Below are positions 1-64,000 of a DNA stretch of 64,000 bases, one piece after another. Position numbers and translations under genes: made by a program. Position 1 is the stretch's first letter. Every line of letters starts with the position of its first letter. A model generated the notes under the pieces. That model was not told the origin of the DNA. It saw nothing but the letters and a program-made list of their open reading frames with translations, and did no database searches. Source of the stretch: an uncultured delta proteobacterium (GTDB lineage: Bacteria; Desulfobacterota; Binatia; UBA9968); assembly GCA_963745035.1 (NCBI GenBank), contig CAVUVW010000016.1, forward strand, positions 32,001 to 96,000, written 5' to 3'.

Positions 1-1
1 G

Positions 2-373
2 GACTCGCAGGATCAGTTGGCCAAGCTCTACCTGGGACTCACTCATATACAGACAGGGGATCGGTCGAGGGGTCTAAAGGAAGTCGAAAGCGGCATGAAA
101 GGAATCTATGACTGGATCGAGTACATGAACCGGACCCAGCCTCACCAAGCTTTTTGGGATCCCTCGTTCCATATTCGCAAACAGATCGATCAGACCTTGG
201 CATCCGTGTCTGCCAAGGATTCCAATCCGCAACAACTGCTTGCCGACGCCGAATGGGTCGGAAAGACGTTCGAGGAAGAACTGGACAAAGTTCGAGACGA
301 CGAGCGCCGGCAATTTCAGCGCGATATGGACCGCCAGCGCGGTTTTGGCATCGGTGTCGGTATCGGGTTCTAA
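2..373 (+). CDS. Hypothetical helical/TPR-like protein, 5' end outside window
   Basis: Frame open from window edge; helical LAKLYLGL motif; C-terminal GFGIGVGIGF. Confidence 0.6.
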   Translation, partial: DSQDQLAKLYLGLTHIQTGDRSRGLKEVESGMKGIYDWIEYMNRTQPHQAFWDPSFHIRKQIDQTLASVSAKDSNPQQLLADAEWVGKTFEEELDKVRDDERRQFQRDMDRQRGFGIGVGIGF

Positions 374-628
374 AAAACAGCGCTATTGAACTTGTGGTAA
401 TAACCATCGCCGAATTGACCGCAAATCCCTTCGCTTCGATATAGCGCTTCTCCCACACTTGCTGGCGGAATCACCTTCATGCTCGTTCGTTCGCGCTGCG
501 CTCGCGTCTGATTGACGGCGCGACCTTGCTTCGGTAAAAGACATGAATTGCCTGAAAATCATTCGTTTGGTTCACGAACAGGCGAGTCGTCTGGCGCGCC
601 GGCCGGCGCACGTTATTTTCTTTGGTTG

Positions 629-644
629 TGGCATTTGCCTTGCG
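629..644 (+). promoter_or_regulatory. Putative sigma-54 promoter of bactofilin gene
   Basis: TGGCAT-TTGCC-TTGCG fits TGGCAC-N5-TTGC, about 60 nt upstream of ATG 705. Confidence 0.55.
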
Positions 645-704
645 TGAGTGCTTCATTTTCTCGTCGCTTCGCAAAATATCCGTTGTTTAGCACAGGGAGG
701 ATTT

Positions 705-1203
705 ATGGCGCTTTGGAATCCAACGACAGCAGAGGGCAATCACGAAAAGCCGACCGCCGCGCCAGCCGGCGCGCCGCAAGCGACTGCCATCCCCGTGGCC
801 AGAGAAGGCGCATCGCGGGGCCGTCGCGAATCCGTGCTCGGCGCCGGAGTCACCATCGAGGGCAAAATCGAGGGGGACGCAGACGTGCGCATCGCGGGGA
901 AGTTTAAAGGAGAGATTCAAATCAAGGGAGACTTGATCATCGAAAGAGGCGCCCGGCTCGCGGCGAAGGTGAGCGCGGCCAACGTAACTCTCGGCGGCGA
1001 GCTGGACGGAAACGTCGCCGCCCGGGCAGATCAAGATTTTGGAATCCGCCCAGATGATCGGTGATCTGAAAGCCAACACCTTGACCGTCGCCGCCGGCTC
1101 GCGCATGCGCGGCCATGTCGAGTGCGGCTGGAATGCAACGGAGACGGGAAAGCTCTTGAACGGTCAAGCGCACGACAATGATAAGAACCGGCCCGGCGGA
1201 TGA
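705..1203 (+). CDS. Bactofilin (polymer-forming cytoskeletal protein); 1-nt frameshift near 1020
   Basis: RBS GGAGG; SVLGAGVTIEGKIEGDADVRIAGKFKGEI beta-helix repeats; continues in another frame GQIKILESAQMIGDLKANTLTVAAGSRMRG to TGA 1201-1203. Confidence 0.85.
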
Positions 1204-1224
1204 ACGCCGGCCGCGCGTCGTCGA

Positions 1225-1989
1225 TCAACTTTCCGAAGCGGCGAGTAATCGGCCCCATCCTTGAACCGGCGGAATAATCTTTGGCCGGACGAGATCATTC
1301 CACACTTCGGCGCTCATGTTGGTGAACGCCGGCTTGCCGAACTCCTCTTCTATCGCGGGGATAACGTGCAGCGACATGGCCGCGCCTCCCGGTACCGAAA
1401 TCGCTTCGGCCTCGGGCCAGGTTCTTGCCGCCTCGCGGCCGACGTCGAGCGCCATTTCCAAGCCTTGTTCCAAACTCATGGCGAAAGAGTCCGACGCCCA
1501 CTGATTGCGCTTCGTGGTGCCCACGACCTCGATGCCGCCGGCCTCGAGGTAGCGCTTGATGGCATCGTTCACCGGGTCCGCCCAGCGGCTGCCGACCGCG
1601 AGCTTGGTCAATCCAAGATGATTCATCGCCGCGATCAGCGCCTCGAGCGGAGCGTCGGCGGCTATGCCGGTCTTCTCTTTCGTTTCGCTGAGCAGTTCGC
1701 GCACCCGCGGACGCGTCAGCATGGCCGAGATCGGCGCGCCGCTGAAGATGATATGATCGACCTTCTCTTTCGCCAGCCGGTCGACGCAGTTCCAGTAGTT
1801 CTTGATCGCTTTCTCGACGCCCTCCTTCGTATAATTCTCCAGCCCGAGGCCCGTGGAGATTTCGATGAAGTCGAGCGGCAGGAGCCGATAGAGCTGATAG
1901 CTGCGCGCGCGCTGGACTTCTTCGTGGGCACGGGGCTGGATCACCCCATAGCGAAAACGCGGCAACAGCTTTTGTACGTAGTCGGTCAT
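1225..1989 (-). CDS. Asp/Glu racemase / maleate isomerase / arylmalonate decarboxylase-fold protein
   Basis: ALIAAMNHLGLTKLAV, YLEAGGIEVV and VIPAIEEEFGKP...GWGRLL family motifs. Confidence 0.75.
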   Translation of the reverse strand: MTDYVQKLLPRFRYGVIQPRAHEEVQRARSYQLYRLLPLDFIEISTGLGLENYTKEGVEKAIKNYWNCVDRLAKEKVDHIIFSGAPISAMLTRPRVRELLSETKEKTGIAADAPLEALIAAMNHLGLTKLAVGSRWADPVNDAIKRYLEAGGIEVVGTTKRNQWASDSFAMSLEQGLEMALDVGREAARTWPEAEAISVPGGAAMSLHVIPAIEEEFGKPAFTNMSAEVWNDLVRPKIIPPVQGWGRLLAASES

Positions 1990-2118
1990 AACGAGAGCTC
2001 CTTCCAGATCATTGGTTTAAAAAATCCGTTAAAGTCGGGCGTACGACGCGCACGTCAAAGCGCAACAATTCTGCGCGTCCCTGCAAGGTCGAACGCGTAT
2101 CGCCGCCAGGCGTTGTCC

Positions 2119-3168
2119 CTAGTTTTCATACAGCCGTTTGACGAAGCCGCTCGCTTCGATCTCCCGCGCGATTTTGTACGAGACGAATTGCTCCGGATCG
2201 GCGCTCTTGGCCGCAGGCGTCGTGCTTGAAAGTTCCGTGAGAATCGTGCGAATCCCCTCCAGGGTCGGGATCGGCAGCGCCAGATATCTGCCCGCGATAT
2301 CGTTGTAGTTGTGCTCCAGCACCTCGCGGTCGTCGTTACGGGTATATTTTTTCAGCACCCCCAGTGCGGCTTCTTTATTGCGCTTGAAGTCGCGGATCGC
2401 TTCGATGTAGGCGAGCATGAATGCCTTAACGGTCGCTTCGTTTTTTTGAAGATACGATCTGGTCGTGCCGATGGCGGAAGTAGGATAATCCAGCCCCAGG
2501 TCGGCGAGATCGCCGAGCTCGCGAAAGCCCGCTTTACGCGCGATCAGCGACGAGGTGCCGGTCGTCACCCCAGCGTCGAGCATCTTGGTTTGCATGGCGC
2601 GGACCGTGTCCTGCGTCGTACCGATTTGCAGAATATTGACGTCGCGCTCGGGATTGAGGCCCCACTTCTTAAGGGCCAGCCGCACCGCGAAATCGGATGT
2701 CGCCCCATAGCGGCTGACGCCCAATTTCTTGCCCTTGAGCTGCGCCGGGCTGGTGATTTCCGGCGCGCTGAAAACTTTGAAGACAAAGCCGTTGACGAGA
2801 GCGGCGATGAGAACCGTGTCGGCTCCCTGCAACGCGGCCTGCACCAAACCGGAACCCGACAGAGAGGAGATTTGCAGATCCTTGGCGATCAGCGCTCGCA
2901 ACGAGACCGATCCGGTGCCCATGCCGACCAGCACCACATCGAGACCCTGCTTCTCGAATAGTTTCGTTTCCTTGGCAAACCCCAGTACCGCAACGCCGCC
3001 GTCGGTGGAACCATAACCGATGACGACTTTAACCGGCGGCTTGCCCTGCCCCGCCAGCGCGCTCTGCGCACGGAGCAAAAGAAAAAGAACGGCAAGCGCC
3101 GCAAGCAGCAGTCCGCCAAAACGCTGCGGCAGCCGAGGGCGATGCGATCCGAGGCGAGAAATGGTCAT
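2119..3168 (-). CDS. ABC-type substrate-binding protein, SsuA/THI5/NMT1-like
   Basis: Signal peptide; LFEKQGLDV, LKGKKLGVSRYGATSD, GLNPERDV motifs. Confidence 0.85.
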   Translation of the reverse strand: MTISRLGSHRPRLPQRFGGLLLAALAVLFLLLRAQSALAGQGKPPVKVVIGYGSTDGGVAVLGFAKETKLFEKQGLDVVLVGMGTGSVSLRALIAKDLQISSLSGSGLVQAALQGADTVLIAALVNGFVFKVFSAPEITSPAQLKGKKLGVSRYGATSDFAVRLALKKWGLNPERDVNILQIGTTQDTVRAMQTKMLDAGVTTGTSSLIARKAGFRELGDLADLGLDYPTSAIGTTRSYLQKNEATVKAFMLAYIEAIRDFKRNKEAALGVLKKYTRNDDREVLEHNYNDIAGRYLALPIPTLEGIRTILTELSSTTPAAKSADPEQFVSYKIAREIEASGFVKRLYEN

Positions 3169-3413
3169 ATTTTCACGCCGACATTTGGCAAAGCTGCGTT
3201 TGCCGTGTGGATGTTACCAATCTCCGCCGAACGTATTCGTTGATCTGCTCGCTGTCAAATTAAACGGATCGGCTCATTGAGTTGGAGCAAAAGCGAGGAT
3301 GGGATTGTTGGAGGACACTTTTCGTCCTACCCGTCTGAACGCTTTAAACGAGTCGGAGGATTCTGCGTCGTGCCGAGTTATCGACTTATTGGCGCGCGCC
3401 GGTCCATAAAACT

Positions 3414-4541
3414 TCAGGCCAAGCTTGCCAGCAGCGGTTTGAGAGCGGTGGCGACGCCTTGGGCGATGCGGTGCATGCCGAGATCGTTGGGATGCACGGT
3501 ATCCGTGACGAGGAGATAGAGCGGGTCGTCGACCATCGATAAGCCGTCGAGGAAGTGCAGGTTCCGGTCGGTCCTTTGACGCTCGCGGACTACGCGGATG
3601 ATCGCTTCGCGGTAGGCCTGGGGCATTTCGCCGTTCTGGTTTCCGCCCGTCAGATCCAATCGATTCAAGATTGGCGTGATGCAAAGGATCGGCTTGGACG
3701 GGGCGGCGGCGCGAATTGTTTCAAGATAGGCGTCGTATTTCTTTTCGTACTGAGCCGCGGTCTCCGGTTTCCCGGCCGAATCGGCGCCGGCCAGGGAATT
3801 GGCTCCGAGCATGATCGTGAGAATGTCCCAATCTTCGCGCGCCGCGATAGTTTGGGCCACGATGTTATCGGCCCAAGCTGTCCCGCCGAAACCGTAATTG
3901 AGCGGCACACAGCCGACTTTATCCGCCACCTGCGAGACGTAAGTTTCCCGCGGGCTGGTGACGCCGTGACCGTGGGTGATCGAATCGCCGTGAAACAACA
4001 CGCGCGGCCGGTTGTCCGGCGCCGGGCGCGAGAGTTTTGCGTCGCGCTCGATGCCGACGGCGTGAATGATGAGTTCGGCGTTGCGATAGTAGAACGGCAA
4101 CAGGACCTTGATCTCGGCTTCGCCGGAAAGCGCGCGGTCGTCGTAGATCGTCACATCCTGCTGCGTGAAAACGGTCAACGCCGGAACGCTGGCGACGTAT
4201 TTGCCGTCGCGGTAGAGGGAGAAGAACGACGGCCGAGACCTTTCCCACGCGACCGCAGGACCCGCGGGGCTATCCCCGGAATCGATGAACGTGACGCGCA
4301 AGACCAGCTTCTTCGCATCAGTGCGAAAGCGCAAAGTCACGCCCGCCGCCGACATGCCGCGCCAAGCGGTGCGCGGCGGCCACCGGTCGCGCCAAACTTT
4401 CGGCACGCGCACGGGCTGAAGTCCGCCGTCGCGCGCTTCCCAGTCGGCGACATTCAACCACTCGAACCGCTCGTCGCGCACGTCAAGCCATTGAAGCGTC
4501 GCGTCTAGTTTTGTTTCCATGTTTTTTTCCCGCCCGGTCAT
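3414..4541 (-). CDS. SGNH/GDSL hydrolase
   Basis: FHGDSITHG block I, NYGFGG, GANS, DTVHPND block V. Confidence 0.85.
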   Translation of the reverse strand: MTGREKNMETKLDATLQWLDVRDERFEWLNVADWEARDGGLQPVRVPKVWRDRWPPRTAWRGMSAAGVTLRFRTDAKKLVLRVTFIDSGDSPAGPAVAWERSRPSFFSLYRDGKYVASVPALTVFTQQDVTIYDDRALSGEAEIKVLLPFYYRNAELIIHAVGIERDAKLSRPAPDNRPRVLFHGDSITHGHGVTSPRETYVSQVADKVGCVPLNYGFGGTAWADNIVAQTIAAREDWDILTIMLGANSLAGADSAGKPETAAQYEKKYDAYLETIRAAAPSKPILCITPILNRLDLTGGNQNGEMPQAYREAIIRVVRERQRTDRNLHFLDGLSMVDDPLYLLVTDTVHPNDLGMHRIAQGVATALKPLLASLA

Positions 4542-5582
4542 GCGCCGAGGTGGGGCATGACTTTGGTCGCGAACAGTTCGATGGAGCGCATCACCTGCTC
4601 ATGCTTCAAACCGCCGAAGCTGAACATACCGACCAGGCAGTCCGGTTGCGCGGTCGCGATCATCTCGCGAGCTTTTTTAACCACCGTAGTCGGGACTGCC
4701 GATCAGCGAGGTGCCCCATTCATCAAGCCGTTTGACCGTAAGTCCGCCGGGGAAATAGGGGAAGCGCTCGGTGAATTTTGGGAGATCGTCCGGAGAAAGA
4801 GTATCGCCGCGCCAAAAGTTATCGGTCGCGAGCTGCCAAAAGCGAGTGATCTCCGGCGGCGCTTCCTGCCACGCTCGCTCGTCGCTGTCGGCGACGTAAA
4901 TATCGCGCACCATGATCGCGTTGCCTGTCCCTTGAAGCTCAGGGTGCTTGGCGCGCTCTTCGCGATAAGCTTTGATCGCTTTGGCGCAGTTCGCCAACGG
5001 CTGGCGCGACAGCGCGAGGTTCCAACCGCGACGCGCGACCATGGCGGGGCTGTCGGGCGAAGTGGCGCCATAGTAGATCGGCGGATGGGGTTTTTGCAGC
5101 GGCCGCGGCCGGCACGTGATGTCGATGTAGTTCCAGGCCTTGCCGCTGTACGTGAAAGTGTCTTCGGTCCAGGAGCGCATCAGAATCTCGATGCCTTCTT
5201 CGAAGCGCGCTTGCGCCGTGTCCCGATCGAGACCGTGCTTCAAGTCGTCGCGCGGCACGCCGCGGCCCAAACCGACGTTCAACCGTCCGCTCGTGAGGAT
5301 ATCCAGCATGCCGCACTCTTCGGCGAGACGCATGGGATCGTAGAGCGGCAGGACGTTGACGAGATTGCCCATGCGCAGGCGCTGGGTGCGCGGCGCGAGC
5401 GCGGCGATGATCAGATTGGGCGACGCGAGCATGCCGTAATCCGAGTGATGATGCTCGGCGAACCAGGCGTCGTCGAAGCCCATTCGCTCGGTCAGCAGTA
5501 TCTGTTCGAGCAATTCCTCGAAAGCCTGTTTCTCCGGCACCCAAGGCCGTGCCTGGTTATAACTGAAAGTGCCAAAGCGCAT
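4538..5582 (-). CDS. LLM-class flavin-dependent oxidoreductase; frameshift near 4690
   Basis: GFDDAWFAEHH, PMRLAEE..LD.L..GRL.VGLGRG, PRPLQKPHPPI; tail SIELFATKVMPHL in shifted frame, stop overlaps next ATG. Confidence 0.88.
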
Positions 5583-5635
5583 GCGTTATTCCTCCGGTAT
5601 CCCGTCAACTAAGTACTCAAACAGCCAAGCTGTAG

Positions 5636-5795
5636 TTTACCACGAAGCGATTCATGATCTTACGCTCGCCTGCAGATGAAGTAAGCAGAGTTTTCCGGCA
5701 CGATTCTCCCGCTACTCGTCATTCCCGCGGACGCGGGATCCAGGTTGTTTTCGCGAATTAGTCTGGCTACCCGCTTTCGCGGGTATGACGGAAAC
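5636..5795. repeat. Composite REP-like palindromic repeat, copy A
   Basis: GTCATTCCCGCG-GA-CGCGGGATCCAG...CTGGCTACCCGCTTTCGCGGGTATGAC preceded by CCACGAA..TTCATG..GATGAA module; homologous to copies at 55.6 and 62.2/63.3 kb. Confidence 0.75.
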
Positions 5796-5868
5796 GCTGC
5801 GGTTTACTACAGTACTCCGGGTTCTTCATTTCATAATTCATTCGCCGCTCGGTATTTTCGAGGGTGCG

Positions 5869-6353
5869 CTATATGCCGAGCCAGGTCTGGATCGCGCCGG
5901 CCTCGAATTGGATGTGCACCAAGCGCTGAAACAGCAGATAGAAAAACACCCAAGTAAGCCGGTGAGCGCGAGCGAGTGAATCCAACTTGTTGCGCTTTGA
6001 AATTTCAGAAAGAAAAAAATGAAGATCGGCACCGTCAACGGAAAACCGATCAGGTAGACGAACATGATGAAGCCGGCGATCCACGCGAAGATAACACAGG
6101 CGCGGCGGCGCGCGGCGCCGTCCGAGACTTCAGCGGAAAACTCCGCCTCCAGCGCCGGCCCTTTGGTGATTTCCTGCGCTCCGAAAAATTCCAGATAGAG
6201 ATGGAGCAGCACCAGTATCAGGATCGGGATGGCCGTGGCCAATGGAAATAATTTGGCCTTGAACGTCCAGCCCGACGCCGCGAAGATCGCGTAGCCCGCG
6301 ACCAGGAGCAGGAACGCGCTGAAGTAGAGGTGGCCTTTTCTGTTATTCATCAA
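5869..6353 (-). CDS. tctB: Tripartite tricarboxylate transporter small subunit; frameshift near 5960
   Basis: Four TM segments, AKLFPL motif, directly downstream of TctA. Confidence 0.75.
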
Positions 6354-7857
6354 TCACCGCCGCCGGCCCACGCGGGCTTCTCGCGCACAAAGGGATAGAC
6401 GATGACCACGACCATGAGAACGATCAGCACGAGCACCAGCGGATGCGCCAGCCAGGCAAAGCCGTAGCGCGCCACGGAAATGAACAGATAGGTTTCGACG
6501 AGCTTGCCGAGCACCAGCCCGAGCACGAGCGGCGGGCGCGGCCAACCCCAAAGCACCATGAGATAGCCGAGCACGCCGAAGCAAAAAGTGACGATCAAAT
6601 CGGCGATATGACGGTTGGCGGTGTAGCTGCCGACGAAGACGAGCAACAGGACAAAGGGAATGATCAGATCCGCCCCGGATATATGTCACCTTGGCGAGTT
6701 GGTCGAGCACGGCGAGCGACAACACGACGGTGATGATGTTGGCGATGACCAGAGTCCAAACCATCGAGTAGGTCACCGCCAGATGCTTGCTCAGCATGTC
6801 GGGGCCGGGCACCAATCCCATGATCATGAATCCGCCGAGCAGAATCGCCATGGCGCCGCTGCCCGGCACGCCGAAAGCGATGGTCGGCACGAGATCGCCG
6901 CCTTCTTTGGAATTGTTCGCCGCGCCGGGCCCGAGCACGCCGCGCACATCTCCCTTGCCGAAGCGCTCGCGGTCCTTGGCGTCTTTCGCGCTCTGCACGG
7001 CATGGGCGTAAGCCATCCATTGGGCGACGCCGCCGCCGGCGCCGGGCATGATGCCGACGAATACGCCGACCGCCGAGCAGCGAAATACCAGCCAGAAGTG
7101 GCGGAAGGTATCTTTGATGCCTTCGACCACACCGCGGCTCAAATTTGCCGCGGGACGGTCGCCGGCGATGGATGTGCCGCGCACCGCGAGATCGACCAAC
7201 TCCGGAATCGCGAAGATGCCCACCAACACGGGCACGAGATCGAGCCCTTCCCACAGGTACAAAAGCCCCATGTCGAATCGGAGCGAGCCCGACTGGCGCT
7301 CCTGGCCGATGGTCGAAAGCAACAGGCCGAGCAAGCCCATGGCGAAGCCGCGGATCTGACCGCGCACGCTCAGAGCCGCTGAGCGAGGTGATGCAGGCGA
7401 TGCCGATCATGGAGAGCAGGAACAACTCCGGCGACCCAAAGGTGAGCACCAGCGGGCGGACGATCGGGATCGCGAGCGCCAGAGCGACGGCGCCGATCAA
7501 CGCGCCGACGAGAGAACTCATCAGCGCCGCGCCGAGCGCGCGGCCGGCTTCGCCGTTTTTCGCCATCGGATAACCGTCAACCACGGTGGCGGCGGAAAGT
7601 CCCTCGCCGGGCACGCCGAAAAGTATCGAGGTGATATCGCCCGTGGTCGCGGCCACGGAATGCATTCCTAGCAAGAAAGCGAAGGCTTCGGCGGGAGCCA
7701 TCTTGAAGACGAACGGAATCATCAAGGCGAGAGTCGCCGCGCCGCCGATGCCGGGAAGCAAGCCGACGCAAAAACCGAGAGCCATGCCGACCAGCATCAA
7801 GCTGAAGGCTTTCCACTGGAGAACGAGAAAAAGGCCGTCGATGAAGGCGTCGAGCAT
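6350..7857 (-). CDS. tctA: Tripartite tricarboxylate transporter large permease; frameshifts near 7370 and 6670
   Basis: GLLPGIGG, ILFGVPG, DGYPMAKNGEAGRALG, AANNSKEGG, PTIAFGVPG, WPRPPLVLG motifs across three frames. Confidence 0.9.
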
Positions 7858-8080
7858 CGATTTAGCGCTTTTCGTTGCGGCTGATTAACCGATCGAATTC
7901 GACAAAGACCGGCGCGACTATAGATTCAAGCATGCAAGTCCGTTCAAGGTGTTCTTAAGTCAGTCGAGCCGTTGACTCTTGAACTTTGAAACGAAGAACA
8001 GCCAAGTTTTGTTGACCCGTTGTCGAGGCGGTGTTAAGACAGTCGCGACAACGTGCTGGCGCTTCGCAGAGGAGAACATC

Positions 8081-8884
8081 ATGGCAAAACTCGTTCTGGC
8101 CGCCGGTGTGCCGCATCCGCCGCGCCTGGTTTTCGAAATGCAGCAGTCGCCCGGCAAAGTGCGCGGCGAAGCATTGATGAAGCAGGTGCGCGAGCAAGTG
8201 GAAAAAGCCGAGCCCGATCTCATCATCGAAGTGGACAGCGATCATTTCGTCAATTTTTTCTACAACAATCTGCCGTCGTTTTGCATCGGCATGGCCGAAG
8301 AGGCGCAGGGGCCTCAGGAAGACTGGTGCCCGATGCCGCGCTACACCGTGCGCGGCCACGTGCCGTTTGCCAAGGCGCTTTTTCAATACGGCGTGCATGA
8401 CAAGTTCGATTTCGCCGCGGCGCACGAGCTGCGGCTCGATCATTCCTTGACGGTGCCGCTTCACTTTCTCAATCCTGAGATGCGGCTTCCGGTCGTGCCG
8501 ATTTACACCAACGGCTTCGCATCGCCGCTGCCGCTCGCGACGCGCTGCGTGGCGCTCGGCCGCATGGTGCGGCGCTTCATCGACGCCTGGGAAGGGAAAG
8601 AGCGCATCGCGCTCATCGCCAGCGGCTGCTTCGCCATGGACGTCGGCGGTCCGCTGCGCGGTTGGGTCGATACCGAGTGGGCGGAGACGATTTCAAAACT
8701 GTTGATGCGCGGTCAGTACCAGACGCTCGCACGGCGCGCCACCGAAGAGCGCATCAACGCGGCGGGAAACAACAGCGGCGAGCTGCTCAACTGGATCACC
8801 GTGGCCGGCGCGGTCGGCAAGACCAAGCCGCTATTTTTGGAAGGCGACGACGGCAACGGCTATGCGGTGTGGAAATTCGAGTAG
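8081..8884 (+). CDS. LigB-type (class III) extradiol dioxygenase beta-subunit-like protein
   Basis: GVPHPP, DSDHFVNFF..NLPSFCIG, LDHSLTVPL, GELLNW; RBS GGAG. Confidence 0.8.
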   Translation: MAKLVLAAGVPHPPRLVFEMQQSPGKVRGEALMKQVREQVEKAEPDLIIEVDSDHFVNFFYNNLPSFCIGMAEEAQGPQEDWCPMPRYTVRGHVPFAKALFQYGVHDKFDFAAAHELRLDHSLTVPLHFLNPEMRLPVVPIYTNGFASPLPLATRCVALGRMVRRFIDAWEGKERIALIASGCFAMDVGGPLRGWVDTEWAETISKLLMRGQYQTLARRATEERINAAGNNSGELLNWITVAGAVGKTKPLFLEGDDGNGYAVWKFE

Positions 8885-8963
8885 CGAATTTTTTGGTGTT
8901 GGATTTTACCGGTCCAATAATTGAGATGATGCGAATACCTCTCAGTGCTACAGTTCACCAGGA

Positions 8964-9044
8964 TGTCATGCTGAGCAAAAGCGAAGCATCTGCTTTTTCC
9001 AGAGCGTACAGAAGCAGATTCTTCGGCTGCGCCTCAAAATGACA
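8964..9044. repeat. REP-like palindromic element between ligB- and ligA-like genes
   Basis: TGTCATGCTGAGC...GCGAAGCATCTGCT / AGCAGATTCTTCGG...CTCAAAATGACA inverted arms. Confidence 0.65.
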
Positions 9045-9088
9045 TTCTGACACAGCCTTCGAGTGCGAGAGTGAAGGGTGAGCGCGTT

Positions 9089-9406
9089 ATGAGCGTCTAC
9101 CAAGTCAACAAGCTGCTCTATTTGACGGACAACGATCTGGCATTCCGCAAGCGCATGCTGGAAGAGCCCGAGAAGGTGATCGGCGAATTCAGCCTGACTC
9201 AAGAAGAGCGCGACGCGTTGACTTCAGGCGCGGTGGGTAAGCTTTATCAGATGGGCGTGCACACTTTTCTGCTGAACCATCTCTACCGCTACGAGCTGTT
9301 CGGGGTGAACCGGGACAACTACTTGACGCGCATTCGCGAAGGCATGGCCTACGACCCGCGCTTCGAGCAGGGCAACATGCCGGTGCAGCGGTTTATCAAA
9401 AAATAA
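9089..9406 (+). CDS. LigA-like aromatic ring-opening dioxygenase small subunit
   Basis: MSVYQVNKLL...FSLTQEERDAL..G.VGKLYQMGVHTFLL; follows LigB-like gene. Confidence 0.75.
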   Translation: MSVYQVNKLLYLTDNDLAFRKRMLEEPEKVIGEFSLTQEERDALTSGAVGKLYQMGVHTFLLNHLYRYELFGVNRDNYLTRIREGMAYDPRFEQGNMPVQRFIKK

Positions 9407-9427
9407 CATCGAAATTTCGGCGCCGGC

Positions 9428-9512
9428 TGAACGGTTTGAGCTCGATGAACTGTTCGTGATTAAGCGGAACCGTTCGTTCAAAAAGTTCAAACCGTTCAAG
9501 CCGTTCAAAACG
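9428..9512. repeat. GTTCAA ~9-nt-period tandem/inverted repeat
   Basis: AAGTTCAAACCGTTCAAGCCGTTCAAAACG with upstream TGAACGGTTTGAG; same family at 47.8 and 50.7 kb. Confidence 0.65.
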
Positions 9513-9533
9513 CCGGTCTCAGAGCGGTGAAGT

Positions 9534-10547
9534 TCAGCTCTCCGCTTTGATGTATTTGCCCATTTCCTTCAACGTCTCGGGCGTCTGATTGAGCAGCGCG
9601 TTGAAGTCTTTTTGTACCTGTTCGTGCGAGATCAACTGCATGTCGATCTTGGCTTTCTTCGCTTCGGCCAAGAGTTCCGGATCTTTGAGCGCTTTGGCGA
9701 AGGCGTCGCGCAAAATCGCCACGCGATCCGCCGGTGTGCCCGGTGCGGCCGCGAAAGCGCGGCCAATCGCGAGCGGCAGCGCCTTGATCGACATGAGCGA
9801 TTTGCCGAGCGGGCTGGTCGCGAGACTTTCATCGGTCGGTAGATTCTCAAATCCGGGCACCGGGGTGCGTCCGCGCACCAGCGGTCGCACCGCGCCGCGA
9901 TCGGCGGCGAGCTTGATCGTCGTGCCGAGCGCCGACCACGCGTCCACTTCCTTGCGCTCGATCGCCAAAAGGACATCGCTGTTGGCCGGGTAACCGGAGA
10001 CGAGCTTCAATTTCAGCCCGGCGAATTCCTTGAGCAGCAGCGGAAAGTCGTGGGCGTTGGAGCCCGGCCCGGTGGTGCCGGCGACCAGCTCTTTTTCGGC
10101 TTTCTTCAAATCGTCGATGCTCTTGTAGGGCAGGTCCGAACGGATGGAAAACATCACGCCGTCGGCCCCTGAGGAGCCGAGCCATTGAAACTTGTTTACG
10201 TCGAAGCGCACCTGTTCCACCTTCGAGAGCTGGGCGATGGCGACATTGGGATTCGCCGCGAGAATCGTCAGGCCATCGGGCTTGGAAATGTTGAAGACGT
10301 TGTTGGTCGCGAGCAGATGCGCGGCCCCGGGCATATGTTGCACAATCACCGTGGGCTTGCCGGGGATGTATTTGCCCAGATGATGCGCTACGACTTGCGA
10401 GGCGATCTCCAGACTGCCACTCTTAGCGCCGATCATAATCGTCAGCGTCTTGCCTTCGTAAAAGTTTGCTTGGCTCCAGCCGAGCCCAGCCGGCAATATC
10501 AACCACGCAAAAATGGCGAGAACTGTGAGTCTTTGAATTTGTTTCAT
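9534..10547 (-). CDS. TctC/Bug-family tripartite transporter substrate-binding protein
   Basis: Signal peptide, FYEGKTL, HLGKYIPGKPTVIVQHMPGA, KPDGLT, PGTPADRVAILRDAF. Confidence 0.88.
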   Translation of the reverse strand: MKQIQRLTVLAIFAWLILPAGLGWSQANFYEGKTLTIMIGAKSGSLEIASQVVAHHLGKYIPGKPTVIVQHMPGAAHLLATNNVFNISKPDGLTILAANPNVAIAQLSKVEQVRFDVNKFQWLGSSGADGVMFSIRSDLPYKSIDDLKKAEKELVAGTTGPGSNAHDFPLLLKEFAGLKLKLVSGYPANSDVLLAIERKEVDAWSALGTTIKLAADRGAVRPLVRGRTPVPGFENLPTDESLATSPLGKSLMSIKALPLAIGRAFAAAPGTPADRVAILRDAFAKALKDPELLAEAKKAKIDMQLISHEQVQKDFNALLNQTPETLKEMGKYIKAES

Positions 10548-10794
10548 ACTTGCCTCCTCCAAGATTTAGTGGATCCGCAAAGCACTATAGATGTCCGCCG
10601 TACCTCCTTTAAGCCGCCGCAAAGGTATTTCATCGGCCGCCCGCGAGTCAAGACCATATTCCTTTATTGGCTCGTGCCGAGAATCTGGCTCATGTGGGTC
10701 AGGCCCAAACGGGCTGTCGGAGACGAGCGCGATCCGAAGTCTTGCATTGACGCGTCGGTTTGCGTTAATCAAAGACGAGAGCGGAGTTAACGAG

Positions 10795-11115
10795 ATGAGA
10801 CAAACTTGCTTTGTGTGTCAAAACGTCGACTGCCAGAGCCGCGGCTCGGAACAATTGATGGACGAAATTTCCAAACAGGTGGCGGCGCGGTCCGTGGACG
10901 CCGAGGTGAAGCCGTATATCTGTTTCGGCGGATGCGAATACGGTCCCAATGTCGTCGTTCATCCGCAAAAAGTCTGGTACGCGGGGGTCCAATCTAAAGA
11001 CGTGCCGGAGATCGTCGATTCGCTGGCCGGCGGCCCGCCGGTTTCGCGGCTCGACACCATCGATCCGTCCTTGAAAGAGATCGTCTACTCGCTGCTCGAT
11101 AGCGGCGTGTTCTAG
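10795..11115 (+). CDS. Thioredoxin-like [2Fe-2S] ferredoxin
   Basis: VCQNVDC...CFGGCEYGPNVVVHP..VWY. Confidence 0.85.
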   Translation: MRQTCFVCQNVDCQSRGSEQLMDEISKQVAARSVDAEVKPYICFGGCEYGPNVVVHPQKVWYAGVQSKDVPEIVDSLAGGPPVSRLDTIDPSLKEIVYSLLDSGVF

Positions 11116-11220
11116 ACGAGCAGAAGGGCGTAGCCATACGCCCTACAGAAATCCTGGTTTTGGGTCCCCTTCGCCCGAAGTGGATCAGCCTCAGACTTCT
11201 ATCGTCCGAATGGAGCGATG

Positions 11221-11613
11221 CTAGCGCTCTAACGGGCTGTCTAACGCGCGGACGAAAACTTCCATTCGCTCTGCGCCGATGATTTCCACTTCGGTGCCGG
11301 ATCTGAGCACGTGGTCGGCGGGACTGGCCACCGCGCGCCAAAGCTCGCCGCGAACGCGGATGTAGCCTTTCGGCGTGAGATCTCCTTCCGCGATTCCCTT
11401 CGAACCGACTAAACGGGCCGACCCGGTCACCCCCGGTTCATAAGCGCGCCGAAAAAAACGATAGAGGAGCAGATCTTTTAGCAACCATCCGAAGAAGCAA
11501 AGAACGGCGATCCCTTTTGTGAGAAATTCCCAGTGTACGAGAGCTGTCAAGACTGCCGCCGCGATTATCCAGCCGGGAATCTGAAACAACAAATATTTGA
11601 TTGGAGGCGACAC
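11221..11613 (-). CDS. NfeD-like membrane protein (C-terminal OB domain)
   Basis: Two TM segments then LVGSKGIAEGDLTPKGYIRVRGELWRA. Confidence 0.8.
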   Translation of the reverse strand: MSPPIKYLLFQIPGWIIAAAVLTALVHWEFLTKGIAVLCFFGWLLKDLLLYRFFRRAYEPGVTGSARLVGSKGIAEGDLTPKGYIRVRGELWRAVASPADHVLRSGTEVEIIGAERMEVFVRALDSPLER

Positions 11614-11814
11614 GATGCCGGTGCGCTCTGAAATACGATCCTAGTGGAGGAGTGTTTTCATTGAGTCCACTCGGTGATCCGAAGCCATGCAGACGACCTC
11701 GTCATCATAAATACGCGTCTTGCGGTATGTCAATCGAGCCATCGCTTCCGAGTGCGGTTGACAGTCGTCAACGCAAAGCGCTATGCACACGACAGGCGAG
11801 CCGGAGGTCGATGC

Positions 11815-12843
11815 ATGAACAAGGTTGCGCGTAGCGACAGTGTGGCGCTCCTCGACCGCGACATGGCGGAGAAGAATCTGTCGGGTTATTGGCGCCTCGG
11901 CATGGAAGGGCTGCCGCCGCACCCGACGACTTCCGTGCAGCCCTGTCTGTGGAAATGGGCCGATGTGCACGGGAGTTTGCGGCGCGCCGGCGAAGTGATC
12001 AGTCTGGAGCATAGCGAGCGCCGCGTGGTGCGCCTGGTCAATCCGGGCCTCGATCCGCGATACGGTTTCGCGAGTCATACGATTCAAATTTCCTTTCAGT
12101 ACGTAAAACCGGGCGAGAACGCGCGGGCGCATCGCCACACACCGGCGGCGCTGCGGTTCGTGGTTCAAGGCAGCGGCGCTTACACCACCGTCAACGGCCA
12201 GCAATGCGTCATGGAACCCGGCGACCTGATTCTCACGCCCAAGCTCACCTGGCACGATCACTCCAATGAATCAAAGGAGCCGATCCTCTGGCTCGACGGC
12301 TTGGATTTTCCGCTGGTCACCGCTCTCCATCAAGTGATGCAAGAGCGCTATCCGGAGCGGCGGCAGCCGATCGAGAAAAATAGCGAAGAGGTGATGGAGA
12401 AACTCGGCGCGTCTCCGCGCGAAGGCGTGCCGCTTGCGGAATTCTTTCATTACAAGTGGCGCGACACGGAAAAGAGCCTGCGCGCTTTGGCGGATTCGTC
12501 CGCCGCAAGGAGCCGCTTTGACGGCTATCTGCTGGAATATCGCAATATCAATGGCGGGCCGACGATGACGACGATCCAATGCGCAGTGCAGCTCCTGCCC
12601 GCAGCGCACCAAACCGACTCGCATCGGCACACGAGCACGGTCATCTATCACGTGTTTCGCGGCTCCGGCTCGACCGAAATCGCCGAGCGCCGCTTCGACT
12701 GGGAGCAGGGCGACTCCTTCGTGGTGCCGCTGTGGCATGCTCACCGGCACATGAATCGCTCTACCTCAGATGAAGCGGTTTTATTTTCCATGAGCGACGC
12801 GCCCATGCTGAAAGCGCTCGACCTCTATCGCGAGGACTTCTAA
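11815..12843 (+). CDS. Gentisate 1,2-dioxygenase-like bicupin
   Basis: ERRVVRLVNPGL, AHRHTPAALRF, WHDH, WLDGLD.PLV, second cupin HRHTST. Confidence 0.85.
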   Translation: MNKVARSDSVALLDRDMAEKNLSGYWRLGMEGLPPHPTTSVQPCLWKWADVHGSLRRAGEVISLEHSERRVVRLVNPGLDPRYGFASHTIQISFQYVKPGENARAHRHTPAALRFVVQGSGAYTTVNGQQCVMEPGDLILTPKLTWHDHSNESKEPILWLDGLDFPLVTALHQVMQERYPERRQPIEKNSEEVMEKLGASPREGVPLAEFFHYKWRDTEKSLRALADSSAARSRFDGYLLEYRNINGGPTMTTIQCAVQLLPAAHQTDSHRHTSTVIYHVFRGSGSTEIAERRFDWEQGDSFVVPLWHAHRHMNRSTSDEAVLFSMSDAPMLKALDLYREDF

Positions 12844-12854
12844 CTCAGAAAGGA

Positions 12855-13826
12855 GTGTTTATGCTCCACATGAGTCTCCCCGGCGTACGGGTCTGGGCGA
12901 TGCTGCTGTGTCTGCAAGTCGTTGTCTTGCTCTGGCGGATTCCACCGGCGTCGGCTGTAGAAGATCTTCTTGTCTCCTACGCCGGTCCGACCGTCACGTT
13001 CCTGCCCGCGGAAGTGGCACGCCAACGCGGTTTTTTCCGCGAGCAGAACCTCGACATTAAATTGCTGCTTACAAGATCAGAGGTCGACCGCGCCGCGCTG
13101 GTGAGCGGCAGCGTCGACTACACGCTCAGGGCCGGGTCAAGCTTCGTCTCCGCGGCGCGAGGCTTGCCGGTGCGGATCGTTTTGCTCGGCACGATGAGAC
13201 CGTTCTGGGGCTTGGTGGTGCGCCCGGATGTAAATTCCGTGCGCGAGCTCAAGGGAAAATCGGTGGGCGTGCCGGGATTTCTTGGCTCGCAGCATGTTTC
13301 CGCGAAATTCATCTTAAAGCATCATGGGCTCGACCCCGATAAAGACGTCGTCTATCGCGTGGTCGATACCGGCTCGCGCATCGGCGCGGTCCTGTCGGGC
13401 TCCATCGACAGCTCGATGATGGACTACGGAGAAGCGTTCCGAGCGAAGAAAGCCGGTCTCAAGTTGATCGTCAATGCCGCCGAGCTGCACGGTCTGCTGG
13501 CGGGCGGTCTCGCGGTCAATACGAAGAAGCTGAAGGAACAGCCCGATCAAGTGCGGCGCATGCTGAAGGCAATGACACAGGCGTTAAGATACATGCAAGA
13601 GAATCCCGAAGGCACGCAACAGGTCATGATGAGCTGGCTCAAGCTCGATCGCGAGATGGCGGCCGATATCTACAAATTGGCGGTCAACAACTATACGAAG
13701 AACGGCATGGTGGAAGAGACGATGCTCAACTCGCTTGTCACGGCCATGCTGGCCGAGGCGGGTATCAAGAACGTCGCGCCGTCTCAGTTGGTGGATTTTA
13801 CGTTACTACAGCAAGCGCTTAAATAA
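12855..13826 (+). CDS. ABC-type substrate-binding protein, SsuA/THI5-like
   Basis: GFFREQNLD, ELKGKSVGV, GLDPDKDV. Confidence 0.85.
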   Translation: MFMLHMSLPGVRVWAMLLCLQVVVLLWRIPPASAVEDLLVSYAGPTVTFLPAEVARQRGFFREQNLDIKLLLTRSEVDRAALVSGSVDYTLRAGSSFVSAARGLPVRIVLLGTMRPFWGLVVRPDVNSVRELKGKSVGVPGFLGSQHVSAKFILKHHGLDPDKDVVYRVVDTGSRIGAVLSGSIDSSMMDYGEAFRAKKAGLKLIVNAAELHGLLAGGLAVNTKKLKEQPDQVRRMLKAMTQALRYMQENPEGTQQVMMSWLKLDREMAADIYKLAVNNYTKNGMVEETMLNSLVTAMLAEAGIKNVAPSQLVDFTLLQQALK

Positions 13827-13832
13827 ACTTGC

Positions 13833-14315
13833 ATGGAAATGACAACCAAAAGCTCACCTCGTTCAACTCGGTGCTGGCTGTTTGTCTTGACCGGTTATGT
13901 GCTTGCGGCGGCGGCATTCGATCCAAGTGAAGTGACCAACGCCGAGTATTTCAAGTTTGTTCAAGCCACTCGCCATTCCGCTCCCGAATATTGGATCAAC
14001 GGCCGCTTCCCGGAAGGCCGCGGCAGCGAACCGGTCGTGCTCGTGAACTTTGACGAGGCAGTGTCCTATTGCCGATTCGCCGGAAAGCGCTTGCCGACAG
14101 TGGACGAATGGAAATCAACCTGCGACGCTGGCAAGCTCAAAAAGCGCGGCGATATTTGGGAGTGGACTTCGACCGATGTCGATCAGGGCGGCCAAACTTA
14201 CAAAGCACTTTGCGGCCCAAGCAATACCTGCGACTGCTCGCACCGCTATTTGCCGCACTGGAAAAATGGTGTCAAAGGATTTCGCTGTGTGCAGGATGCG
14301 ACGCCGGTGACGTAG
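13833..14315 (+). CDS. Small exported FGE/SUMF1-domain protein
   Basis: EVTNAEY..FV, PVVLVNFDEAVSYC...GKRLPT.DEW, G.IWEWT, GFRC. Confidence 0.75.
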   Translation: MEMTTKSSPRSTRCWLFVLTGYVLAAAAFDPSEVTNAEYFKFVQATRHSAPEYWINGRFPEGRGSEPVVLVNFDEAVSYCRFAGKRLPTVDEWKSTCDAGKLKKRGDIWEWTSTDVDQGGQTYKALCGPSNTCDCSHRYLPHWKNGVKGFRCVQDATPVT

Positions 14316-14471
14316 TTGACAAGAATTGTTTCAGGTTGGCGTGCTTCTAGGTTCCTCCACGCTGGCGCTTCCGTCATCAAGCTTGCCAGCTCATAATTTC
14401 GATCTTGCCAGGCTGACTCGAGCCATATATGAGCTAGAGAGTATTTCACCCTCTAATCCAGGAGCGACTTC

Positions 14472-16194
14472 ATGGAAACAAACAAAACGGTAACCGTTCC
14501 GGTAGAAAACGTCGGGCAGGCGTATTTGGAAATCCTCCGCGCGCGCGGGATCAAGTATTTTTTCGGCAACAGCGGGACGGACTTCGGGCCGATCATCGAC
14601 GGGCTTGGCGAAATTTGGCGCGGAGAAGAAAGCCCATCCGATGCCGATCACGGTGCCGCATGAATTCGTCGCCGTCAGCATGGCGCAGGGATATGCCATG
14701 ATCACGGGCGAGCCGCAGGTCGTCATGGTGCACGTGATTGTCGGAACGGGAAATGCCTCCGCCGCTGTAATGAATGCCTCGCGTCTCAACGTGCCGATGA
14801 TTTTTTCCGCGGGCCGGACGCCGCTCACGGAAGAAGGGCTGCGCGGGAGCCGGAGCAATTTCATCCACTGGGGTCAGGAGTCCTTCGATCAGGGAAGCTT
14901 GCTGCGCGAGTTCACGCGCTGGGACTACGAGCTGCGCAACGGCGATCAACTCGAAGCGGTCGTCGATCGCGCGCTCGAGATGGCGCTCGGTAACCCGCAA
15001 GGCCCGGTCTATTTGACGTTGCCGCGTGAAGTTCTCGCGCAAAAAATGGATTCGGTTACGATTCATCCTTTTCGAAAGAACACGGCGGAGGCTTTGCGAC
15101 CCAGCGACGAGACCATCCGGCGCACCGCGGATGTGCTGCGCGGCGCGGTGAATCCGGTTATCATTACCGGCCGCCTGGGCTCGGATCCGACCGCCGTAGG
15201 CGCGATGGTTTCGTTCGCCGAAGCGCTGGTGGCGCCCGTGGTCACGCCGGCGAGCCCGTTTGTCAGTTTTCCCAATACGCATGATTTTCATCTCGGCGTG
15301 AGCTCCGCGCCCTACGTCAAGGACGCGGACGTGATCGTCGTGGTCGAGAGCGATGTGCCGTGGTATCCGGTACAGGGCAAACCGCCGGAGAGCTGCAAGG
15401 TGATCCAAATCGCGCGCGACCCCAATTACGGCGGCATTCCGATTCGCCATTTTCCCAAGGATATTTCCATCGGCGGCGATCCGAAACTTGCTTTGGAGCT
15501 GCTCGCGCAGGAATTGAAAGTCCGGCCGGGAAACACGAAATTCGCGGCGGAGCGCGCCGAGCGGATTCGCTCCCAGCACAGACAGCATCGCGAGCGATTA
15601 AAGCAAAAAGCTGAAAAGGCGAGCGGGGAAAGGCCCATCGATACCGGCTGGTTGTCCTACTGCGTCGATCAAGTGAGAGACAAGGACACGCTCATCGTCA
15701 ACGATCACGGCGTGTCGCAAGAGCATTTGAGCTTGAGCGAGCCCGCGAGTTACTTCGGCGGCTCGCCGGCCGGCGGTCTCGGCTGGGGGATCGGCGGCGC
15801 ATTGGGCATGAAGCTCGCTCATCCGGAAAAAACCGTGATCACGAGCTGCGGCGATGGGACATACATGTTCAACAACCCGACCGCCTGTCATTTCGTATCG
15901 CAGGCGTATCATCTGCCGACGCTCACGATCGTGTGCAACAATGCGATCTGGCATTCGAGCAAGGCGGCCACGCAGCAAGTCCTGCCGGATGGCTGGGCGA
16001 CGAGCACGGGGAATTTTCCGCTCTGCGAGTTGTCGCCGTCGCCGCGCTACGAGATGGTGGTCGCCGCCCATGGCGGCTACGGCGAGATGGTGGATGATCC
16101 CGCTGAGCTTCCGGCCGCACTGAAGCGCGCGCTCAAAGTCGTCAAAGAAGAAAAACGCCAGGCCGTGCTGAATGTGATCTGCGGGAGTCATTGA
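14472..16194 (+). CDS. Thiamine pyrophosphate-requiring enzyme; frameshift near 14608
   Basis: FFGNSGTDFGP, VPHEFVAVSMAQG, PQGPVYLTLPRE, GDGTYMFN...NNAIW TPP motif. Confidence 0.9.
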
Positions 16195-16366
16195 ACGATT
16201 GTCCCGTTGATTCGTCTCATCGCAAATTCTCCAAGCAAATCTTCTCGCCGATGCACGCGACGGCTGCGCAATTTTTTCTACAGCGCGCGAAAATCCGCTC
16301 GTGTGCGGCGCCGCCGTGTAATCGGCGCCAATGTTCTTGCCGAAATAGTCGCCAAGGGCGAAAAAA

Positions 16367-16444
16367 TTATCCACAGTTGTGGATAACTGCGCTTTTGCAG
16401 AAATGACGTGTTGTTATCGACAACATCCACAGTGCTGTGAACAG
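16367..16444. promoter_or_regulatory. DnaA-box cluster
   Basis: Perfect TTATCCACA (16367-75) and inverted TGTGGATAA (16378-86), plus near matches TTATCGACA, ACATCCACA, TGTGAACAG; AT-rich tract follows. Confidence 0.65.
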
Positions 16445-16667
16445 ATGCCGCGCTACTCCGACGAAAAATTTTTCTAATTGCGCTGATTTCTGCTTGACAA
16501 ATTTGACAAGAAAAATTTAGAGTTGCGCCTCCTCGCATCATCGTTGGCACACAATTTAGTTTTTTTCACTGCGAAGGAGCTGTCTATCGTGTTCCCGATG
16601 TTGGACACGGAAAAGAGTGACGTTTGTCCAGTTCCAACAAGGACGGCCCGCACAGGAGGGTAGGCTC

Positions 16668-17945
16668 ATGATCGAAGTTCCCGGTTCTCAAAGACACAAA
16701 GCTTTGCTTGAAAGCCATTTTGGCTTTCGTGAAATGCCCTTCGGCGTGACTCCCGATCCGCGGTTTTTCTATGAGCATCCGCTGTATCTGGAGGGTCTGG
16801 CTGCGCTGATCCACGGAATCGAGTCGAAGAAAGGCTTCATGCTCGTGACCGGCGAAGTGGGAACAGGCAAGACGATCCTCTTGCGCAAGTTGATACGCCA
16901 CCTCGAGGCGCGCGTCCATTTCGTCTTCGTGTCCAACAGCCACCTCACATCCTACGGCTTGACCGAGTTGATCGTCCAGAATCTAGGCATAAGCAGCAAG
17001 GAGAAGAGCCGATTGGAAATGATTCAGGACTTGAACGGCTATCTCATCGAGCAGCTTCAGGCGGGCCACACCGTGACTTTATTGATCGATGAAGCGCAAA
17101 AGCTCAGCGATGAAGCCCTCGAGGGCCTTTGCGACCTGTCGAACTTGGAAACGGAGGAGGAAAAGTTACTGCAGATCGTGCTCGTGGGACAGCCGGAGGT
17201 GGCGGCCAAGTTGAACAAACCCTCCTTGCGCCGCATCAAGCAGCGCATCGCCTTGCACCACCGTCTCTATTCATTACAAACGCCGAGCGAGGTGGACTAC
17301 TATATTCGTCATCGCCTCAAGGTCGCGGGATATGAGGGACCTGAGCTTCTCAACAAAGAAGCGGTGGAAGCGACCTGGCAATATTCCGGAGGAACGCCCC
17401 GGTTGATCAATGTTCTTTGCGATAACGCGCTCGCGATGGCCTGCGTGGCGGCGAAGAAGAAGGTCTCTCCGTACATGATCATGAAGGCCGCCGGCGGCCT
17501 GCTGTTGGAGCCGAGCGCGGAAGCTCCAAAGATCACGCCGTCCGATGTCGGGCTTCTCAGGATGAAAGCCGCGGCGCCGAGAGACAATCCCAAACGCGCG
17601 GAGGCCAACGGCGTCCCGACGAACGGGAACGACTGGCCTGAATCATCGATTGCGTTGCGCGAGTCCGACCGCATGACGCTGTCGCGTTTCGCGACCAAAG
17701 GGCCGGCCGTCTCCGCGGTTTTTTTTGATCGTATGACGCGCGCCGCCACCGAAGCCATGGGTCCGATGGCCAACCGAATCCTCGGCGATCAGATTTCCGC
17801 GCTCGGAGAGTCGCGCCGCGCTTTTCCGCAGGCGAAGCTGGCGGAGCTCATCATAAGAGTGAGCGGGGAAATTTTAAATGAGACGATGAGAGCGCGATTT
17901 CAGAAGATCATGATCAACGAAATTGCCACTCTCAAAACGATGTAA
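16668..17945 (+). CDS. ExeA/GspA-like AAA ATPase with extra C-terminal helical domain
   Basis: HFGFREMPFGVTPDPRFFY, Walker A GEVGTGKT, Walker B LLIDEAQ, LVGQPE, SGGTPRLINVLCDNAL; no TM segment. Confidence 0.88.
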   Translation: MIEVPGSQRHKALLESHFGFREMPFGVTPDPRFFYEHPLYLEGLAALIHGIESKKGFMLVTGEVGTGKTILLRKLIRHLEARVHFVFVSNSHLTSYGLTELIVQNLGISSKEKSRLEMIQDLNGYLIEQLQAGHTVTLLIDEAQKLSDEALEGLCDLSNLETEEEKLLQIVLVGQPEVAAKLNKPSLRRIKQRIALHHRLYSLQTPSEVDYYIRHRLKVAGYEGPELLNKEAVEATWQYSGGTPRLINVLCDNALAMACVAAKKKVSPYMIMKAAGGLLLEPSAEAPKITPSDVGLLRMKAAAPRDNPKRAEANGVPTNGNDWPESSIALRESDRMTLSRFATKGPAVSAVFFDRMTRAATEAMGPMANRILGDQISALGESRRAFPQAKLAELIIRVSGEILNETMRARFQKIMINEIATLKTM

Positions 17946-17968
17946 GCGCAGCATCAAGGAGACGAGCC

Positions 17969-18721
17969 ATGAATCCGGAATCGCGACGGCTGGGCCTCAA
18001 GTGGAAGATCGGCGGCATTTTTACCGGTGTCATGTTGATCCTGGGCGTTTTTGTGATCGCCGCGGTGTATCGACTCACCGAAAGCGCGCTGCGAGATCAG
18101 CTCGACAAGCGGACTCTCGCCGTCGCCACCAACTTCAGCGATGCGGCGGCGGGACATATCGCCGCTAAAAATTCTCTCGCGCTTCATGCGCTGGCGCGCA
18201 AATACACGCTTCTCGACGGCGTCGCTTACGCCTACGTCGAAGATCCTAAAGGAGAGATCATCGCGCATACGTTGGGAACTTTTCCGGATGCCCTGCGGCA
18301 GGAAGTTTCCGCCAGCGACAAGCGTCAAACGAGGCGGCGGGAACTGTCACTCGGCGACCGCAGAGTCTACGAAGCCGCGGTGCCGGTTTTGGAAGGTCAG
18401 ATGGGCGGCGTTCGCGTCGGATTCTGGGCCGATGCGGTGCAAACGGAGATCCGCCGGGCGCTGCTGCCGATTATCGCCGTCGTTGCCGTCGTTCCCCTGG
18501 TCGGCGCGCTTTTATCTTTCTTGCTGGCGCACTGGATTGTTCGGCCGATCATTGGCTTAAGAGAAGTAGCCGACAAGGTCACCATGGGAGATCTGGAGAC
18601 TTCGGTGGGCGGCGATTGTGTCAGCTCGGGCGATGAGATCGGCGACTTGGCGCGCGCTCTCGAGCGCATGCGGTCGAGCCTCAGAGCGGCGATGTTGCGC
18701 CTGGGCAGGGAAGTAGCGTGA
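17969..18721 (+). CDS. Membrane sensor: TM-Cache-like-TM-HAMP with no output domain
   Basis: Two TM helices; periplasmic VAYAYVEDPKGEIIAHT; HAMP RPIIGLREVADKVTMGDL...DEIGDLARALERMR, then stop. Confidence 0.85.
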   Translation: MNPESRRLGLKWKIGGIFTGVMLILGVFVIAAVYRLTESALRDQLDKRTLAVATNFSDAAAGHIAAKNSLALHALARKYTLLDGVAYAYVEDPKGEIIAHTLGTFPDALRQEVSASDKRQTRRRELSLGDRRVYEAAVPVLEGQMGGVRVGFWADAVQTEIRRALLPIIAVVAVVPLVGALLSFLLAHWIVRPIIGLREVADKVTMGDLETSVGGDCVSSGDEIGDLARALERMRSSLRAAMLRLGREVA

Positions 18722-20043
18722 TGCGCTCGAAGGAGGAAATTATGCGCGCATGGTTGTTACAAGTCGTTTTTGCGCTGGTGATTGTCTTGCCGGTACGTGT
18801 GAGCGCGGCGGAGTCGCCGGCCAGTCGTCCGCTCGAGAAAGTGACGATCGCGTACAGCTCCATTTCAGGCAATATGGCGCCCTTGTGGATTACCCATGAG
18901 CGCGGCTTGTTCCGCAAGTACGGTCTCGACGCGCAGCTCGTTTTTATCGAGAGCGGCAGCACAACGGTGCAGAGCTTGATTTCCAAAGACGTCGCCTTTG
19001 CGCAAATGGCCGGCGCCGGGGTGATTCAAAGCCGCCTGCGCGGGTCGGACGTCGTGATGATCGCCGGAGTAATCAACACGCTGACGTTCAAATTCTTCGT
19101 CGATAAAAGCATCCAACAACCGGATCAACTCAAAGGAAAGGTCCTGGCTGTAACACGCTACGGCTCCTCGACGGATTTCGCGTTGCGCTACGCTCTCGAA
19201 AGGTACGGCCTTGCGCCAGACAAAGACGTCATGATTTTGCAGGCGAGCAATATGCCGGCGATCGTCGCGTCGCTCGAAAGCGGCAAGGTTCAGGGCGCCA
19301 TGTTGTCCGCGCCGTTCACGCTGACGGCGAAAAATATGGGGTTTCCCGTGATGGCCGATCTGCAGATGCTCGGCCTGGAGTATCAACACACCGGTCTGGC
19401 GACGACCCAGGCGCTGATCCGGACCCGTCCGGATCTGGTCCGCAACGCGATGAAGGCCTACGTGGAAGGTATTCACTACTACAAAACTCATCGCGCCGAA
19501 TCTTTGGCCGTTCTTGCGAAATACTTGAAGACCAACGACGCCGATGTTTTGGCGGAAGTTTACGACGATGTCGGGATCAACTTGACCGCTGAAAAGCCCT
19601 ATCCAACGCTGCGCGGGATCGGCATCATGCTGCGCGAGCTCGCCGCGACCAGTCCCAAAGCCGGCGCGGCTCGTCCCGAGGACTTCGTTGATTTGACTTT
19701 CATGAAAGAACTGGACGGCTCCGGGTTTATCGACCGACTTTACAAAAAGCCCTCGCCCGTCCTCGCCAGCCGCGAAAGCGCCGCGCCTTCGGTGAGTCAA
19801 AAAGCCCCGCCGGCAAGTGATAAAATCAAGCCGACCGGCGCGGAACCAAAATCGGTCGTGGCGGTCAACTCCGCCGAGAGCGCGCGCGAATACACCGTGG
19901 GGCCGGGCGATACATTGAGCAATATCGCCCGGAAATATTATGGCAATCCGTTCAAATGGGAGAAGATATTCCAGGCGAATCAGCCGGTCATGAAGAATCC
20001 CGACTACATCTACGTCGGGCAAAGGATCATCATTCCGTCTTGA
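18718..20043 (+). CDS. SsuA/THI5-like substrate-binding protein fused to C-terminal LysM domain
   Basis: GLFRKYGLD, LKGKVLAVTRYGSSTD; Pro/Ala/Ser linker; YTVGPGDTLSNIARKYYG...NPDYIYVGQRIIIP; start may be ATG 18721 or 18742. Confidence 0.88.
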   Translation: MMRSKEEIMRAWLLQVVFALVIVLPVRVSAAESPASRPLEKVTIAYSSISGNMAPLWITHERGLFRKYGLDAQLVFIESGSTTVQSLISKDVAFAQMAGAGVIQSRLRGSDVVMIAGVINTLTFKFFVDKSIQQPDQLKGKVLAVTRYGSSTDFALRYALERYGLAPDKDVMILQASNMPAIVASLESGKVQGAMLSAPFTLTAKNMGFPVMADLQMLGLEYQHTGLATTQALIRTRPDLVRNAMKAYVEGIHYYKTHRAESLAVLAKYLKTNDADVLAEVYDDVGINLTAEKPYPTLRGIGIMLRELAATSPKAGAARPEDFVDLTFMKELDGSGFIDRLYKKPSPVLASRESAAPSVSQKAPPASDKIKPTGAEPKSVVAVNSAESAREYTVGPGDTLSNIARKYYGNPFKWEKIFQANQPVMKNPDYIYVGQRIIIPS

Positions 20044-20098
20044 CCGCGCGAACATGCAAATAGCGCATTTTCAACGAACATAGAAAGGAAGGTTAAAG

Positions 20099-20395
20099 AT
20101 GTCCGAAGAGTCCAAGAAGCCGGAGCAGCCCTTCGATCAGCTCATCCGCGTGCTGCAAGAAGGAGAAGCGCGAAGAATCAGCGAGTGCATCCAGGAAATC
20201 GATCACCGATTGCTGGATTGCCGGAAGTCATTGGATGAGTACAGGCGTTTGCGCACGACTTTGCGCTCGATCAACGGCCAGCTCTCCCGGCTGGGCGCCG
20301 AGCCATTGGCCGTCGCCGATGATCTGCCCACTCAGGATTTGAGCGAGATCATCAAGAGCCGCATCGATCACTTCAAATCCACGGGAAGAATCTAG
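20099..20395 (+). CDS. Hypothetical small helical/coiled-coil protein
   Basis: RBS AAAGGAAGG; amphipathic 98-aa ORF co-oriented with the operon. Confidence 0.65.
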   Translation: MSEESKKPEQPFDQLIRVLQEGEARRISECIQEIDHRLLDCRKSLDEYRRLRTTLRSINGQLSRLGAEPLAVADDLPTQDLSEIIKSRIDHFKSTGRI

Positions 20396-20551
20396 CGCGC
20401 GCATTGTGAACCGGGACTCGGCGTGAGATCAATCGGGTCGTTCCACGGGATCGGAGTTCTACGGCTCGATTTTCCTGATCAAAGTCGAAACTGACGGCGC
20501 TTCCAGCCGAGTCCGCGCTTGTCCCAACCCGCCAGTTGAGCGGAAGTTTCC

Positions 20552-20580
20552 GAACGGGGAGGACCTTCTCCTCCCCGTTC
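20552..20580. terminator. 12-bp stem-loop, probable terminator
   Basis: GAACGGGGAGGA-ccttc-TCCTCCCCGTTC between converging transcription units. Confidence 0.55.
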
Positions 20581-20591
20581 CGCTCTTCTCA

Positions 20592-20808
20592 TTATGCCAG
20601 ATCGATGTTTTGCTCCGGTCCGTCTTCGGGGCACGGAACGAACAAGTCGACGCGTTCGCCGGTGCTTGGATCTGCGATGCTGCCCGCGTAGCAGTAGTCG
20701 ATCGCTGCGAGCTGGATGGTTTCGCTCGGAATGCTCTCATTGACGGTCTCGGCGGCCGTGAGCTTCTCGCTTTGAACGGGCTGGCGCGCTTTATTTTCAA
20801 AAAATCAT
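20592..20808 (-). CDS. Putative ~71-aa acidic small protein (start broken by T-homopolymer indel)
   Basis: Removing one T from ATGATTTTTTGAA gives MIFENKARQ...DYCYAGSIADPSTGERVDLFVPCPEDGPEQNIDLA; hairpin just downstream. Confidence 0.4.
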
Positions 20809-20891
20809 AGTTGATCGATGCAGCAGCAGCGGAACTGCCGGCGAGCATTGCTACCCGATCAGCATTGCGGCGGTGCTTGTTGATCGGCAAC

Positions 20892-21893
20892 TCAGCCGGC
20901 AGCGAGTTTCAGGGCGGGTAGGATTTCTTGCAAGTAAACGGCGAATTGTTCATCCAAGTTATCGCCGATGGGACGAATGGTGACGTGATCGACGCCCGCG
21001 TCGATAAAGCCGCGCACGCACTCGACGCAATGTTCCACGGGACCGCAAGCCGTCCAGATCTCGACCCCTGCTCGCGTAAAATCCTTTTGATAGTAGGCAT
21101 CGAGAAAAGTTTTTGCTTCGCGAAACGCCTGCTCGCGATCGCGGTTCACCGCCACGCCGTAATACAAGACGGTTCTGAAGGAGTCCGGGTCTCGTCCTTC
21201 TTCGACCAGCATCTTCGTTAGCCGGCTCTTGTAGTCTTGAAACATCGCGAGCTCGATCTGATTGCTCATCCAGCCGTCGGCGTAGCGCGCGATGCGCCGC
21301 AGCGAGCGCTCGACGCCGCGCTCGCCGATCTGCGCTGGCCGAGGCGTGCCGGCGATATAGATCGGACAGGGCCGCTGGGCCGGTTTGGGCAAGAGATTCA
21401 CATCGTCGAACGAATAGTATTTGCCGTGAAAGCTGGCGTGCTCGCCCGACCAGAGAACGCGCAGCGCCTGGATCATCTCTTCCATTCTTCCAGGCCGTTC
21501 TTTGCTCGCCACGCCCATTACTTCGAGCTCCTTGGCCGCCATCGGATGCTGGCTCGCGGGGTAGCCCATGCACGCGGCCAGCCACGCGCGTCCGCCGGAG
21601 AGCGCGTCGAGACTCGCCCACTGCAAGGCGAGCAGCACGGGATTGCGCTGCGCAATGGTTGCCATGCACGCCACGCCCAGCTTGACGCTGGAAGTGCGCG
21701 CCGCGATGGCGCCGAGAAGCGGGATGCATTCCAAGCGCGGCTTGCTCAAGATGCTGTCGCCGACCCAAACGGCGTCGATGGCGCCGGTATTCTCCGCTTG
21801 CACCGCCATTTGGATGAGCTCCTCGGCGGGCGTTCCACGGGTAACCAGCGCGCGATTCGACAAGGTGAGGCCGAATGTAGTCTTGCGCGTCAT
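20892..21893 (-). CDS. LLM-class flavin-dependent oxidoreductase
   Basis: DAVWVGDS, LGAIAARTSSVKLG, WASLDALSGGR, PKPAQRPCPIY, RIARYADGW. Confidence 0.88.
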   Translation of the reverse strand: MTRKTTFGLTLSNRALVTRGTPAEELIQMAVQAENTGAIDAVWVGDSILSKPRLECIPLLGAIAARTSSVKLGVACMATIAQRNPVLLALQWASLDALSGGRAWLAACMGYPASQHPMAAKELEVMGVASKERPGRMEEMIQALRVLWSGEHASFHGKYYSFDDVNLLPKPAQRPCPIYIAGTPRPAQIGERGVERSLRRIARYADGWMSNQIELAMFQDYKSRLTKMLVEEGRDPDSFRTVLYYGVAVNRDREQAFREAKTFLDAYYQKDFTRAGVEIWTACGPVEHCVECVRGFIDAGVDHVTIRPIGDNLDEQFAVYLQEILPALKLAAG

Positions 21894-22138
21894 GCTCGGA
21901 GAATAGGACGAGGTCGTGCGCTGTTTCAAGCGCGACGGGCGGGCCTGGAAACCAGACCGGCGATTGCAATCATTTTGCCGGTAGCGTGCGCCGGCTTGAC
22001 AATGAGCGCGGCAGCCGTAATTTAGCTGAAAATAGATGATGGCCTTGATGCCGCCGAGTGGTGCCGGAGCGTTTGGCGCTGCGATCGTCGGCTTCGCGTC
22101 TTCAGCCGCATTTTTGTTTGTCCGAGACACGCTCTCGC

Positions 22139-23356
22139 ATGAAAGACATTCGCATCGTTATCGCCGGCTGCGGTCCCGTCGGCGTCATCGCCGCGCTGGC
22201 GTGCGCGCAACACGGTTACGCGGTGACCTTGCTCGAAGCCGAGACCAAGATCGACGACAATCCGCGCGCCGCAACCACCCATCCTTCGACCCTCGAAATG
22301 ATCGCCCGGGTCGGGCTCATCGATGCGTTCATTCAAGAAGGCTTGGTCGCCCGTTACTTCCAATTCTGGGACAAGCCGGGCCGCGCCAAGGTCGTCGAGT
22401 TCGATCATGACGTCCTGCGCGACGAGACGCCGTATCCGTTCGTCGTCCAGACCGAGCAGCACAAGCTTGCGCGGATGGGCATCGAGAGGCTCAAAACATT
22501 TACCGACACCGACGTGCGCTTCGCCACCCGCGTCACCGGCGTCACCCAGGACGCCGAAGGCGCGATCGTCACCGCGGAAGCGCCGAACGGCCGCGAGGTG
22601 TTTCCCGCGGACTACGTCATCGGCGCCGACGGCGGCCGCAGCACGATCCGCAAGGCGCTCGATATCGAATTCGAAGGCTTCACCTGGCCGGAACGGTTTC
22701 TCGTGCTCACCACGCTGGATGATTTCCAAGAGCTCTTGCCCGGCTGCTGCTATCGAAACTATCTCGCCGATCCGGACGAGTGGACCAATCTCTTCAAGGT
22801 TGCCGGAGACGACGGCAAAGGACGCTGGCGCGCGGTGTTTCCGACCCGGGTGGAGGAAAGCGACGAAGAGGCGCTCGGCGATACATCCACCTATGCGCGC
22901 TTGCAGCGGGTCTATCCGCTGGCGCGCGGCTACAACGTCGTCCATCGCAATCTCTACAAAGTACACCAGCGCGTCGCCGCCACGTTTCACAAGGGAAGGG
23001 TGTTCCTGGCCGGCGATTCGGCGCACGTGAACAATTCCGTCGGCGGGCTGGGGTTGAACGGCGGGATTCACGACGCCATGGAGCTGGTCGATGCCCTGCA
23101 TCAGGTGATCGCCAAGCAGGCAAGCGACAATCTATTCGACCGTTACACGCGAAGGCGGCGCACTTTGAATATCGAATTTGTCCAGGAGCAAACCATTCTC
23201 AACAAGAAGCGGCTCGAGGAACGCGATCCGAAAGCACGCCAGCGCCGCTTCGACGAGCTGCGCGCGATCGCTGACGATCCCGCTCAGCATAAAGAATTTC
23301 TGCTGCGCACCTCCCTGCTCGCGAGCGTGCGCAAGGCGCGCGGCATGATTGACTGA
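22139..23356 (+). CDS. FAD-dependent monooxygenase (MhpA/PheA-like aromatic hydroxylase family)
   Basis: IAGCGPVG, VIGADGGRS, GRVFLAGDSAH...GGLGLNGGIHDA. Confidence 0.9.
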   Translation: MKDIRIVIAGCGPVGVIAALACAQHGYAVTLLEAETKIDDNPRAATTHPSTLEMIARVGLIDAFIQEGLVARYFQFWDKPGRAKVVEFDHDVLRDETPYPFVVQTEQHKLARMGIERLKTFTDTDVRFATRVTGVTQDAEGAIVTAEAPNGREVFPADYVIGADGGRSTIRKALDIEFEGFTWPERFLVLTTLDDFQELLPGCCYRNYLADPDEWTNLFKVAGDDGKGRWRAVFPTRVEESDEEALGDTSTYARLQRVYPLARGYNVVHRNLYKVHQRVAATFHKGRVFLAGDSAHVNNSVGGLGLNGGIHDAMELVDALHQVIAKQASDNLFDRYTRRRRTLNIEFVQEQTILNKKRLEERDPKARQRRFDELRAIADDPAQHKEFLLRTSLLASVRKARGMID

Positions 23357-23451
23357 CTTGGCGCCGCCGACCCGTCCCGGCCGCATGTTGAGCTGCCGCT
23401 GCTGCGCCGCCGATCTTGAGAAAACATTCTGACCGGTTACGCTTCCCATGA

Positions 23452-23736
23452 GGAGTTCTCGCCGTCGACCGGGGACACTCGTTCATCGGCGCGCCTTCGT
23501 TCACCGTCCCGCTCGTCGGTTTCGTCGTGCCAGAGATCTCGCTGTTTCGCGACGTGAAGCACAGCGGCCACGCGGAAGTCAAAGTTTTCGCCAGCGATAC
23601 CGAGACCGGCCAATTCATCAGCGAGAGCGAGCTCGCCGTCGGCAAATCCAATCACGACGACTTCACTTTGCTGATCGTCATCCATTTCACGCGCACCGAT
23701 CTGGAAGAAGAAGAGTGGGATCTGGGCAACGGCTAG
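23452..23736 (+). pseudogene. C-terminal fragment of a lipoprotein-like gene (DUF6655-like)
   Basis: SFIGAPSFTVPLVGFVVPEISLFRDV...ASDTETG...FTRTDL; in-frame stop immediately upstream, no start or signal peptide. Confidence 0.45.
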
Positions 23737-23746
23737 TTTGCGGCTG

Positions 23747-24055
23747 TCAAGGGAGGTCGTCGTCGGAAGGCTGCGGCTCGAGCGGCAGATAGGTGCGGTG
23801 CCCCAGCGCGCATTCGCAGATTTCCGTGGCGGTTTCCGCTTCGCGCGCCACCACAATAAGCTTTAGACCGCACTCTCTGCCGTCAGTCAAAGTCGGACAA
23901 CGGCGTTTTTCATTTTCCCCGAGCGAGACATATTTTCGGTGACCGAGGGGACACTCGTAAATTTCTGTTTCGGAGGCAAAATCGCGTTCGACGAGAACCA
24001 ACGCGAGACCGCATATTTTACCGTCCACCGAGGTAGGACATGTTTGATTTTCCAT
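23747..24055 (-). CDS. Hypothetical protein with two tandem Cys3-His zinc-ribbon-like repeats
   Basis: CPT..DG..CGL.L.....E....E..EC.LGHR.Y occurs twice; RBS GAGGG. Confidence 0.7.
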   Translation of the reverse strand: MENQTCPTSVDGKICGLALVLVERDFASETEIYECPLGHRKYVSLGENEKRRCPTLTDGRECGLKLIVVAREAETATEICECALGHRTYLPLEPQPSDDDLP

Positions 24056-24236
24056 AGTGGTCCCTCTAAAGCGCCATGCAGGAGTGCTTTCACGCTCGTT
24101 GCATCAATACGAGGAGAAAGACGCAAGATCAAGGCCAGAGCGAACGATGAATCAGAAGCCCGATCGGCGACGGGCGCACGTGTGAGCGCGCCGAACGTTG
24201 GCTTTTTCTTTCGCGCTCGGATAATCATCCCTTGTC

Positions 24237-25980
24237 GTGGACCAGCATAGCCTTCTCGCCAATATCGGTCTTGTCTTCATCGTCGCGACGCTGGCCGCGT
24301 TCCTCGCCAAGCTGCTCAAGCAGCCTTTGATTCTCGCCTATCTGGTCGCCGGCGTGGTCATCGGGCCAGAGATCGGTTTTGCGTGGGTGGAAGACAAGGA
24401 GATCATCGAGTTGATCTCGGAGATCGGCTTGATTCTGCTGCTTTTTATTATCGGACTCGAGATCGATCTCAAAAAGCTCGCCAGCGCCGGGCGGACACTG
24501 CTGGTCATCGGCGTCAGCCAATTCCTTCTGTGTGTCGGGCTGGGCATTGCCTTGGCGATCTTCATGGGCTTCGCGCTGCGCGGCGCCAACTTCGACTGGC
24601 TCTATCTGGCCGTGACGCTGTCGCTCAGCAGCACGTTGATCGTCGTCAAGCTGCTCTACGACAAATTCGAGCTCACGACCTTGCCCGGGCGCATCACCCT
24701 CGGCGTCCTGGTATTTCAGGATATCTGGGCGATCGTTTTTCTCGCCCTCCAGCCCAATCTGCATGATCCGCAGTTGAGCACGCTCTTGGTGTCCTTCGTC
24801 AAGGGCGCGGCGCTGGTTTTCGCCGCGCTGGCCTTGAGCCGCTACGCCCTGCCGCGGCTTTTCTCCTTTGTCGCCAAAGTTCCGGAGCTGTTACTGATCG
24901 CCGCGCTCGCGTGGTGTTTTCTTGTCGTGCGGCGCAGCCGACCGGCTCGGCCTGTCGAGCGAAATGGGCGCGCTGGTCGCCGGGGTCAGCATCTCGACGT
25001 TTCCCTACAACATCGATGTGATCGCCAAGGTCACGAACATTCGCGATTTTTTTGTCACGTTGTTTTTTGTCGCTCTCGGCATGAAGATCCCCGAGCCCTC
25101 GCTGGCGATTGTCACGGCCGCCGCGGGCATGTCGCTTTTCGTGCTCGCCAGCCGCCTGCTGGCGGTTTTTCCCGTGCTGTATTTGCTCGGCAACGGCTTG
25201 CGGGCGAGCCTGATTCCGTCGATCAATCTGGCGCAGATGAGCGAGTTTTCTTTGGTGATCGCCTCCCTCGGTCTGGCTTTGAATCACGTGAGCGCGGAGC
25301 TGGTGGGAACTCTGACTTTCGTGTTCGCCATCACCTCCGTCCTCTCGACCTATCTCATCGCCTACAATCACGAGATCCAGCGGCGGATGGCTGCTTTTTT
25401 GATAAAAATAGGGTTTCCCAGCGACGGCGATGCCGACGACGACGCGAAAGCCGAGCAAGAAAACGCCGTCGTGTTTCTCGGCTGCTTTCGTGAGGCGAGC
25501 TCGATTCTCCACGAGCTCGAATTTCAATCTCGGGACGCCGACGGCGCGGGCGTTCTCGATCGCACTCTGGTGATCGATTTCAATCCGCTGGTGCTTCGCG
25601 AGCTGCGCCGGCGTGGCATCCGCTGCCTTTATGGCGACGTGGCGCACATGGATACCTTGCACCACGCGCACATTCATGAGGCGAAGATCGTCGCGTGCAC
25701 GATTTCCGATGCGATCCTGCGGGGCACGACCAACTTGCGGCTCGTGCGCCAAGCGCGGCGTCTTTGTCCGCACGCCCAGGTGATCGCCGCCGCCGACACG
25801 ATCGGCGCGGCGATAGAGCTCTACGAAGAGGGCGCCGACTTTGTCTACATCGCGAGGCTGCATTCGTCGGTTCAGACCGCGGAGCTCATCGTCCGAGCGG
25901 CCGACGACGCGGATGCGTTGCCAGCCCGTCGTGAAGAGGATCTCCGGATGCTGAAAGAGCGGCGGGAAATTCTTCCCTGA
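24237..25980 (+). CDS. CPA2 cation:proton antiporter with TrkA-N domain (KefB/KefC-like); frameshift near 24925
   Basis: LLFIIGLEID, LSSTLIVVKLL, VFQDI, RDFFVTLFFV, YGDV. Confidence 0.88.
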
Positions 25981-26051
25981 AAGCGCTGCCGCCGGCACGC
26001 CTACGAGAGAAACGGCCGGAGAAGCGCGCAAACGCTTGGCAAGGATGATCG

Positions 26052-28589
26052 ATGACAACCGCCGATCTACCGATTTATGAAATCGAGCAGCCGCTGCGCG
26101 ATGCTCTGAAAACCCGCCGGCGCGTGGTACTGAGCGCGCCCACCGGTTCGGGAAAATCGACCCAGGTGCCGCAGATGCTGCTCGACGGCGGCCTGCTGGG
26201 CGACGGACAGGTGGCGGTGCTGCAGCCGCGCCGTCTGCCGACGCGCATGCTCGCCGGCTGGGTCGCGCAAGAGCGCGGGGTGAAACTCGGTGGCGAGGTG
26301 GGCTACCAGATGCGTCTCGACAGCGTTATTTCTTCCGCCACGCGCATCTGCTACGCGACCGAGGGCGTGCTGCTCCGGCGCATGCTCGCCGAGCCGGACT
26401 TGCCGGGCGTGAATGCGATCGTGTTCGACGAATTTCATGAACGGCATCTCTACGGCGACATTACCCTGGCGCGCGCGCTGGAAATCCAGGAAGCAATGCG
26501 GCCCGATCTCATTATCATCGTCATGTCGGCGACCTTGGACGTCGCCGCCGTGGAAAAATATCTCGAGCCTTGCGCGGTGTTGTCGTCGGCGGGCCGGGCC
26601 TATCCGGTCGCGCTCGAATATTTGGCCAAGCCCGCAGGCCAGATGCCGGTTTGGGATCTCGCCGTGCGCGAGCTCCAGCGCCTTACGCGGGAGCATCCGC
26701 AAGGCGACGCGCTGATCTTCATGCCCGGCGTCTACGAGATCGGCCGCACGGTGCGGGCGGCGCGCGATGCGCTCGGCGCGAGTTTCGCCGTGTTTCCCTT
26801 GCACGGCCAACTGCCGCCGGCCGAGCAGGATGCGGCGGTGGCGCGCCAGGACCGGCGCAAAGTGGTGGTGGCGACCAACGTCGCCGAGACTTCGCTCACC
26901 ATCGACGGCGTGCGCCTGGTGATCGACAGCGGCCTGGCGCGCGTGCCGCGCTACGATCCTTATCGCGGCATCAACACCTTGCTCATCGAGAAAATCAGCC
27001 GCGCCGCGGCCGACCAGCGGGCCGGCCGGGCCGGCCGCACGGCGCCGGGCCATTGCCTGCGGCTCTGGACCGCGCACGAGCAGAACTCCCGTCCCGCCAA
27101 AGAGCTTCCCGAGGTGAAGCGGCTCGATCTCGCGGAGGTGATTCTCACTCTCAAGGCGAGCGGAGTCGACGACGCGCGCGCGTTTCGCTGGCTCGAGGCG
27201 CCCGACGCGCGCGCGCTGGAACGGGCCGAGACGCTGCTCACCGATCTGGGCGCGCTCGACCGCGCCGCCGGCGCCATCACCGCGCTGGGACGGCGCATGC
27301 TCGCATTCCCGATCCATCCGCGCTACGCGCGCATGCTGCTTGCGGCCGAGGATTACGGCTGCGTGCGCGCGGTGGCGTTGATCGCCGCCTTGACGCAGGG
27401 GCGGGATTTGCTCTTGCGCGGGCAGGCAAAGCCGGTGGAAGAGGGCGCCGCCGAGCGCTTCGGCGAAGACGCCGGCTCGGATTTTTTTGTCTTGATGCGC
27501 GCCTGGCGCTTTGCCGAGCGCAACGATTATCACCCCGAGCGCTGCCGGCGCGCCGGCGTGAACGCGCAAGCGGCGCGCCAGGTCGGACCGTTGCTCGAAC
27601 AGTTTCTGAGCATCGCCGCCGCCGAGGGGCTCGATGTGCGCGACCGGCCGGTCGCCGGCGATGCCGTGCGGCGCTGCCTGCTGCTGGGCTTTTCCGATCA
27701 ACTCGCCAAACGCCTGGACGGCGGCTCGCAGCGCTGCATGATGGTGCACGGCCGGCGCGGCCTGCTGGCGCGCGAGAGCGTCGTCGGAGCGCCGCTGTTC
27801 GTCGTCGCCGAGGCGCGCGAAGTGCAAAGCGGCGGCAAAGATCGAACCTTGAACGTGCTTTTGAATCTCGCCACGGCGGTCGAGGAAGCCTGGCTGCGCG
27901 AGCTCTTTCCTGCGGATTGCAAAGAAGCGCGCGCGGTCGCCTACGACCCCGCGCTGCGCCGCGTGGTCGCCCGCGAGGAAAAATATTTCCGCGATCTCAT
28001 TCTGGAACAGAACCTCTCCGGCGATCCGCCGCCGGATGAAGCCGCCGCGCTGCTCGCCCGCGAGGTGGCGGCGGGGCGCCTGGTCCTCGACAACTGGAAC
28101 GACGCGGTCGAGCAGTGGATTCTGCGGCTGCACCGGCTGCGCGAATGGATGCCCGATCTCGGTTTGCCCGGCATCGGCGACGACGATCGCCGGGCGATGA
28201 TCGAGCTCATCTGCCAGGGCGCGTTCAGCGCCGGCGAAATCAAAGATCGCCCGGTCCTGCCCGTCGTCAAATCGTGGCTGTCGCGCGAGCAGCAGGCCTG
28301 GGTCGAAAAATATGCGCCGGAGCGGATCACGTTGCCGCGCGGGCGCGCGGTGAAGGTCGCCTACTCGGCCGACGGCCCGCCCACGGTGGCCGCGCGCATC
28401 CAGGACCTCTACGGCATCAGCGACGGTCTGTGGATCGCCAACCGCCGCGTGCCGGTGCGCATCGAAGTGCTCGCGCCGAGTAACCGCCCGGTGCAGGTTA
28501 CCGAGAATCTTTCGGTCTTCTGGCGCGACACTTATCCCAAGCTCAAACAGCAGCTTCAACGGAGGTATCCCAAGCACGAATGGCGTTAG
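26052..28589 (+). CDS. hrpB: ATP-dependent helicase HrpB
   Basis: APTGSGKST, QPRR, DEFHERH, MSAT, TNVAETSLTIDG, QRAGRAGR, C-terminal RYPKHEW. Confidence 0.93.
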   Translation: MTTADLPIYEIEQPLRDALKTRRRVVLSAPTGSGKSTQVPQMLLDGGLLGDGQVAVLQPRRLPTRMLAGWVAQERGVKLGGEVGYQMRLDSVISSATRICYATEGVLLRRMLAEPDLPGVNAIVFDEFHERHLYGDITLARALEIQEAMRPDLIIIVMSATLDVAAVEKYLEPCAVLSSAGRAYPVALEYLAKPAGQMPVWDLAVRELQRLTREHPQGDALIFMPGVYEIGRTVRAARDALGASFAVFPLHGQLPPAEQDAAVARQDRRKVVVATNVAETSLTIDGVRLVIDSGLARVPRYDPYRGINTLLIEKISRAAADQRAGRAGRTAPGHCLRLWTAHEQNSRPAKELPEVKRLDLAEVILTLKASGVDDARAFRWLEAPDARALERAETLLTDLGALDRAAGAITALGRRMLAFPIHPRYARMLLAAEDYGCVRAVALIAALTQGRDLLLRGQAKPVEEGAAERFGEDAGSDFFVLMRAWRFAERNDYHPERCRRAGVNAQAARQVGPLLEQFLSIAAAEGLDVRDRPVAGDAVRRCLLLGFSDQLAKRLDGGSQRCMMVHGRRGLLARESVVGAPLFVVAEAREVQSGGKDRTLNVLLNLATAVEEAWLRELFPADCKEARAVAYDPALRRVVAREEKYFRDLILEQNLSGDPPPDEAAALLAREVAAGRLVLDNWNDAVEQWILRLHRLREWMPDLGLPGIGDDDRRAMIELICQGAFSAGEIKDRPVLPVVKSWLSREQQAWVEKYAPERITLPRGRAVKVAYSADGPPTVAARIQDLYGISDGLWIANRRVPVRIEVLAPSNRPVQVTENLSVFWRDTYPKLKQQLQRRYPKHEWR

Positions 28590-28773
28590 CGGCTGTAAGA
28601 GCTGGTTGCCGTGGAAAATCGAAGAGGCCCCGCGATAGCGCTCAGGGCGAACGGGAAAATTTTACAACCGTTGATGACAGTCGTCGCTTTGTCGCTCGAC
28701 GCATCGTATTGCCGGTGCAAATTGCGTAGATTAGCGAGGATTGTTTCTTTTGCCTGAGCAAATCTCGCGCGAA

Positions 28774-30075
28774 ATGGAAAATAACGTGTCCGTAAGGGAA
28801 ATCGACAGCGCGCCGAGCCGCGCCTTGCAGCGCTACTATCCATGGGTGGTTATCGGCATCGCGTTTCTGACCGTCGGCGTGGCGTTCGGCGCGCGCAACG
28901 CGTTCGCGGTTTTTCTGGTGGCGGTCGTCGAAGAGTTTCGCTGGAGCCGCGGCGCCGCATCGGGCGCGCTCATGCTCGGCTCGGTTTTGTGGACGCTCTC
29001 CGCTCCGGTGATCGGGACTCTGCTCGATCGCGTCGGGCCGCGCATCGTGCTGCCGGGCGGCGCGACTTATCATGGCGGCCGGCTTTGTCGGTCAGCGGCT
29101 TTGCCCATTCGATCATCGAATTTTACGCCGGCATGGGCGTGTTGATGGGCATCGGCTTTGCCGCGCTGCCGATGACCTCGCAGGCCACATTCTTATCGAA
29201 CTGGTTCATTCGCAAGCGCGGCATGGCGATCGGCGCCGCCGCGTCGGGCATCGGCCTCGGGATTCTCCTCGTCGTGCCTTGGACCCAGTGGCTGATCGCG
29301 GTCTACGGCTGGCGCGCCGCGTACTTCGCTCTCGCCGCGTTGCTGGCGCTCATCATCGCGCCGCTGAATTATTTTTTTCAGCGCCAGCGGCCCGAAGAGA
29401 TGAATCTCAAGCCCGACTTCGGCGCGCCGGCGCCGGAGAAATCCGCCACTCGCGCGCGCGCCGCGAATACCAGCGGGCCGAGTTTAGAAGAAGCGCTGCG
29501 CACGTGGAGATTCTGGGCGTTTGCCTTGGGCGTGTTTGCCGGCGCGATCCCGCTGCACATGGTTTTGATTCATCAAGTCGCGGCGGTGAGCGATGCGGGA
29601 TTCTCGAAGGAGCTGGCGGCGTTCGGCCTCGGCATGATCGGGCTGTTCACCGCGCCGGCCATGATCGGCATGGGCCTCCTCGCCGATCGAATCGGACGGC
29701 AGCGCTCCTATGCGCTCGGCTCGGCGTCGCTGATGATCGGGATTTTTCTCTTGATGATGATCGACGGCGCCGGCCGGAGTTGGATTGCTCTACTTGTTTC
29801 CGCCGTTTATCGCCGTCGGCTTTTCCTCGCGCCAGTCGCTCTATCCGACCATCGCCGCCGATCTGTTTCACGGCAGGTCCTTCGGCGCGATCATCGGCGC
29901 GATTTCGCTGTTTATCGGCGCCGGCGCCGGCATCGGCCCGTGGCTCGGCGGCGCGATCCACGACTGGACCGGCAGCTACCGCGCGGCCTTCTGGGTCGCG
30001 CAGGCGACCGCGCTGGCGTCGGTAGTTTTCATCTGGCTTGCCGGCTCGCGCGACAAACGGGCTGCCGTTTCCTGA
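28774..30075 (+). CDS. MFS transporter; several frameshifts (about 29065-29095 and 29790)
   Basis: GTLLDRVGPR, WFIRKRGMAIG, GLLADRIGR, DWTGSY across frames. Confidence 0.85.
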
Positions 30076-30144
30076 GCTCGCGAAAGCCAAGAAAAAAATC
30101 ATGGGCTCTTTTCACATTTACCCCCGCACGGGGTTTTAATTATC

Positions 30145-30660
30145 ATGGCGCGTGAAAAGCTCCGATTGCCGCTGTCCTTCGACGAGATTCTGCGGCGCTA
30201 CGAACGCGAGATCCTGCGCTATCTGGTGCGGCTATCGGGCGATCGAGAGGACGGTGCCGACTTGTTTCAGGAAACCTGGCTGCGCGCCTACCGTGCCTAT
30301 CCGCGGCTCAAGGCCGACAGCGACGCGCGCGCGTGGCTGTACGCCATCGCGGTCAATCTCTACCGCAATCGCGCCCGCGACGGCGCCCGCCGCGCGCGCG
30401 TGATCGTGGCCGAAGATCGAGAAAACCCGGCGGCGGAAGGCATAGGCGCGCGGCGCGCGCTCAACGGCAACGACGGCTATGCGGCCGTGCATCTGCGTGA
30501 GCTTCTGGCCGCGCTTCCGGCGCGGCAGCGCGAGGCGATGCAACTGCGCTACTTCGCGGGACTGGATTATGCGGAGATCGCAGCGGCCATGGGCGGCTCT
30601 CAGGAAAGCGCGCGGGCCAACGTTTCCCAGGCGACGAGAAAACTAAAATCGATGTGGTGA
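30145..30660 (+). CDS. ECF RNA polymerase sigma-70 factor
   Basis: Region 2 DLFQETWLRAYR...AWLYAIAVN; region 4 LPARQREAMQLRYFAGLDYAEIA. Confidence 0.92.
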   Translation: MAREKLRLPLSFDEILRRYEREILRYLVRLSGDREDGADLFQETWLRAYRAYPRLKADSDARAWLYAIAVNLYRNRARDGARRARVIVAEDRENPAAEGIGARRALNGNDGYAAVHLRELLAALPARQREAMQLRYFAGLDYAEIAAAMGGSQESARANVSQATRKLKSMW

Positions 30661-31460
30661 TGCTTATGGAATTCGAAAAATTGATCGGCTCCGCCGGCGC
30701 ATTCAAAGACGAAAGTTTGGACGATCTGCTGCGGCGCGCGCGCCGCGGCTTCGACGGCGCGCTCAAGCGCGTGCGGCGACCCGAAGCGGCGGTCGGCGTG
30801 GCGCCGTCGCCGCTGGGCGATTTGCTCGTAGCCATGACCGGCGGCGGCATCGTGATGATTCATTATCTCGCCGGCGACGTCGCCTCAACGATCGAGAAAC
30901 TTCGTCCCCGCTTGGATCTTGTGGAGGATCCGCGGGCCATCGAGGGCGTGGGCGAGGAGATTCGCCGCTATTTGTCCGGAGAGGCGCAAGCGCTGCGCCG
31001 CAGCGTCGATCTGCGCCTCGCCGCCAGTCCCTTTCAGCAGAAAGTCTTGCGCAAGCTTCAGGAGGTTCCGCGCGGCGCGGTGCTCAGCTATCAAGCTTTG
31101 GGCGCGGCGGCGGCTGCGCCCAAAGGCGCGCGGGCGGTGGGCAACGCGATGCACAACAATCCCGTGCCGATCTATGTGCCTTGCCATCGGGTGATTGCGT
31201 CAGGCGGCGCGCTCGGCGGCTACGGCGGCGGAGCGCGGCGCAAAGTGCAACTGCTGCGCAGCGAAGGCTTCGATCTCGGCGACGGCGCCGTGAGGCTTCC
31301 CGGGAGCGCGGTGTGGGGGCACAAGGGAACAAAAATTTATTGCCGCAACGACTGCCGGACCGCAGCGCGCGTGGACCAGAGCCGGATTTTGTTTTTCGCC
31401 GATCCCAAAGATGCGAAACATGCCGGCTTGCGGCCGTGCAAGATCTGCCGGCCGGAATAG
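30654..31460 (+). CDS. Methylated-DNA-protein-cysteine methyltransferase with C-terminal Ada-type Zn-binding domain
   Basis: SPLG, FQQKV, ARAVG, active site VPCHRV; C-terminal KIYCRNDC...AGLRPCKICRP. Confidence 0.9.
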   Translation: MVMLMEFEKLIGSAGAFKDESLDDLLRRARRGFDGALKRVRRPEAAVGVAPSPLGDLLVAMTGGGIVMIHYLAGDVASTIEKLRPRLDLVEDPRAIEGVGEEIRRYLSGEAQALRRSVDLRLAASPFQQKVLRKLQEVPRGAVLSYQALGAAAAAPKGARAVGNAMHNNPVPIYVPCHRVIASGGALGGYGGGARRKVQLLRSEGFDLGDGAVRLPGSAVWGHKGTKIYCRNDCRTAARVDQSRILFFADPKDAKHAGLRPCKICRPE

Positions 31461-31469
31461 CGGGCGAGC

Positions 31470-32423
31470 ATGAGATCACCGGCATCAAAAATGCGCGAGA
31501 CTTGCGGCAGGGGCGGCGTCGAGATTGATCTGCCGTTCAAGCCACCGTACGACTGGCCGGCCATCCTGCGATTCTATCAGTCGCATTCGATCCCCGGCGT
31601 CGAACGGGTTACGGATGAGTCTTTCGCCCGCGTGTTTCGGCTCGACGGCATGCTCGGATTTTTTGAGGTTCGCGCGGTCGCCGGCAAGCCCAGGTTGCGA
31701 CTTCGGATCGTGGGCGACGATCGCGCGATCGCTGCCGAAGTTGTGCGCCGGGTAGGAAGGATGTTCGATCTCGACTGCGACCCGATGCTCATTGCAAAGA
31801 GTTTTTGCGCCAGTCCGCTGCTCGCCGGCTTGTGCCGGCGCTTTCCCGGTTTGAGGCTGGCGCGCGGCTGGGACCCGTTTGAGACCGCGGTATGTTCGAT
31901 CCTGGGGCAGCTTGTCTCGGCTCGGCAAAGAACGAATTTGATCGGCCAGTTGGTAAGCAGCTACGGCGACGAAGTCGTCGATCCGGCGTCTGGGGAAAGT
32001 ATCCGCTTATTTCCGGATGCCCGAATCCTGGCACGCTCGAAACTCGACGCGGTGAGGACGACGATTGCGCGCCGCGAAGCGATTCGCGACTTGAGCCGGC
32101 GCGTCGTGAGCGGCGCGATCTCATTTTCCGACAGTCAAAATCCGGCGGCATTGCGCAAGGCCCTGCTCGAAACCAAGGGAATCGGCTCCTGGTCGGCGGA
32201 ATACATCAGCCTGCGGGCGATCGGCGACACGGATGCGTTTCCCAAAACCGATTTGATTCTGAAACGAGCGCTCGCGCTCCATCCCGATCTCGACTTGGAC
32301 CGGCTCGCGCCGTGGCGGGCTTACGCGGCCACATATCTGTGGAAGGAATTTGCCGAGACGCTTTCGAAGAACCGGAAGATTACATCGCAGAGGCGCAGAG
32401 AACGCGGAGATCATAAAAGGTGA
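31470..32423 (+). CDS. alkA: DNA-3-methyladenine glycosylase II (AlkA N-domain + HhH-GPD)
   Basis: PPYDW, IPGVE, DPFETAVCSILGQLVS, KGIGSWSAEYI.LR, DAFP..DL, PWRAYA; start could be 31491. Confidence 0.9.
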   Translation: MRSPASKMRETCGRGGVEIDLPFKPPYDWPAILRFYQSHSIPGVERVTDESFARVFRLDGMLGFFEVRAVAGKPRLRLRIVGDDRAIAAEVVRRVGRMFDLDCDPMLIAKSFCASPLLAGLCRRFPGLRLARGWDPFETAVCSILGQLVSARQRTNLIGQLVSSYGDEVVDPASGESIRLFPDARILARSKLDAVRTTIARREAIRDLSRRVVSGAISFSDSQNPAALRKALLETKGIGSWSAEYISLRAIGDTDAFPKTDLILKRALALHPDLDLDRLAPWRAYAATYLWKEFAETLSKNRKITSQRRRERGDHKR

Positions 32424-32430
32424 AACGAAG

Positions 32431-32940
32431 ATGACGCTGTCTTACAACGAAATGGACTCGCCGGTGGGTAAGCTCAGACTGGTCGCGAACGCGGCGGCTC
32501 TCGTCGCTGTTCTGTGGGAGAAGGAACAGCCGAACCGGGTGCGGCTCGGGAGCATGAATTTCAATCCGGACCATCCGGTGCTGAACGAAACTGAACGGCA
32601 GCTCGCTGAATATTTTTCGAGCACGAGAACGGCGTTCGATCTGCCGCTCGCGCCGCGCGGCAGCGAATTTCAGAAAAAAGTCTGGCAGGCTTTAAGAAAG
32701 ATACCCTTCGGCGAGACCCGAAGTTATCTGGCCTTGGCCAAAGAGCTGGGCTCCGCCAACGCCGTCCGCGCGGTCGGCGCCGCCAACGGCAAGAATCCGT
32801 TGTCGATTGTCGTGCCGTGTCATCGGGTCATCGGCACCGACGGCGCGCTGACCGGCTTCGCCGGCGGTCTCGTGGTGAAAGCCAAGCTGCTGGATTTTGA
32901 ATCCAGCAGGTCGATACCGACTCAGGAGAAGCTTTTTTGA
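32431..32940 (+). CDS. ogt: O6-methylguanine-DNA methyltransferase
   Basis: SPVGKL, GSEFQKKVW, IPFGETRSY, NPLSIVVPCHRVIG. Confidence 0.92.
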   Translation: MTLSYNEMDSPVGKLRLVANAAALVAVLWEKEQPNRVRLGSMNFNPDHPVLNETERQLAEYFSSTRTAFDLPLAPRGSEFQKKVWQALRKIPFGETRSYLALAKELGSANAVRAVGAANGKNPLSIVVPCHRVIGTDGALTGFAGGLVVKAKLLDFESSRSIPTQEKLF

Positions 32941-33653
32941 GCGTCACGGCGCGGGCGCGAAAACTGGAGGTCGACTGGGATCGAGCGCGTGCGCGGCTCG
33001 ATCAACGCGGCTTTGCGCTGATTCCCGGCGCGCTCGCGCAGCGGAGCTGTGAAGAGATCGCCGGCACCTACGCGGACGACGGCCGTTTTCGCTCGCGCAT
33101 CGACATGGCGCGCCACGCCTTCGGGCGCGGCGAATACAAGTATTTCGACTATCCCCTGCCGGCGATCGTGGGGCGGCTTCGCGCGGCGTTCTACCGTGAG
33201 CTTGCGCCGCTCGCTAACGAATGGGCCGCGCGGCTCGGCGCCAGGGCGCGCCGCTTTCCCGAAGAGTTTTCAGACTTCATCGATCAGTGCCATCGCGCCG
33301 GCCAGAAGCGCCCCACGCCGCTGCTGCTGAAATACGGCGCCGGGGATTTCAACTGCCTGCACCAGGATCTCTACGGCGATATCGTGTTTCCTTTTCAGGC
33401 GACGTTTTTCCTCAGCCGGCCGGCCGAAGATTTCCAAGGCGGCGAGTTTGTCCTCACCGAGCAGCGGCCACGCCGGCAATCGCGGGCCGAAGTGTTGTCA
33501 CCGAATCAGGGCGACGCCGTGATCTTCGCCGTTCATCATCGCCCCGTGCAGGGCGCGCGTGGCTACTACCGAGCCAATCTTCGCCATGGGGTCAGCACGG
33601 TTCGCTCCGGCGCGCGCTATACTCTGGGAATTATTTTTCACGACGCCAAGTAG
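32937..33653 (+). CDS. 2OG-Fe(II) oxygenase (DUF2086-like)
   Basis: FGRGEYKYF, PTPLLLKY, LHQDLYG, GGEFVL, RHGVS, LGIIFHDA. Confidence 0.85.
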   Translation: MSVTARARKLEVDWDRARARLDQRGFALIPGALAQRSCEEIAGTYADDGRFRSRIDMARHAFGRGEYKYFDYPLPAIVGRLRAAFYRELAPLANEWAARLGARARRFPEEFSDFIDQCHRAGQKRPTPLLLKYGAGDFNCLHQDLYGDIVFPFQATFFLSRPAEDFQGGEFVLTEQRPRRQSRAEVLSPNQGDAVIFAVHHRPVQGARGYYRANLRHGVSTVRSGARYTLGIIFHDAK

Positions 33654-33790
33654 CGGCTGCCGAGAAAACCAGAAACCCGGCTCAAAGAGTCCTGCGCCAA
33701 TTTCGGCTCTCCAGAAGTGCGCCTCTTATAAGTCGGTTACTCAGTTGTATACTGATTATCGGACGGCGTGTTTCTAAATGGCGAAATCTG

Positions 33791-34300
33791 ATGGTGGGCG
33801 TGGTGCAAATTCTGACCCTGCTGGCGGTCGCTGTAACTATGGCTCTCGCGCTTGCGCATGCCCTCGAGCTGCCGGGGAAGATGCGGCTCTCAAAGGAAGC
33901 GTACTATGCAGTGCAGCCTATCTACTTCTTTCCTTTCTACTATCCCGGTTTCACTTTCGCCGGCTTTGCCGAACCCTTTGGAATCCTTTTAACGATCCTC
34001 CTGCTATTCGTGACTCCATTGGGGACGGTGGATTTCTGGCTTATCTTGGCGGCGTTAGCTGGACTCATCGCTGTGCAGGCGGTGTATTGGCTCTTTACTC
34101 ACCCGGTAAATAAATTCTGGCTCCAGGACGAGAAACTGAGCCGGGCCGGTTCCGGCTTTTTCTCCTTCGCGGCCGACGCGTCACAGTCCTGGCCGGTCAG
34201 CTGGACAGAGCTGCGCGATCGCTGGGAGTATTCCCATGTGGCGCGAGCGGTACTTGCTTTCGCGAGTTTCAGCGCGCTGGCGATTGCGATTTCGTCGTGA
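33791..34300 (+). CDS. DUF1772-like membrane protein
   Basis: LAHALELPGKMRL, THPVNKFW, LRDRWEYSHVAR; four TM segments. Confidence 0.7.
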   Translation: MVGVVQILTLLAVAVTMALALAHALELPGKMRLSKEAYYAVQPIYFFPFYYPGFTFAGFAEPFGILLTILLLFVTPLGTVDFWLILAALAGLIAVQAVYWLFTHPVNKFWLQDEKLSRAGSGFFSFAADASQSWPVSWTELRDRWEYSHVARAVLAFASFSALAIAISS

Positions 34301-34338
34301 TGATCGACAAAAACTTCGAATCGCTGGGAGGATGGCGG

Positions 34339-34560
34339 CTACCTGTGGGCCGCCATGCGGACATCGCCCGATGGTCGGCGGTATTTAAGCGACGCCGGCT
34401 CGGATGAAAGGACTTCGGAATACAATCCGAGAGCCCGGGCCTGTTCGTAGCACGAGTGACAAACCGTCATATCGAGTAGAACAACCCCATTCTCCTCGCT
34501 GATCACCCGATAAGGCTGGCCGGCGACGACCTCGTCACAGTGTCGGCAGAAGAATTTCAT
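34339..34560 (-). CDS. Small hypothetical CxxC...CxxC protein
   Basis: MKFFCRHCDE...VCHSCYE; sigma-54-like motif upstream. Confidence 0.6.
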   Translation of the reverse strand: MKFFCRHCDEVVAGQPYRVISEENGVVLLDMTVCHSCYEQARALGLYSEVLSSEPASLKYRRPSGDVRMAAHR

Positions 34561-34573
34561 ACCGCTTTGTTTC

Positions 34574-34589
34574 AGCAAGCGCGATGCCG
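34574..34589 (-). promoter_or_regulatory. Putative sigma-54 promoter
   Basis: Minus strand CGGCAT-CGCGC-TTGCT. Confidence 0.5.
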
Positions 34590-34783
34590 TTATCTGTTTA
34601 CCGCGCAAATGGCCGCGTGTGACAAACCATCGTAAAAAATTCCGTGCGCTGTCCCGTCCACGGGAATAATCCGCAGCGTTCGCAATGTAAGTTGATTCAA
34701 CTTTGGGACAGGCAATGCGCACGTACTTTCCTTGGAGTCGCTCCGACGCTACGAAACGATTTCCGTAGGTCAGATGAGAGAGA

Positions 34784-34799
34784 CGGCACACGCCTTGCG
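34784..34799 (+). promoter_or_regulatory. Putative sigma-54 promoter
   Basis: CGGCAC-ACGCC-TTGCG, about 30 nt before ATG 34831. Confidence 0.55.
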
Positions 34800-34830
34800 C
34801 TTCGCTGGTCGTAGAGCGGAGGAGATTGCC

Positions 34831-34998
34831 ATGGCGAAAGCAAGTAAGAGGGCCAAGCGGCCGACTCCCAAGAAAAAAGCATCGAGACAGAAGATAGGGC
34901 GCAAAGTCAGTTCGCAAACCAAGCAGCCCTTCGAACAGGATGTCAAGCGCCGCATCGGCCAATTCGGCGGCGCGGGTGAGCCTCCGATCAAAAAGTAA
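34831..34998 (+). CDS. Small basic hypothetical protein
   Basis: RBS GGAGGAG; MAKASKRAKRPTPKKK...FEQDVKRRIGQFGGAGEPP. Confidence 0.65.
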   Translation: MAKASKRAKRPTPKKKASRQKIGRKVSSQTKQPFEQDVKRRIGQFGGAGEPPIKK

Positions 34999-35037
34999 GC
35001 GTCCGCAGGCGCGGGTTGAATGCGCAGGGAGCCGATC

Positions 35038-35535
35038 ATGCCGGAAAAACAAACCATCGAAAGAGCAAAGCGGGCAAGGCGAAAAGGGAAGTCTTCGACC
35101 ACACAGGCGGGCGAATTCGTGCGCGAGGAGATCCATCATGTCCGCGAAGGCAGGCACGGCGCGCGCTCGACCAAGCAGGCGATTGCCGTCGGTTTATCCA
35201 AGGCCCGGCGCGCCGGCGTCGATCTGCCGCCACCCGCGCCGGGTACCGTGTCCGAAAAGACCCGGCGCAGCGCCAAGCGCGCCTATGAAAAGGGTCAAAA
35301 GGGAAAGCGCAAGACATCTCCGCGCCGCGCGCGATCCACCGAAAGGGCTCTGAAGCGTGAGGGTAGGTCCGCGGCTTCCCGGCAGGCACTGTCGCGACAG
35401 GCGCATGGAGCGGCGCGAAGGCGCACGCGAACGAACCGCTCGGCGAGCGCGCAGCGGGCGGCGCGTACTAAGGGAAAGCGCGGCCGCTCAGCCGCCGCGC
35501 GCAAGGCGGCGCGCACACGCGCGCGCCGCGGCTGA
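35038..35535 (+). CDS. Arg/Lys/Ala-rich histone-like protein (DUF6496-like)
   Basis: TQAGEFVREEIHHVREGRHGARSTKQAIAVGLSKARRAGV; AARKAARTR tail. Confidence 0.8.
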   Translation: MPEKQTIERAKRARRKGKSSTTQAGEFVREEIHHVREGRHGARSTKQAIAVGLSKARRAGVDLPPPAPGTVSEKTRRSAKRAYEKGQKGKRKTSPRRARSTERALKREGRSAASRQALSRQAHGAARRRTRTNRSASAQRAARTKGKRGRSAAARKAARTRARRG

Positions 35536-35620
35536 GGGCCGCTTGGGCTGGATCACTGAGGCACTTGGTAATCTCCGGCCGCGAGCGAGACTTACAGCTC
35601 GCCTCGACGCAGCGATTCCG

Positions 35621-36298
35621 ATGGACAAGCCATTTTCCACCCGCAGAAAGGCAGGCGAAGAGCTTGCGAGCAAGCTCGGCAAATATGCCGGCCGAGGCGA
35701 TGTGCTTGTGCTCGCCCTGCCGCGCGGCGGCGTGCCGGTCGGTTACGAGGTGGCGCACGCACTTCATGCGCCTTTGGATGTTTTCGTCGTGCGCAAGTTG
35801 GGCGTGCCTGAAGACGAGGAACTCGCGATGGGGGCGATCGCCAGCGGCGGCGTGCGCATTGTGAACGAGGAGGTTACCCGGGCCGTCGGCATTTCCGAGG
35901 AGGCTATCGATGCGGTGGCGCGCCAGGAGTGGGTAGAGCTGGAAAGGCGCGAGCGGTTGTACCGCGGAGACCGTCCGCGACCGGCTGTGCAAGACCGCAC
36001 CGTTATCTTAGTCGATGACGGACTAGCGACCGGCTCGACGATGCGCGCCGCGGCAACTGCGCTCCGGCAGATGCGGCCGGCCAAAATCATTGTTGCCGTT
36101 CCGGTCGCCGCGCCAGAGACTTGCGACGAATTTCGCGAAGAAGTCGATGAAGTGATATGTGCGATTATTCCCGAACCGTTCATGGCTGTCGGCGCCTGGT
36201 ACGAGGACTTTTCCCAGACGAGCGATGATGAAGTGCGCGAGTTATTGCAAGACGCGGCGGCGCGCGAGCGACACAGCGCTTCACCGGTTACGATTTGA
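35621..36298 (+). CDS. Phosphoribosyltransferase-family protein
   Basis: LALPRGGVPV, VRKLGVP..EELAMGAIA, PRPP motif ILVDDGLATGST. Confidence 0.9.
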   Translation: MDKPFSTRRKAGEELASKLGKYAGRGDVLVLALPRGGVPVGYEVAHALHAPLDVFVVRKLGVPEDEELAMGAIASGGVRIVNEEVTRAVGISEEAIDAVARQEWVELERRERLYRGDRPRPAVQDRTVILVDDGLATGSTMRAAATALRQMRPAKIIVAVPVAAPETCDEFREEVDEVICAIIPEPFMAVGAWYEDFSQTSDDEVRELLQDAAARERHSASPVTI

Positions 36299-36334
36299 CG
36301 GCCTTACGGGCATGTGGCGAGTAGGAACAAGCCT

Positions 36335-36478
36335 ATGGCGCCGGTAATTGATAAAGCCACCATTCGCGGCGTGCGCGAAGCAGCGCGGCCGCTGACCGGC
36401 GCGAGCGCCGATTACGATGGTTTGCTCGAAAGAATCGGCGACGCGCATTTTGTGCTTCTACGTTGCCGCTCGCGTTAA
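36335..36478 (+). pseudogene. N-terminal remnant of erythromycin esterase-family gene
   Basis: VREAARPLTGASADYDGLLERIGDAHFVLL, breaking off just before the expected GEASHG motif. Confidence 0.65.
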
Positions 36479-36499
36479 CCGCGTCTTGAGGCGAAAGGC

Positions 36500-36757
36500 A
36501 TGGAAATATTTCTTAAGGTCGCTCCTCGAGCCTACGACCGGCTGCGCAGCCACATCACTGCCGATTCTCCCGCCCATGAAGCAATCGAGAAAGCGACCCG
36601 AATTGATCACGCGGTCGAAGGAGTACTGTTCGCCGGCTACAGTATCCCGTGCAATGAGCAGCAACTGCGGATCATTTTCGAGAGCGCCAAGCAGTGCTGC
36701 CCCGAGATCATCCCGGATGTCGAGAGAGCATTGATACACGTTCGTTCGGCCGAATAA
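36500..36757 (+). CDS. Hypothetical protein
   Basis: 85-aa ORF with RBS-like AAAGG and protein-like composition. Confidence 0.55.
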   Translation: MEIFLKVAPRAYDRLRSHITADSPAHEAIEKATRIDHAVEGVLFAGYSIPCNEQQLRIIFESAKQCCPEIIPDVERALIHVRSAE

Positions 36758-37032
36758 GCGTGCAGATAATTAATACGATCGGCCGCAGCCGAGCCGGAAA
36801 AGAAGACGAAAAACGCGCCTGCCAGTTGTCTTTCCCGAGCAACGCGGCGTTACGAGGATTTTTTGATTGATTTACCCTTGCCGCGTTTGCGTCGTCGTTT
36901 GGGACGCTTCGGATCCACACGCACCGATCTCTTCTTCAACATGGCTGTTCGCAAGTTTTTCGCCTCATGCCCTGCTCACACGGCGCATTGGCTGGGAGTC
37001 ATCTTTGACGACCCAAGAACGATTAGAGATCG

Positions 37033-37704
37033 TTAGAACTTTATCATCTCTAACCAGTTCTTATGTCCCGGCCCGGGTATTTTTCTTCGCCAGCCGGCCG
37101 CTTCATGCGAATGCCCGGACCCGTCTGAAAGTGAATAAGCGATTAAGCCGAGTGAGATAGCTCCTGCGGTGCCCACGAGAAAACGCGTCGACGGCGACCA
37201 GCGGCGCTGCATGATGTCCCAAACCTCGCCGCCCGGCTTTGGCTTGTCGCCTTGAAGACCAGTCACTTGCGCGCCATCGTCGTGCACCGCCAGATTGTTC
37301 TGTACGCTGGTCACGCCGCGTACCGCCCGCACGCCGTCGATAAGCTGCCCCTCTTCATCCGAAAGTACCGGGCCGCTGAGAATTACGCGACCATTGGAAA
37401 CCTCGGTTGTGATCGCCGAAGGATGGCGCACCAGAAAGCCTAGCTTGGAGCGGACTCTCCCCTCGAGCACTTCATCGCCGACTTCGCGTTTCGAGAATCG
37501 CGAGCGAAACTCAGCCATCATTCCCGCGCTCCGGTTGCCGAGATCGCGCGCCGTAATACCCGCGGCTCTGCGCATCTTTTTTCCCGCCTCGGTCATTTTG
37601 TCACGCGCCAACGCTCGCCGTCTTGCGCCTCCTTCGGGGTCTAACACGTACATCGCGGCGGCGCCTATGCCGATGCCCGTGGCCAACGAAAATACATTAT
37701 TCAT
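37033..37704 (-). CDS. BON-domain protein
   Basis: GAAAMYVLDP..G.RRRALARD; BON DEVLEGRVRSKL...GRVILSG...VRGVTSVQNNL; RBS GGAG. Confidence 0.85.
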   Translation of the reverse strand: MNNVFSLATGIGIGAAAMYVLDPEGGARRRALARDKMTEAGKKMRRAAGITARDLGNRSAGMMAEFRSRFSKREVGDEVLEGRVRSKLGFLVRHPSAITTEVSNGRVILSGPVLSDEEGQLIDGVRAVRGVTSVQNNLAVHDDGAQVTGLQGDKPKPGGEVWDIMQRRWSPSTRFLVGTAGAISLGLIAYSLSDGSGHSHEAAGWRRKIPGPGHKNWLEMIKF

Positions 37705-37798
37705 AACAGTCTCCTTCCAATTATCTGTGCCATCGAGTGGGCTCGAACAGTTCCGAGATGCTTCAATTTTTCTTCGTATCTTCTAATTCTTGAAAGCC

Positions 37799-37813
37799 GC
37801 AATAGACATGCCA
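37799..37813 (-). promoter_or_regulatory. Putative sigma-54 promoter of BON gene
   Basis: Minus strand TGGCAT-GTCTA-TTGC. Confidence 0.55.
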
Positions 37814-38293
37814 ACGCAGCGCAAGGGAATGTTCCTGTTGGAAGATTCAAGCCGATGACGTCACCTCCTGGAGGAACTAATTGTTTGTATCGTAGGGAGC
37901 GTATTTGACCATGCAAAGACTTGCATTTCTCTCTTCGCAAGAGAGGGCAGAAGAGATTTGAGGACGCAGTTGGGGGAATTTCTCTAGCAAACCTTTGTCA
38001 TGCCCGACGGAAGCAGGCGAACGGGATCTCGCTGCAGGCTTGGGTTTCGGCGGGATCAATCGTGATCGAAGAACTTCCAATTCATTCGCGACCAGGCTTC
38101 AGATCATTTCCGACCACATTTTAACGGTGATATGCAATCGCACATCCAGAAAGGCTTCATCTCCAAAAAAGCAGTCCGTGTCCTATTCGTAAGCACGATC
38201 GTGGCAGGCCCGGACGTTCAGTGGTCGACACAAATGAGACCGATTGGATGTCTCCACTCGAAACGCGCCGGCGAAAGTACTGCATGCGCGACT

Positions 38294-38797
38294 TTAAGCT
38301 CTGTTTCTTTTTGGAAAGTAGCAGGACATCCCGGCATAAACGGCGATGAGCGCCGCATAGTTCGCCATCATGAACCAGGGCGTTGACCATGGAATCCCAT
38401 TCACGAAGGGCGTAGGAAACGGCCACAGAAACGGCGTGGGAAAGTAGCTTTCGGTGTGCGTGGGAATATCGCAGACGACGTGTAAGATCCCCGCGCTCAA
38501 AAGCCAAGGCGGTATTTTTCTCGCGAGCCAGAGCAGACCGAACAGCGCCCCCCACACCACGAGGCTGTGCGTTATGTTGTAAGCGTAAAACAGATAGGGC
38601 GGAAGGATCGCCAGCGCCGGCGGGCCGGAGACTTCTCCGGCCAGCCGCATGCTGATCCAGCCCGGATTCATGGCGTGAAATATCCCGAAAGACAGCAAAT
38701 CGGGAGCCATGCCAATCAGAACCGCAGCGAAAAACTTCCGCCAACGCCGTCGATAAAAAGCCGCGCCGCCCCAAAGCCCGTGCGCGATGATATCCAT
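38294..38797 (-). CDS. Membrane-bound metal-dependent hydrolase-like protein (YdjM-like)
   Basis: AHGLWG, GMAPDL, THSL, LHVVCDIPTH motifs. Confidence 0.7.
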   Translation of the reverse strand: MDIIAHGLWGGAAFYRRRWRKFFAAVLIGMAPDLLSFGIFHAMNPGWISMRLAGEVSGPPALAILPPYLFYAYNITHSLVVWGALFGLLWLARKIPPWLLSAGILHVVCDIPTHTESYFPTPFLWPFPTPFVNGIPWSTPWFMMANYAALIAVYAGMSCYFPKRNRA

Positions 38798-38947
38798 CAC
38801 CGAAGTTTTGGACGTTGCGCGGCATGAATTCAAGACCGCTATCGGCACCGATCGAGATTTGTTGAAAGAATGAAAAAACTGCTCAGCCAGGGTCAGAAGA
38901 AGGTGCTCAGCCACGACAAAAAGTGATCGTGAAACTGACGGCAGGAT

Positions 38948-39524
38948 TCATTTGCCGATCTTCATCGCCTTGGGGCGCGCCAGAAGACGATCCACGTAGG
39001 TCTCCAGCTTAGGGCGATCCGTCCGGCATGCCCAGCATGCGCATCCAGATGAACATGGAGCCGATCATCACGTCGGCGGCGGTGAACCGTTCGCCGAACA
39101 GATACGGTCCGGCGCCGAGCTCGCCTTCAACCACATCCTTGACGGTCTCGAAATTCGCCCAGCCGCGCTGCGGCGCAGTCTCGACTTTCATAATCGCATC
39201 GCCCATTGCAGGCTCGATCTGCGCAGTCGAATACACCATCAGCGACAGATAGCGGCCCCGTTCCGGCGCGGCGATTTTGGGCGCGAGCTCGGCCTCGGGA
39301 AACTTGTCGGCGAGATACATGCAGATCGCCGCGCCCTCGAAGACTTTGGCATCGCCGTCGACCAGCGCCGGCAGCTTGCCAGCCGGATTAATCTTCAGAA
39401 ACTCGGGGGCCTTATGCTCGCGCTTGTTGAAATCAATGGGGACGATCTCGTATTTCGCGCCACACTCGTCGAGCATCCACTTGGCGATCACCGCTCGGCT
39501 CTGGGGATTGAAATAAAGTTTCAC
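38948..39524 (-). CDS. Glutathione S-transferase; frameshift near 39015
   Basis: FLKINPAGKLPALVDG, FEGAAIC.YLAD, YLFGERFTAADV. Confidence 0.88.
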
Positions 39525-39647
39525 CGGCCACCTCTCGGCAAATGATTGGCTGCAACCAGTCTGTGCAGTAAAGCGCGCGAAATCAATCCATCACGAAAAG
39601 AGCTGGACGTGGTATCGGCGTGGAACACGGCTGTGCGGCGCGGTTCT

Positions 39648-40493
39648 TTAATCAACCTCCAATACGCGTTTTAGAAGACTGTGGGCGAGCGCGGTGCCGG
39701 GCAGGTCCGCACCAACATCGCGCGCTAATTCCAGCGCAGGCGCCAAGCTTGCGGCGAACACCTCGGCGCGGTGCCGGCGAACAGGTTCCGGTTCCTGGGG
39801 TCTTTTGAACCTCTGCCAGTTATCCAACACGTTGCTCTGCCCGGAACTGACGTGCAAAACTTGCTGGAAGCTTTTGAAGTCGAGTCCGGTCTTGTCGCAA
39901 AGCAGCTCGCTCTCGTGGGCGGCAATCATGTTCAAGCAAACTACGATTTGAATGAGCATCTTGGCGGTGGCGCCCGTCCCGAGCTCGCCGAGATGAAATA
40001 TGTGGCTCGCCGAGGTGACAAAAACCGGGCGGCATTTTTCCAGAGCCGCGGCATCGCCTCCGGCCATATAGGCAAGCTGCTGGTCCTCGGCGCCTTTTTG
40101 GCCGCCGCTCATAGGCACGTCGATCACTTCGACTCCATCGGCACGACAGCGCGCGGCAATTTTTCGCACCGTCGCGGGAAGGATCGTGCTGTGAATCGCC
40201 ACGATCGACCCAGGTCGCGCGCCGTGAATCACGCCATGCTCGCCGATAACGACGCGCTCCGCCTGGTCATCGTCGACGACGGCGATTTCGATGATGTCGC
40301 TCCTTTCCGCAACTTCGCGTGGCGATGCGGCGACCGTCGCGCCGAGCGCAGCGAGCGCTTTACACGGCTCTTCGCGCAGATCGTAAACCGTGAGCTCGAA
40401 ACCACCTTTGGCGATGTTTGCAGCCATGGCTTTTCCCATCGCGCCCAAGCCGATAAAGCCAATTTTCGGATTGCATACGTTTCTTTTACCCAA
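39648..40493 (-). CDS. NAD(P)-dependent oxidoreductase, 3-hydroxyisobutyrate dehydrogenase family
   Basis: IGFIGLGAMG, IHSTI, DVPMSGG, GTGATAK. Confidence 0.88.
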   Translation of the reverse strand: MGKRNVCNPKIGFIGLGAMGKAMAANIAKGGFELTVYDLREEPCKALAALGATVAASPREVAERSDIIEIAVVDDDQAERVVIGEHGVIHGARPGSIVAIHSTILPATVRKIAARCRADGVEVIDVPMSGGQKGAEDQQLAYMAGGDAAALEKCRPVFVTSASHIFHLGELGTGATAKMLIQIVVCLNMIAAHESELLCDKTGLDFKSFQQVLHVSSGQSNVLDNWQRFKRPQEPEPVRRHRAEVFAASLAPALELARDVGADLPGTALAHSLLKRVLEVD

Positions 40494-40515
40494 AGAGCTG
40501 CCCTATCGTAAAGTG

Positions 40516-40592
40516 AAAAGGATAAAGGCGAAAGGATAAGGGATAAAGGTAGTCCGATATTTTATCCTTCATCCTTTATCCCTTATCCTTTT
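40516..40592. repeat. Inverted array of 7-nt tandem repeats
   Basis: About four GGATAAA-like units facing about four TTTATCC-like units. Confidence 0.75.
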
Positions 40593-40694
40593 AAAGGAGT
40601 TGCATCGCAGGCGCAGTACTTTGCCTGCGCGCCGAGGTCGTGCGGCATGCCGTTTGTTCGATTGGCGTAGTTGTGTTTTTATTAAGAATTCATC

Positions 40695-42449
40695 GTGATC
40701 AAGATCAACCAGCTTTCCAAGTCGTATTTCGCGCGCGAGCTTTTCGCGGACGTGAACTTGCAGATGAACGCCGGCGAGCGTTTGGGCCTGGTCGGGCGCA
40801 ACGGGCACGGCAAGACGACGCTCTTCAGGCTTATCCTGGGGCAGGAAGAGCCCGACGCCGGCGACATCACCATTCCGCGCAATTATCGCATCGGCCATCT
40901 CGAGCAGCACCTGCGCTTTACTCGGGCGACGATCCTGGAAGAAGCGGCGCTGGGGTTGCCGGAGGAGGAATCTCATTCCATCTACAAAGCCGAAGCTATC
41001 CTCTCCGGCCTGGGATTCGCACCCTCGGACTTCGAGAAAGCGCCCGGCGAGTTTTCCGGCGGTTTTCAGATCCGCATCAATCTCGCCAAGCTCCTGCTCT
41101 CCGAGCCCGATCTGCTTTTGCTCGACGAGCCGACCAACTATCTCGACATCACCTCGGTGCGCTGGATCACGCGCTTTCTGTCGAACTTCAGGGGCGAGGT
41201 GATGCTGATCTCCCACGATCGCGACTTCATGGACAAAGTCACGACGCACACCGCCGTGATCCATCGCCAGAAAGTTCGCAAGTTCGAGGGCGGCACGGCC
41301 AAGGCTTATGCGCAAATCGTTCTCGAAGACGAGATCCACGAAAAGACCCGCGCCAACGAAGAAAAAAAGCGTGCCCAGGCCGAGGCCTTCATCAACCGCT
41401 TTCGCGCCCAGGCATCCAAAGCCAAGTTGGTGCAGTCGCGCATCAAGATGCTCGAGCGGCTTCCCAAGCTCGACGAACTCGCCGCTATCGAGTCTTTGGA
41501 TTTCGAGTTTCGCCATGCCCCGTTTTCTGCCAAGACTTTGCTCGAAGCGCGCGATCTGTCGTTCGGCTACACGCCGGATCACATCTTATTTCGCGGGCTG
41601 AACCTCATCGTCAATGCGCGCGATAGATTCGGCGTGATCGGCAACAACGGCAAGGGCAAATCGACCCTGCTGAATGTCATCGCCGGCGGGCTTGCGCCGA
41701 TGACCGGCGCGATCAAAACCCATCCCGACATGAAGCTGGGCTACTTCGGCCAAACCAACATTCAACGGCTCGATCCGAAGCTCACCGTCGAAGAAGAGAT
41801 CGAGCGGACCAACTCGGCGCTCAGCCGGACCCAGGTACGCAACATCTGCGGCACGATGATGTTCGGCGGCGATCTGGCCTTGAAGAAAGTCGCAGTGCTG
41901 TCGGGCGGCGAAAAAAGCCGCACCCTCCTGGGCAAGATCCTGGCTCATCCGTCGAATCTTCTTTTGCTCGACGAGCCCAACAACCACCTCGACATGGAAT
42001 CCATCGACGCCCTGATCGAGAGCCTGCAAAACTTTCCCGGCGCCGTGTTGATGGTGACCCACAACGAGCGCATTCTGCGCGCGCTGGCGACCAAGCTGAT
42101 CGTCTTTCACCGCGGCAAGGCGGAGGTCTTCCATTCGAGTTACGATGAGTTTCTGGAAAAGATCGGCTGGGAGGAGGAAAGCGACAGCAATGGCGCGCAG
42201 AAAAAGCCGACGCCGCGAATGGATTACGACGAGAGAAAAGAACGTGAAAAAGCCGAGCGCAGGGAAAAAGCACGGTTCGAAAAGCTCGAGGCGCGAATTC
42301 TCGAGAGCGAAAGCGCGCTGAAGCAATACAACGAAAAGCTCGAGATCGAAGCCGACCGCAACAATCTCGCTCAGCTCCACGAGCTATCGAAGAAAATCAG
42401 CGAGCTAAAGCAGGAAATCGAGGATCTGTATAGCCAGTATGAAGATTAG
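40695..42449 (+). CDS. ABC-F family ATPase (ribosome-associated)
   Basis: Two ABC domains (GRNGHGKTT, FSGG, DEPTNYLD; GNNGKGKST, LSGGE, DEPNNHLD), no TM, C-terminal coiled coil. Confidence 0.92.
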   Translation: MIKINQLSKSYFARELFADVNLQMNAGERLGLVGRNGHGKTTLFRLILGQEEPDAGDITIPRNYRIGHLEQHLRFTRATILEEAALGLPEEESHSIYKAEAILSGLGFAPSDFEKAPGEFSGGFQIRINLAKLLLSEPDLLLLDEPTNYLDITSVRWITRFLSNFRGEVMLISHDRDFMDKVTTHTAVIHRQKVRKFEGGTAKAYAQIVLEDEIHEKTRANEEKKRAQAEAFINRFRAQASKAKLVQSRIKMLERLPKLDELAAIESLDFEFRHAPFSAKTLLEARDLSFGYTPDHILFRGLNLIVNARDRFGVIGNNGKGKSTLLNVIAGGLAPMTGAIKTHPDMKLGYFGQTNIQRLDPKLTVEEEIERTNSALSRTQVRNICGTMMFGGDLALKKVAVLSGGEKSRTLLGKILAHPSNLLLLDEPNNHLDMESIDALIESLQNFPGAVLMVTHNERILRALATKLIVFHRGKAEVFHSSYDEFLEKIGWEEESDSNGAQKKPTPRMDYDERKEREKAERREKARFEKLEARILESESALKQYNEKLEIEADRNNLAQLHELSKKISELKQEIEDLYSQYED

Positions 42450-42464
42450 AACCCGCGCGACTTC

Positions 42465-43646
42465 TCATCGCTTCGCAGGCGTCGCCCGGAGGATCTGCCC
42501 GCCGCGCGCATCGGTGAGAAGGTACAACGAGCCGTCCGGCGCCTGGCGCACGTCGCGGATGCGCTCGCGCAAGTCGCCGAGATAGCGTTCCTCCTGCGCG
42601 ACCTTGCCGTCCTTCATCACCAGGCGCACCAAGCCTCCCGGAGTCAGCGAGCCGATGAGAAAATTGTCCTTCCAATCGGCGAACAGATCGCCGGTGTAAA
42701 CGGCCATGCCCGAAGGCGCGATCACCGGGTCCCAGTAGTAGACCGGCTGCTCCATGCCCGGTTTCGCCGTGCCTTCGCCGATTTTTAAACGGGAATAGTG
42801 AGTGCCGTAGGAAATGACCGGCCAGCCGTAGTTTTTTCCGGCTTCCGGATGATTCAACTCGTCCCCGCCGCGCGCGCCGTGCTCCACCGTCCAGAGCTGT
42901 CCGGTCTCGGGATGAAGCGCGGCGGCTTGGACGTTGCGATGGCCGTAGGACCAGATCTCCGGCCGCGCGCCGTCGCGATTGACGAACGGATTGTCGCGCG
43001 GCGCCGAACCGTCGGCATTGATGCGCACAACTTTGCCGATCGTCGCCGACAGATCCTGCGCCCGCTCGGAGTGATTGAAGCGCTCGCCCAAAGTCACGAA
43101 CAGTGTGCCGTCGCGGCGAAACACGATTCTCGATCCCCAATGGTTGGAGCCGCTGACTTTGGGCTGTTGGCGCCAGATCACCTGGGTATTGTCCAGCGCG
43201 CGCTCGCCGAGCCGGCCGCGCACGACCGCGGTGCCTGCGCCGCCTTCGCCGGGCTCGGCGAAAGAGAGATAGACCAGCCGATCTTTATCAAAAGTCGGGC
43301 TCAACGCCACGTCGAGAAGTCCGCCTTGCCCGCTCGCGTAAACCTGCGGCACGCCGGTGAGCGCTTCGGAGATTTTTCCGTCCGCCGCGACGATGCGCAA
43401 GCGCCCCGGACGTTCGGTGACAAGCATCCGCTTGTCGGGCAGGATCTCGAGGCCCCAGGGGTGTTCCAGCCCTTTGGCGATAGCCTGGACGTTGACGACT
43501 CCAGATACCGAAGCGGGCGTCGGCGAGCGCTGCGCTTGCGCCTGCAGCGGCTGCACCCACGTCGCCATCAAGGCTATGAATAGGAAACAGATTCTCAAGG
43601 CATACGCGATCGTGCGAAAAGAAATGGACGGATGATCCTGTGACAT
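42465..43646 (-). CDS. PQQ-dependent aldose sugar dehydrogenase (YliI-like)
   Basis: LEHPWG, TERPGRLR, GQGGLLDV, WSYGHRNVQ, HGARGGDELN, IAPSGM, RIRDV. Confidence 0.9.
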   Translation of the reverse strand: MSQDHPSISFRTIAYALRICFLFIALMATWVQPLQAQAQRSPTPASVSGVVNVQAIAKGLEHPWGLEILPDKRMLVTERPGRLRIVAADGKISEALTGVPQVYASGQGGLLDVALSPTFDKDRLVYLSFAEPGEGGAGTAVVRGRLGERALDNTQVIWRQQPKVSGSNHWGSRIVFRRDGTLFVTLGERFNHSERAQDLSATIGKVVRINADGSAPRDNPFVNRDGARPEIWSYGHRNVQAAALHPETGQLWTVEHGARGGDELNHPEAGKNYGWPVISYGTHYSRLKIGEGTAKPGMEQPVYYWDPVIAPSGMAVYTGDLFADWKDNFLIGSLTPGGLVRLVMKDGKVAQEERYLGDLRERIRDVRQAPDGSLYLLTDARGGQILRATPAKR

Positions 43647-43913
43647 GCTGTTTACTCCCTGATCTCTTCGTGCCGGCGCAGCCGAGCCTGCGCCATTTTT
43701 AAGAGCATAAGATTTGCGATAGGTCGGATCAACCGGGCGATTGCGAATAAATCGTTTGCTGAAACTAGTGATTTTGTATCGGCGATCGGTTCGAACCCGG
43801 CGAAACACGCAAACAATCCGATAGGCTTTCTTGACAGCTCCATTTCTCTGCCATAAAGCACGTTTGTCGGACTGAAAAATTATGACCGCTTGCTGAGCGC
43901 GGCAGGAGGAACC

Positions 43914-44969
43914 ATGTTTCGCGTAGACGTCGATGCCCACATAGACGAATCGGAAGCGACCTGGGAATACCTCGACGACGGAGCGCGCCGCTTCAAGCCG
44001 GTCACGCTCGATCCCGGAGCCGCGACCGCGCCGGGCGATAGCCGGCCACACCGCCTCTGGCTCATCGACGGCACAATCAGACTCCGGCGCTGGCGCGACG
44101 ACAAGCGCACTGGGACCGTGCAGGCGACTCGCGAGTTGCTGGACGTGGAAGCGCGCCTCCGCCACATGGATGAGCTGCGCGTCGACGTGCAGGTCCTCTA
44201 CCCGACTCTTTTTCTTCATGCTTTCACCGCACGATCGGAGATCGATGTGGCGCTCTGCAAGTCTTACAATCGTTGGATCGCCAAGGCCACGGAGAAGAGC
44301 CGCGGGCGGCTGCGCTGGGTCGCGATGCTGCCGCTGCTCGACATCGACAAGTCGGTCGAGGAGCTGCGTTGGGCGAAGGATCACGGCGCCTGCGGTGTGT
44401 TCAAGAAGGGCATCGAATGTGGCGATCGCGCCGCGAGCGATCCCTACTTCTTTCCGGTCTACGATGAGGCGAGCCGCCTCGACCTGCCCATCTGCATCCA
44501 CAACGCGACCGGCAACGTCGAGTCCGCCACCGCCGAAGGATCAGGGCTTGGCGGAAACATGGTCGCCATCGCCGCGTTCAGCGCGCTTATCGAACATGGC
44601 ATCCCGGACATGTTTCCGAAGCTTCGAGTGGGCTTCATCGAAACCGGCGCATCCTGGATACCTTTTCTCTACGCCGATCTCGTGGCCAAGAAACTTCGCC
44701 GCACGTTCCTGCCCATCGACTTCACGGAAGACTTGTTTCGCCGCAACCGCATCTATGTGGCATGCCAAACCAACGACGATCTCCCGTACATCTTAAAGTA
44801 CGGCACCGAAGACAGCTTGATGATCGGCACCGACTACAGCCACGCCGACCAGTCCGCCGAGATCGAGGCCCTGGACGTCATCGAGCAGCGCGGCGCAAAA
44901 GGCGAAATCCCCGCCTCTGTCGCCCGCAAGATCCTCGACGACAACCCGCGCCGGTTCTACGGGCTGTAG
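43914..44969 (+). CDS. Amidohydrolase-family protein (ACMSD/LigJ-like)
   Basis: DVDAH, QVLYPT, ICIH, FPKLRVGFIETG, GTDYSH, NPRRFYGL. Confidence 0.9.
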   Translation: MFRVDVDAHIDESEATWEYLDDGARRFKPVTLDPGAATAPGDSRPHRLWLIDGTIRLRRWRDDKRTGTVQATRELLDVEARLRHMDELRVDVQVLYPTLFLHAFTARSEIDVALCKSYNRWIAKATEKSRGRLRWVAMLPLLDIDKSVEELRWAKDHGACGVFKKGIECGDRAASDPYFFPVYDEASRLDLPICIHNATGNVESATAEGSGLGGNMVAIAAFSALIEHGIPDMFPKLRVGFIETGASWIPFLYADLVAKKLRRTFLPIDFTEDLFRRNRIYVACQTNDDLPYILKYGTEDSLMIGTDYSHADQSAEIEALDVIEQRGAKGEIPASVARKILDDNPRRFYGL

Positions 44970-45281
44970 GCGAGCTTGCAGAGAAAATATCGCCGCGGCG
45001 CCAACCACATGGGGTCCGGCGCGGTTTTCGGTCATGCGCATTGCCGGCCGTTGTTTGCTTTCATCTCTCGAAAAAGAGGGAAAGGGGAGATTTCCCGGAG
45101 TGAAACCGTCAAACAGTGCTCGGCTTATGGCTTTTCCTCCTGCTCACAGTTGAAATGTTGCTTGACATTCGAATTGCCGGCCCAATATGCTCCGCCTGGT
45201 AAACTGACGCTTTCATATTCACCGAACAGGTAAGCGTAAGCGCTTTGTGCTAATCGATCTCTCGTCGAGGGAGCGTGCCCC

Positions 45282-46271
45282 ATGAGATTCGGGCTTAAAG
45301 TTGCTTTGAGCATTATCGTCTCGCTCTTGGCGCTCTCGTCTTCCCCCTGTCGATCCCAGGAAAAAGTAAAATTCCCGATTGCGGCGTCCAGTAAGACTCT
45401 GGGCTATGGGCCTCTTTGGGTCGCTTGGAAGCAAGGCTTCTTCGACCAGCTGGGTCTGGACGCGCAAGTGGTTCTGCTGCGCGGCACGCCGCCGTCGGTT
45501 CAAGCGCTTGTCGCCGGTTCCGTTTACGTTGGCGGCGCTACGCCGGATGCAGTGATGGACGTAAGCGAGCGCGGCATTGATTTGGTGATGGTGGTCGGTT
45601 TGATCAACGGTCTCTCTCACGCGATCATGGGTGGAAAAAATTACAAACGCTATGAAGATCTGCGCGGCGCGACGATTGGCGGTCAGAGCTTGACCTCGGG
45701 CATCACGTTCCCCTTGAGACAGGTGTTAAAATCCAAGGGATTGGAATATCCGCGCGATTACAAACTGGTCAACGTCGGCGGAACCGCCGATCTTTTCGCC
45801 GCGCTATCGAGCGGTCAGATTGCCGCAGCGCCACTCGCGATACCGCTTAATTTTGCCGCCGAAGAAGCGGGATTCAATGTGATCGGCTGGTATCGAGACG
45901 TACTTCCGAACTATCAGCTCACCGCGATGACCGTGAAACGCTCTTGGGCGGAAGCCAACCGGCCTCTGCTGATCCGTTTCGTCAAAGGCATGGCTCTGGC
46001 GATGCGTTGGGTGTTCGAAAACAAGGAGCCGGCGATTGATTTTTTAACCAAGGAAATGAAGCTCAAACCAGCGCACGCCCGCCAGGGATGGGAATACTAT
46101 ACAGCGAATCGAATTTGGTACCCGGACTCGGATATCAATACCGAAGGCGTGAAGACCCTGATCCAAATCTACGGCGAGCAGGGCCAACTCAAGGGCCCCC
46201 TGCCAAGTCCGGCAAGATATGTGGATCAGAGTTATTTGAAAGATGCATTGAAAGAGCTGGGCAATAGATGA
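45282..46271 (+). CDS. ABC-type substrate-binding protein, SsuA/THI5-like
   Basis: Signal peptide; QGFFDQLGLD, DLRGATIG. Confidence 0.85.
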   Translation: MRFGLKVALSIIVSLLALSSSPCRSQEKVKFPIAASSKTLGYGPLWVAWKQGFFDQLGLDAQVVLLRGTPPSVQALVAGSVYVGGATPDAVMDVSERGIDLVMVVGLINGLSHAIMGGKNYKRYEDLRGATIGGQSLTSGITFPLRQVLKSKGLEYPRDYKLVNVGGTADLFAALSSGQIAAAPLAIPLNFAAEEAGFNVIGWYRDVLPNYQLTAMTVKRSWAEANRPLLIRFVKGMALAMRWVFENKEPAIDFLTKEMKLKPAHARQGWEYYTANRIWYPDSDINTEGVKTLIQIYGEQGQLKGPLPSPARYVDQSYLKDALKELGNR

Positions 46272-46371
46272 ACTGTGGCCACGAAATTAAACGGAAACAA
46301 ACTCTACCAACGCGCCGATCCGCCTCGCGAGCGATGACTTCTGGATGAGTAGACGCTTGCCGTTAAACTCA

Positions 46372-46500
46372 GATGATCGGTAGCGACTAAAGCCACGCTG
46401 GTCAGTCCGCCGAGACCCGGGCGCTGGACGTCGTCGAGCAACGCGGCGAAAACAACGAAATCCCCGCCTCCCGTCGCCCGTAAGCCGCTCTTCGGCGGAC
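46372..46500 (+). pseudogene. Decayed copy of the amidohydrolase 3' end
   Basis: GATGATCGGTAGCGACTAAAGCCACGCTGGTCAGTCCGCCGAGA...CTGGACGTCGTCGAGCAACGCGGCG...CGAAATCCCCGCCTC aligns with about 44819-44945. Confidence 0.75.
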
Positions 46501-46558
46501 ACCCCCACCTGACTGGCTGCTCTTGCTCGTCTTCCTTCGATGACTCGACGACTTGAGC

Positions 46559-47744
46559 TTATTGAATCAGATCTCTAAATCTCTTCATGCTGAAACTGCT
46601 GATATCGATCTTGCTTTTGCCGTCGATGACTTGCTCCGCCAGCGCCTCCCCGATCGCCGCCGAGTGTTTGAATCCATGGCCTGAGCAAGGCGACGCAATC
46701 ATGATGCGATCGTTGTCCGGGTGAACGTCGATGACGAAGTTTGAGTCGGGGGTTGTCGTATACAGACAGCTTGCTGCGGTTCCGCAGGAATCGGAAATTC
46801 CCGGTAAACGGCCTCGGACATAACCTTTGTACATGGATTGCTTTTCTTCCATGCCAACGTCCTGCTGCACGTGATCGGGATCGATGATCGCCTTGAATTG
46901 CTCGGTCGCAATCTTGATCGTTTTTCCGTCGAGCGTCGGAAACCCGTAGAAACCAAACTCGCCGCCCTTTTTAAAGATCCAAATGAAAATCGGAAAGGCG
47001 GGCGACGCAAACGTCGAGCGGCAATCTTCCCTGATGTCGAACCAGTACATGACCTGGCGGGACACCTTGAACACATGCGCGTATGCCGGCGGCAAGAAAC
47101 GGGCGATCCAGGGTCCAGCGGTGATGATGACCTTCTCGGCAGAGTAGGCGCCGTTGCCGGTCGCGACCGTCACTTCGGAATCACCGCTGTTTTCGACCGA
47201 AACAACGATCTCATTAGTTTGAACAACTGCGCCGTGCTCGGTCGCGAGATGAAGCTGCGCCTCGATACAAAGTTCCGGCCTGAGAAATCCGGTTTCATAT
47301 TCGAAGTAAGCGCGCTCATCGGTTACGGCGAACTGCGGATAGCGTCTTCTGTATGTCCGCGGTTTCGAGGATTTCATGGCGGATATCGAACTTCTCGGCA
47401 CAGCGGATCGCTTGGTCTAAAAAATCAGGCCGGCCGTGCATGACGGCCTCGCTCTTCTGACTCTCCAGGGTCAAACCGCCCGTGATCGTCAGGAGCTTCT
47501 TGCCGGTTTCGTTTTCGATCTCGCGCCACAATTCATAGGAGCGCAGCACCAAGGGAACATATTCCTCGCCTTCACCAATCGCCTGGCGGATGATCCGGCT
47601 CTCGCCGTGAGACGAGCCGTTGGCATGCGGCGGGGAAAACCGATCGAGTCCAAGCACCTTGTTGCCCCGTTTCGCCAGTTGGTAAAGCGCGGCGCTTCCC
47701 ATAGCGCCGAGACCGCATACGATGGTGTCGAACTTAGTGGCCAA
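46559..47744 (-). CDS. solA: N-methyl-L-tryptophan/monomeric sarcosine oxidase; frameshift near 47350
   Basis: CGLGAMGS, GSSHGESRIIR, CLYTTTPD, CSGHGFK. Confidence 0.85.
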
Positions 47745-47757
47745 GACTCTGTTTCGT

Positions 47758-47915
47758 CAGTTCAAAACGGTCAAGCCGTTCGATCTCTCGGATCGAGTCT
47801 GGGCTTTGTTCAAGCCGTTTAACCCGGTTCGTGAGAATAAACCCGAGAGTTTCAATCGAATTTACCTTGAACATTGAACCCTTCGACCGAGCTCAAGGCA
47901 GGCATGGAACTTAGA
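47758..47915. repeat. GTTCAA-type and 7-nt TGAAC-type degenerate repeats
   Basis: GTTCAAAACGGTCAAGCCGTTCG...GTTCAAGCCGTTTAA; CTTGAACATTGAAC...TGGAACTTAGAACCTGGAA. Confidence 0.5.
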
Positions 47916-48135
47916 ACCTGGAATCTGCACGTTTGCTCAATTGCGCAAACGTGCAAATATTTAGCGGCTCGAGACATATGGTCGTTAGGAGGAGTGTCGC
48001 GCTTTCCTCTGGTCGCCGCCGGTGAACCCGCGCCCAGTTTCGTTCCGCCCAGGTGCGCGCCGGTGAAACGAAACCGCGCGCCGGGGATTCAAGATTGGCA
48101 GTAGCCTTAGAAGTCCGACGCATTCTTCGAAACCC

Positions 48136-49188
48136 TCAGTTGGCGAGAATTTTCTTCACCTTCTCGACGACGTCCGGCGGAGAGTCGAAAATCTCTTTTA
48201 CCAACTTTTCCAGCTCTTCACCTGTGGCTGGGTCTATATCCATACGGCCCTTTTTTGCTTCCTCGATCACTTCGGGATCGTTCAAGGTTTTGACGAAGGC
48301 GTCTCTCAGCATCTTGACTCGATCGGGCGGGGTGCCCGGCGTCACCATCATCGGCCGGCCGAAATCTCCCGCGGCCAAAAGCACCTGCGCGAGACGGCGG
48401 CTGTTGGCCGGCACCTTGTATTGATCGAAGAGTTCGTTGAGCGTCGGCGCGTCGGTGACACGCGGATCCTTTTTATTGGAGGTGTAAACGAGATGCCGGT
48501 CGAAACCCCTCTTGTGCCAGGTATCGAAGGGTTCGCGGCCGAAGTGGGCGGACATGCTGTGCGCGCGGCAAACAACCTCGTTTTTTTCCACCGCCAGATC
48601 GATCTCGGTGCCGCCGGCGTAGCCCAATACGGTGTTGAACTTCGCTCCCACCGTCTCCTCCAATACTTTGGAGAGGATATAGTCGCTGCTCGCGGTGCCG
48701 CTGCCGCCGCATTTGGGCGGCTCCTTCGCTTTGATGATATCTGCGATGGATTTGTAGGGAGCGTCGGCGCGCATGTAGAAGACGATAGCTTCAGTCACGG
48801 GAGTGCCGATGAATCGGAACTTGCGCATATCGAACTGGACTTCCTTACGCCCTGCGAACTGGTCGATGTAGACGCCGTTGAGCGGCATGACCAGGGTCAG
48901 ACCGTCCGGTTTCGCCACGTTGTAGACATGATTGGTAGCGATCACGGAGCCGGCGCCGGTCATGTTTTGCACGATGAACTCGGGCTGGCCGGGAATATAC
49001 TTGCCCATGTACTTGCCGAACAGACGGCCCCACCGGTCATAAAATCCGCCGGCCGTCGAGCCCACCATGATGCGAATGGTCTTTCCCTTGTAGAACTGAT
49101 CGCCCTGCGCTCCGGCCTTGGGAGCGATGCCCGGAAGAATCATCGAAAAACAGAAAATCAGTGTAAGCAAAAGCGCTCGTTTTTTCAT
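48136..49188 (-). CDS. TctC/Bug-family substrate-binding protein
   Basis: FYKGKTI, GGFYD..GR, YIPGQP...NMTGAG, KPDGLT, PGTPPDRV. Confidence 0.9.
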   Translation of the reverse strand: MKKRALLLTLIFCFSMILPGIAPKAGAQGDQFYKGKTIRIMVGSTAGGFYDRWGRLFGKYMGKYIPGQPEFIVQNMTGAGSVIATNHVYNVAKPDGLTLVMPLNGVYIDQFAGRKEVQFDMRKFRFIGTPVTEAIVFYMRADAPYKSIADIIKAKEPPKCGGSGTASSDYILSKVLEETVGAKFNTVLGYAGGTEIDLAVEKNEVVCRAHSMSAHFGREPFDTWHKRGFDRHLVYTSNKKDPRVTDAPTLNELFDQYKVPANSRRLAQVLLAAGDFGRPMMVTPGTPPDRVKMLRDAFVKTLNDPEVIEEAKKGRMDIDPATGEELEKLVKEIFDSPPDVVEKVKKILAN

Positions 49189-49546
49189 ATCAAACTCCTT
49201 TCGCTGCCTGGATCATCTGCCGTGTTGACGGTTCAACGCTCCGCGCGCCCTATTCAATCGCTCTCTCCTCCGTGAAGTCGTGGACTATATCGAAGCCTGA
49301 TCGGTGTCAATCCCCGTTCGGAGCAACAGGCCTCCGGAGTTCTTGATTTGTCTCTACATCAACGAAGGCTGAACGTGTTCTCGGTATCTAGAAAGCACAA
49401 ATTCCAAGATTGACATTGAGAGCCGATTATCGGAAGTTCTCCCCTGGAAATTGGCGAGAGCGCCAGCTTGTCGGCTGTAAGCTCAAGAACAAACTTCTAC
49501 CATTCATCGCAGTCGTGATTCGCCCTGAAGTCGCGCAGGAGGTTGC

Positions 49547-50602
49547 ATGAAAAAACTGACTGTCATGATCTTCTTGGCCATGCTGGCGGGCTTCGGGCTT
49601 CCTGGACATGGACTCTCTCAGTCCAACTTCTATCAGGGTAAGACCATCAGTGTTGTTTACGGGGGCGGTCCCGGCGGGACGGTGGATTTGCGCTTCAGAG
49701 CCACCGCTGCTGTGCTCCGGAAGCACATACCGGGAAGACCGACTTTCGTCATCGAGTACATGCCCGGCGGCGGATCCCGCAAGGCCGGAAACTACATCTA
49801 CAGGGCCCGAGCGGACGGGCTCACGATGGGCGTCATGCTCTCGAGCTTCGTGCCGGCGGCGGTGCTGGGCCTGAGCGGTGTACTCTACGACATCGACAAG
49901 CTCCACTACCTTGGCTCTCCTACGAGCGGCGAGCCTTACATCTTCGTGACCCGCAAGGAGGCGCGCCTGGACACGATTGAAAAACTTCGCGGCGCCTCGG
50001 GCGTGCGCATCGGTGCTCAGTCGGTGGGGCACAACCTCTACAACATCGGCCGGATTTCCGCGTATGTGCTCGGTCTGAAGGATGCGAAGTTCATCACGGG
50101 GTTTGCTCAAGGCGACGAGGTCAACCTGGCTATGATGCAAGGCGAGATGGATGGCCGCTGGACCATTCAGCAAACCCTGGTGCGACAGGCGCCCGAGTGG
50201 ATCTCGAAAAAGCTAGTGGACTTTCATATCGTCCACGACGTTCCGAAGGGGCGAAGACACCCGCATCCGGTCTATGCCCAGCTCCCCGAACTCGAACGGT
50301 TCACGAAATCGGACAAGGAGCGGAAGATCCTTGCGATGCAAAGGGCATTCGTCAGCGCGGGCACTCCCTTTATGTTTCCGCCGGGAACGCCGGCCGACAA
50401 AGTCCAGATGTTGCGCGAGGCGATGCGCAAGACTTTCGCCGATCCGGAATTTTTTGCGGAATTCAAAAAACTTGTCGGCGAGGAGCCCGACCCGTTGCCG
50501 GCGGAGGAGTTGGAGAAGGCGATTCGCGACCTGCCGCGCGACAAAGAAACCGTCGACTTGTTCAACAAACTCTCCGGCGCGGATCCGTTGCCGGCACCGT
50601 AG
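49547..50602 (+). CDS. TctC/Bug-family substrate-binding protein
   Basis: FYQGKTI, PGGTVD, HIPGRP...YMPGGG, PPGTPADKV. Confidence 0.88.
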   Translation: MKKLTVMIFLAMLAGFGLPGHGLSQSNFYQGKTISVVYGGGPGGTVDLRFRATAAVLRKHIPGRPTFVIEYMPGGGSRKAGNYIYRARADGLTMGVMLSSFVPAAVLGLSGVLYDIDKLHYLGSPTSGEPYIFVTRKEARLDTIEKLRGASGVRIGAQSVGHNLYNIGRISAYVLGLKDAKFITGFAQGDEVNLAMMQGEMDGRWTIQQTLVRQAPEWISKKLVDFHIVHDVPKGRRHPHPVYAQLPELERFTKSDKERKILAMQRAFVSAGTPFMFPPGTPADKVQMLREAMRKTFADPEFFAEFKKLVGEEPDPLPAEELEKAIRDLPRDKETVDLFNKLSGADPLPAP

Positions 50603-50658
50603 GCCGTTTCGCCTCATCACAGCTAAGAGTCAAATAGTTTCGTTCGCCGAGCAGTGAC

Positions 50659-50712
50659 TAACCGTTCAAGTCGTTCAAACCGTTCAATCGCTTCACTCCG
50701 TTCAAATCGTTA
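50659..50712. repeat. GTTCAA 9-nt-period tandem repeat
   Basis: AACCGTTCAAGTCGTTCAAACCGTTCAATCGCTTCACTCCGTTCAAATCGTT. Confidence 0.7.
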
Positions 50713-50839
50713 CGGAATCCAACGACTATTTTCGCTTGCGGTTCATCTGCCGAAATCTGCGCCGGTCTGTAGGGCGCGCTCGTGTGCGGGAACATCCTAG
50801 TCACAGGCAGTATTTGCCGCGTCCGGAGTGCTATATTGA

Positions 50840-52257
<1,418 letters not shown>

Positions 52258-52671
52258 TGTTGACCGAGAGCCGCAAAGTCTCCGGCGTTGAAGGTTAGAA
52301 CCGTTGAGACCTTGCCCTGTTCGGCGCATGCGCCGATGACCGCGTCATAGACGCGGCCACCGGCCACATTGTTCTTCGGAGCACCCAGCAACAGGGCTTC
52401 GTAAGACTTTGCAGCTAAGGCTACTACCGTTGCCAATTTCAAAAAGTTACTCTCGAGTAGAGTCAAAGCCGTTTGCGGAGATAGTCGATGCGGCGGCGGC
52501 AAGCGAGTGAGCACGGCGTAAGCCTCAATCAGGGCCGGAGCCGCGACAAACATTCTGGCTCGCCCGGCCAGCCGCCGCTCGATTTCATTTGCAGCGGCCT
52601 CATGATGCTCATGCCATGAGCATACGGCCGCAATCATACAACTCGTATCCGGAAGAAAAGCGAGCGCCACC

Positions 52672-52938
52672 CTAGGTGGAGTCACCTGAGCGCTCTTTGC
52701 GCAACGTTTGGCGGGCCCGCTCGACCGTGTCCGTCGAGAGTTGCGGGGTGCCCTTGGTGGGAACAGCCACAAGCAACCGCCCTTTCCGTTGGAGCTTCAC
52801 CGGCAAAGGCGCCGGCGTAATGGCAATGGCGCCCTTTTCCCAACGAACTTCGAGCGGCATTCCTGGCTTTATGCCTGATTCGCGGCGAATGTCCTTGGGA
52901 ATCACCAGCCGGCCGGCATGATCGATGGTCGTTTTCAT
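52672..52938 (-). CDS. vapB: AbrB/MazE/SpoVT antitoxin
   Basis: MKTTIDHAGRLVIPKDIRRESGIKPG; directly upstream of PIN gene. Confidence 0.85.
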   Translation of the reverse strand: MKTTIDHAGRLVIPKDIRRESGIKPGMPLEVRWEKGAIAITPAPLPVKLQRKGRLLVAVPTKGTPQLSTDTVERARQTLRKERSGDST

Positions 52939-52955
52939 GGTATCAAAAATACCAT
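52937..52955. promoter_or_regulatory. Probable TA autoregulatory operator
   Basis: Perfect inverted repeat ATGGTAT-CAAAA-ATACCAT at the antitoxin start. Confidence 0.6.
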
Positions 52956-53026
52956 AACTCCTACCGTCCGCCAAGCCAACGAGCGGCAAGTCTCCCTCAG
53001 GCAGAGCGCGGGCCGATAGAGAGAAA

Positions 53027-53656
53027 CTATGCAGCCGCCACGCTCTGCTCGGCTTCGACGGTCTTCTTGACCGTCGGCCGCTTCATCATGCGCTCCTGCC
53101 AGGCCGTGTAGGCCTTGAGATCTTTCATGGGAAATCCGCCGCGCACGCCCCAGCCGTAGAAAACCAGCGCGTAGGGATCGACCAGCGTGTACTCGTTGCC
53201 CATGATCCAGTCTTTTCCCTGGAACATGGCGTCGATCTCTTGGCAGTTGGCCCAGAACGATTTTCGCCCGTTTTCCTTGACCCCGGCATGCGATGCTTCG
53301 CCTTCGGCAAAACGCTCGGGCCGGTTAACGCGCTGGTACGAGGGATGCACGATGCTGGAGAACCAGCACATGGTCGCGATGCCGCGCGCCTCCTCCGCGG
53401 GATCGGCCGGCATCAGCTTCTTTTCCGGAAACCGTCTTGCAAGATAAGTGAGTATCGCCGTGTTCTCGACCAGGACCTTGCCGTCGACATCGAGCGCCGG
53501 GACTTTCCCCCGCGGGTTGATCTTCTGATACTCCTCGGTCCGCTGCTGTCCCTTGGCGAGCAGGATCGGCTTTGCCTCGTAAGGCGCGCCGGTTTCTTCG
53601 AGACCGATATGCGAAGCGAGAGAACAAGCGCCGGGACTGAAATAGAGCGTCAGCAT
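53027..53656 (-). CDS. Glutathione S-transferase (beta-class-like)
   Basis: LYFSPGACSLASHIGLEE, INPRGKVPAL, ENTAILTYLA. Confidence 0.92.
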   Translation of the reverse strand: MLTLYFSPGACSLASHIGLEETGAPYEAKPILLAKGQQRTEEYQKINPRGKVPALDVDGKVLVENTAILTYLARRFPEKKLMPADPAEEARGIATMCWFSSIVHPSYQRVNRPERFAEGEASHAGVKENGRKSFWANCQEIDAMFQGKDWIMGNEYTLVDPYALVFYGWGVRGGFPMKDLKAYTAWQERMMKRPTVKKTVEAEQSVAAA

Positions 53657-53734
53657 GGGAACGACTCCTCTCTGCGATTTTGACGCCAGCGTATGCTCTA
53701 TCGCGTGATCCTGTCAACTCGTGCAAACGGAAAC

Positions 53735-53930
53735 GGAGAGCGCTGAAAAAGATCAGCCTTCGTGATCGTGGAAAGAGACTCGTAGTTCTCGAAGTAGCCC
53801 GTGCGCTCCGAAACCGAGCGCGTGAACGACCCGTTCCGGTATGCGCTCGTGATCAAAGTGAAAAAGCTTCTCGCGAAAATGAAAATCCTCGAGCGCGGTC
53901 GGGCCACGGGGAGGCACCGCGAGATCTGGC
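53735..53930 (-). pseudogene. katE: Catalase (HPII/KatE-type) gene fragment
   Basis: [37 protein letters not shown], frameshift, [19 protein letters not shown]. Confidence 0.85.
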
Positions 53931-54018
53931 TCAAAGTTGGGGCACTGAAAATTTGCCTTGACCTATCTATGGGGCACCCGCAGGACTTCCGCTTCCGGCT
54001 CAGCCCGGCGAGCGCGCG

Positions 54019-54948
54019 CTATGCGATCTTCTCGTAAAAGTTTTTCTCTCCCAGTGGCTGGGTGCGCCAGCGCTTGTGGATCCACAGCCACTGATCCGGG
54101 TAGCGCCGCACCTGCTCTTCGACAAGCTTTGTGAATTTCTCGGTGAGCTGCCGCACGTCTTTTTCTTCATCGCCGCTGCATTCAATTGTCAGCGGCGCCC
54201 CGACTTGCAGCACGTAGCTCCGGCGCCGCTCGTCCCATGGAATAAAGACCGGCACCAAAGGCGCTCCGGTGCGCAGCGCCAGCTTTGCGGCGATGAACGT
54301 AGTGCAGGCCGGCACGCCGAAGAAATCCACAAAGATGCCTTTATTGCGCACGACGTTGATGTCGACCATCAGGGCCAGCAAGTTGCCCGCCCGCAGGGAC
54401 GCCAGCATGGAGCGCGCGGCGCCGCGCTTATCGATCGTGCGGTTGCCGAAACGGCTGCGGATGGTTTCGAGCAGTCGCTCGACGGCGGGATTCTCGATGC
54501 GCCTGACGAGAGAATCAAAAGGGTAGCCGAAGGCCGAAAGCGTGAAGGGTATCATTTCCCAGGCGCCCAGGTGAGCGGAGACAATGATCGCGCCGCGGCC
54601 AAGAGAGAGCGCGGCGTCGATATGGTCCAATCCTTCGCAGTCGATGCTCCGGCGCAGCGTCTCTCGACTCATGCCGGCGAAGCGGCTGAACTCGCCCACA
54701 TGGCGGCCGACATTCAACATGGAGTCGCGCACCAGGCGCGTTCGCTCGCTCTGGCTCATATCCGGAAAAGCCATCTTGAGATTGAGCTCGCCAACGCGCC
54801 GGAGCTTCCAGGCGACAAAATAGGCAACGTAGGCGCAGGCGTGACCCGCGCCAATGGCCAGCCGTCGAGGCAACAACCTCAGGCCCCAAAGCAGAGCACG
54901 GGCCGCCCAATACTCGATGAGGGTGCGCAATTTGCCGCGGTTTTCCAT
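54019..54948 (-). CDS. Lipid A biosynthesis acyltransferase (LpxL/HtrB family)
   Basis: SAHLGAWE, GIFVDFFG, YPDQWLWIHKRWR. Confidence 0.9.
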   Translation of the reverse strand: MENRGKLRTLIEYWAARALLWGLRLLPRRLAIGAGHACAYVAYFVAWKLRRVGELNLKMAFPDMSQSERTRLVRDSMLNVGRHVGEFSRFAGMSRETLRRSIDCEGLDHIDAALSLGRGAIIVSAHLGAWEMIPFTLSAFGYPFDSLVRRIENPAVERLLETIRSRFGNRTIDKRGAARSMLASLRAGNLLALMVDINVVRNKGIFVDFFGVPACTTFIAAKLALRTGAPLVPVFIPWDERRRSYVLQVGAPLTIECSGDEEKDVRQLTEKFTKLVEEQVRRYPDQWLWIHKRWRTQPLGEKNFYEKIA

Positions 54949-55029
54949 GAGCGATGAATCGATGATGTCGTCAGGAAAGGATACTCGATGGGCGCACCGC
55001 AGGTAAAATTCGGCTAGGACAATGCCGCG

Positions 55030-55536
55030 TTACGGTTTGGTCTCGCCCAAGAGCGGCGACGGCTCGGGAGTTTTTGCATTGCGTGAGAGGGCGAGGAGCT
55101 GGTCGAGAAATCCCGCCTGCGGCGCAAGGATGCGCTTGCGCGCCTCGGCGATGGAGAACCATGCGGCGCGGTCGACTTCGGGGAATTCCTGCGTCTTGCC
55201 CGACTTGGGCGGCCATGCCATTGAAAAAAGATTGCTCCGAACCTGAGCGGGATCGCAGTCGCCTTCGACCGCCCAGGCGTAAACCCGCTTGCCGCCGGTT
55301 TGCTTCACCGGAGCGAGCGGGTGAAATTCGCCGGCGATCGGGAAACCGGTTTCTTCCGTGAATTCGCGCTTGGCCGCCTCCAGCGGATCTTCGCCCTCGC
55401 CGATTTCTCCCTTCGGCAAGGACCACGCGCCAAGATCCTTCTTTGCCCAGAAAGGTCCCCCCGGATGCACAAGGAAGACTTCAAGCTCTTCGCACCGGCG
55501 ATAAAGCAGGATACCAGCGGTGGATTTCTTCGCCAT
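55030..55536 (-). CDS. NUDIX hydrolase
   Basis: LVHPGGPFW, Nudix box PKGE...EDPLEAAKREFTEETG, FPEVDRAAWF. Confidence 0.9.
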   Translation of the reverse strand: MAKKSTAGILLYRRCEELEVFLVHPGGPFWAKKDLGAWSLPKGEIGEGEDPLEAAKREFTEETGFPIAGEFHPLAPVKQTGGKRVYAWAVEGDCDPAQVRSNLFSMAWPPKSGKTQEFPEVDRAAWFSIAEARKRILAPQAGFLDQLLALSRNAKTPEPSPLLGETKP

Positions 55537-55617
55537 TAACAAATTTATATCACGAACGGCGTGCGAATTGGATGGAACGAGCATGGAATCTGAGGGTCGA
55601 ATTACCGGGACAAGTCA

Positions 55618-55860
55618 GTCAACACGAAATGGTCCATGAGCTTCGCTCGCCGACAGATAATGAAAAGTAGGAGCGCTCACGGCACGATTGTCCCGCTGTT
55701 CATCCCGCGAATGCGGAAATCCAGGTTTGTTCTAGCCGAATTCGCCTGGATACCCGCCCCCGCTTTCGCGAGGGCATGCTGTCGAATCGCGGGTATGACG
55801 GAATCCAAACGCACTCCGCCATTGCTACCACTTCGCACCCGTACTTTCGAAGAAGGTACA
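55618..55860. repeat. Composite REP-like palindromic repeat, copy B
   Basis: TCATCCCGCGAATGCGGAAATCCAGG...CCTGGATACCCG...CGCGGGTATGACGGAATC plus flanking ACACGAA..CATG..ATGAAAA and CACCCGTACTTTCGAAG modules. Confidence 0.75.
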
Positions 55861-55910
55861 ACGCGCGCGCCAGGGTTTCGCAGGGTGCGCGCGGCGCATC
55901 GCTTGTGCGC

Positions 55911-57324
55911 TCAGGTGCTTCTCGTGCGGCAGGCTGCAACGAGATCTTCGACGTCCTCGACGGTTGAGAGGCGGTTACACCGATCGAGCAATCCTTGAGG
56001 TTTCATTCCGGGCGCACTGGCTTGCAGAAGCCAGGTCATTTTTTCCAGCAGCTCCGCGTCGCCCAGGGGTGCTTCCGGATGGCCTTTCGGTTGATCTACG
56101 CGAGCCTCTACGGTGCGTCCGTCGTTCAGCTCGGCGATAAGGCGCGCGCCGAGAAATCCCTCATTGTCGAATGCCCTGTCCATATCAGGATCGATCACCA
56201 GCTCTATTTTCGCCAGCGCGGCTCTTACCTCGTCCGTTTCCCACGGCGATCCTTCGAACTCTTGGAGCGTCAGCCGGCCGCGCAGGAGCGCCATGGCCAC
56301 GACGAATGGCGTGCTGTGGTCCGCGGCCTCACGAGTCGTGGGAGCAAACGCTTCGGTTGAACCTTGAATGCCGGCCGCGACTCGCCGATGGCCATGAAGG
56401 ATGAGCCTTCGTACTTGCTCCATGCGGATACCTTGTTGGTGGAGGCTAAGCGCCGCCTCGACGGCTGCCTGGGTATTGATCTGTGCCGGATGCAGCTTGA
56501 GCATATTGTGTGTCGTGGTCCAGCGGCGGCCGAGCTGTTCAAGGGGTGCGGCATCAAAGCCAGAGCCCGTGTGGGGTTGTAGGTGGCCAAGCACGGTTTC
56601 GAGCGCATCTTCCGTGGCGCTTACTCCCAAGCCGGCTAGGTCCGCCGCTTCGAGCGCGCGTGCCAAGGCCAATCCGACTGCGACACTCTTGATCATAGGA
56701 ATTGTTGCCGCGGGTCTGAGCCAGGTATTCAGAACGGTGCCGGTTGCTACCGAGAGGCCGCTAGCATGTACAGACTGGGCAGGCGTCGCGCCGCTCAGGC
56801 GTGCGGCGACTATCGGCACGGCCCACGCAACAGTGGTTAAAGGATGGAGCCCACGCCGCCAGAAATTTAGCGATTCAGCCAATGCGCCTTGTAGCTCGTA
56901 GGATGCCACCAAGCAGGTGAGCAATTCTTCGCCGCTCTGCCGGTAACGCTCTGCGAGAGCGAGAAGTCCCGCGGTGCCGTCGCTAAAGTGTCCCGAAGCG
57001 CCGCCGCGACGCAAGACAAAAATATCGTTGGCGTCGAGGTAGCGAACCATGGCGCCGTTGACCAATGCGGCGAGCGCGGCGGGAACTTTTTTCGTCCGTG
57101 CCTAGGATCGTCGCATCGGCGCGGCCGCCTTGGGCGAGCGCGTGTTTTCTGAGCGCTTCAACCGGCGGCGCGTCATAGGCTCCGAGAGCGCACGCGAGGG
57201 TATCGGCGAGATGCCGTCGCGCCGCGGCCAACACTTCCGGCGGAATGGCGTCGTAGCGAAGCGAGAAGGTGAACTCCGCCATTTTCTGCGCCAAGGTTTT
57301 GAGATTTTTTCCTGCGGCGGCCAT
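55911..57324 (-). CDS. MmgE/PrpD family protein; frameshift near 57085
   Basis: LADTLACALG, VNGAMVRYLDAND, GHFSD, TREAADHS.PF, PKGHP. Confidence 0.88.
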
Positions 57325-57381
57325 AGTTCCTTGCTTATCCGGTCGTTGCCGCAACTTCGCTCGGGCATTCTAACAGAGAAC

Positions 57382-57467
57382 TCACCGCCGAGGCGCGGAG
57401 TACGCCGAGATAAAAGTTGGTCTTTGGAAATACTGCGAACTCTGCGAACTCTGATTCTCCGCGGTGA
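57382..57467. repeat. Palindromic REP-like element (CACCGC.GAG / CTCTGCG family)
   Basis: TCACCGCCGAGGCGCGGAG...CTCTGCGAACTCTGATTCTCCGCGGTGA; related half-copy near 32383-32410. Confidence 0.6.
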
Positions 57468-57600
57468 AAATGGTGTTTTCACTCTTTTGCTTGCGGCTTG
57501 GGCGGCGCTAGGCTTTCTCCTGATCCAGGTTCCTTTGCCGCGTCCTTGACTGAAAGAACCAAGACAGTATGGGAGAGGAACTCGTTTTGAAGGGGGTGCC

Positions 57601-58705
57601 ATGAAAAACTTCCGTTTCAAAACTCAATTGTCGATCGGCCGCTGGGTCGCCGTATTTGTATTGTCCGCGGCGCTTGCCGGACCGGCGTCTGGGCGCGGCG
57701 GCGCCCTATTACGAGGGCAAGTCGATCGAAGTCATCATTCCATTTCCCGTTGCCGGCGGCACCGACATCTGGATCCGCACGATCGCACCGTATCTCGAAA
57801 AACATATTCCCGGCAATCCCAAATTCACCTTCCGCAACATCGGCGGCGGCCGCGGCATCCCCGGCATGATGGAGTTTGCCCTCAAGGCGAAACCGGATGG
57901 ATCCATGACGTTGGTGAGCTCGGCGACCAACTATTTTCCGGTTCTCCTGGGAGACAAGGCGGCCAAATACGATCTTCGCCAGTGGAAGCCGGCGCTGGTG
58001 AATCCCGTGGGCGGCGTGATGTATGCTTCGCCGGCTTCGGGCATCAAGCGGGTGGAAGATCTCGCCAAAACCAAAAATCTCATTTACGGCGGTATCAGCG
58101 CCATCGGCCTGGATCTGATTCCGCTCATCAGCTTCGAGCTGTTGGAGATGGATGCCAAGGGCGTGCTCGGTTTCAAGGGCAGAGGAGAGGCGCGCATCGC
58201 TTTCGAACGCGGCGAAACCAACATCGATTACCAGACGACCCCTGCCTATAACGCCACTGTGGTGCCGCTGATCAAGGAAGGCAAAGCGATACCGCTGATG
58301 AGCTTCGGCCAGCTCGACGACAAGGGCAATATCATCCGCGACCCGGCCGTGCCTGATCTGCCGACGGTTCCCGAAGTCTATGAGAAGATCAAAGGCAAGA
58401 AACCGTCGGGCAGATTCTGGGAAACGTACAGAGTCTTTATGCCGTCGGCATTCGCGGTGCAGAAAATTCTCTGGCTCAAGGCCGACGCTCCGGCGGAAGC
58501 GCTGCGGGTCTACTACGAGGCTGCCGACAAGCTCGAGAAGGACAAAGAGTTTCAAACCAAGACCGATAAAGTTTTGGGAGGCTATCCGCTGCTGCGCGGC
58601 GATCGCCTCGAAAAAACCATCCAGCAGGCCTTTCAGATCGACCCGGAAACCCAACGCTTCGTCAGAGAGTGGGTGGGAAAGAAATATCGCGTGAAGTTCG
58701 ATTAG
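57601..58705 (+). CDS. tctC: Tripartite transporter substrate-binding protein; frameshift near 57695
   Basis: YYEGKSIEVIIPFPVAGGTDIW.R, HIPGNP, KPDG; upstream of TctA. Confidence 0.85.
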
Positions 58706-58758
58706 CCGAGTGGGCAGAAAGATATGGGTGGTGGAACTGGGATGATGCTGGCACAACC

Positions 58759-58794
58759 CAACACTCCATCACTCCAGTACTCCAATACTCCAAC
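58759..58794. repeat. 8-nt-period tandem repeat
   Basis: CAACACTCCATCACTCCAGTACTCCAATACTCCAAC. Confidence 0.7.
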
Positions 58795-58810
58795 TTTTTT
58801 GTAGCCTCGC

Positions 58811-60742
58811 ATGTGGGATGCCGCCCTAATCGCGCTCGAAAGGTTCAGCGATCCTCATCATCTGGGCATGCTGATGGCCGGCGTGCTCGCCGGCACGATC
58901 ATCGGTATCTTGCCTGGTCTGGGCGGCATCGCCTCGGTCGCCCTCCTTCTCCCTTTCATCTACACACTCGATGTTAACTCGGCCATGGTGCTGCTGATCG
59001 GATCTCTCGCTGTGGTCCACACCGCGGACACGATCACTTCGGTGCTGATCGGAACTCCGGGCGGCGCGGCGACTGCGGTGACCGTTCTGGATGGGTATCC
59101 GCTGGCCAAGCAGGGCCAGGCGGCCAGGGCCTTGAGCGCCGCGTTTTTGTCATCGATGATCGGCGGGCTCATCGGCACGGTTTTTCTGACTCTTTCTTTG
59201 CCGATCGCGCGGCCCCTCGTGCTTTTTTTCGGCTCTCCCGAGTTATTGATGCTCTGCGTTCTCGGTCTTTCTTTCGCCGGCTTTCTCACCGGCGGGGCGC
59301 CGCTCAAAGGCGGACTGGCGGCATGCCTTGGCCTCTTGTTGGGAAGCGTTGGTTCCGCTCCCGCGGATGCCGTCAATCGCTATACCTTTGATCAGCTGTA
59401 CCTCGTTGACGGCATTCCCCTGGTCGGCGTGGCGCTGGGAATCTTCGGCATCGCGGAGATCGTCGATCTGCTGGTGAAAGGCGGCCGCATCGCCGAGCGG
59501 GTCGATTTGGGCAGCGGTTGGATGCAGGGAGCCAAAGATGTCTGGCAGCATTGGGGCATCGTGGTGCGCGGCTCGCTGATTGGCGTCTGGGCAGGAATTC
59601 TTCCCGGCATCGGGGCTACTGCCGGTTCCTGGATGGCCTATGGCCACGTGGTCGCTATGGCGCGCGATCGCGAAAAATTCGGCAAGGGTGACATCCGTGG
59701 CGTCATCGGTCCGGAGAGCGCCAACAACTCCGTCGATGCCGGTGATCTTATCCCGACGCTGCTATTCAGCGTGCCCGGCGGAGCCCCGGCTGCGATCCTG
59801 CTTGGCGCGTTGTTTTACTACGGTATTCAGCCCGGACCCCGCATGGTTCAGGAAAACCTTGATCTGATTTTTACCATCATCTGGAGTCTCGCGATCGCGA
59901 ACGCCGTAGGGGCAGCCCTCTGCTTTCTTTTGAGCCCCGCGCTGTCCCGCTTCACCTGGGTTTCTTTTGCTCAACTGGCTCCGGCCATCGTGGTCACGAT
60001 TTTTTTTGGCGCCTTTCAAAGCTCGCAGCATTTCGGAGATCTTTTCGCCCTGCTCGGCTTGGGATTCCTGGGCTGGCTCATGAAACAACTGGGCTGGCCG
60101 CGCGCGCCGTTCCTCGTGGGCTTCGTCTTAACGAAGCCGACCGAGCAATATCTCTGGCTATCGATCAGCCGCTACGATTTCGAATGGCTCTTGCGGCCGG
60201 GCGTCATCATTATGGGTTTGTTGCTCCTGGCGTCCATAGTCTGGATCGTTCTCGGGCGAAGCAAGACAAAGGATGCTCCCGGAGAGGAGTCGGCCGAAGG
60301 TGCGGTATCCTTGGGAAAAACCTCCTCGGTTCTGTTCACTCTTGCCGTCTTGATTGTCGCCGCGGCGGCACTGTACGAAGCGCAAGACTTTCCCCACCTC
60401 GGGGCCATATTTCCCATAGCGGCAACGGTTCCCGCGATTTTCATGGCGGTCGCCCAGCTTGTTCTTGATGTGCGCGCGCGTCGAGAGTCTCCGGTATTCG
60501 AGACAGGAAAGAAAATAAGATTGGCCCTGGGCTATTTTCTTGCGCTCGTCTTGTATTTTTTACTGATCTGGCTTTTTGGTTTCGGCATCGCCACAGCGCT
60601 TTTCACCTTCGGATTTCTTTTTGGCTGGGTGCGCATGCGCTGGCTTCCTTCGTTGTCCTATACCGTCGCTGTCGTCGGTTTCGCGCTGCTCCTGAGCCGC
60701 GCTCTCGAGCTCTATTGGCCCCAAGGTCTGCTGCTCGGATGA
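58811..60742 (+). CDS. tctA: Tripartite tricarboxylate transporter permease TctA fused to TctB-like domain
   Basis: GILPGLGG, DGYPLAKQG, PESANNS, WPRAP; extra ~150-aa four-TM C-terminal domain ending WPQGLL. Confidence 0.9.
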   Translation: MWDAALIALERFSDPHHLGMLMAGVLAGTIIGILPGLGGIASVALLLPFIYTLDVNSAMVLLIGSLAVVHTADTITSVLIGTPGGAATAVTVLDGYPLAKQGQAARALSAAFLSSMIGGLIGTVFLTLSLPIARPLVLFFGSPELLMLCVLGLSFAGFLTGGAPLKGGLAACLGLLLGSVGSAPADAVNRYTFDQLYLVDGIPLVGVALGIFGIAEIVDLLVKGGRIAERVDLGSGWMQGAKDVWQHWGIVVRGSLIGVWAGILPGIGATAGSWMAYGHVVAMARDREKFGKGDIRGVIGPESANNSVDAGDLIPTLLFSVPGGAPAAILLGALFYYGIQPGPRMVQENLDLIFTIIWSLAIANAVGAALCFLLSPALSRFTWVSFAQLAPAIVVTIFFGAFQSSQHFGDLFALLGLGFLGWLMKQLGWPRAPFLVGFVLTKPTEQYLWLSISRYDFEWLLRPGVIIMGLLLLASIVWIVLGRSKTKDAPGEESAEGAVSLGKTSSVLFTLAVLIVAAAALYEAQDFPHLGAIFPIAATVPAIFMAVAQLVLDVRARRESPVFETGKKIRLALGYFLALVLYFLLIWLFGFGIATALFTFGFLFGWVRMRWLPSLSYTVAVVGFALLLSRALELYWPQGLLLG

Positions 60743-60801
60743 CGCGCTGCTCGGCATCTGCTGCGAAAGGCGTTTGACAAGTTCTTGACCTGGGAGGGCA
60801 G

Positions 60802-62166
60802 ATGCAGAAAGTTGATGGTGTTATGACCGATATCATTATCATCGGCGCGGGCGGGTGCGGGCTCATGGCGGCTCTGGTCGCGGCCAAGCAGGGCGCGCAG
60901 GTGCTCGTGCTCGAAAAGACGGACAAGCCCGGAGGCGGGACGGCTTTTTCTTCCAAGGGCATTCGCGCCGCTGGAAGCCGGCGCCAGCGCGAGTTGAATA
61001 TCGAGGACAGTCCCGGACTCTATGCGCAAGATATTCTGCGGCGGAACAATCATGAGAGCGACGGCGAGATCGTCAAGCGCCTGGCGGAAACTTCGGGACG
61101 CGTGGCTGATTTTCTGACGGACGCGGCGGGCGTCGAGTTCCAAATCGGCGAGTTTGCCTTCGGCCACAGCGCGCAGCGATCGCACTCGTGGAAAGCGGAC
61201 AAGACCATCACCGATTTTCTCTTCGAAGCCGTCGAACGGGAGAAGAATATTCAGGTGTGCTTCTCGACCCCGGTTTTATCGCTCAAGCAAGATGCGAGCG
61301 GCGCGGTGACCGGCGTGGCGACGAAGGACAGCGAAATTGCCGCGCGAAAAGTTATCCTTGCTTCCGGCGGATACGGCGCGAGCGCGGAGCTTTTGTCGCG
61401 CTATATTCCCAAAGCCGTGGACATTCCGTTTCCGGGTCACCCCGGCAGCACCGGCGACGGCATCAAAATGGGCTTGGCGATCGGAGCTGTGGCGGAAAAC
61501 ATGGGCGCGTTCCAGCCGTATCCCGCTTACATCGGTCCCGGAAAGCGCGCGGTGGCGCCGGAGATCGCTCTATCCGGCGGCGTCATGGTCGACGCGGCCG
61601 GAAAGCGCTTCGTCGATGAGACCCGATATCCCGGCGGGCTCGGCATCAAGATGCTCGAGCTTCCCGGCAAGCAAGCCTACGAAATTTTCGACGAGCGCAT
61701 TTACCAACTCCATCGAAACGCGCCGGGGTTGAGAAATCTCTCCGGACTTTTCGACGCGGGGCTTTTGCTGAGGGCCGCGACTGCCGAAGAGCTTGCGGGC
61801 AGATTGGCGATCGATGCCGAGGGACTCAAGCAAACCATCCGTGACTACAATCAAAGCGCTGCGAGCGGCGGTAAAGATGCTTTCGGGCGCGCGCTGCCGC
61901 AGCCGCTCAACGAACCATTCTACGGCATCAAAGTGACGGTGGCGCTTTACCATACGCAAGGCGGATTGAAGGTCACGCCCGACGGCCAGGTGCTGCGCGG
62001 CGACGGTTCGATCATTCCCAATCTTTACGCCGGCGGCGGTGTAGCCGTCGGCGTTTCGGGCAAAGGCTTGGAAGGCTATTTGCCGGGTAACGGATTGCTC
62101 GCTTCGCTTGGTTTCGGCATGAGGGCAGCGGAGCACGCGGTGGCTGCGCTGGTCGGAAAGATGTAG
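60802..62166 (+). CDS. FAD-dependent oxidoreductase, fumarate reductase/KstD/TcuA flavoprotein fold
   Basis: IIGAGGCG, LASGGY, STGDG, GKRFVDE, HTQGGL, PNLYAGG, GYLPGNGL. Confidence 0.85.
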   Translation: MQKVDGVMTDIIIIGAGGCGLMAALVAAKQGAQVLVLEKTDKPGGGTAFSSKGIRAAGSRRQRELNIEDSPGLYAQDILRRNNHESDGEIVKRLAETSGRVADFLTDAAGVEFQIGEFAFGHSAQRSHSWKADKTITDFLFEAVEREKNIQVCFSTPVLSLKQDASGAVTGVATKDSEIAARKVILASGGYGASAELLSRYIPKAVDIPFPGHPGSTGDGIKMGLAIGAVAENMGAFQPYPAYIGPGKRAVAPEIALSGGVMVDAAGKRFVDETRYPGGLGIKMLELPGKQAYEIFDERIYQLHRNAPGLRNLSGLFDAGLLLRAATAEELAGRLAIDAEGLKQTIRDYNQSAASGGKDAFGRALPQPLNEPFYGIKVTVALYHTQGGLKVTPDGQVLRGDGSIIPNLYAGGGVAVGVSGKGLEGYLPGNGLLASLGFGMRAAEHAVAALVGKM

Positions 62167-62195
62167 CGGTGAAATCGAAGTGTAAGATAGTTCCT

Positions 62196-62303
62196 AACCA
62201 CGAAGTGTTTCATGGGCTTATGCATGCCCACATAGGGATGAAAATGACGGAATTCCCAACGCGTGATTCGCTCCACCGGTCGTCATTCCCGCGCACGCGG
62301 GAA
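62196..62303. repeat. Composite REP-like repeat copy C, left part (split by IS30)
   Basis: CCACGAAG..TTCATGGG...GATGAAAAT...GTCATTCCCGCGCACGCGGGAA. Confidence 0.75.
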
Positions 62304-63293
62304 GGTGGATTCACATTTCAAGTGCAACAGTTCATGGCAGAAGACCTCTGCCGGAGTTTTGTAGTTAAGACACTTTCTCGGAGTGTGATTGTAGGATCGA
62401 ACCAGGCCGAGCAAACGGTCCTCAGATAACGTGGCCAAGTCGGTTTTCCTCGGCAGCCCTCGGCGCAAGCGTCCGATGGCGTTTTCAATGCCGCCTTTTT
62501 GCCATGGCGCATGCGGATCACAGAAAAAGGTGCGCATCGATAGTTTATGGAGTCGGTAATGGTAGGCGAACTCAGTGCCGTTATCGAAGGTGATGGTCCG
62601 ACGTAAGAGCTTGGGTAAAGAGCCCAACAGATCGGTGAGCTTTTTGGCCACAGGCTCGGCCGCCTTGTTGGGTTGACGGCTGAGCAGGAGCAACCGGGAG
62701 CGTCTTTCATGAGTAACCAGAACCGCCTGACCGTATTGAGCGAACAACATCAGGTCGCCTTCCCAGTGTCCGGCCTGGCGGCGCTTGTGGATGTAGGCCG
62801 GACGGCGATCGATCGGTACTCGGTCCTGAATATGATCCACCGGACTGCCGCCTTTATGCCCACGCCAACCCCGCTTGCTTTTGGCTCGGGGAAGATAGAG
62901 CCGCCAGCGGTAGTCCTTGGTACGACGGATCTGAGAGTCGATAAACCGATAGATCGATTCATAGCTGATCACGGTGGCTCTTTGCTCCTTTTTCAGTCGT
63001 CCGGCAACTTGTGCTGGCGACCACCCTTGGCTCAGGCCCTCGAGCACTTTTTCTTGAAGATCAGGCTTGCGCAACAGACGACTGCCTCGCCAACGTCGAC
63101 TCTTGGCTTGCTGCTCAGCGTAGGAAGGCTGGTAACCCACCTGATTGCCGCTGTTGCGTTTAAGCTCGCGCATTATAGTCGATGGCGCGCGATCCATAGC
63201 TGCCGCGATTTGGCGCATTGTTTTCCCGGCCTGGCTAAGTCCGGATACTGTACACCGTTCTTTAAGCGAAAGTTGCTCATACCGTTGTCCCAT
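62283..63293 (-). CDS. IS30-family DDE transposase
   Basis: HTH STIMRELKRN, WSPAQVAGRL, ISYESIY, GHWEGD, TFDNGTEF, PWQKGGIEN, PRKCL.YKTP. Confidence 0.95.
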   Translation of the reverse strand: MGQRYEQLSLKERCTVSGLSQAGKTMRQIAAAMDRAPSTIMRELKRNSGNQVGYQPSYAEQQAKSRRWRGSRLLRKPDLQEKVLEGLSQGWSPAQVAGRLKKEQRATVISYESIYRFIDSQIRRTKDYRWRLYLPRAKSKRGWRGHKGGSPVDHIQDRVPIDRRPAYIHKRRQAGHWEGDLMLFAQYGQAVLVTHERRSRLLLLSRQPNKAAEPVAKKLTDLLGSLPKLLRRTITFDNGTEFAYHYRLHKLSMRTFFCDPHAPWQKGGIENAIGRLRRGLPRKTDLATLSEDRLLGLVRSYNHTPRKCLNYKTPAEVFCHELLHLKCESTFPRARE

Positions 63294-63340
63294 CGCAACA
63301 CCTTATACAGAAAGTGTTGCACTTGGTTTGTGAATTTAGG
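62304..63340 (-). mobile_element. IS30-family insertion sequence (1037 bp)
   Basis: Imperfect 26-bp IRs GGTGGATTCACATTTCAAGTGCAACA / rc CCTAAATTCACAAACCAAGTGCAACA; 3-bp GAA duplication at 62301-03 and 63341-43. Confidence 0.92.
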
Positions 63341-63475
63341 GAATCCAGGTTTGTTTTCGCCGAATTAGCCTGGATACCCGCCCGCTTTCGCGAGGGCATG
63401 CTTTCGAATCGCGGGTATGACGGAATCTTGAACGGTCAGCCGTTAGCATTCCGCACACCCGTATTTTCGAAGGAA
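63341..63475. repeat. Composite REP-like repeat copy C, right part
   Basis: GAATCCAGG...CCTGGATACCCGCCCGCTTTCGCGAGGGCATGCTTTCGAATCGCGGGTATGACGGAATC...CACCCGTATTTTCGAAGG; close to copy B. Confidence 0.8.
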
Positions 63476-63608
63476 GCACGGAGAACGCGAAGGGTCTAAC
63501 TGTAAAGCCGATCGGTGCGCAAGCGCACCTACGGAGAAAACTTTGTATGCTTCGCGTCTTCGTGGTGATCGGTGAGAGTATGAGTCCGAAATCCATCGGA
63601 GGATTCTC

Positions 63609-64000
63609 ATGAGAATACTTTTTGTCGCCGCGGCTTTGGCGATAATGATTTGCACAGCACTCGCTGTGCGTGGATATGCCCAGTCCGATTTCTACAAGGG
63701 CAAAACAATCACCGTGGTGCAGATCGTCGACGCCGGCGGCACCGGCGATCTGCGCCGGAAGGCGCTGTTTCCGTTTCTGCAGAAATATATTCCGGGAAAT
63801 CCGACGATCGTCTCGGACTACATGCCGGGAGGCGGCGGCAGGAAGGCGGCGAATCATGTCTATCGCGTCGCCAAGCCGGACGGCCTCACCATTGGGGGTA
63901 TGTCGTCTTCGTTGGTGTCCAACGCAATCCTCGACACCGGCGGCGTGCAGTACGACATCGACAAGCTGACTTATCTGGGCTCGCCGGTGAGCGTCTTTCA
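63609..64000 (+). CDS. TctC/Bug-family substrate-binding protein, 3' end outside window
   Basis: RBS GGAGG; signal peptide; DFYKGKTI, YIPGNP...YMPGGGG, KPDGLT. Confidence 0.88.
   Translation, partial: MRILFVAAALAIMICTALAVRGYAQSDFYKGKTITVVQIVDAGGTGDLRRKALFPFLQKYIPGNPTIVSDYMPGGGGRKAANHVYRVAKPDGLTIGGMSSSLVSNAILDTGGVQYDIDKLTYLGSPVSVF

Follow-up and report, generated by a model that had tools for sequence, protein, structure and literature searches.

The question how a membrane receptor devoid of an output domain may pass its signal on is raised by four genes, g1–g4 (Table 1), all on the + strand of the 64-kb window (the whole stretch of DNA that was analysed). The block was confirmed as four ORFs. 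The earlier note described four co-oriented genes with gaps of 23 nt (g1–g2) and 55 nt (g3–g4), and the coordinates agree with this; the g2/g3 overlap described there holds only with the GTG start at 18718. The ATG at 18742 is favoured as the start of g3, and a 20-nt gap after g2 is probably the correct arrangement, because AGGAGG stands 5 nt before this ATG and the alignment of g3 relatives to the GTG-start ORF begins only at residue 10–16. At a rough probability of 0.5, the block is read as one operon for an Af1503/STAC-type kinase-free transmembrane pathway, the adaptor of which is fused to an ExeA-family ATPase. The reading is based on the domains that the genes encode, their topology and their conservation, the division into core and accessory genes, and the resemblance to Af1502/Af1503.

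Table 1: Positions of the four genes, their domains and the upstream elements in the window.
Feature	Position	Strand	Length	Description
Palindrome TTATCCACA-NN-TGTGGATAA	16367..16386	.		two perfect DnaA-box-like 9-mers, head to head, ~300 nt before g1 start
Third DnaA-box-like site TTATCGACA	16414..16422	+		1 mismatch; followed by conserved CATCCACAG
Promoter-like TTGACA-18-TAGAGT	16494..16523	+		consensus match only (10/12); −35 region CTTGACAA kept across loci
g1	16668–17945	+	425 aa	cytoplasmic ExeA-family AAA+ (AAA_22) ATPase; DUF8082 at C-terminus
g1, ATPase module	16710..17477	+		residues 15–270; TIGR03015 positions 3–258 of 269
g1, AAA_22 core	16824–17210	+		residues 53–181
g1, STAC-like four-helix domain (DUF8082/PF26309)	17715..17942	+		residues 350–425; MGPMA at 364–368
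g2	17969–18721	+	250 aa	inner-membrane receptor: TM1, sCache_3_2, TM2, HAMP, no output domain
g2, sCache_3_2	18080–18460	+		residues 38–164; periplasmic
g2, HAMP	18521–18688	+		residues 185–240
g3 (probable start)	18742–20043	+		exported NMT1/SsuA-type substrate-binding protein (SBP) with LysM
g3, alternative GTG start 18718	18718–20043	+	441 aa	
g3, substrate-binding domain	18829–19521	+		NMT1/NMT1_2 (SsuA/NrtA class), NMT1_2 1.8e-22
g3, LysM	19891–20037	+		residues 392–440; C-terminal, after Pro/Ser/Ala-rich linker
g4	20099–20395	+	98 aa	cytoplasmic, without known family

The ATPase of g1 was recognised by AAA_22 (E 9e-26, Pfam scan); Walker A (G62–T69) and Walker B (D141–E142) are intact and invariant across 32 aligned sequences (A5). 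The best-scoring curated family was TIGR03015 (XrtA/PEP-CTERM system-associated ATPase; 231.3 bits, 1.4e-68, under the cut-off of 324.5); outgroup relatives of g1 lie in polysaccharide-export loci, as suits this family, whereas no PEP-CTERM, XrtA or export genes were found near g1 itself. ExeA/GspA of Aeromonas and Vibrio is an ATPase that helps secretin assembly. Like g1, it has an AAA_22 P-loop module at its N-terminus, in which the conserved N-terminal and Walker motifs are those of g1, and the family is tied in a general way to the cell envelope and peptidoglycan; unlike it, g1 contains no hydrophobic segment (hydropathy) and neither PG_binding_1 nor LysM (Pfam scan), its C-terminus being DUF8082, and ExeB/GspB, secretin, type II secretion and MSHA genes are absent from the 66 ORFs scanned across the window.

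The Pfam scan of these ORFs gave, besides, no polysaccharide-export, histidine kinase or response-regulator gene (0/66), and HisKA, HATPase_c and Response_reg were absent from the four genes and from the rest of the scanned ORFs, in agreement with the earlier note as to type II secretion, kinase and response-regulator genes. Its statement that permease genes are lacking nearby is correct for the genes adjoining the block; elsewhere in the window other kinds of permease are encoded, none of them adjacent (Na+/H+ exchanger, 24237–25493; MFS, 28842–30155; TctA).

Related loci were searched for and 34 were obtained; L001–L019 contain a full-length g1 relative at 59–83% identity, and the other 15 served as the outgroup. 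L001–L019 are MAGs, mostly labelled Binatia or "Deltaproteobacteria"; because all related loci are metagenome bins of one lineage, the counts that follow are not independent events. All four genes occur in order in 9 of the 17 assessable loci, and co-occurrence in other genomes, which the earlier note proposed as a check, was thus found. g2 lies directly 3' of g1 in 17/19 loci, on the same strand and at a spacing of 23–108 nt in 16 of them; in the seventeenth (L008) g1 is truncated and directly adjoins an incomplete g2. In the remaining two (L003 and L007) g1 with DUF8082 and g4 are present with no adjacent g2. g3 follows g2 in 11/17 assessable loci, is absent from 6/17 and never occurs without g2, and must be regarded as optional, not as the core part for which the SBP-LysM protein had been taken. 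The reverse was observed for the small protein, previously treated as a mere appendage: the g4 family and g1 form a constant pair, a g4-family gene accompanying the DUF8082-bearing g1 in all 17 assessable loci. Matches of the DUF8082 and g4 profiles were confined to L001–L019 (0/15 outgroup loci). Flanking genes vary from locus to locus, and the four genes are the sole cluster common to most of the 19 loci. Apart from them, the clusters common to related loci were of receiver-domain proteins and of unrelated genes; roadblock/MglB and small GTPase genes, for which a search had been suggested, were not among them (flanks Pfam-scanned in part).

In the ATPase tree, the DUF8082-bearing ATPases with these partner genes form a clade of their own, and no type II secretion or MSHA setting was found for them, the setting that had been named as counting against the module. 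Several outgroup ATPases do have envelope surroundings: L022, L025 and L026 are flanked by Poly_export, Wzz/GNVR and AAA_31 genes, and L030 adjoins secretin and T2SSF. Since close ATPase relatives carry a membrane segment with BON (L021) or with PG_binding_1 (L027) in place of DUF8082, the C-terminus is the envelope-linking part of this ATPase family. L020 and L021 (membrane segment and periplasmic domain) nest within the DUF8082-bearing clade; judged from the tree, this looks like a swap of the C-terminal module, either direction being possible, and it speaks against the history proposed in the earlier note, in which an ExeA was split into parts.

The receptor g2 has two hydrophobic segments (12–41 and 159–197, hydropathy) and ends 10 residues after HAMP. 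All 120 relatives listed are 231–265 aa long, 118 of them with sCache_3_2 and HAMP only, and the C-terminus is conserved across 17 loci; g2 is taken to be output-less by design. Comparison with PDB sequences gave 18 at E ≤ 0.1, 17 of which were HAMP constructs (7 depositor-named AF1503). The best match was 'Hamp domain of AF1503' (1.7e-7), with 26/54 columns identical and the match extending into the C-terminal tail; among solved structures, this HAMP is the nearest to that of g2, a resemblance inflated because Af1503 constructs dominate the solved HAMP structures.

DUF8082 was assigned to g1 through its relatives, PF26309.1 (DUF8082) being precomputed on 120/120 of those listed. In the AlphaFold2 model (pLDDT 88) four helices (21–35, 39–49, 59–71 and 76–95, model numbering) form two hairpins with a 9-residue linker (50–58) between them, and (M/L)GPxA is placed at the h1–h2 junction (62 sequences; P37 invariant, G36 and A39 at least 90% conserved). 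The top PDB match of the model was Af1502 (5a1q; TM 0.71 on target, rmsd 2.5 Å over 66 columns, probability 0.93), yet at a Foldseek E of 0.67; none of the 118 matches had E ≤ 0.001, and four-helix bundles are common. According to the STAC report, the four helices of the STAC bundle form two hairpins, which a linker of nine residues connects, and LGPx(x)A stands between h1 and h2 (PMC4834066). 5a1q was not matched by the DUF8082 profile in the PDB sequence search; Af1502 itself, according to the same authors, evades sequence searches (PMC4834066). As modelled, DUF8082 resembles STAC, fitting the published description in fold and motif, without a sequence-profile link.

A comparable logic was proposed for the SLC5-STAC histidine kinases (CbrA, CrbS, RpuS), in which a small submembrane four-helix domain would convey to a cytoplasmic enzyme what state a membrane protein is in; its role as a coupling element is put forward in PMC13022988. 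In these kinases a single chain comprises adaptor, transporter and kinase, whereas here it is on the ATPase and the receptor is separate; moreover, hhalign found no similarity of DUF8082 (A6) to the STAC region of RpuS-type SLC5 kinases (A8, 8 sequences of one subfamily; probability 0.07). The 81 longer DUF8082 proteins contained AAA_22 (14), AAA_31/ParA-like (11) and DUF4388 (3; a domain that the earlier note advised to look for) and no SLC5, kinase or two-component domain (0/81); 6 of the 11 ParA/AAA_31-type proteins carry their own Wzz or GNVR domains. The g2-type HAMP profile gave no match in the 150 best DUF8082 proteins, and therefore there is no fusion among them that links HAMP to DUF8082. 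Given the ParA/AAA_31-type carriers, these architectures suggest that the partner of DUF8082 need not be a HAMP receptor.

Taken as neighbours, g1 and g2 are best compared with Af1502 and Af1503 of Archaeoglobus fulgidus. In Af1503, as in g2, two membrane helices bracket an extracytoplasmic sensor and HAMP is the sole cytoplasmic domain; the neighbouring gene, Af1502, encodes a ~75-residue four-helix domain with an LGPx(x)A-type motif, as is predicted here for DUF8082. The differences are several: the family in print is archaeal and all 19 loci here are bacterial MAGs; the sensor of g2 is of the Cache type; an AAA+ ATPase carries the four-helix domain, and its gene precedes that of the receptor instead of following it; there are extra parts (SBP-LysM and g4), and the STAC link has no sequence-profile signal. 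Genomic coupling of stand-alone STAC proteins to HAMP-only Af1503-like receptors is described by the STAC authors (PMC4834066); g2 adjoins a DUF8082-bearing g1 in the 17 loci mentioned, DUF8082 being a putative STAC. The kinase-free link between receptor and ATPase proposed in the earlier note is supported by the likeness of modelled DUF8082 to Af1502 and of the g2 HAMP to Af1503, the contact itself remaining putative.

g3 has a single hydrophobic segment, which is N-terminal (hydropathy), and its LysM matches the peptidoglycan-binding LysM model PRK11198 (1.4e-17). Despite its binding-protein fold, no ABC permease or ABC ATPase adjoins the block within the window. Besides g3, the window encodes another three orphan NMT1 binding proteins as well as two TctC proteins. 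LuxP-LuxQ and TorT-TorS are binding-protein-dependent receptor systems; in these, as here, a periplasmic binding protein is encoded beside a membrane receptor, to which it presumably delivers the ligand signal. Their receptors are histidine kinases, however, LysM tethers are not a feature of their binding proteins, and the g3–g2 contact is putative.

For g4, no family was found in Pfam or NCBIfam, and no hydrophobic segment (hydropathy). C41 is invariant in the g4 family, C30 nearly so, and the C-terminus RIxHFKSxGKI is conserved. g4 is the constant companion of g1, and by co-occurrence alone it is at least as good a candidate for the partner of DUF8082 as g2.

Between −303 and −236 relative to the g1 ATG, a pair of DnaA boxes (≤1 mismatch per box) was found in 16/19 sequences with enough upstream DNA. 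DnaA-like boxes numbered 44 in 7,667 nt upstream and 25 in the other 297,642 nt of these loci; transcription of the block may be tied to DnaA.

What we infer in the favoured pathway is every contact between the proteins, what the ligand and the output are, and which way the signal runs. g2 would correspond, in bacteria, to the archaeal receptors of the Af1503 type, with a single periplasmic Cache domain as sensor, and g1 would bear the soluble STAC-like DUF8082 where members of its family usually have a membrane anchor and a periplasmic domain that binds the wall. DUF8082 would dock at the cytoplasmic face of g2 and read the state of HAMP (cf. STAC under the CbrA transporter domain), a periplasmic signal thereby changing the nucleotide or assembly state of the ATPase. 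g3, where present, may act as a wall-tethered co-receptor presenting a solute of the nitrate/bicarbonate/sulfonate binding-protein class to the Cache domain, and g4 may be an obligatory cytoplasmic partner or substrate of the ATPase. As target, control of envelope or polysaccharide assembly is favoured, because relatives lie in polysaccharide-export and secretin loci and DUF8082 is common to Wzz/GNVR/ParA-like co-polymerases.

The same relatives, some with PG_binding_1 or BON, can also be cited for an envelope-assembly machine, the split ExeA of the earlier note, in which the ATPase, like ExeA, energises or scaffolds the building of an outer-membrane or polysaccharide-export structure through the cell wall, g2 is an anchor, the LysM of g3 grips peptidoglycan (cf. 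its PRK11198 match) and sensing is secondary or absent. The ATPase domain of g1 spans 256 of the 269 TIGR03015 positions, though at a score (231) below 324.5, and DUF8082 occurs on Wzz/GNVR/AAA_31 proteins; however, no secretin, exporter or polymerase gene was found among the 66 scanned ORFs, the sole wall-binding part (g3) is missing from 6/17 loci and the anchor (g2) from 2/19, Cache and HAMP are signalling domains, and the tree gives no simple split of an ExeA-like ancestor. Such a machine is considered unlikely. Distinctly unlikely is a module that senses the loading of g3 and regulates an uptake system encoded elsewhere, with the ATPase acting on the transporter or being its unusual energising subunit: g3 is optional, its LysM tether would be odd on a shuttle protein, and neither an adjoining ABC permease or ABC ATPase nor, apart from the four genes, a cluster common to most of the 19 loci supplies the transporter. 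No AAA_22 ATPase is known to energise a transporter. What speaks for such regulation is the ABC-type (SsuA/NrtA class) nature of g3, together with the other orphan NMT1 and TctC proteins of the window, and the placing of Af1503-like receptors near transport genes by the STAC authors, who proposed a role in the regulation of solute transport (PMC4834066).

The block might also consist of two independent pairs, g1 and g4 being a cytoplasmic ATPase system that relies on the binding of g4 by DUF8082, and g2 and g3 a separate sensor with its output elsewhere. L003 and L007, where g1 and g4 are kept and g2 and g3 are not, are consistent with this, as are the restriction of g4 to loci with a DUF8082-bearing g1 (17/17 against 0/15) and the lack of a HAMP-DUF8082 fusion in 150 proteins. 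It is nevertheless very improbable: g2 stays within 23–108 nt of g1 in 16/19 loci despite unrelated flanks, all 120 of its listed relatives lack an output of their own, and the double likeness to the neighbouring Af1503 and Af1502 genes would become a coincidence.

Beyond the Af1503/STAC-type pathway for this one block, STAC-like DUF8082 could be a general plug-in adaptor by which membrane receptors or transporters control P-loop ATPases (ExeA-type AAA+, Wzz/ParA-type co-polymerases), the operon supplying the first identifiable effector of the Af1503 class; this generalisation is possible and is offered as a speculation. If true, it would add to kinases and chemoreceptors a third way of signalling across the membrane, driven by an ATPase, with a wall-tethered binding protein as its input and DnaA setting its timing. 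For the Binatia, a little-known group, the operon seems to join an output-less sensor to an ATPase, and it may reveal how such sensors signal onward.

The four plus-strand genes proposed in the earlier note were confirmed as ORFs of the window at their coordinates (see the table): g1, an ExeA-family AAA+ ATPase with a C-terminal DUF8082 (PF26309); g2, a Cache-HAMP receptor; g3, an SBP-LysM protein; and g4, a small protein of 98 aa. The intergenic distances of 23 and 55 nt in the block were correct; the overlap of g2 and g3 is obtained only with the GTG start of g3, and a 20-nt gap is more likely, since the ATG at 18742 lies 5 nt past AGGAGG and the g3 relatives align only from residue 10–16 on. 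The best curated family for g1 was TIGR03015 (NCBIfam; 231 bits, under the cut-off of 324.5). Hydrophobic segments (hydropathy scan): none in g1 and g4, two in g2, one, N-terminal, in g3. The 66 ORFs scanned across the window contained no secretion, secretin, polysaccharide-export, kinase or response-regulator genes, in agreement with the earlier note on type II secretion, kinases and response regulators; the block is flanked by unrelated metabolic genes. The profile of g1 gave 0 matches against PDB sequences and the Atlas search with g4 no usable match; the full-length model of g1 from a shallow alignment of 20 sequences was poor (pLDDT 46), and co-folding of g1 and g4 (alignments A5 and A4) scored 0.00 in both runs, made without controls, a result that counts neither as support for their binding nor as evidence against it. 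A defence system was rejected because the PADLOC matches were weak (P-loop region of g1, best 1.4e-7; coiled-coil-like for g4, 6.6e-4) and the genes show high conservation inside a single lineage.

Positions of the genes and sites discussed (numbering of the window unless a locus is named)
Feature	Position	Strand	Remarks
g1	16668–17945	+	ORF; AAA_22, 9e-26 (Pfam); start preceded by GGAGGG
g2	17969–18721	+	ORF; sCache_3_2 and HAMP, nothing C-terminal of HAMP (Pfam, NCBIfam)
g3	18718–20043 (GTG start) or from ATG 18742	+	ORF; NMT1-type binding protein and LysM
g4	20099–20395	+	ORF; no family in Pfam or NCBIfam
TTATCCACA-GT-TGTGGATAA	16367–16386		two perfect DnaA-box 9-mers, head to head, ~300 nt upstream of g1
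TTATCGACA and CATCCACAG	within 16367–16432		downstream of the box pair; one or two further box-like sites in this stretch
Promoter-like site	16494–16523		with the conserved -35 element CTTGACAA; after the DnaA-like boxes
Leader	16524–16667		~145 nt, promoter-like site to g1
ORF of 143 aa	20459–20890	-	between g4 and luciferase-like monooxygenase; Arg/Ser-rich, no family match
NMT1-type binding protein	2119–3168	-	no adjacent ABC permease
NMT1-type binding protein	12855–13826	+	no adjacent ABC permease
NMT1-type binding protein	45282–46271	+	no adjacent ABC permease
TctC-type binding protein	9534–10562	-	no adjacent ABC permease
TctC-type binding protein	48136–49188	-	no adjacent ABC permease
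TctA permease gene, split	6354–7857	-	two ORFs that overlap and differ in frame (profile positions 3–148 and 148–372)
Alkylation-repair cluster	30145–33653	+	unrelated to the operon
Long g4 paralogue	L004:7302–7853; L009:83–724; L014:153–710	+
Long g4 paralogue	L010:5457–6065; L012:7951–8559	-	divergent from g1
g1/g2 remnant	L008:436–1813		contig labelled Verrucomicrobiia
RpuS-type SLC5/STAC kinase	L037:42133–45741	-	plasmid pNGR234b; source of the STAC region for comparison

The ORF at 20459–20890 is probably not a gene, so that ~500 nt 3' of g4 are apparently non-coding; they hold no plus-strand terminator-like site. The split in the TctA gene reflects either a frameshift or an error in sequencing. 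The alkylation-repair cluster consists of an ECF sigma factor, an Ada-like methyltransferase, AlkA, a second O6-methylguanine methyltransferase and a DNA-repair oxygenase.

Close relatives of g1 (at least 120 clusters listed) were 75–97% identical over the full length, with PF26309 in every one listed. The synteny check advised in the earlier note was run with the alignment of g1 as query on one genome per species and gave 34 loci, 19 of which (L001–L019, all MAGs) carry full-length g1 relatives of 59–83% identity; the labels were Binatia (8), 'Deltaproteobacteria' (7), Syntrophobacter(aceae) (2), Verrucomicrobiia (1) and Pyrinomonadaceae (1). As the loci nearest to the window are labelled Binatia, the window itself is probably of that lineage. 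Arrangements were determined by tblastn, ORF clustering and profile searches, and the genes do co-occur. Nine loci (L002, L004, L005, L006, L009, L013, L016, L018, L019) have g1-g2-g3-g4 in this order. In L010 and L014 a longer g4 paralogue (185–213 aa) is found upstream of g1-g2-g3, L014 being truncated by the end of its contig. L001 and L015 have g1-g2-g4 but lack g3, and L012 has g1-g2 with the long g4 paralogue only. L003 and L007 have just g1-g4. L008 keeps a remnant of g1 and g2 left by a deletion, and 3.4 kb downstream of it a g4-like gene of 123 aa. In L011 and L017 the contig ends after g2. Since g2 directly follows g1 in 17/19 loci, g3 is present in 11 and a g4-family gene in all of the 17 judgeable loci, and the flanking genes differ from locus to locus (ORF clustering), the block is one unit, whose core is formed by g1 and g4 and to which g3 is accessory; wherever g3 is found, g2 is found too.

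Five loci have the long g4 paralogue upstream of g1 (ORFs of 183–213 aa, which differ from g4 by one more helix at the N-terminus and by an insertion), alongside the short g4 in some and replacing it in others; the window has none. In L008, g1 breaks off near residue 343, so that the DUF8082 domain is lost, and continues into residues 157–239 of g2, its second half; the cause is either a deletion or a join made during assembly. Near-identical operons were found in L014, L018 and L019, from bins labelled Pyrinomonadaceae and Syntrophobacter(aceae); the tree places them among Binatia sequences, which suggests mislabelled bins or recent transfer.

Upstream of g1, the pair of DnaA-like boxes (≤1 mismatch allowed per box) was found in 16 of the 19 sequences with enough upstream DNA, at about -300 of the g1 homologue (window, L001–L010, L012, L014, L015, L017, L018), and was absent from L013, L016 and L019, the most divergent branch; box density upstream of g1 was ~68 times that elsewhere in the same loci. 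DnaA may regulate the operon, or another palindrome-binding regulator may use the box pair. The leader is conserved in sequence (alignments A3/A7); no supported consensus structure was obtained for it (-1.17 kcal/mol), and the Rfam scan of 16150–20500 gave nothing relevant.

The architecture of g2 is conserved among its relatives (231–265 aa in all of the 120 matches listed). Its best match among solved sequences (PDB) was the HAMP domain of Af1503, an output-less receptor of A. fulgidus (top E 1.7e-7), the alignment extending into the C-terminal tail; of 18 matches at E ≤ 0.1, seven were named AF1503, one was a rhodopsin chimera and the rest were short HAMP constructs or chimeras, presumably derived from Af1503. 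As in Af1503-like receptors, HAMP is the sole cytoplasmic part of g2. In PMC4834066, Af1502, the product of the neighbouring gene, is the founding STAC domain according to its depositors; the four helices of STAC form a bundle of two hairpins, joined by a linker of nine residues, with LGPx(x)A between h1 and h2, and stand-alone STAC proteins are genomically coupled to Af1503-like receptors, HAMP being the sole cytoplasmic part of the latter.

The DUF8082 profile (last 96 residues of g1) matched 677 representative proteins (E ≤ 0.001), in almost every case at their C-terminus; in some the domain is repeated in tandem (two or three copies in P0241, P0244, P0249 and P0260; one tandem protein is a fragment resembling the end of a ParA/BY-kinase-like protein). 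N-terminal domains were scanned in the 81 proteins of ≥196 aa among the best 150 matches: AAA_22, 14; AAA_31/ParA-like, 11 (6 with Wzz or GNVR); DUF4388, 3; Phage_ABA_S, 2; Sec2p-like, 1; none at E ≤ 1e-6, 50. The model from a 62-sequence alignment (pLDDT 88) has four helices, paired in two hairpins that a nine-residue linker connects, with (M/L)GPxA at the h1–h2 junction, P being invariant. Its best PDB match was Af1502 (5a1q; probability 0.93, TM 0.71 on the target, rmsd 2.5 Å over 66 columns, E only 0.67), and no match was significant by E-value. Because HAMP of g2 best matches Af1503 and DUF8082 best matches Af1502, the receptor and the adjacent g1 domain both appear to point to one A. fulgidus gene pair. 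In the sequence search of the PDB with the DUF8082 profile, 5a1q was not among the matches, all of which were to macrophage migration inhibitory factor and at chance level (E 0.28 or worse); hhalign against the STAC region (A8) of the RpuS-type kinase and seven plasmid-borne relatives gave no signal (probability 0.07); the g2-type HAMP profile matched none of the best 150 DUF8082 proteins, which means no fusion among them, and none of the 81 scanned carried SLC5 or kinase domains. DUF8082 is therefore called STAC-like, for its predicted fold, its motif and its gene context, rather than a STAC homologue. Three DUF8082 sequences gave no tblastn match on plasmids. The original STAC paper is Korycinski et al. 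2015.

We assign a probability of about 0.5 to a pathway running from the g3 ligand through Cache and HAMP of g2 and the STAC-like domain of g1 to the AAA+ module acting with g4. The protein g3, held to peptidoglycan by LysM via a ~55-residue linker, would capture a small solute and offer it to g2 at the Cache domain; the HAMP of g2 would switch state; the STAC-like domain, docked beneath g2, would pass this state to the AAA+ module; and the ATPase and g4 would act jointly on a target. Such docking would mirror CbrA, in which STAC packs under the membrane domain (PMC13022988). The analysis establishes which parts are present, how they are placed at the membrane, that they are conserved and what they resemble; each protein contact and the output are inferred. 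Regulation of a transporter, suggested by the binding domain of g3, is a rather improbable reading. The other NMT1- and TctC-type genes of the window stand apart from ABC permeases, and the closest g3 paralogue among them (2119–3168, 38% identity) has no LysM. That the block consists of two independent pairs, DUF8082 binding g4, is very unlikely; g1-g4 does occur alone, and g2 is the usual neighbour of g1. An ExeA-like assembly machine without sensing appears unlikely.

The other 15 of the 34 loci (31–53% identity to g1) show the ordinary contexts of the ATPase family: between Poly_export, Wzz/GNVR and AAA_31 genes in L022, L025 and L026; next to secretin and T2SSF in L030; fused to a membrane segment and BON in L021; fused to PG_binding_1, the ExeA architecture, in L027. 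Profile searches found neither DUF8082 nor g4 in these 15 loci. In the tree of ATPase domains (42 rows) the Binatia-type ATPases formed one clade (support 100/100) surrounded by DUF8082-bearing proteins from the representative library; the larger clade made up by these together (25 rows) had support 99/99, its inner forks just 81–83. Since L020 and L021, the membrane-segment forms, nest within this larger clade, the C-terminal module appears to have been exchanged within one ATPase lineage, and the idea that the functions of ExeA were split into parts here was not borne out: the tree has no simple split of an ExeA ancestor. A LysM or SPOR domain suspected by eye at the C-terminus of L020 was dropped (Pfam: marginal SPOR, E 0.049, below cut-off). 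Returning to the sensing pathway, the family associations suggest an envelope or polysaccharide assembly process as the most likely target of g1 and g4.

Af1503 has been the structural model of HAMP signalling for two decades; to our knowledge the downstream target of such output-less receptors is not known, and we know of no demonstrated role for the STAC domain. The coupling of Af1503-type receptors and STAC is already known, without a known function; no printed account of the operon with the ATPase was found. The literature search gave nothing on PF26309/DUF8082, TIGR03015 or ExeA in Binatia and no ATPase fusion in the work on STAC and Af1503-like receptors. If the pathway is true, ATP hydrolysis or assembly of g1 would be a defined enzymatic read-out for a HAMP-only receptor, and the 677 DUF8082 proteins would gain a first function. 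Binatia are a widespread lineage of soil and sediment of which we know no cultured member; on the same condition, the operon would reveal in these bacteria a conserved pathway linked to the envelope and would offer a testable effector for output-less HAMP receptors.
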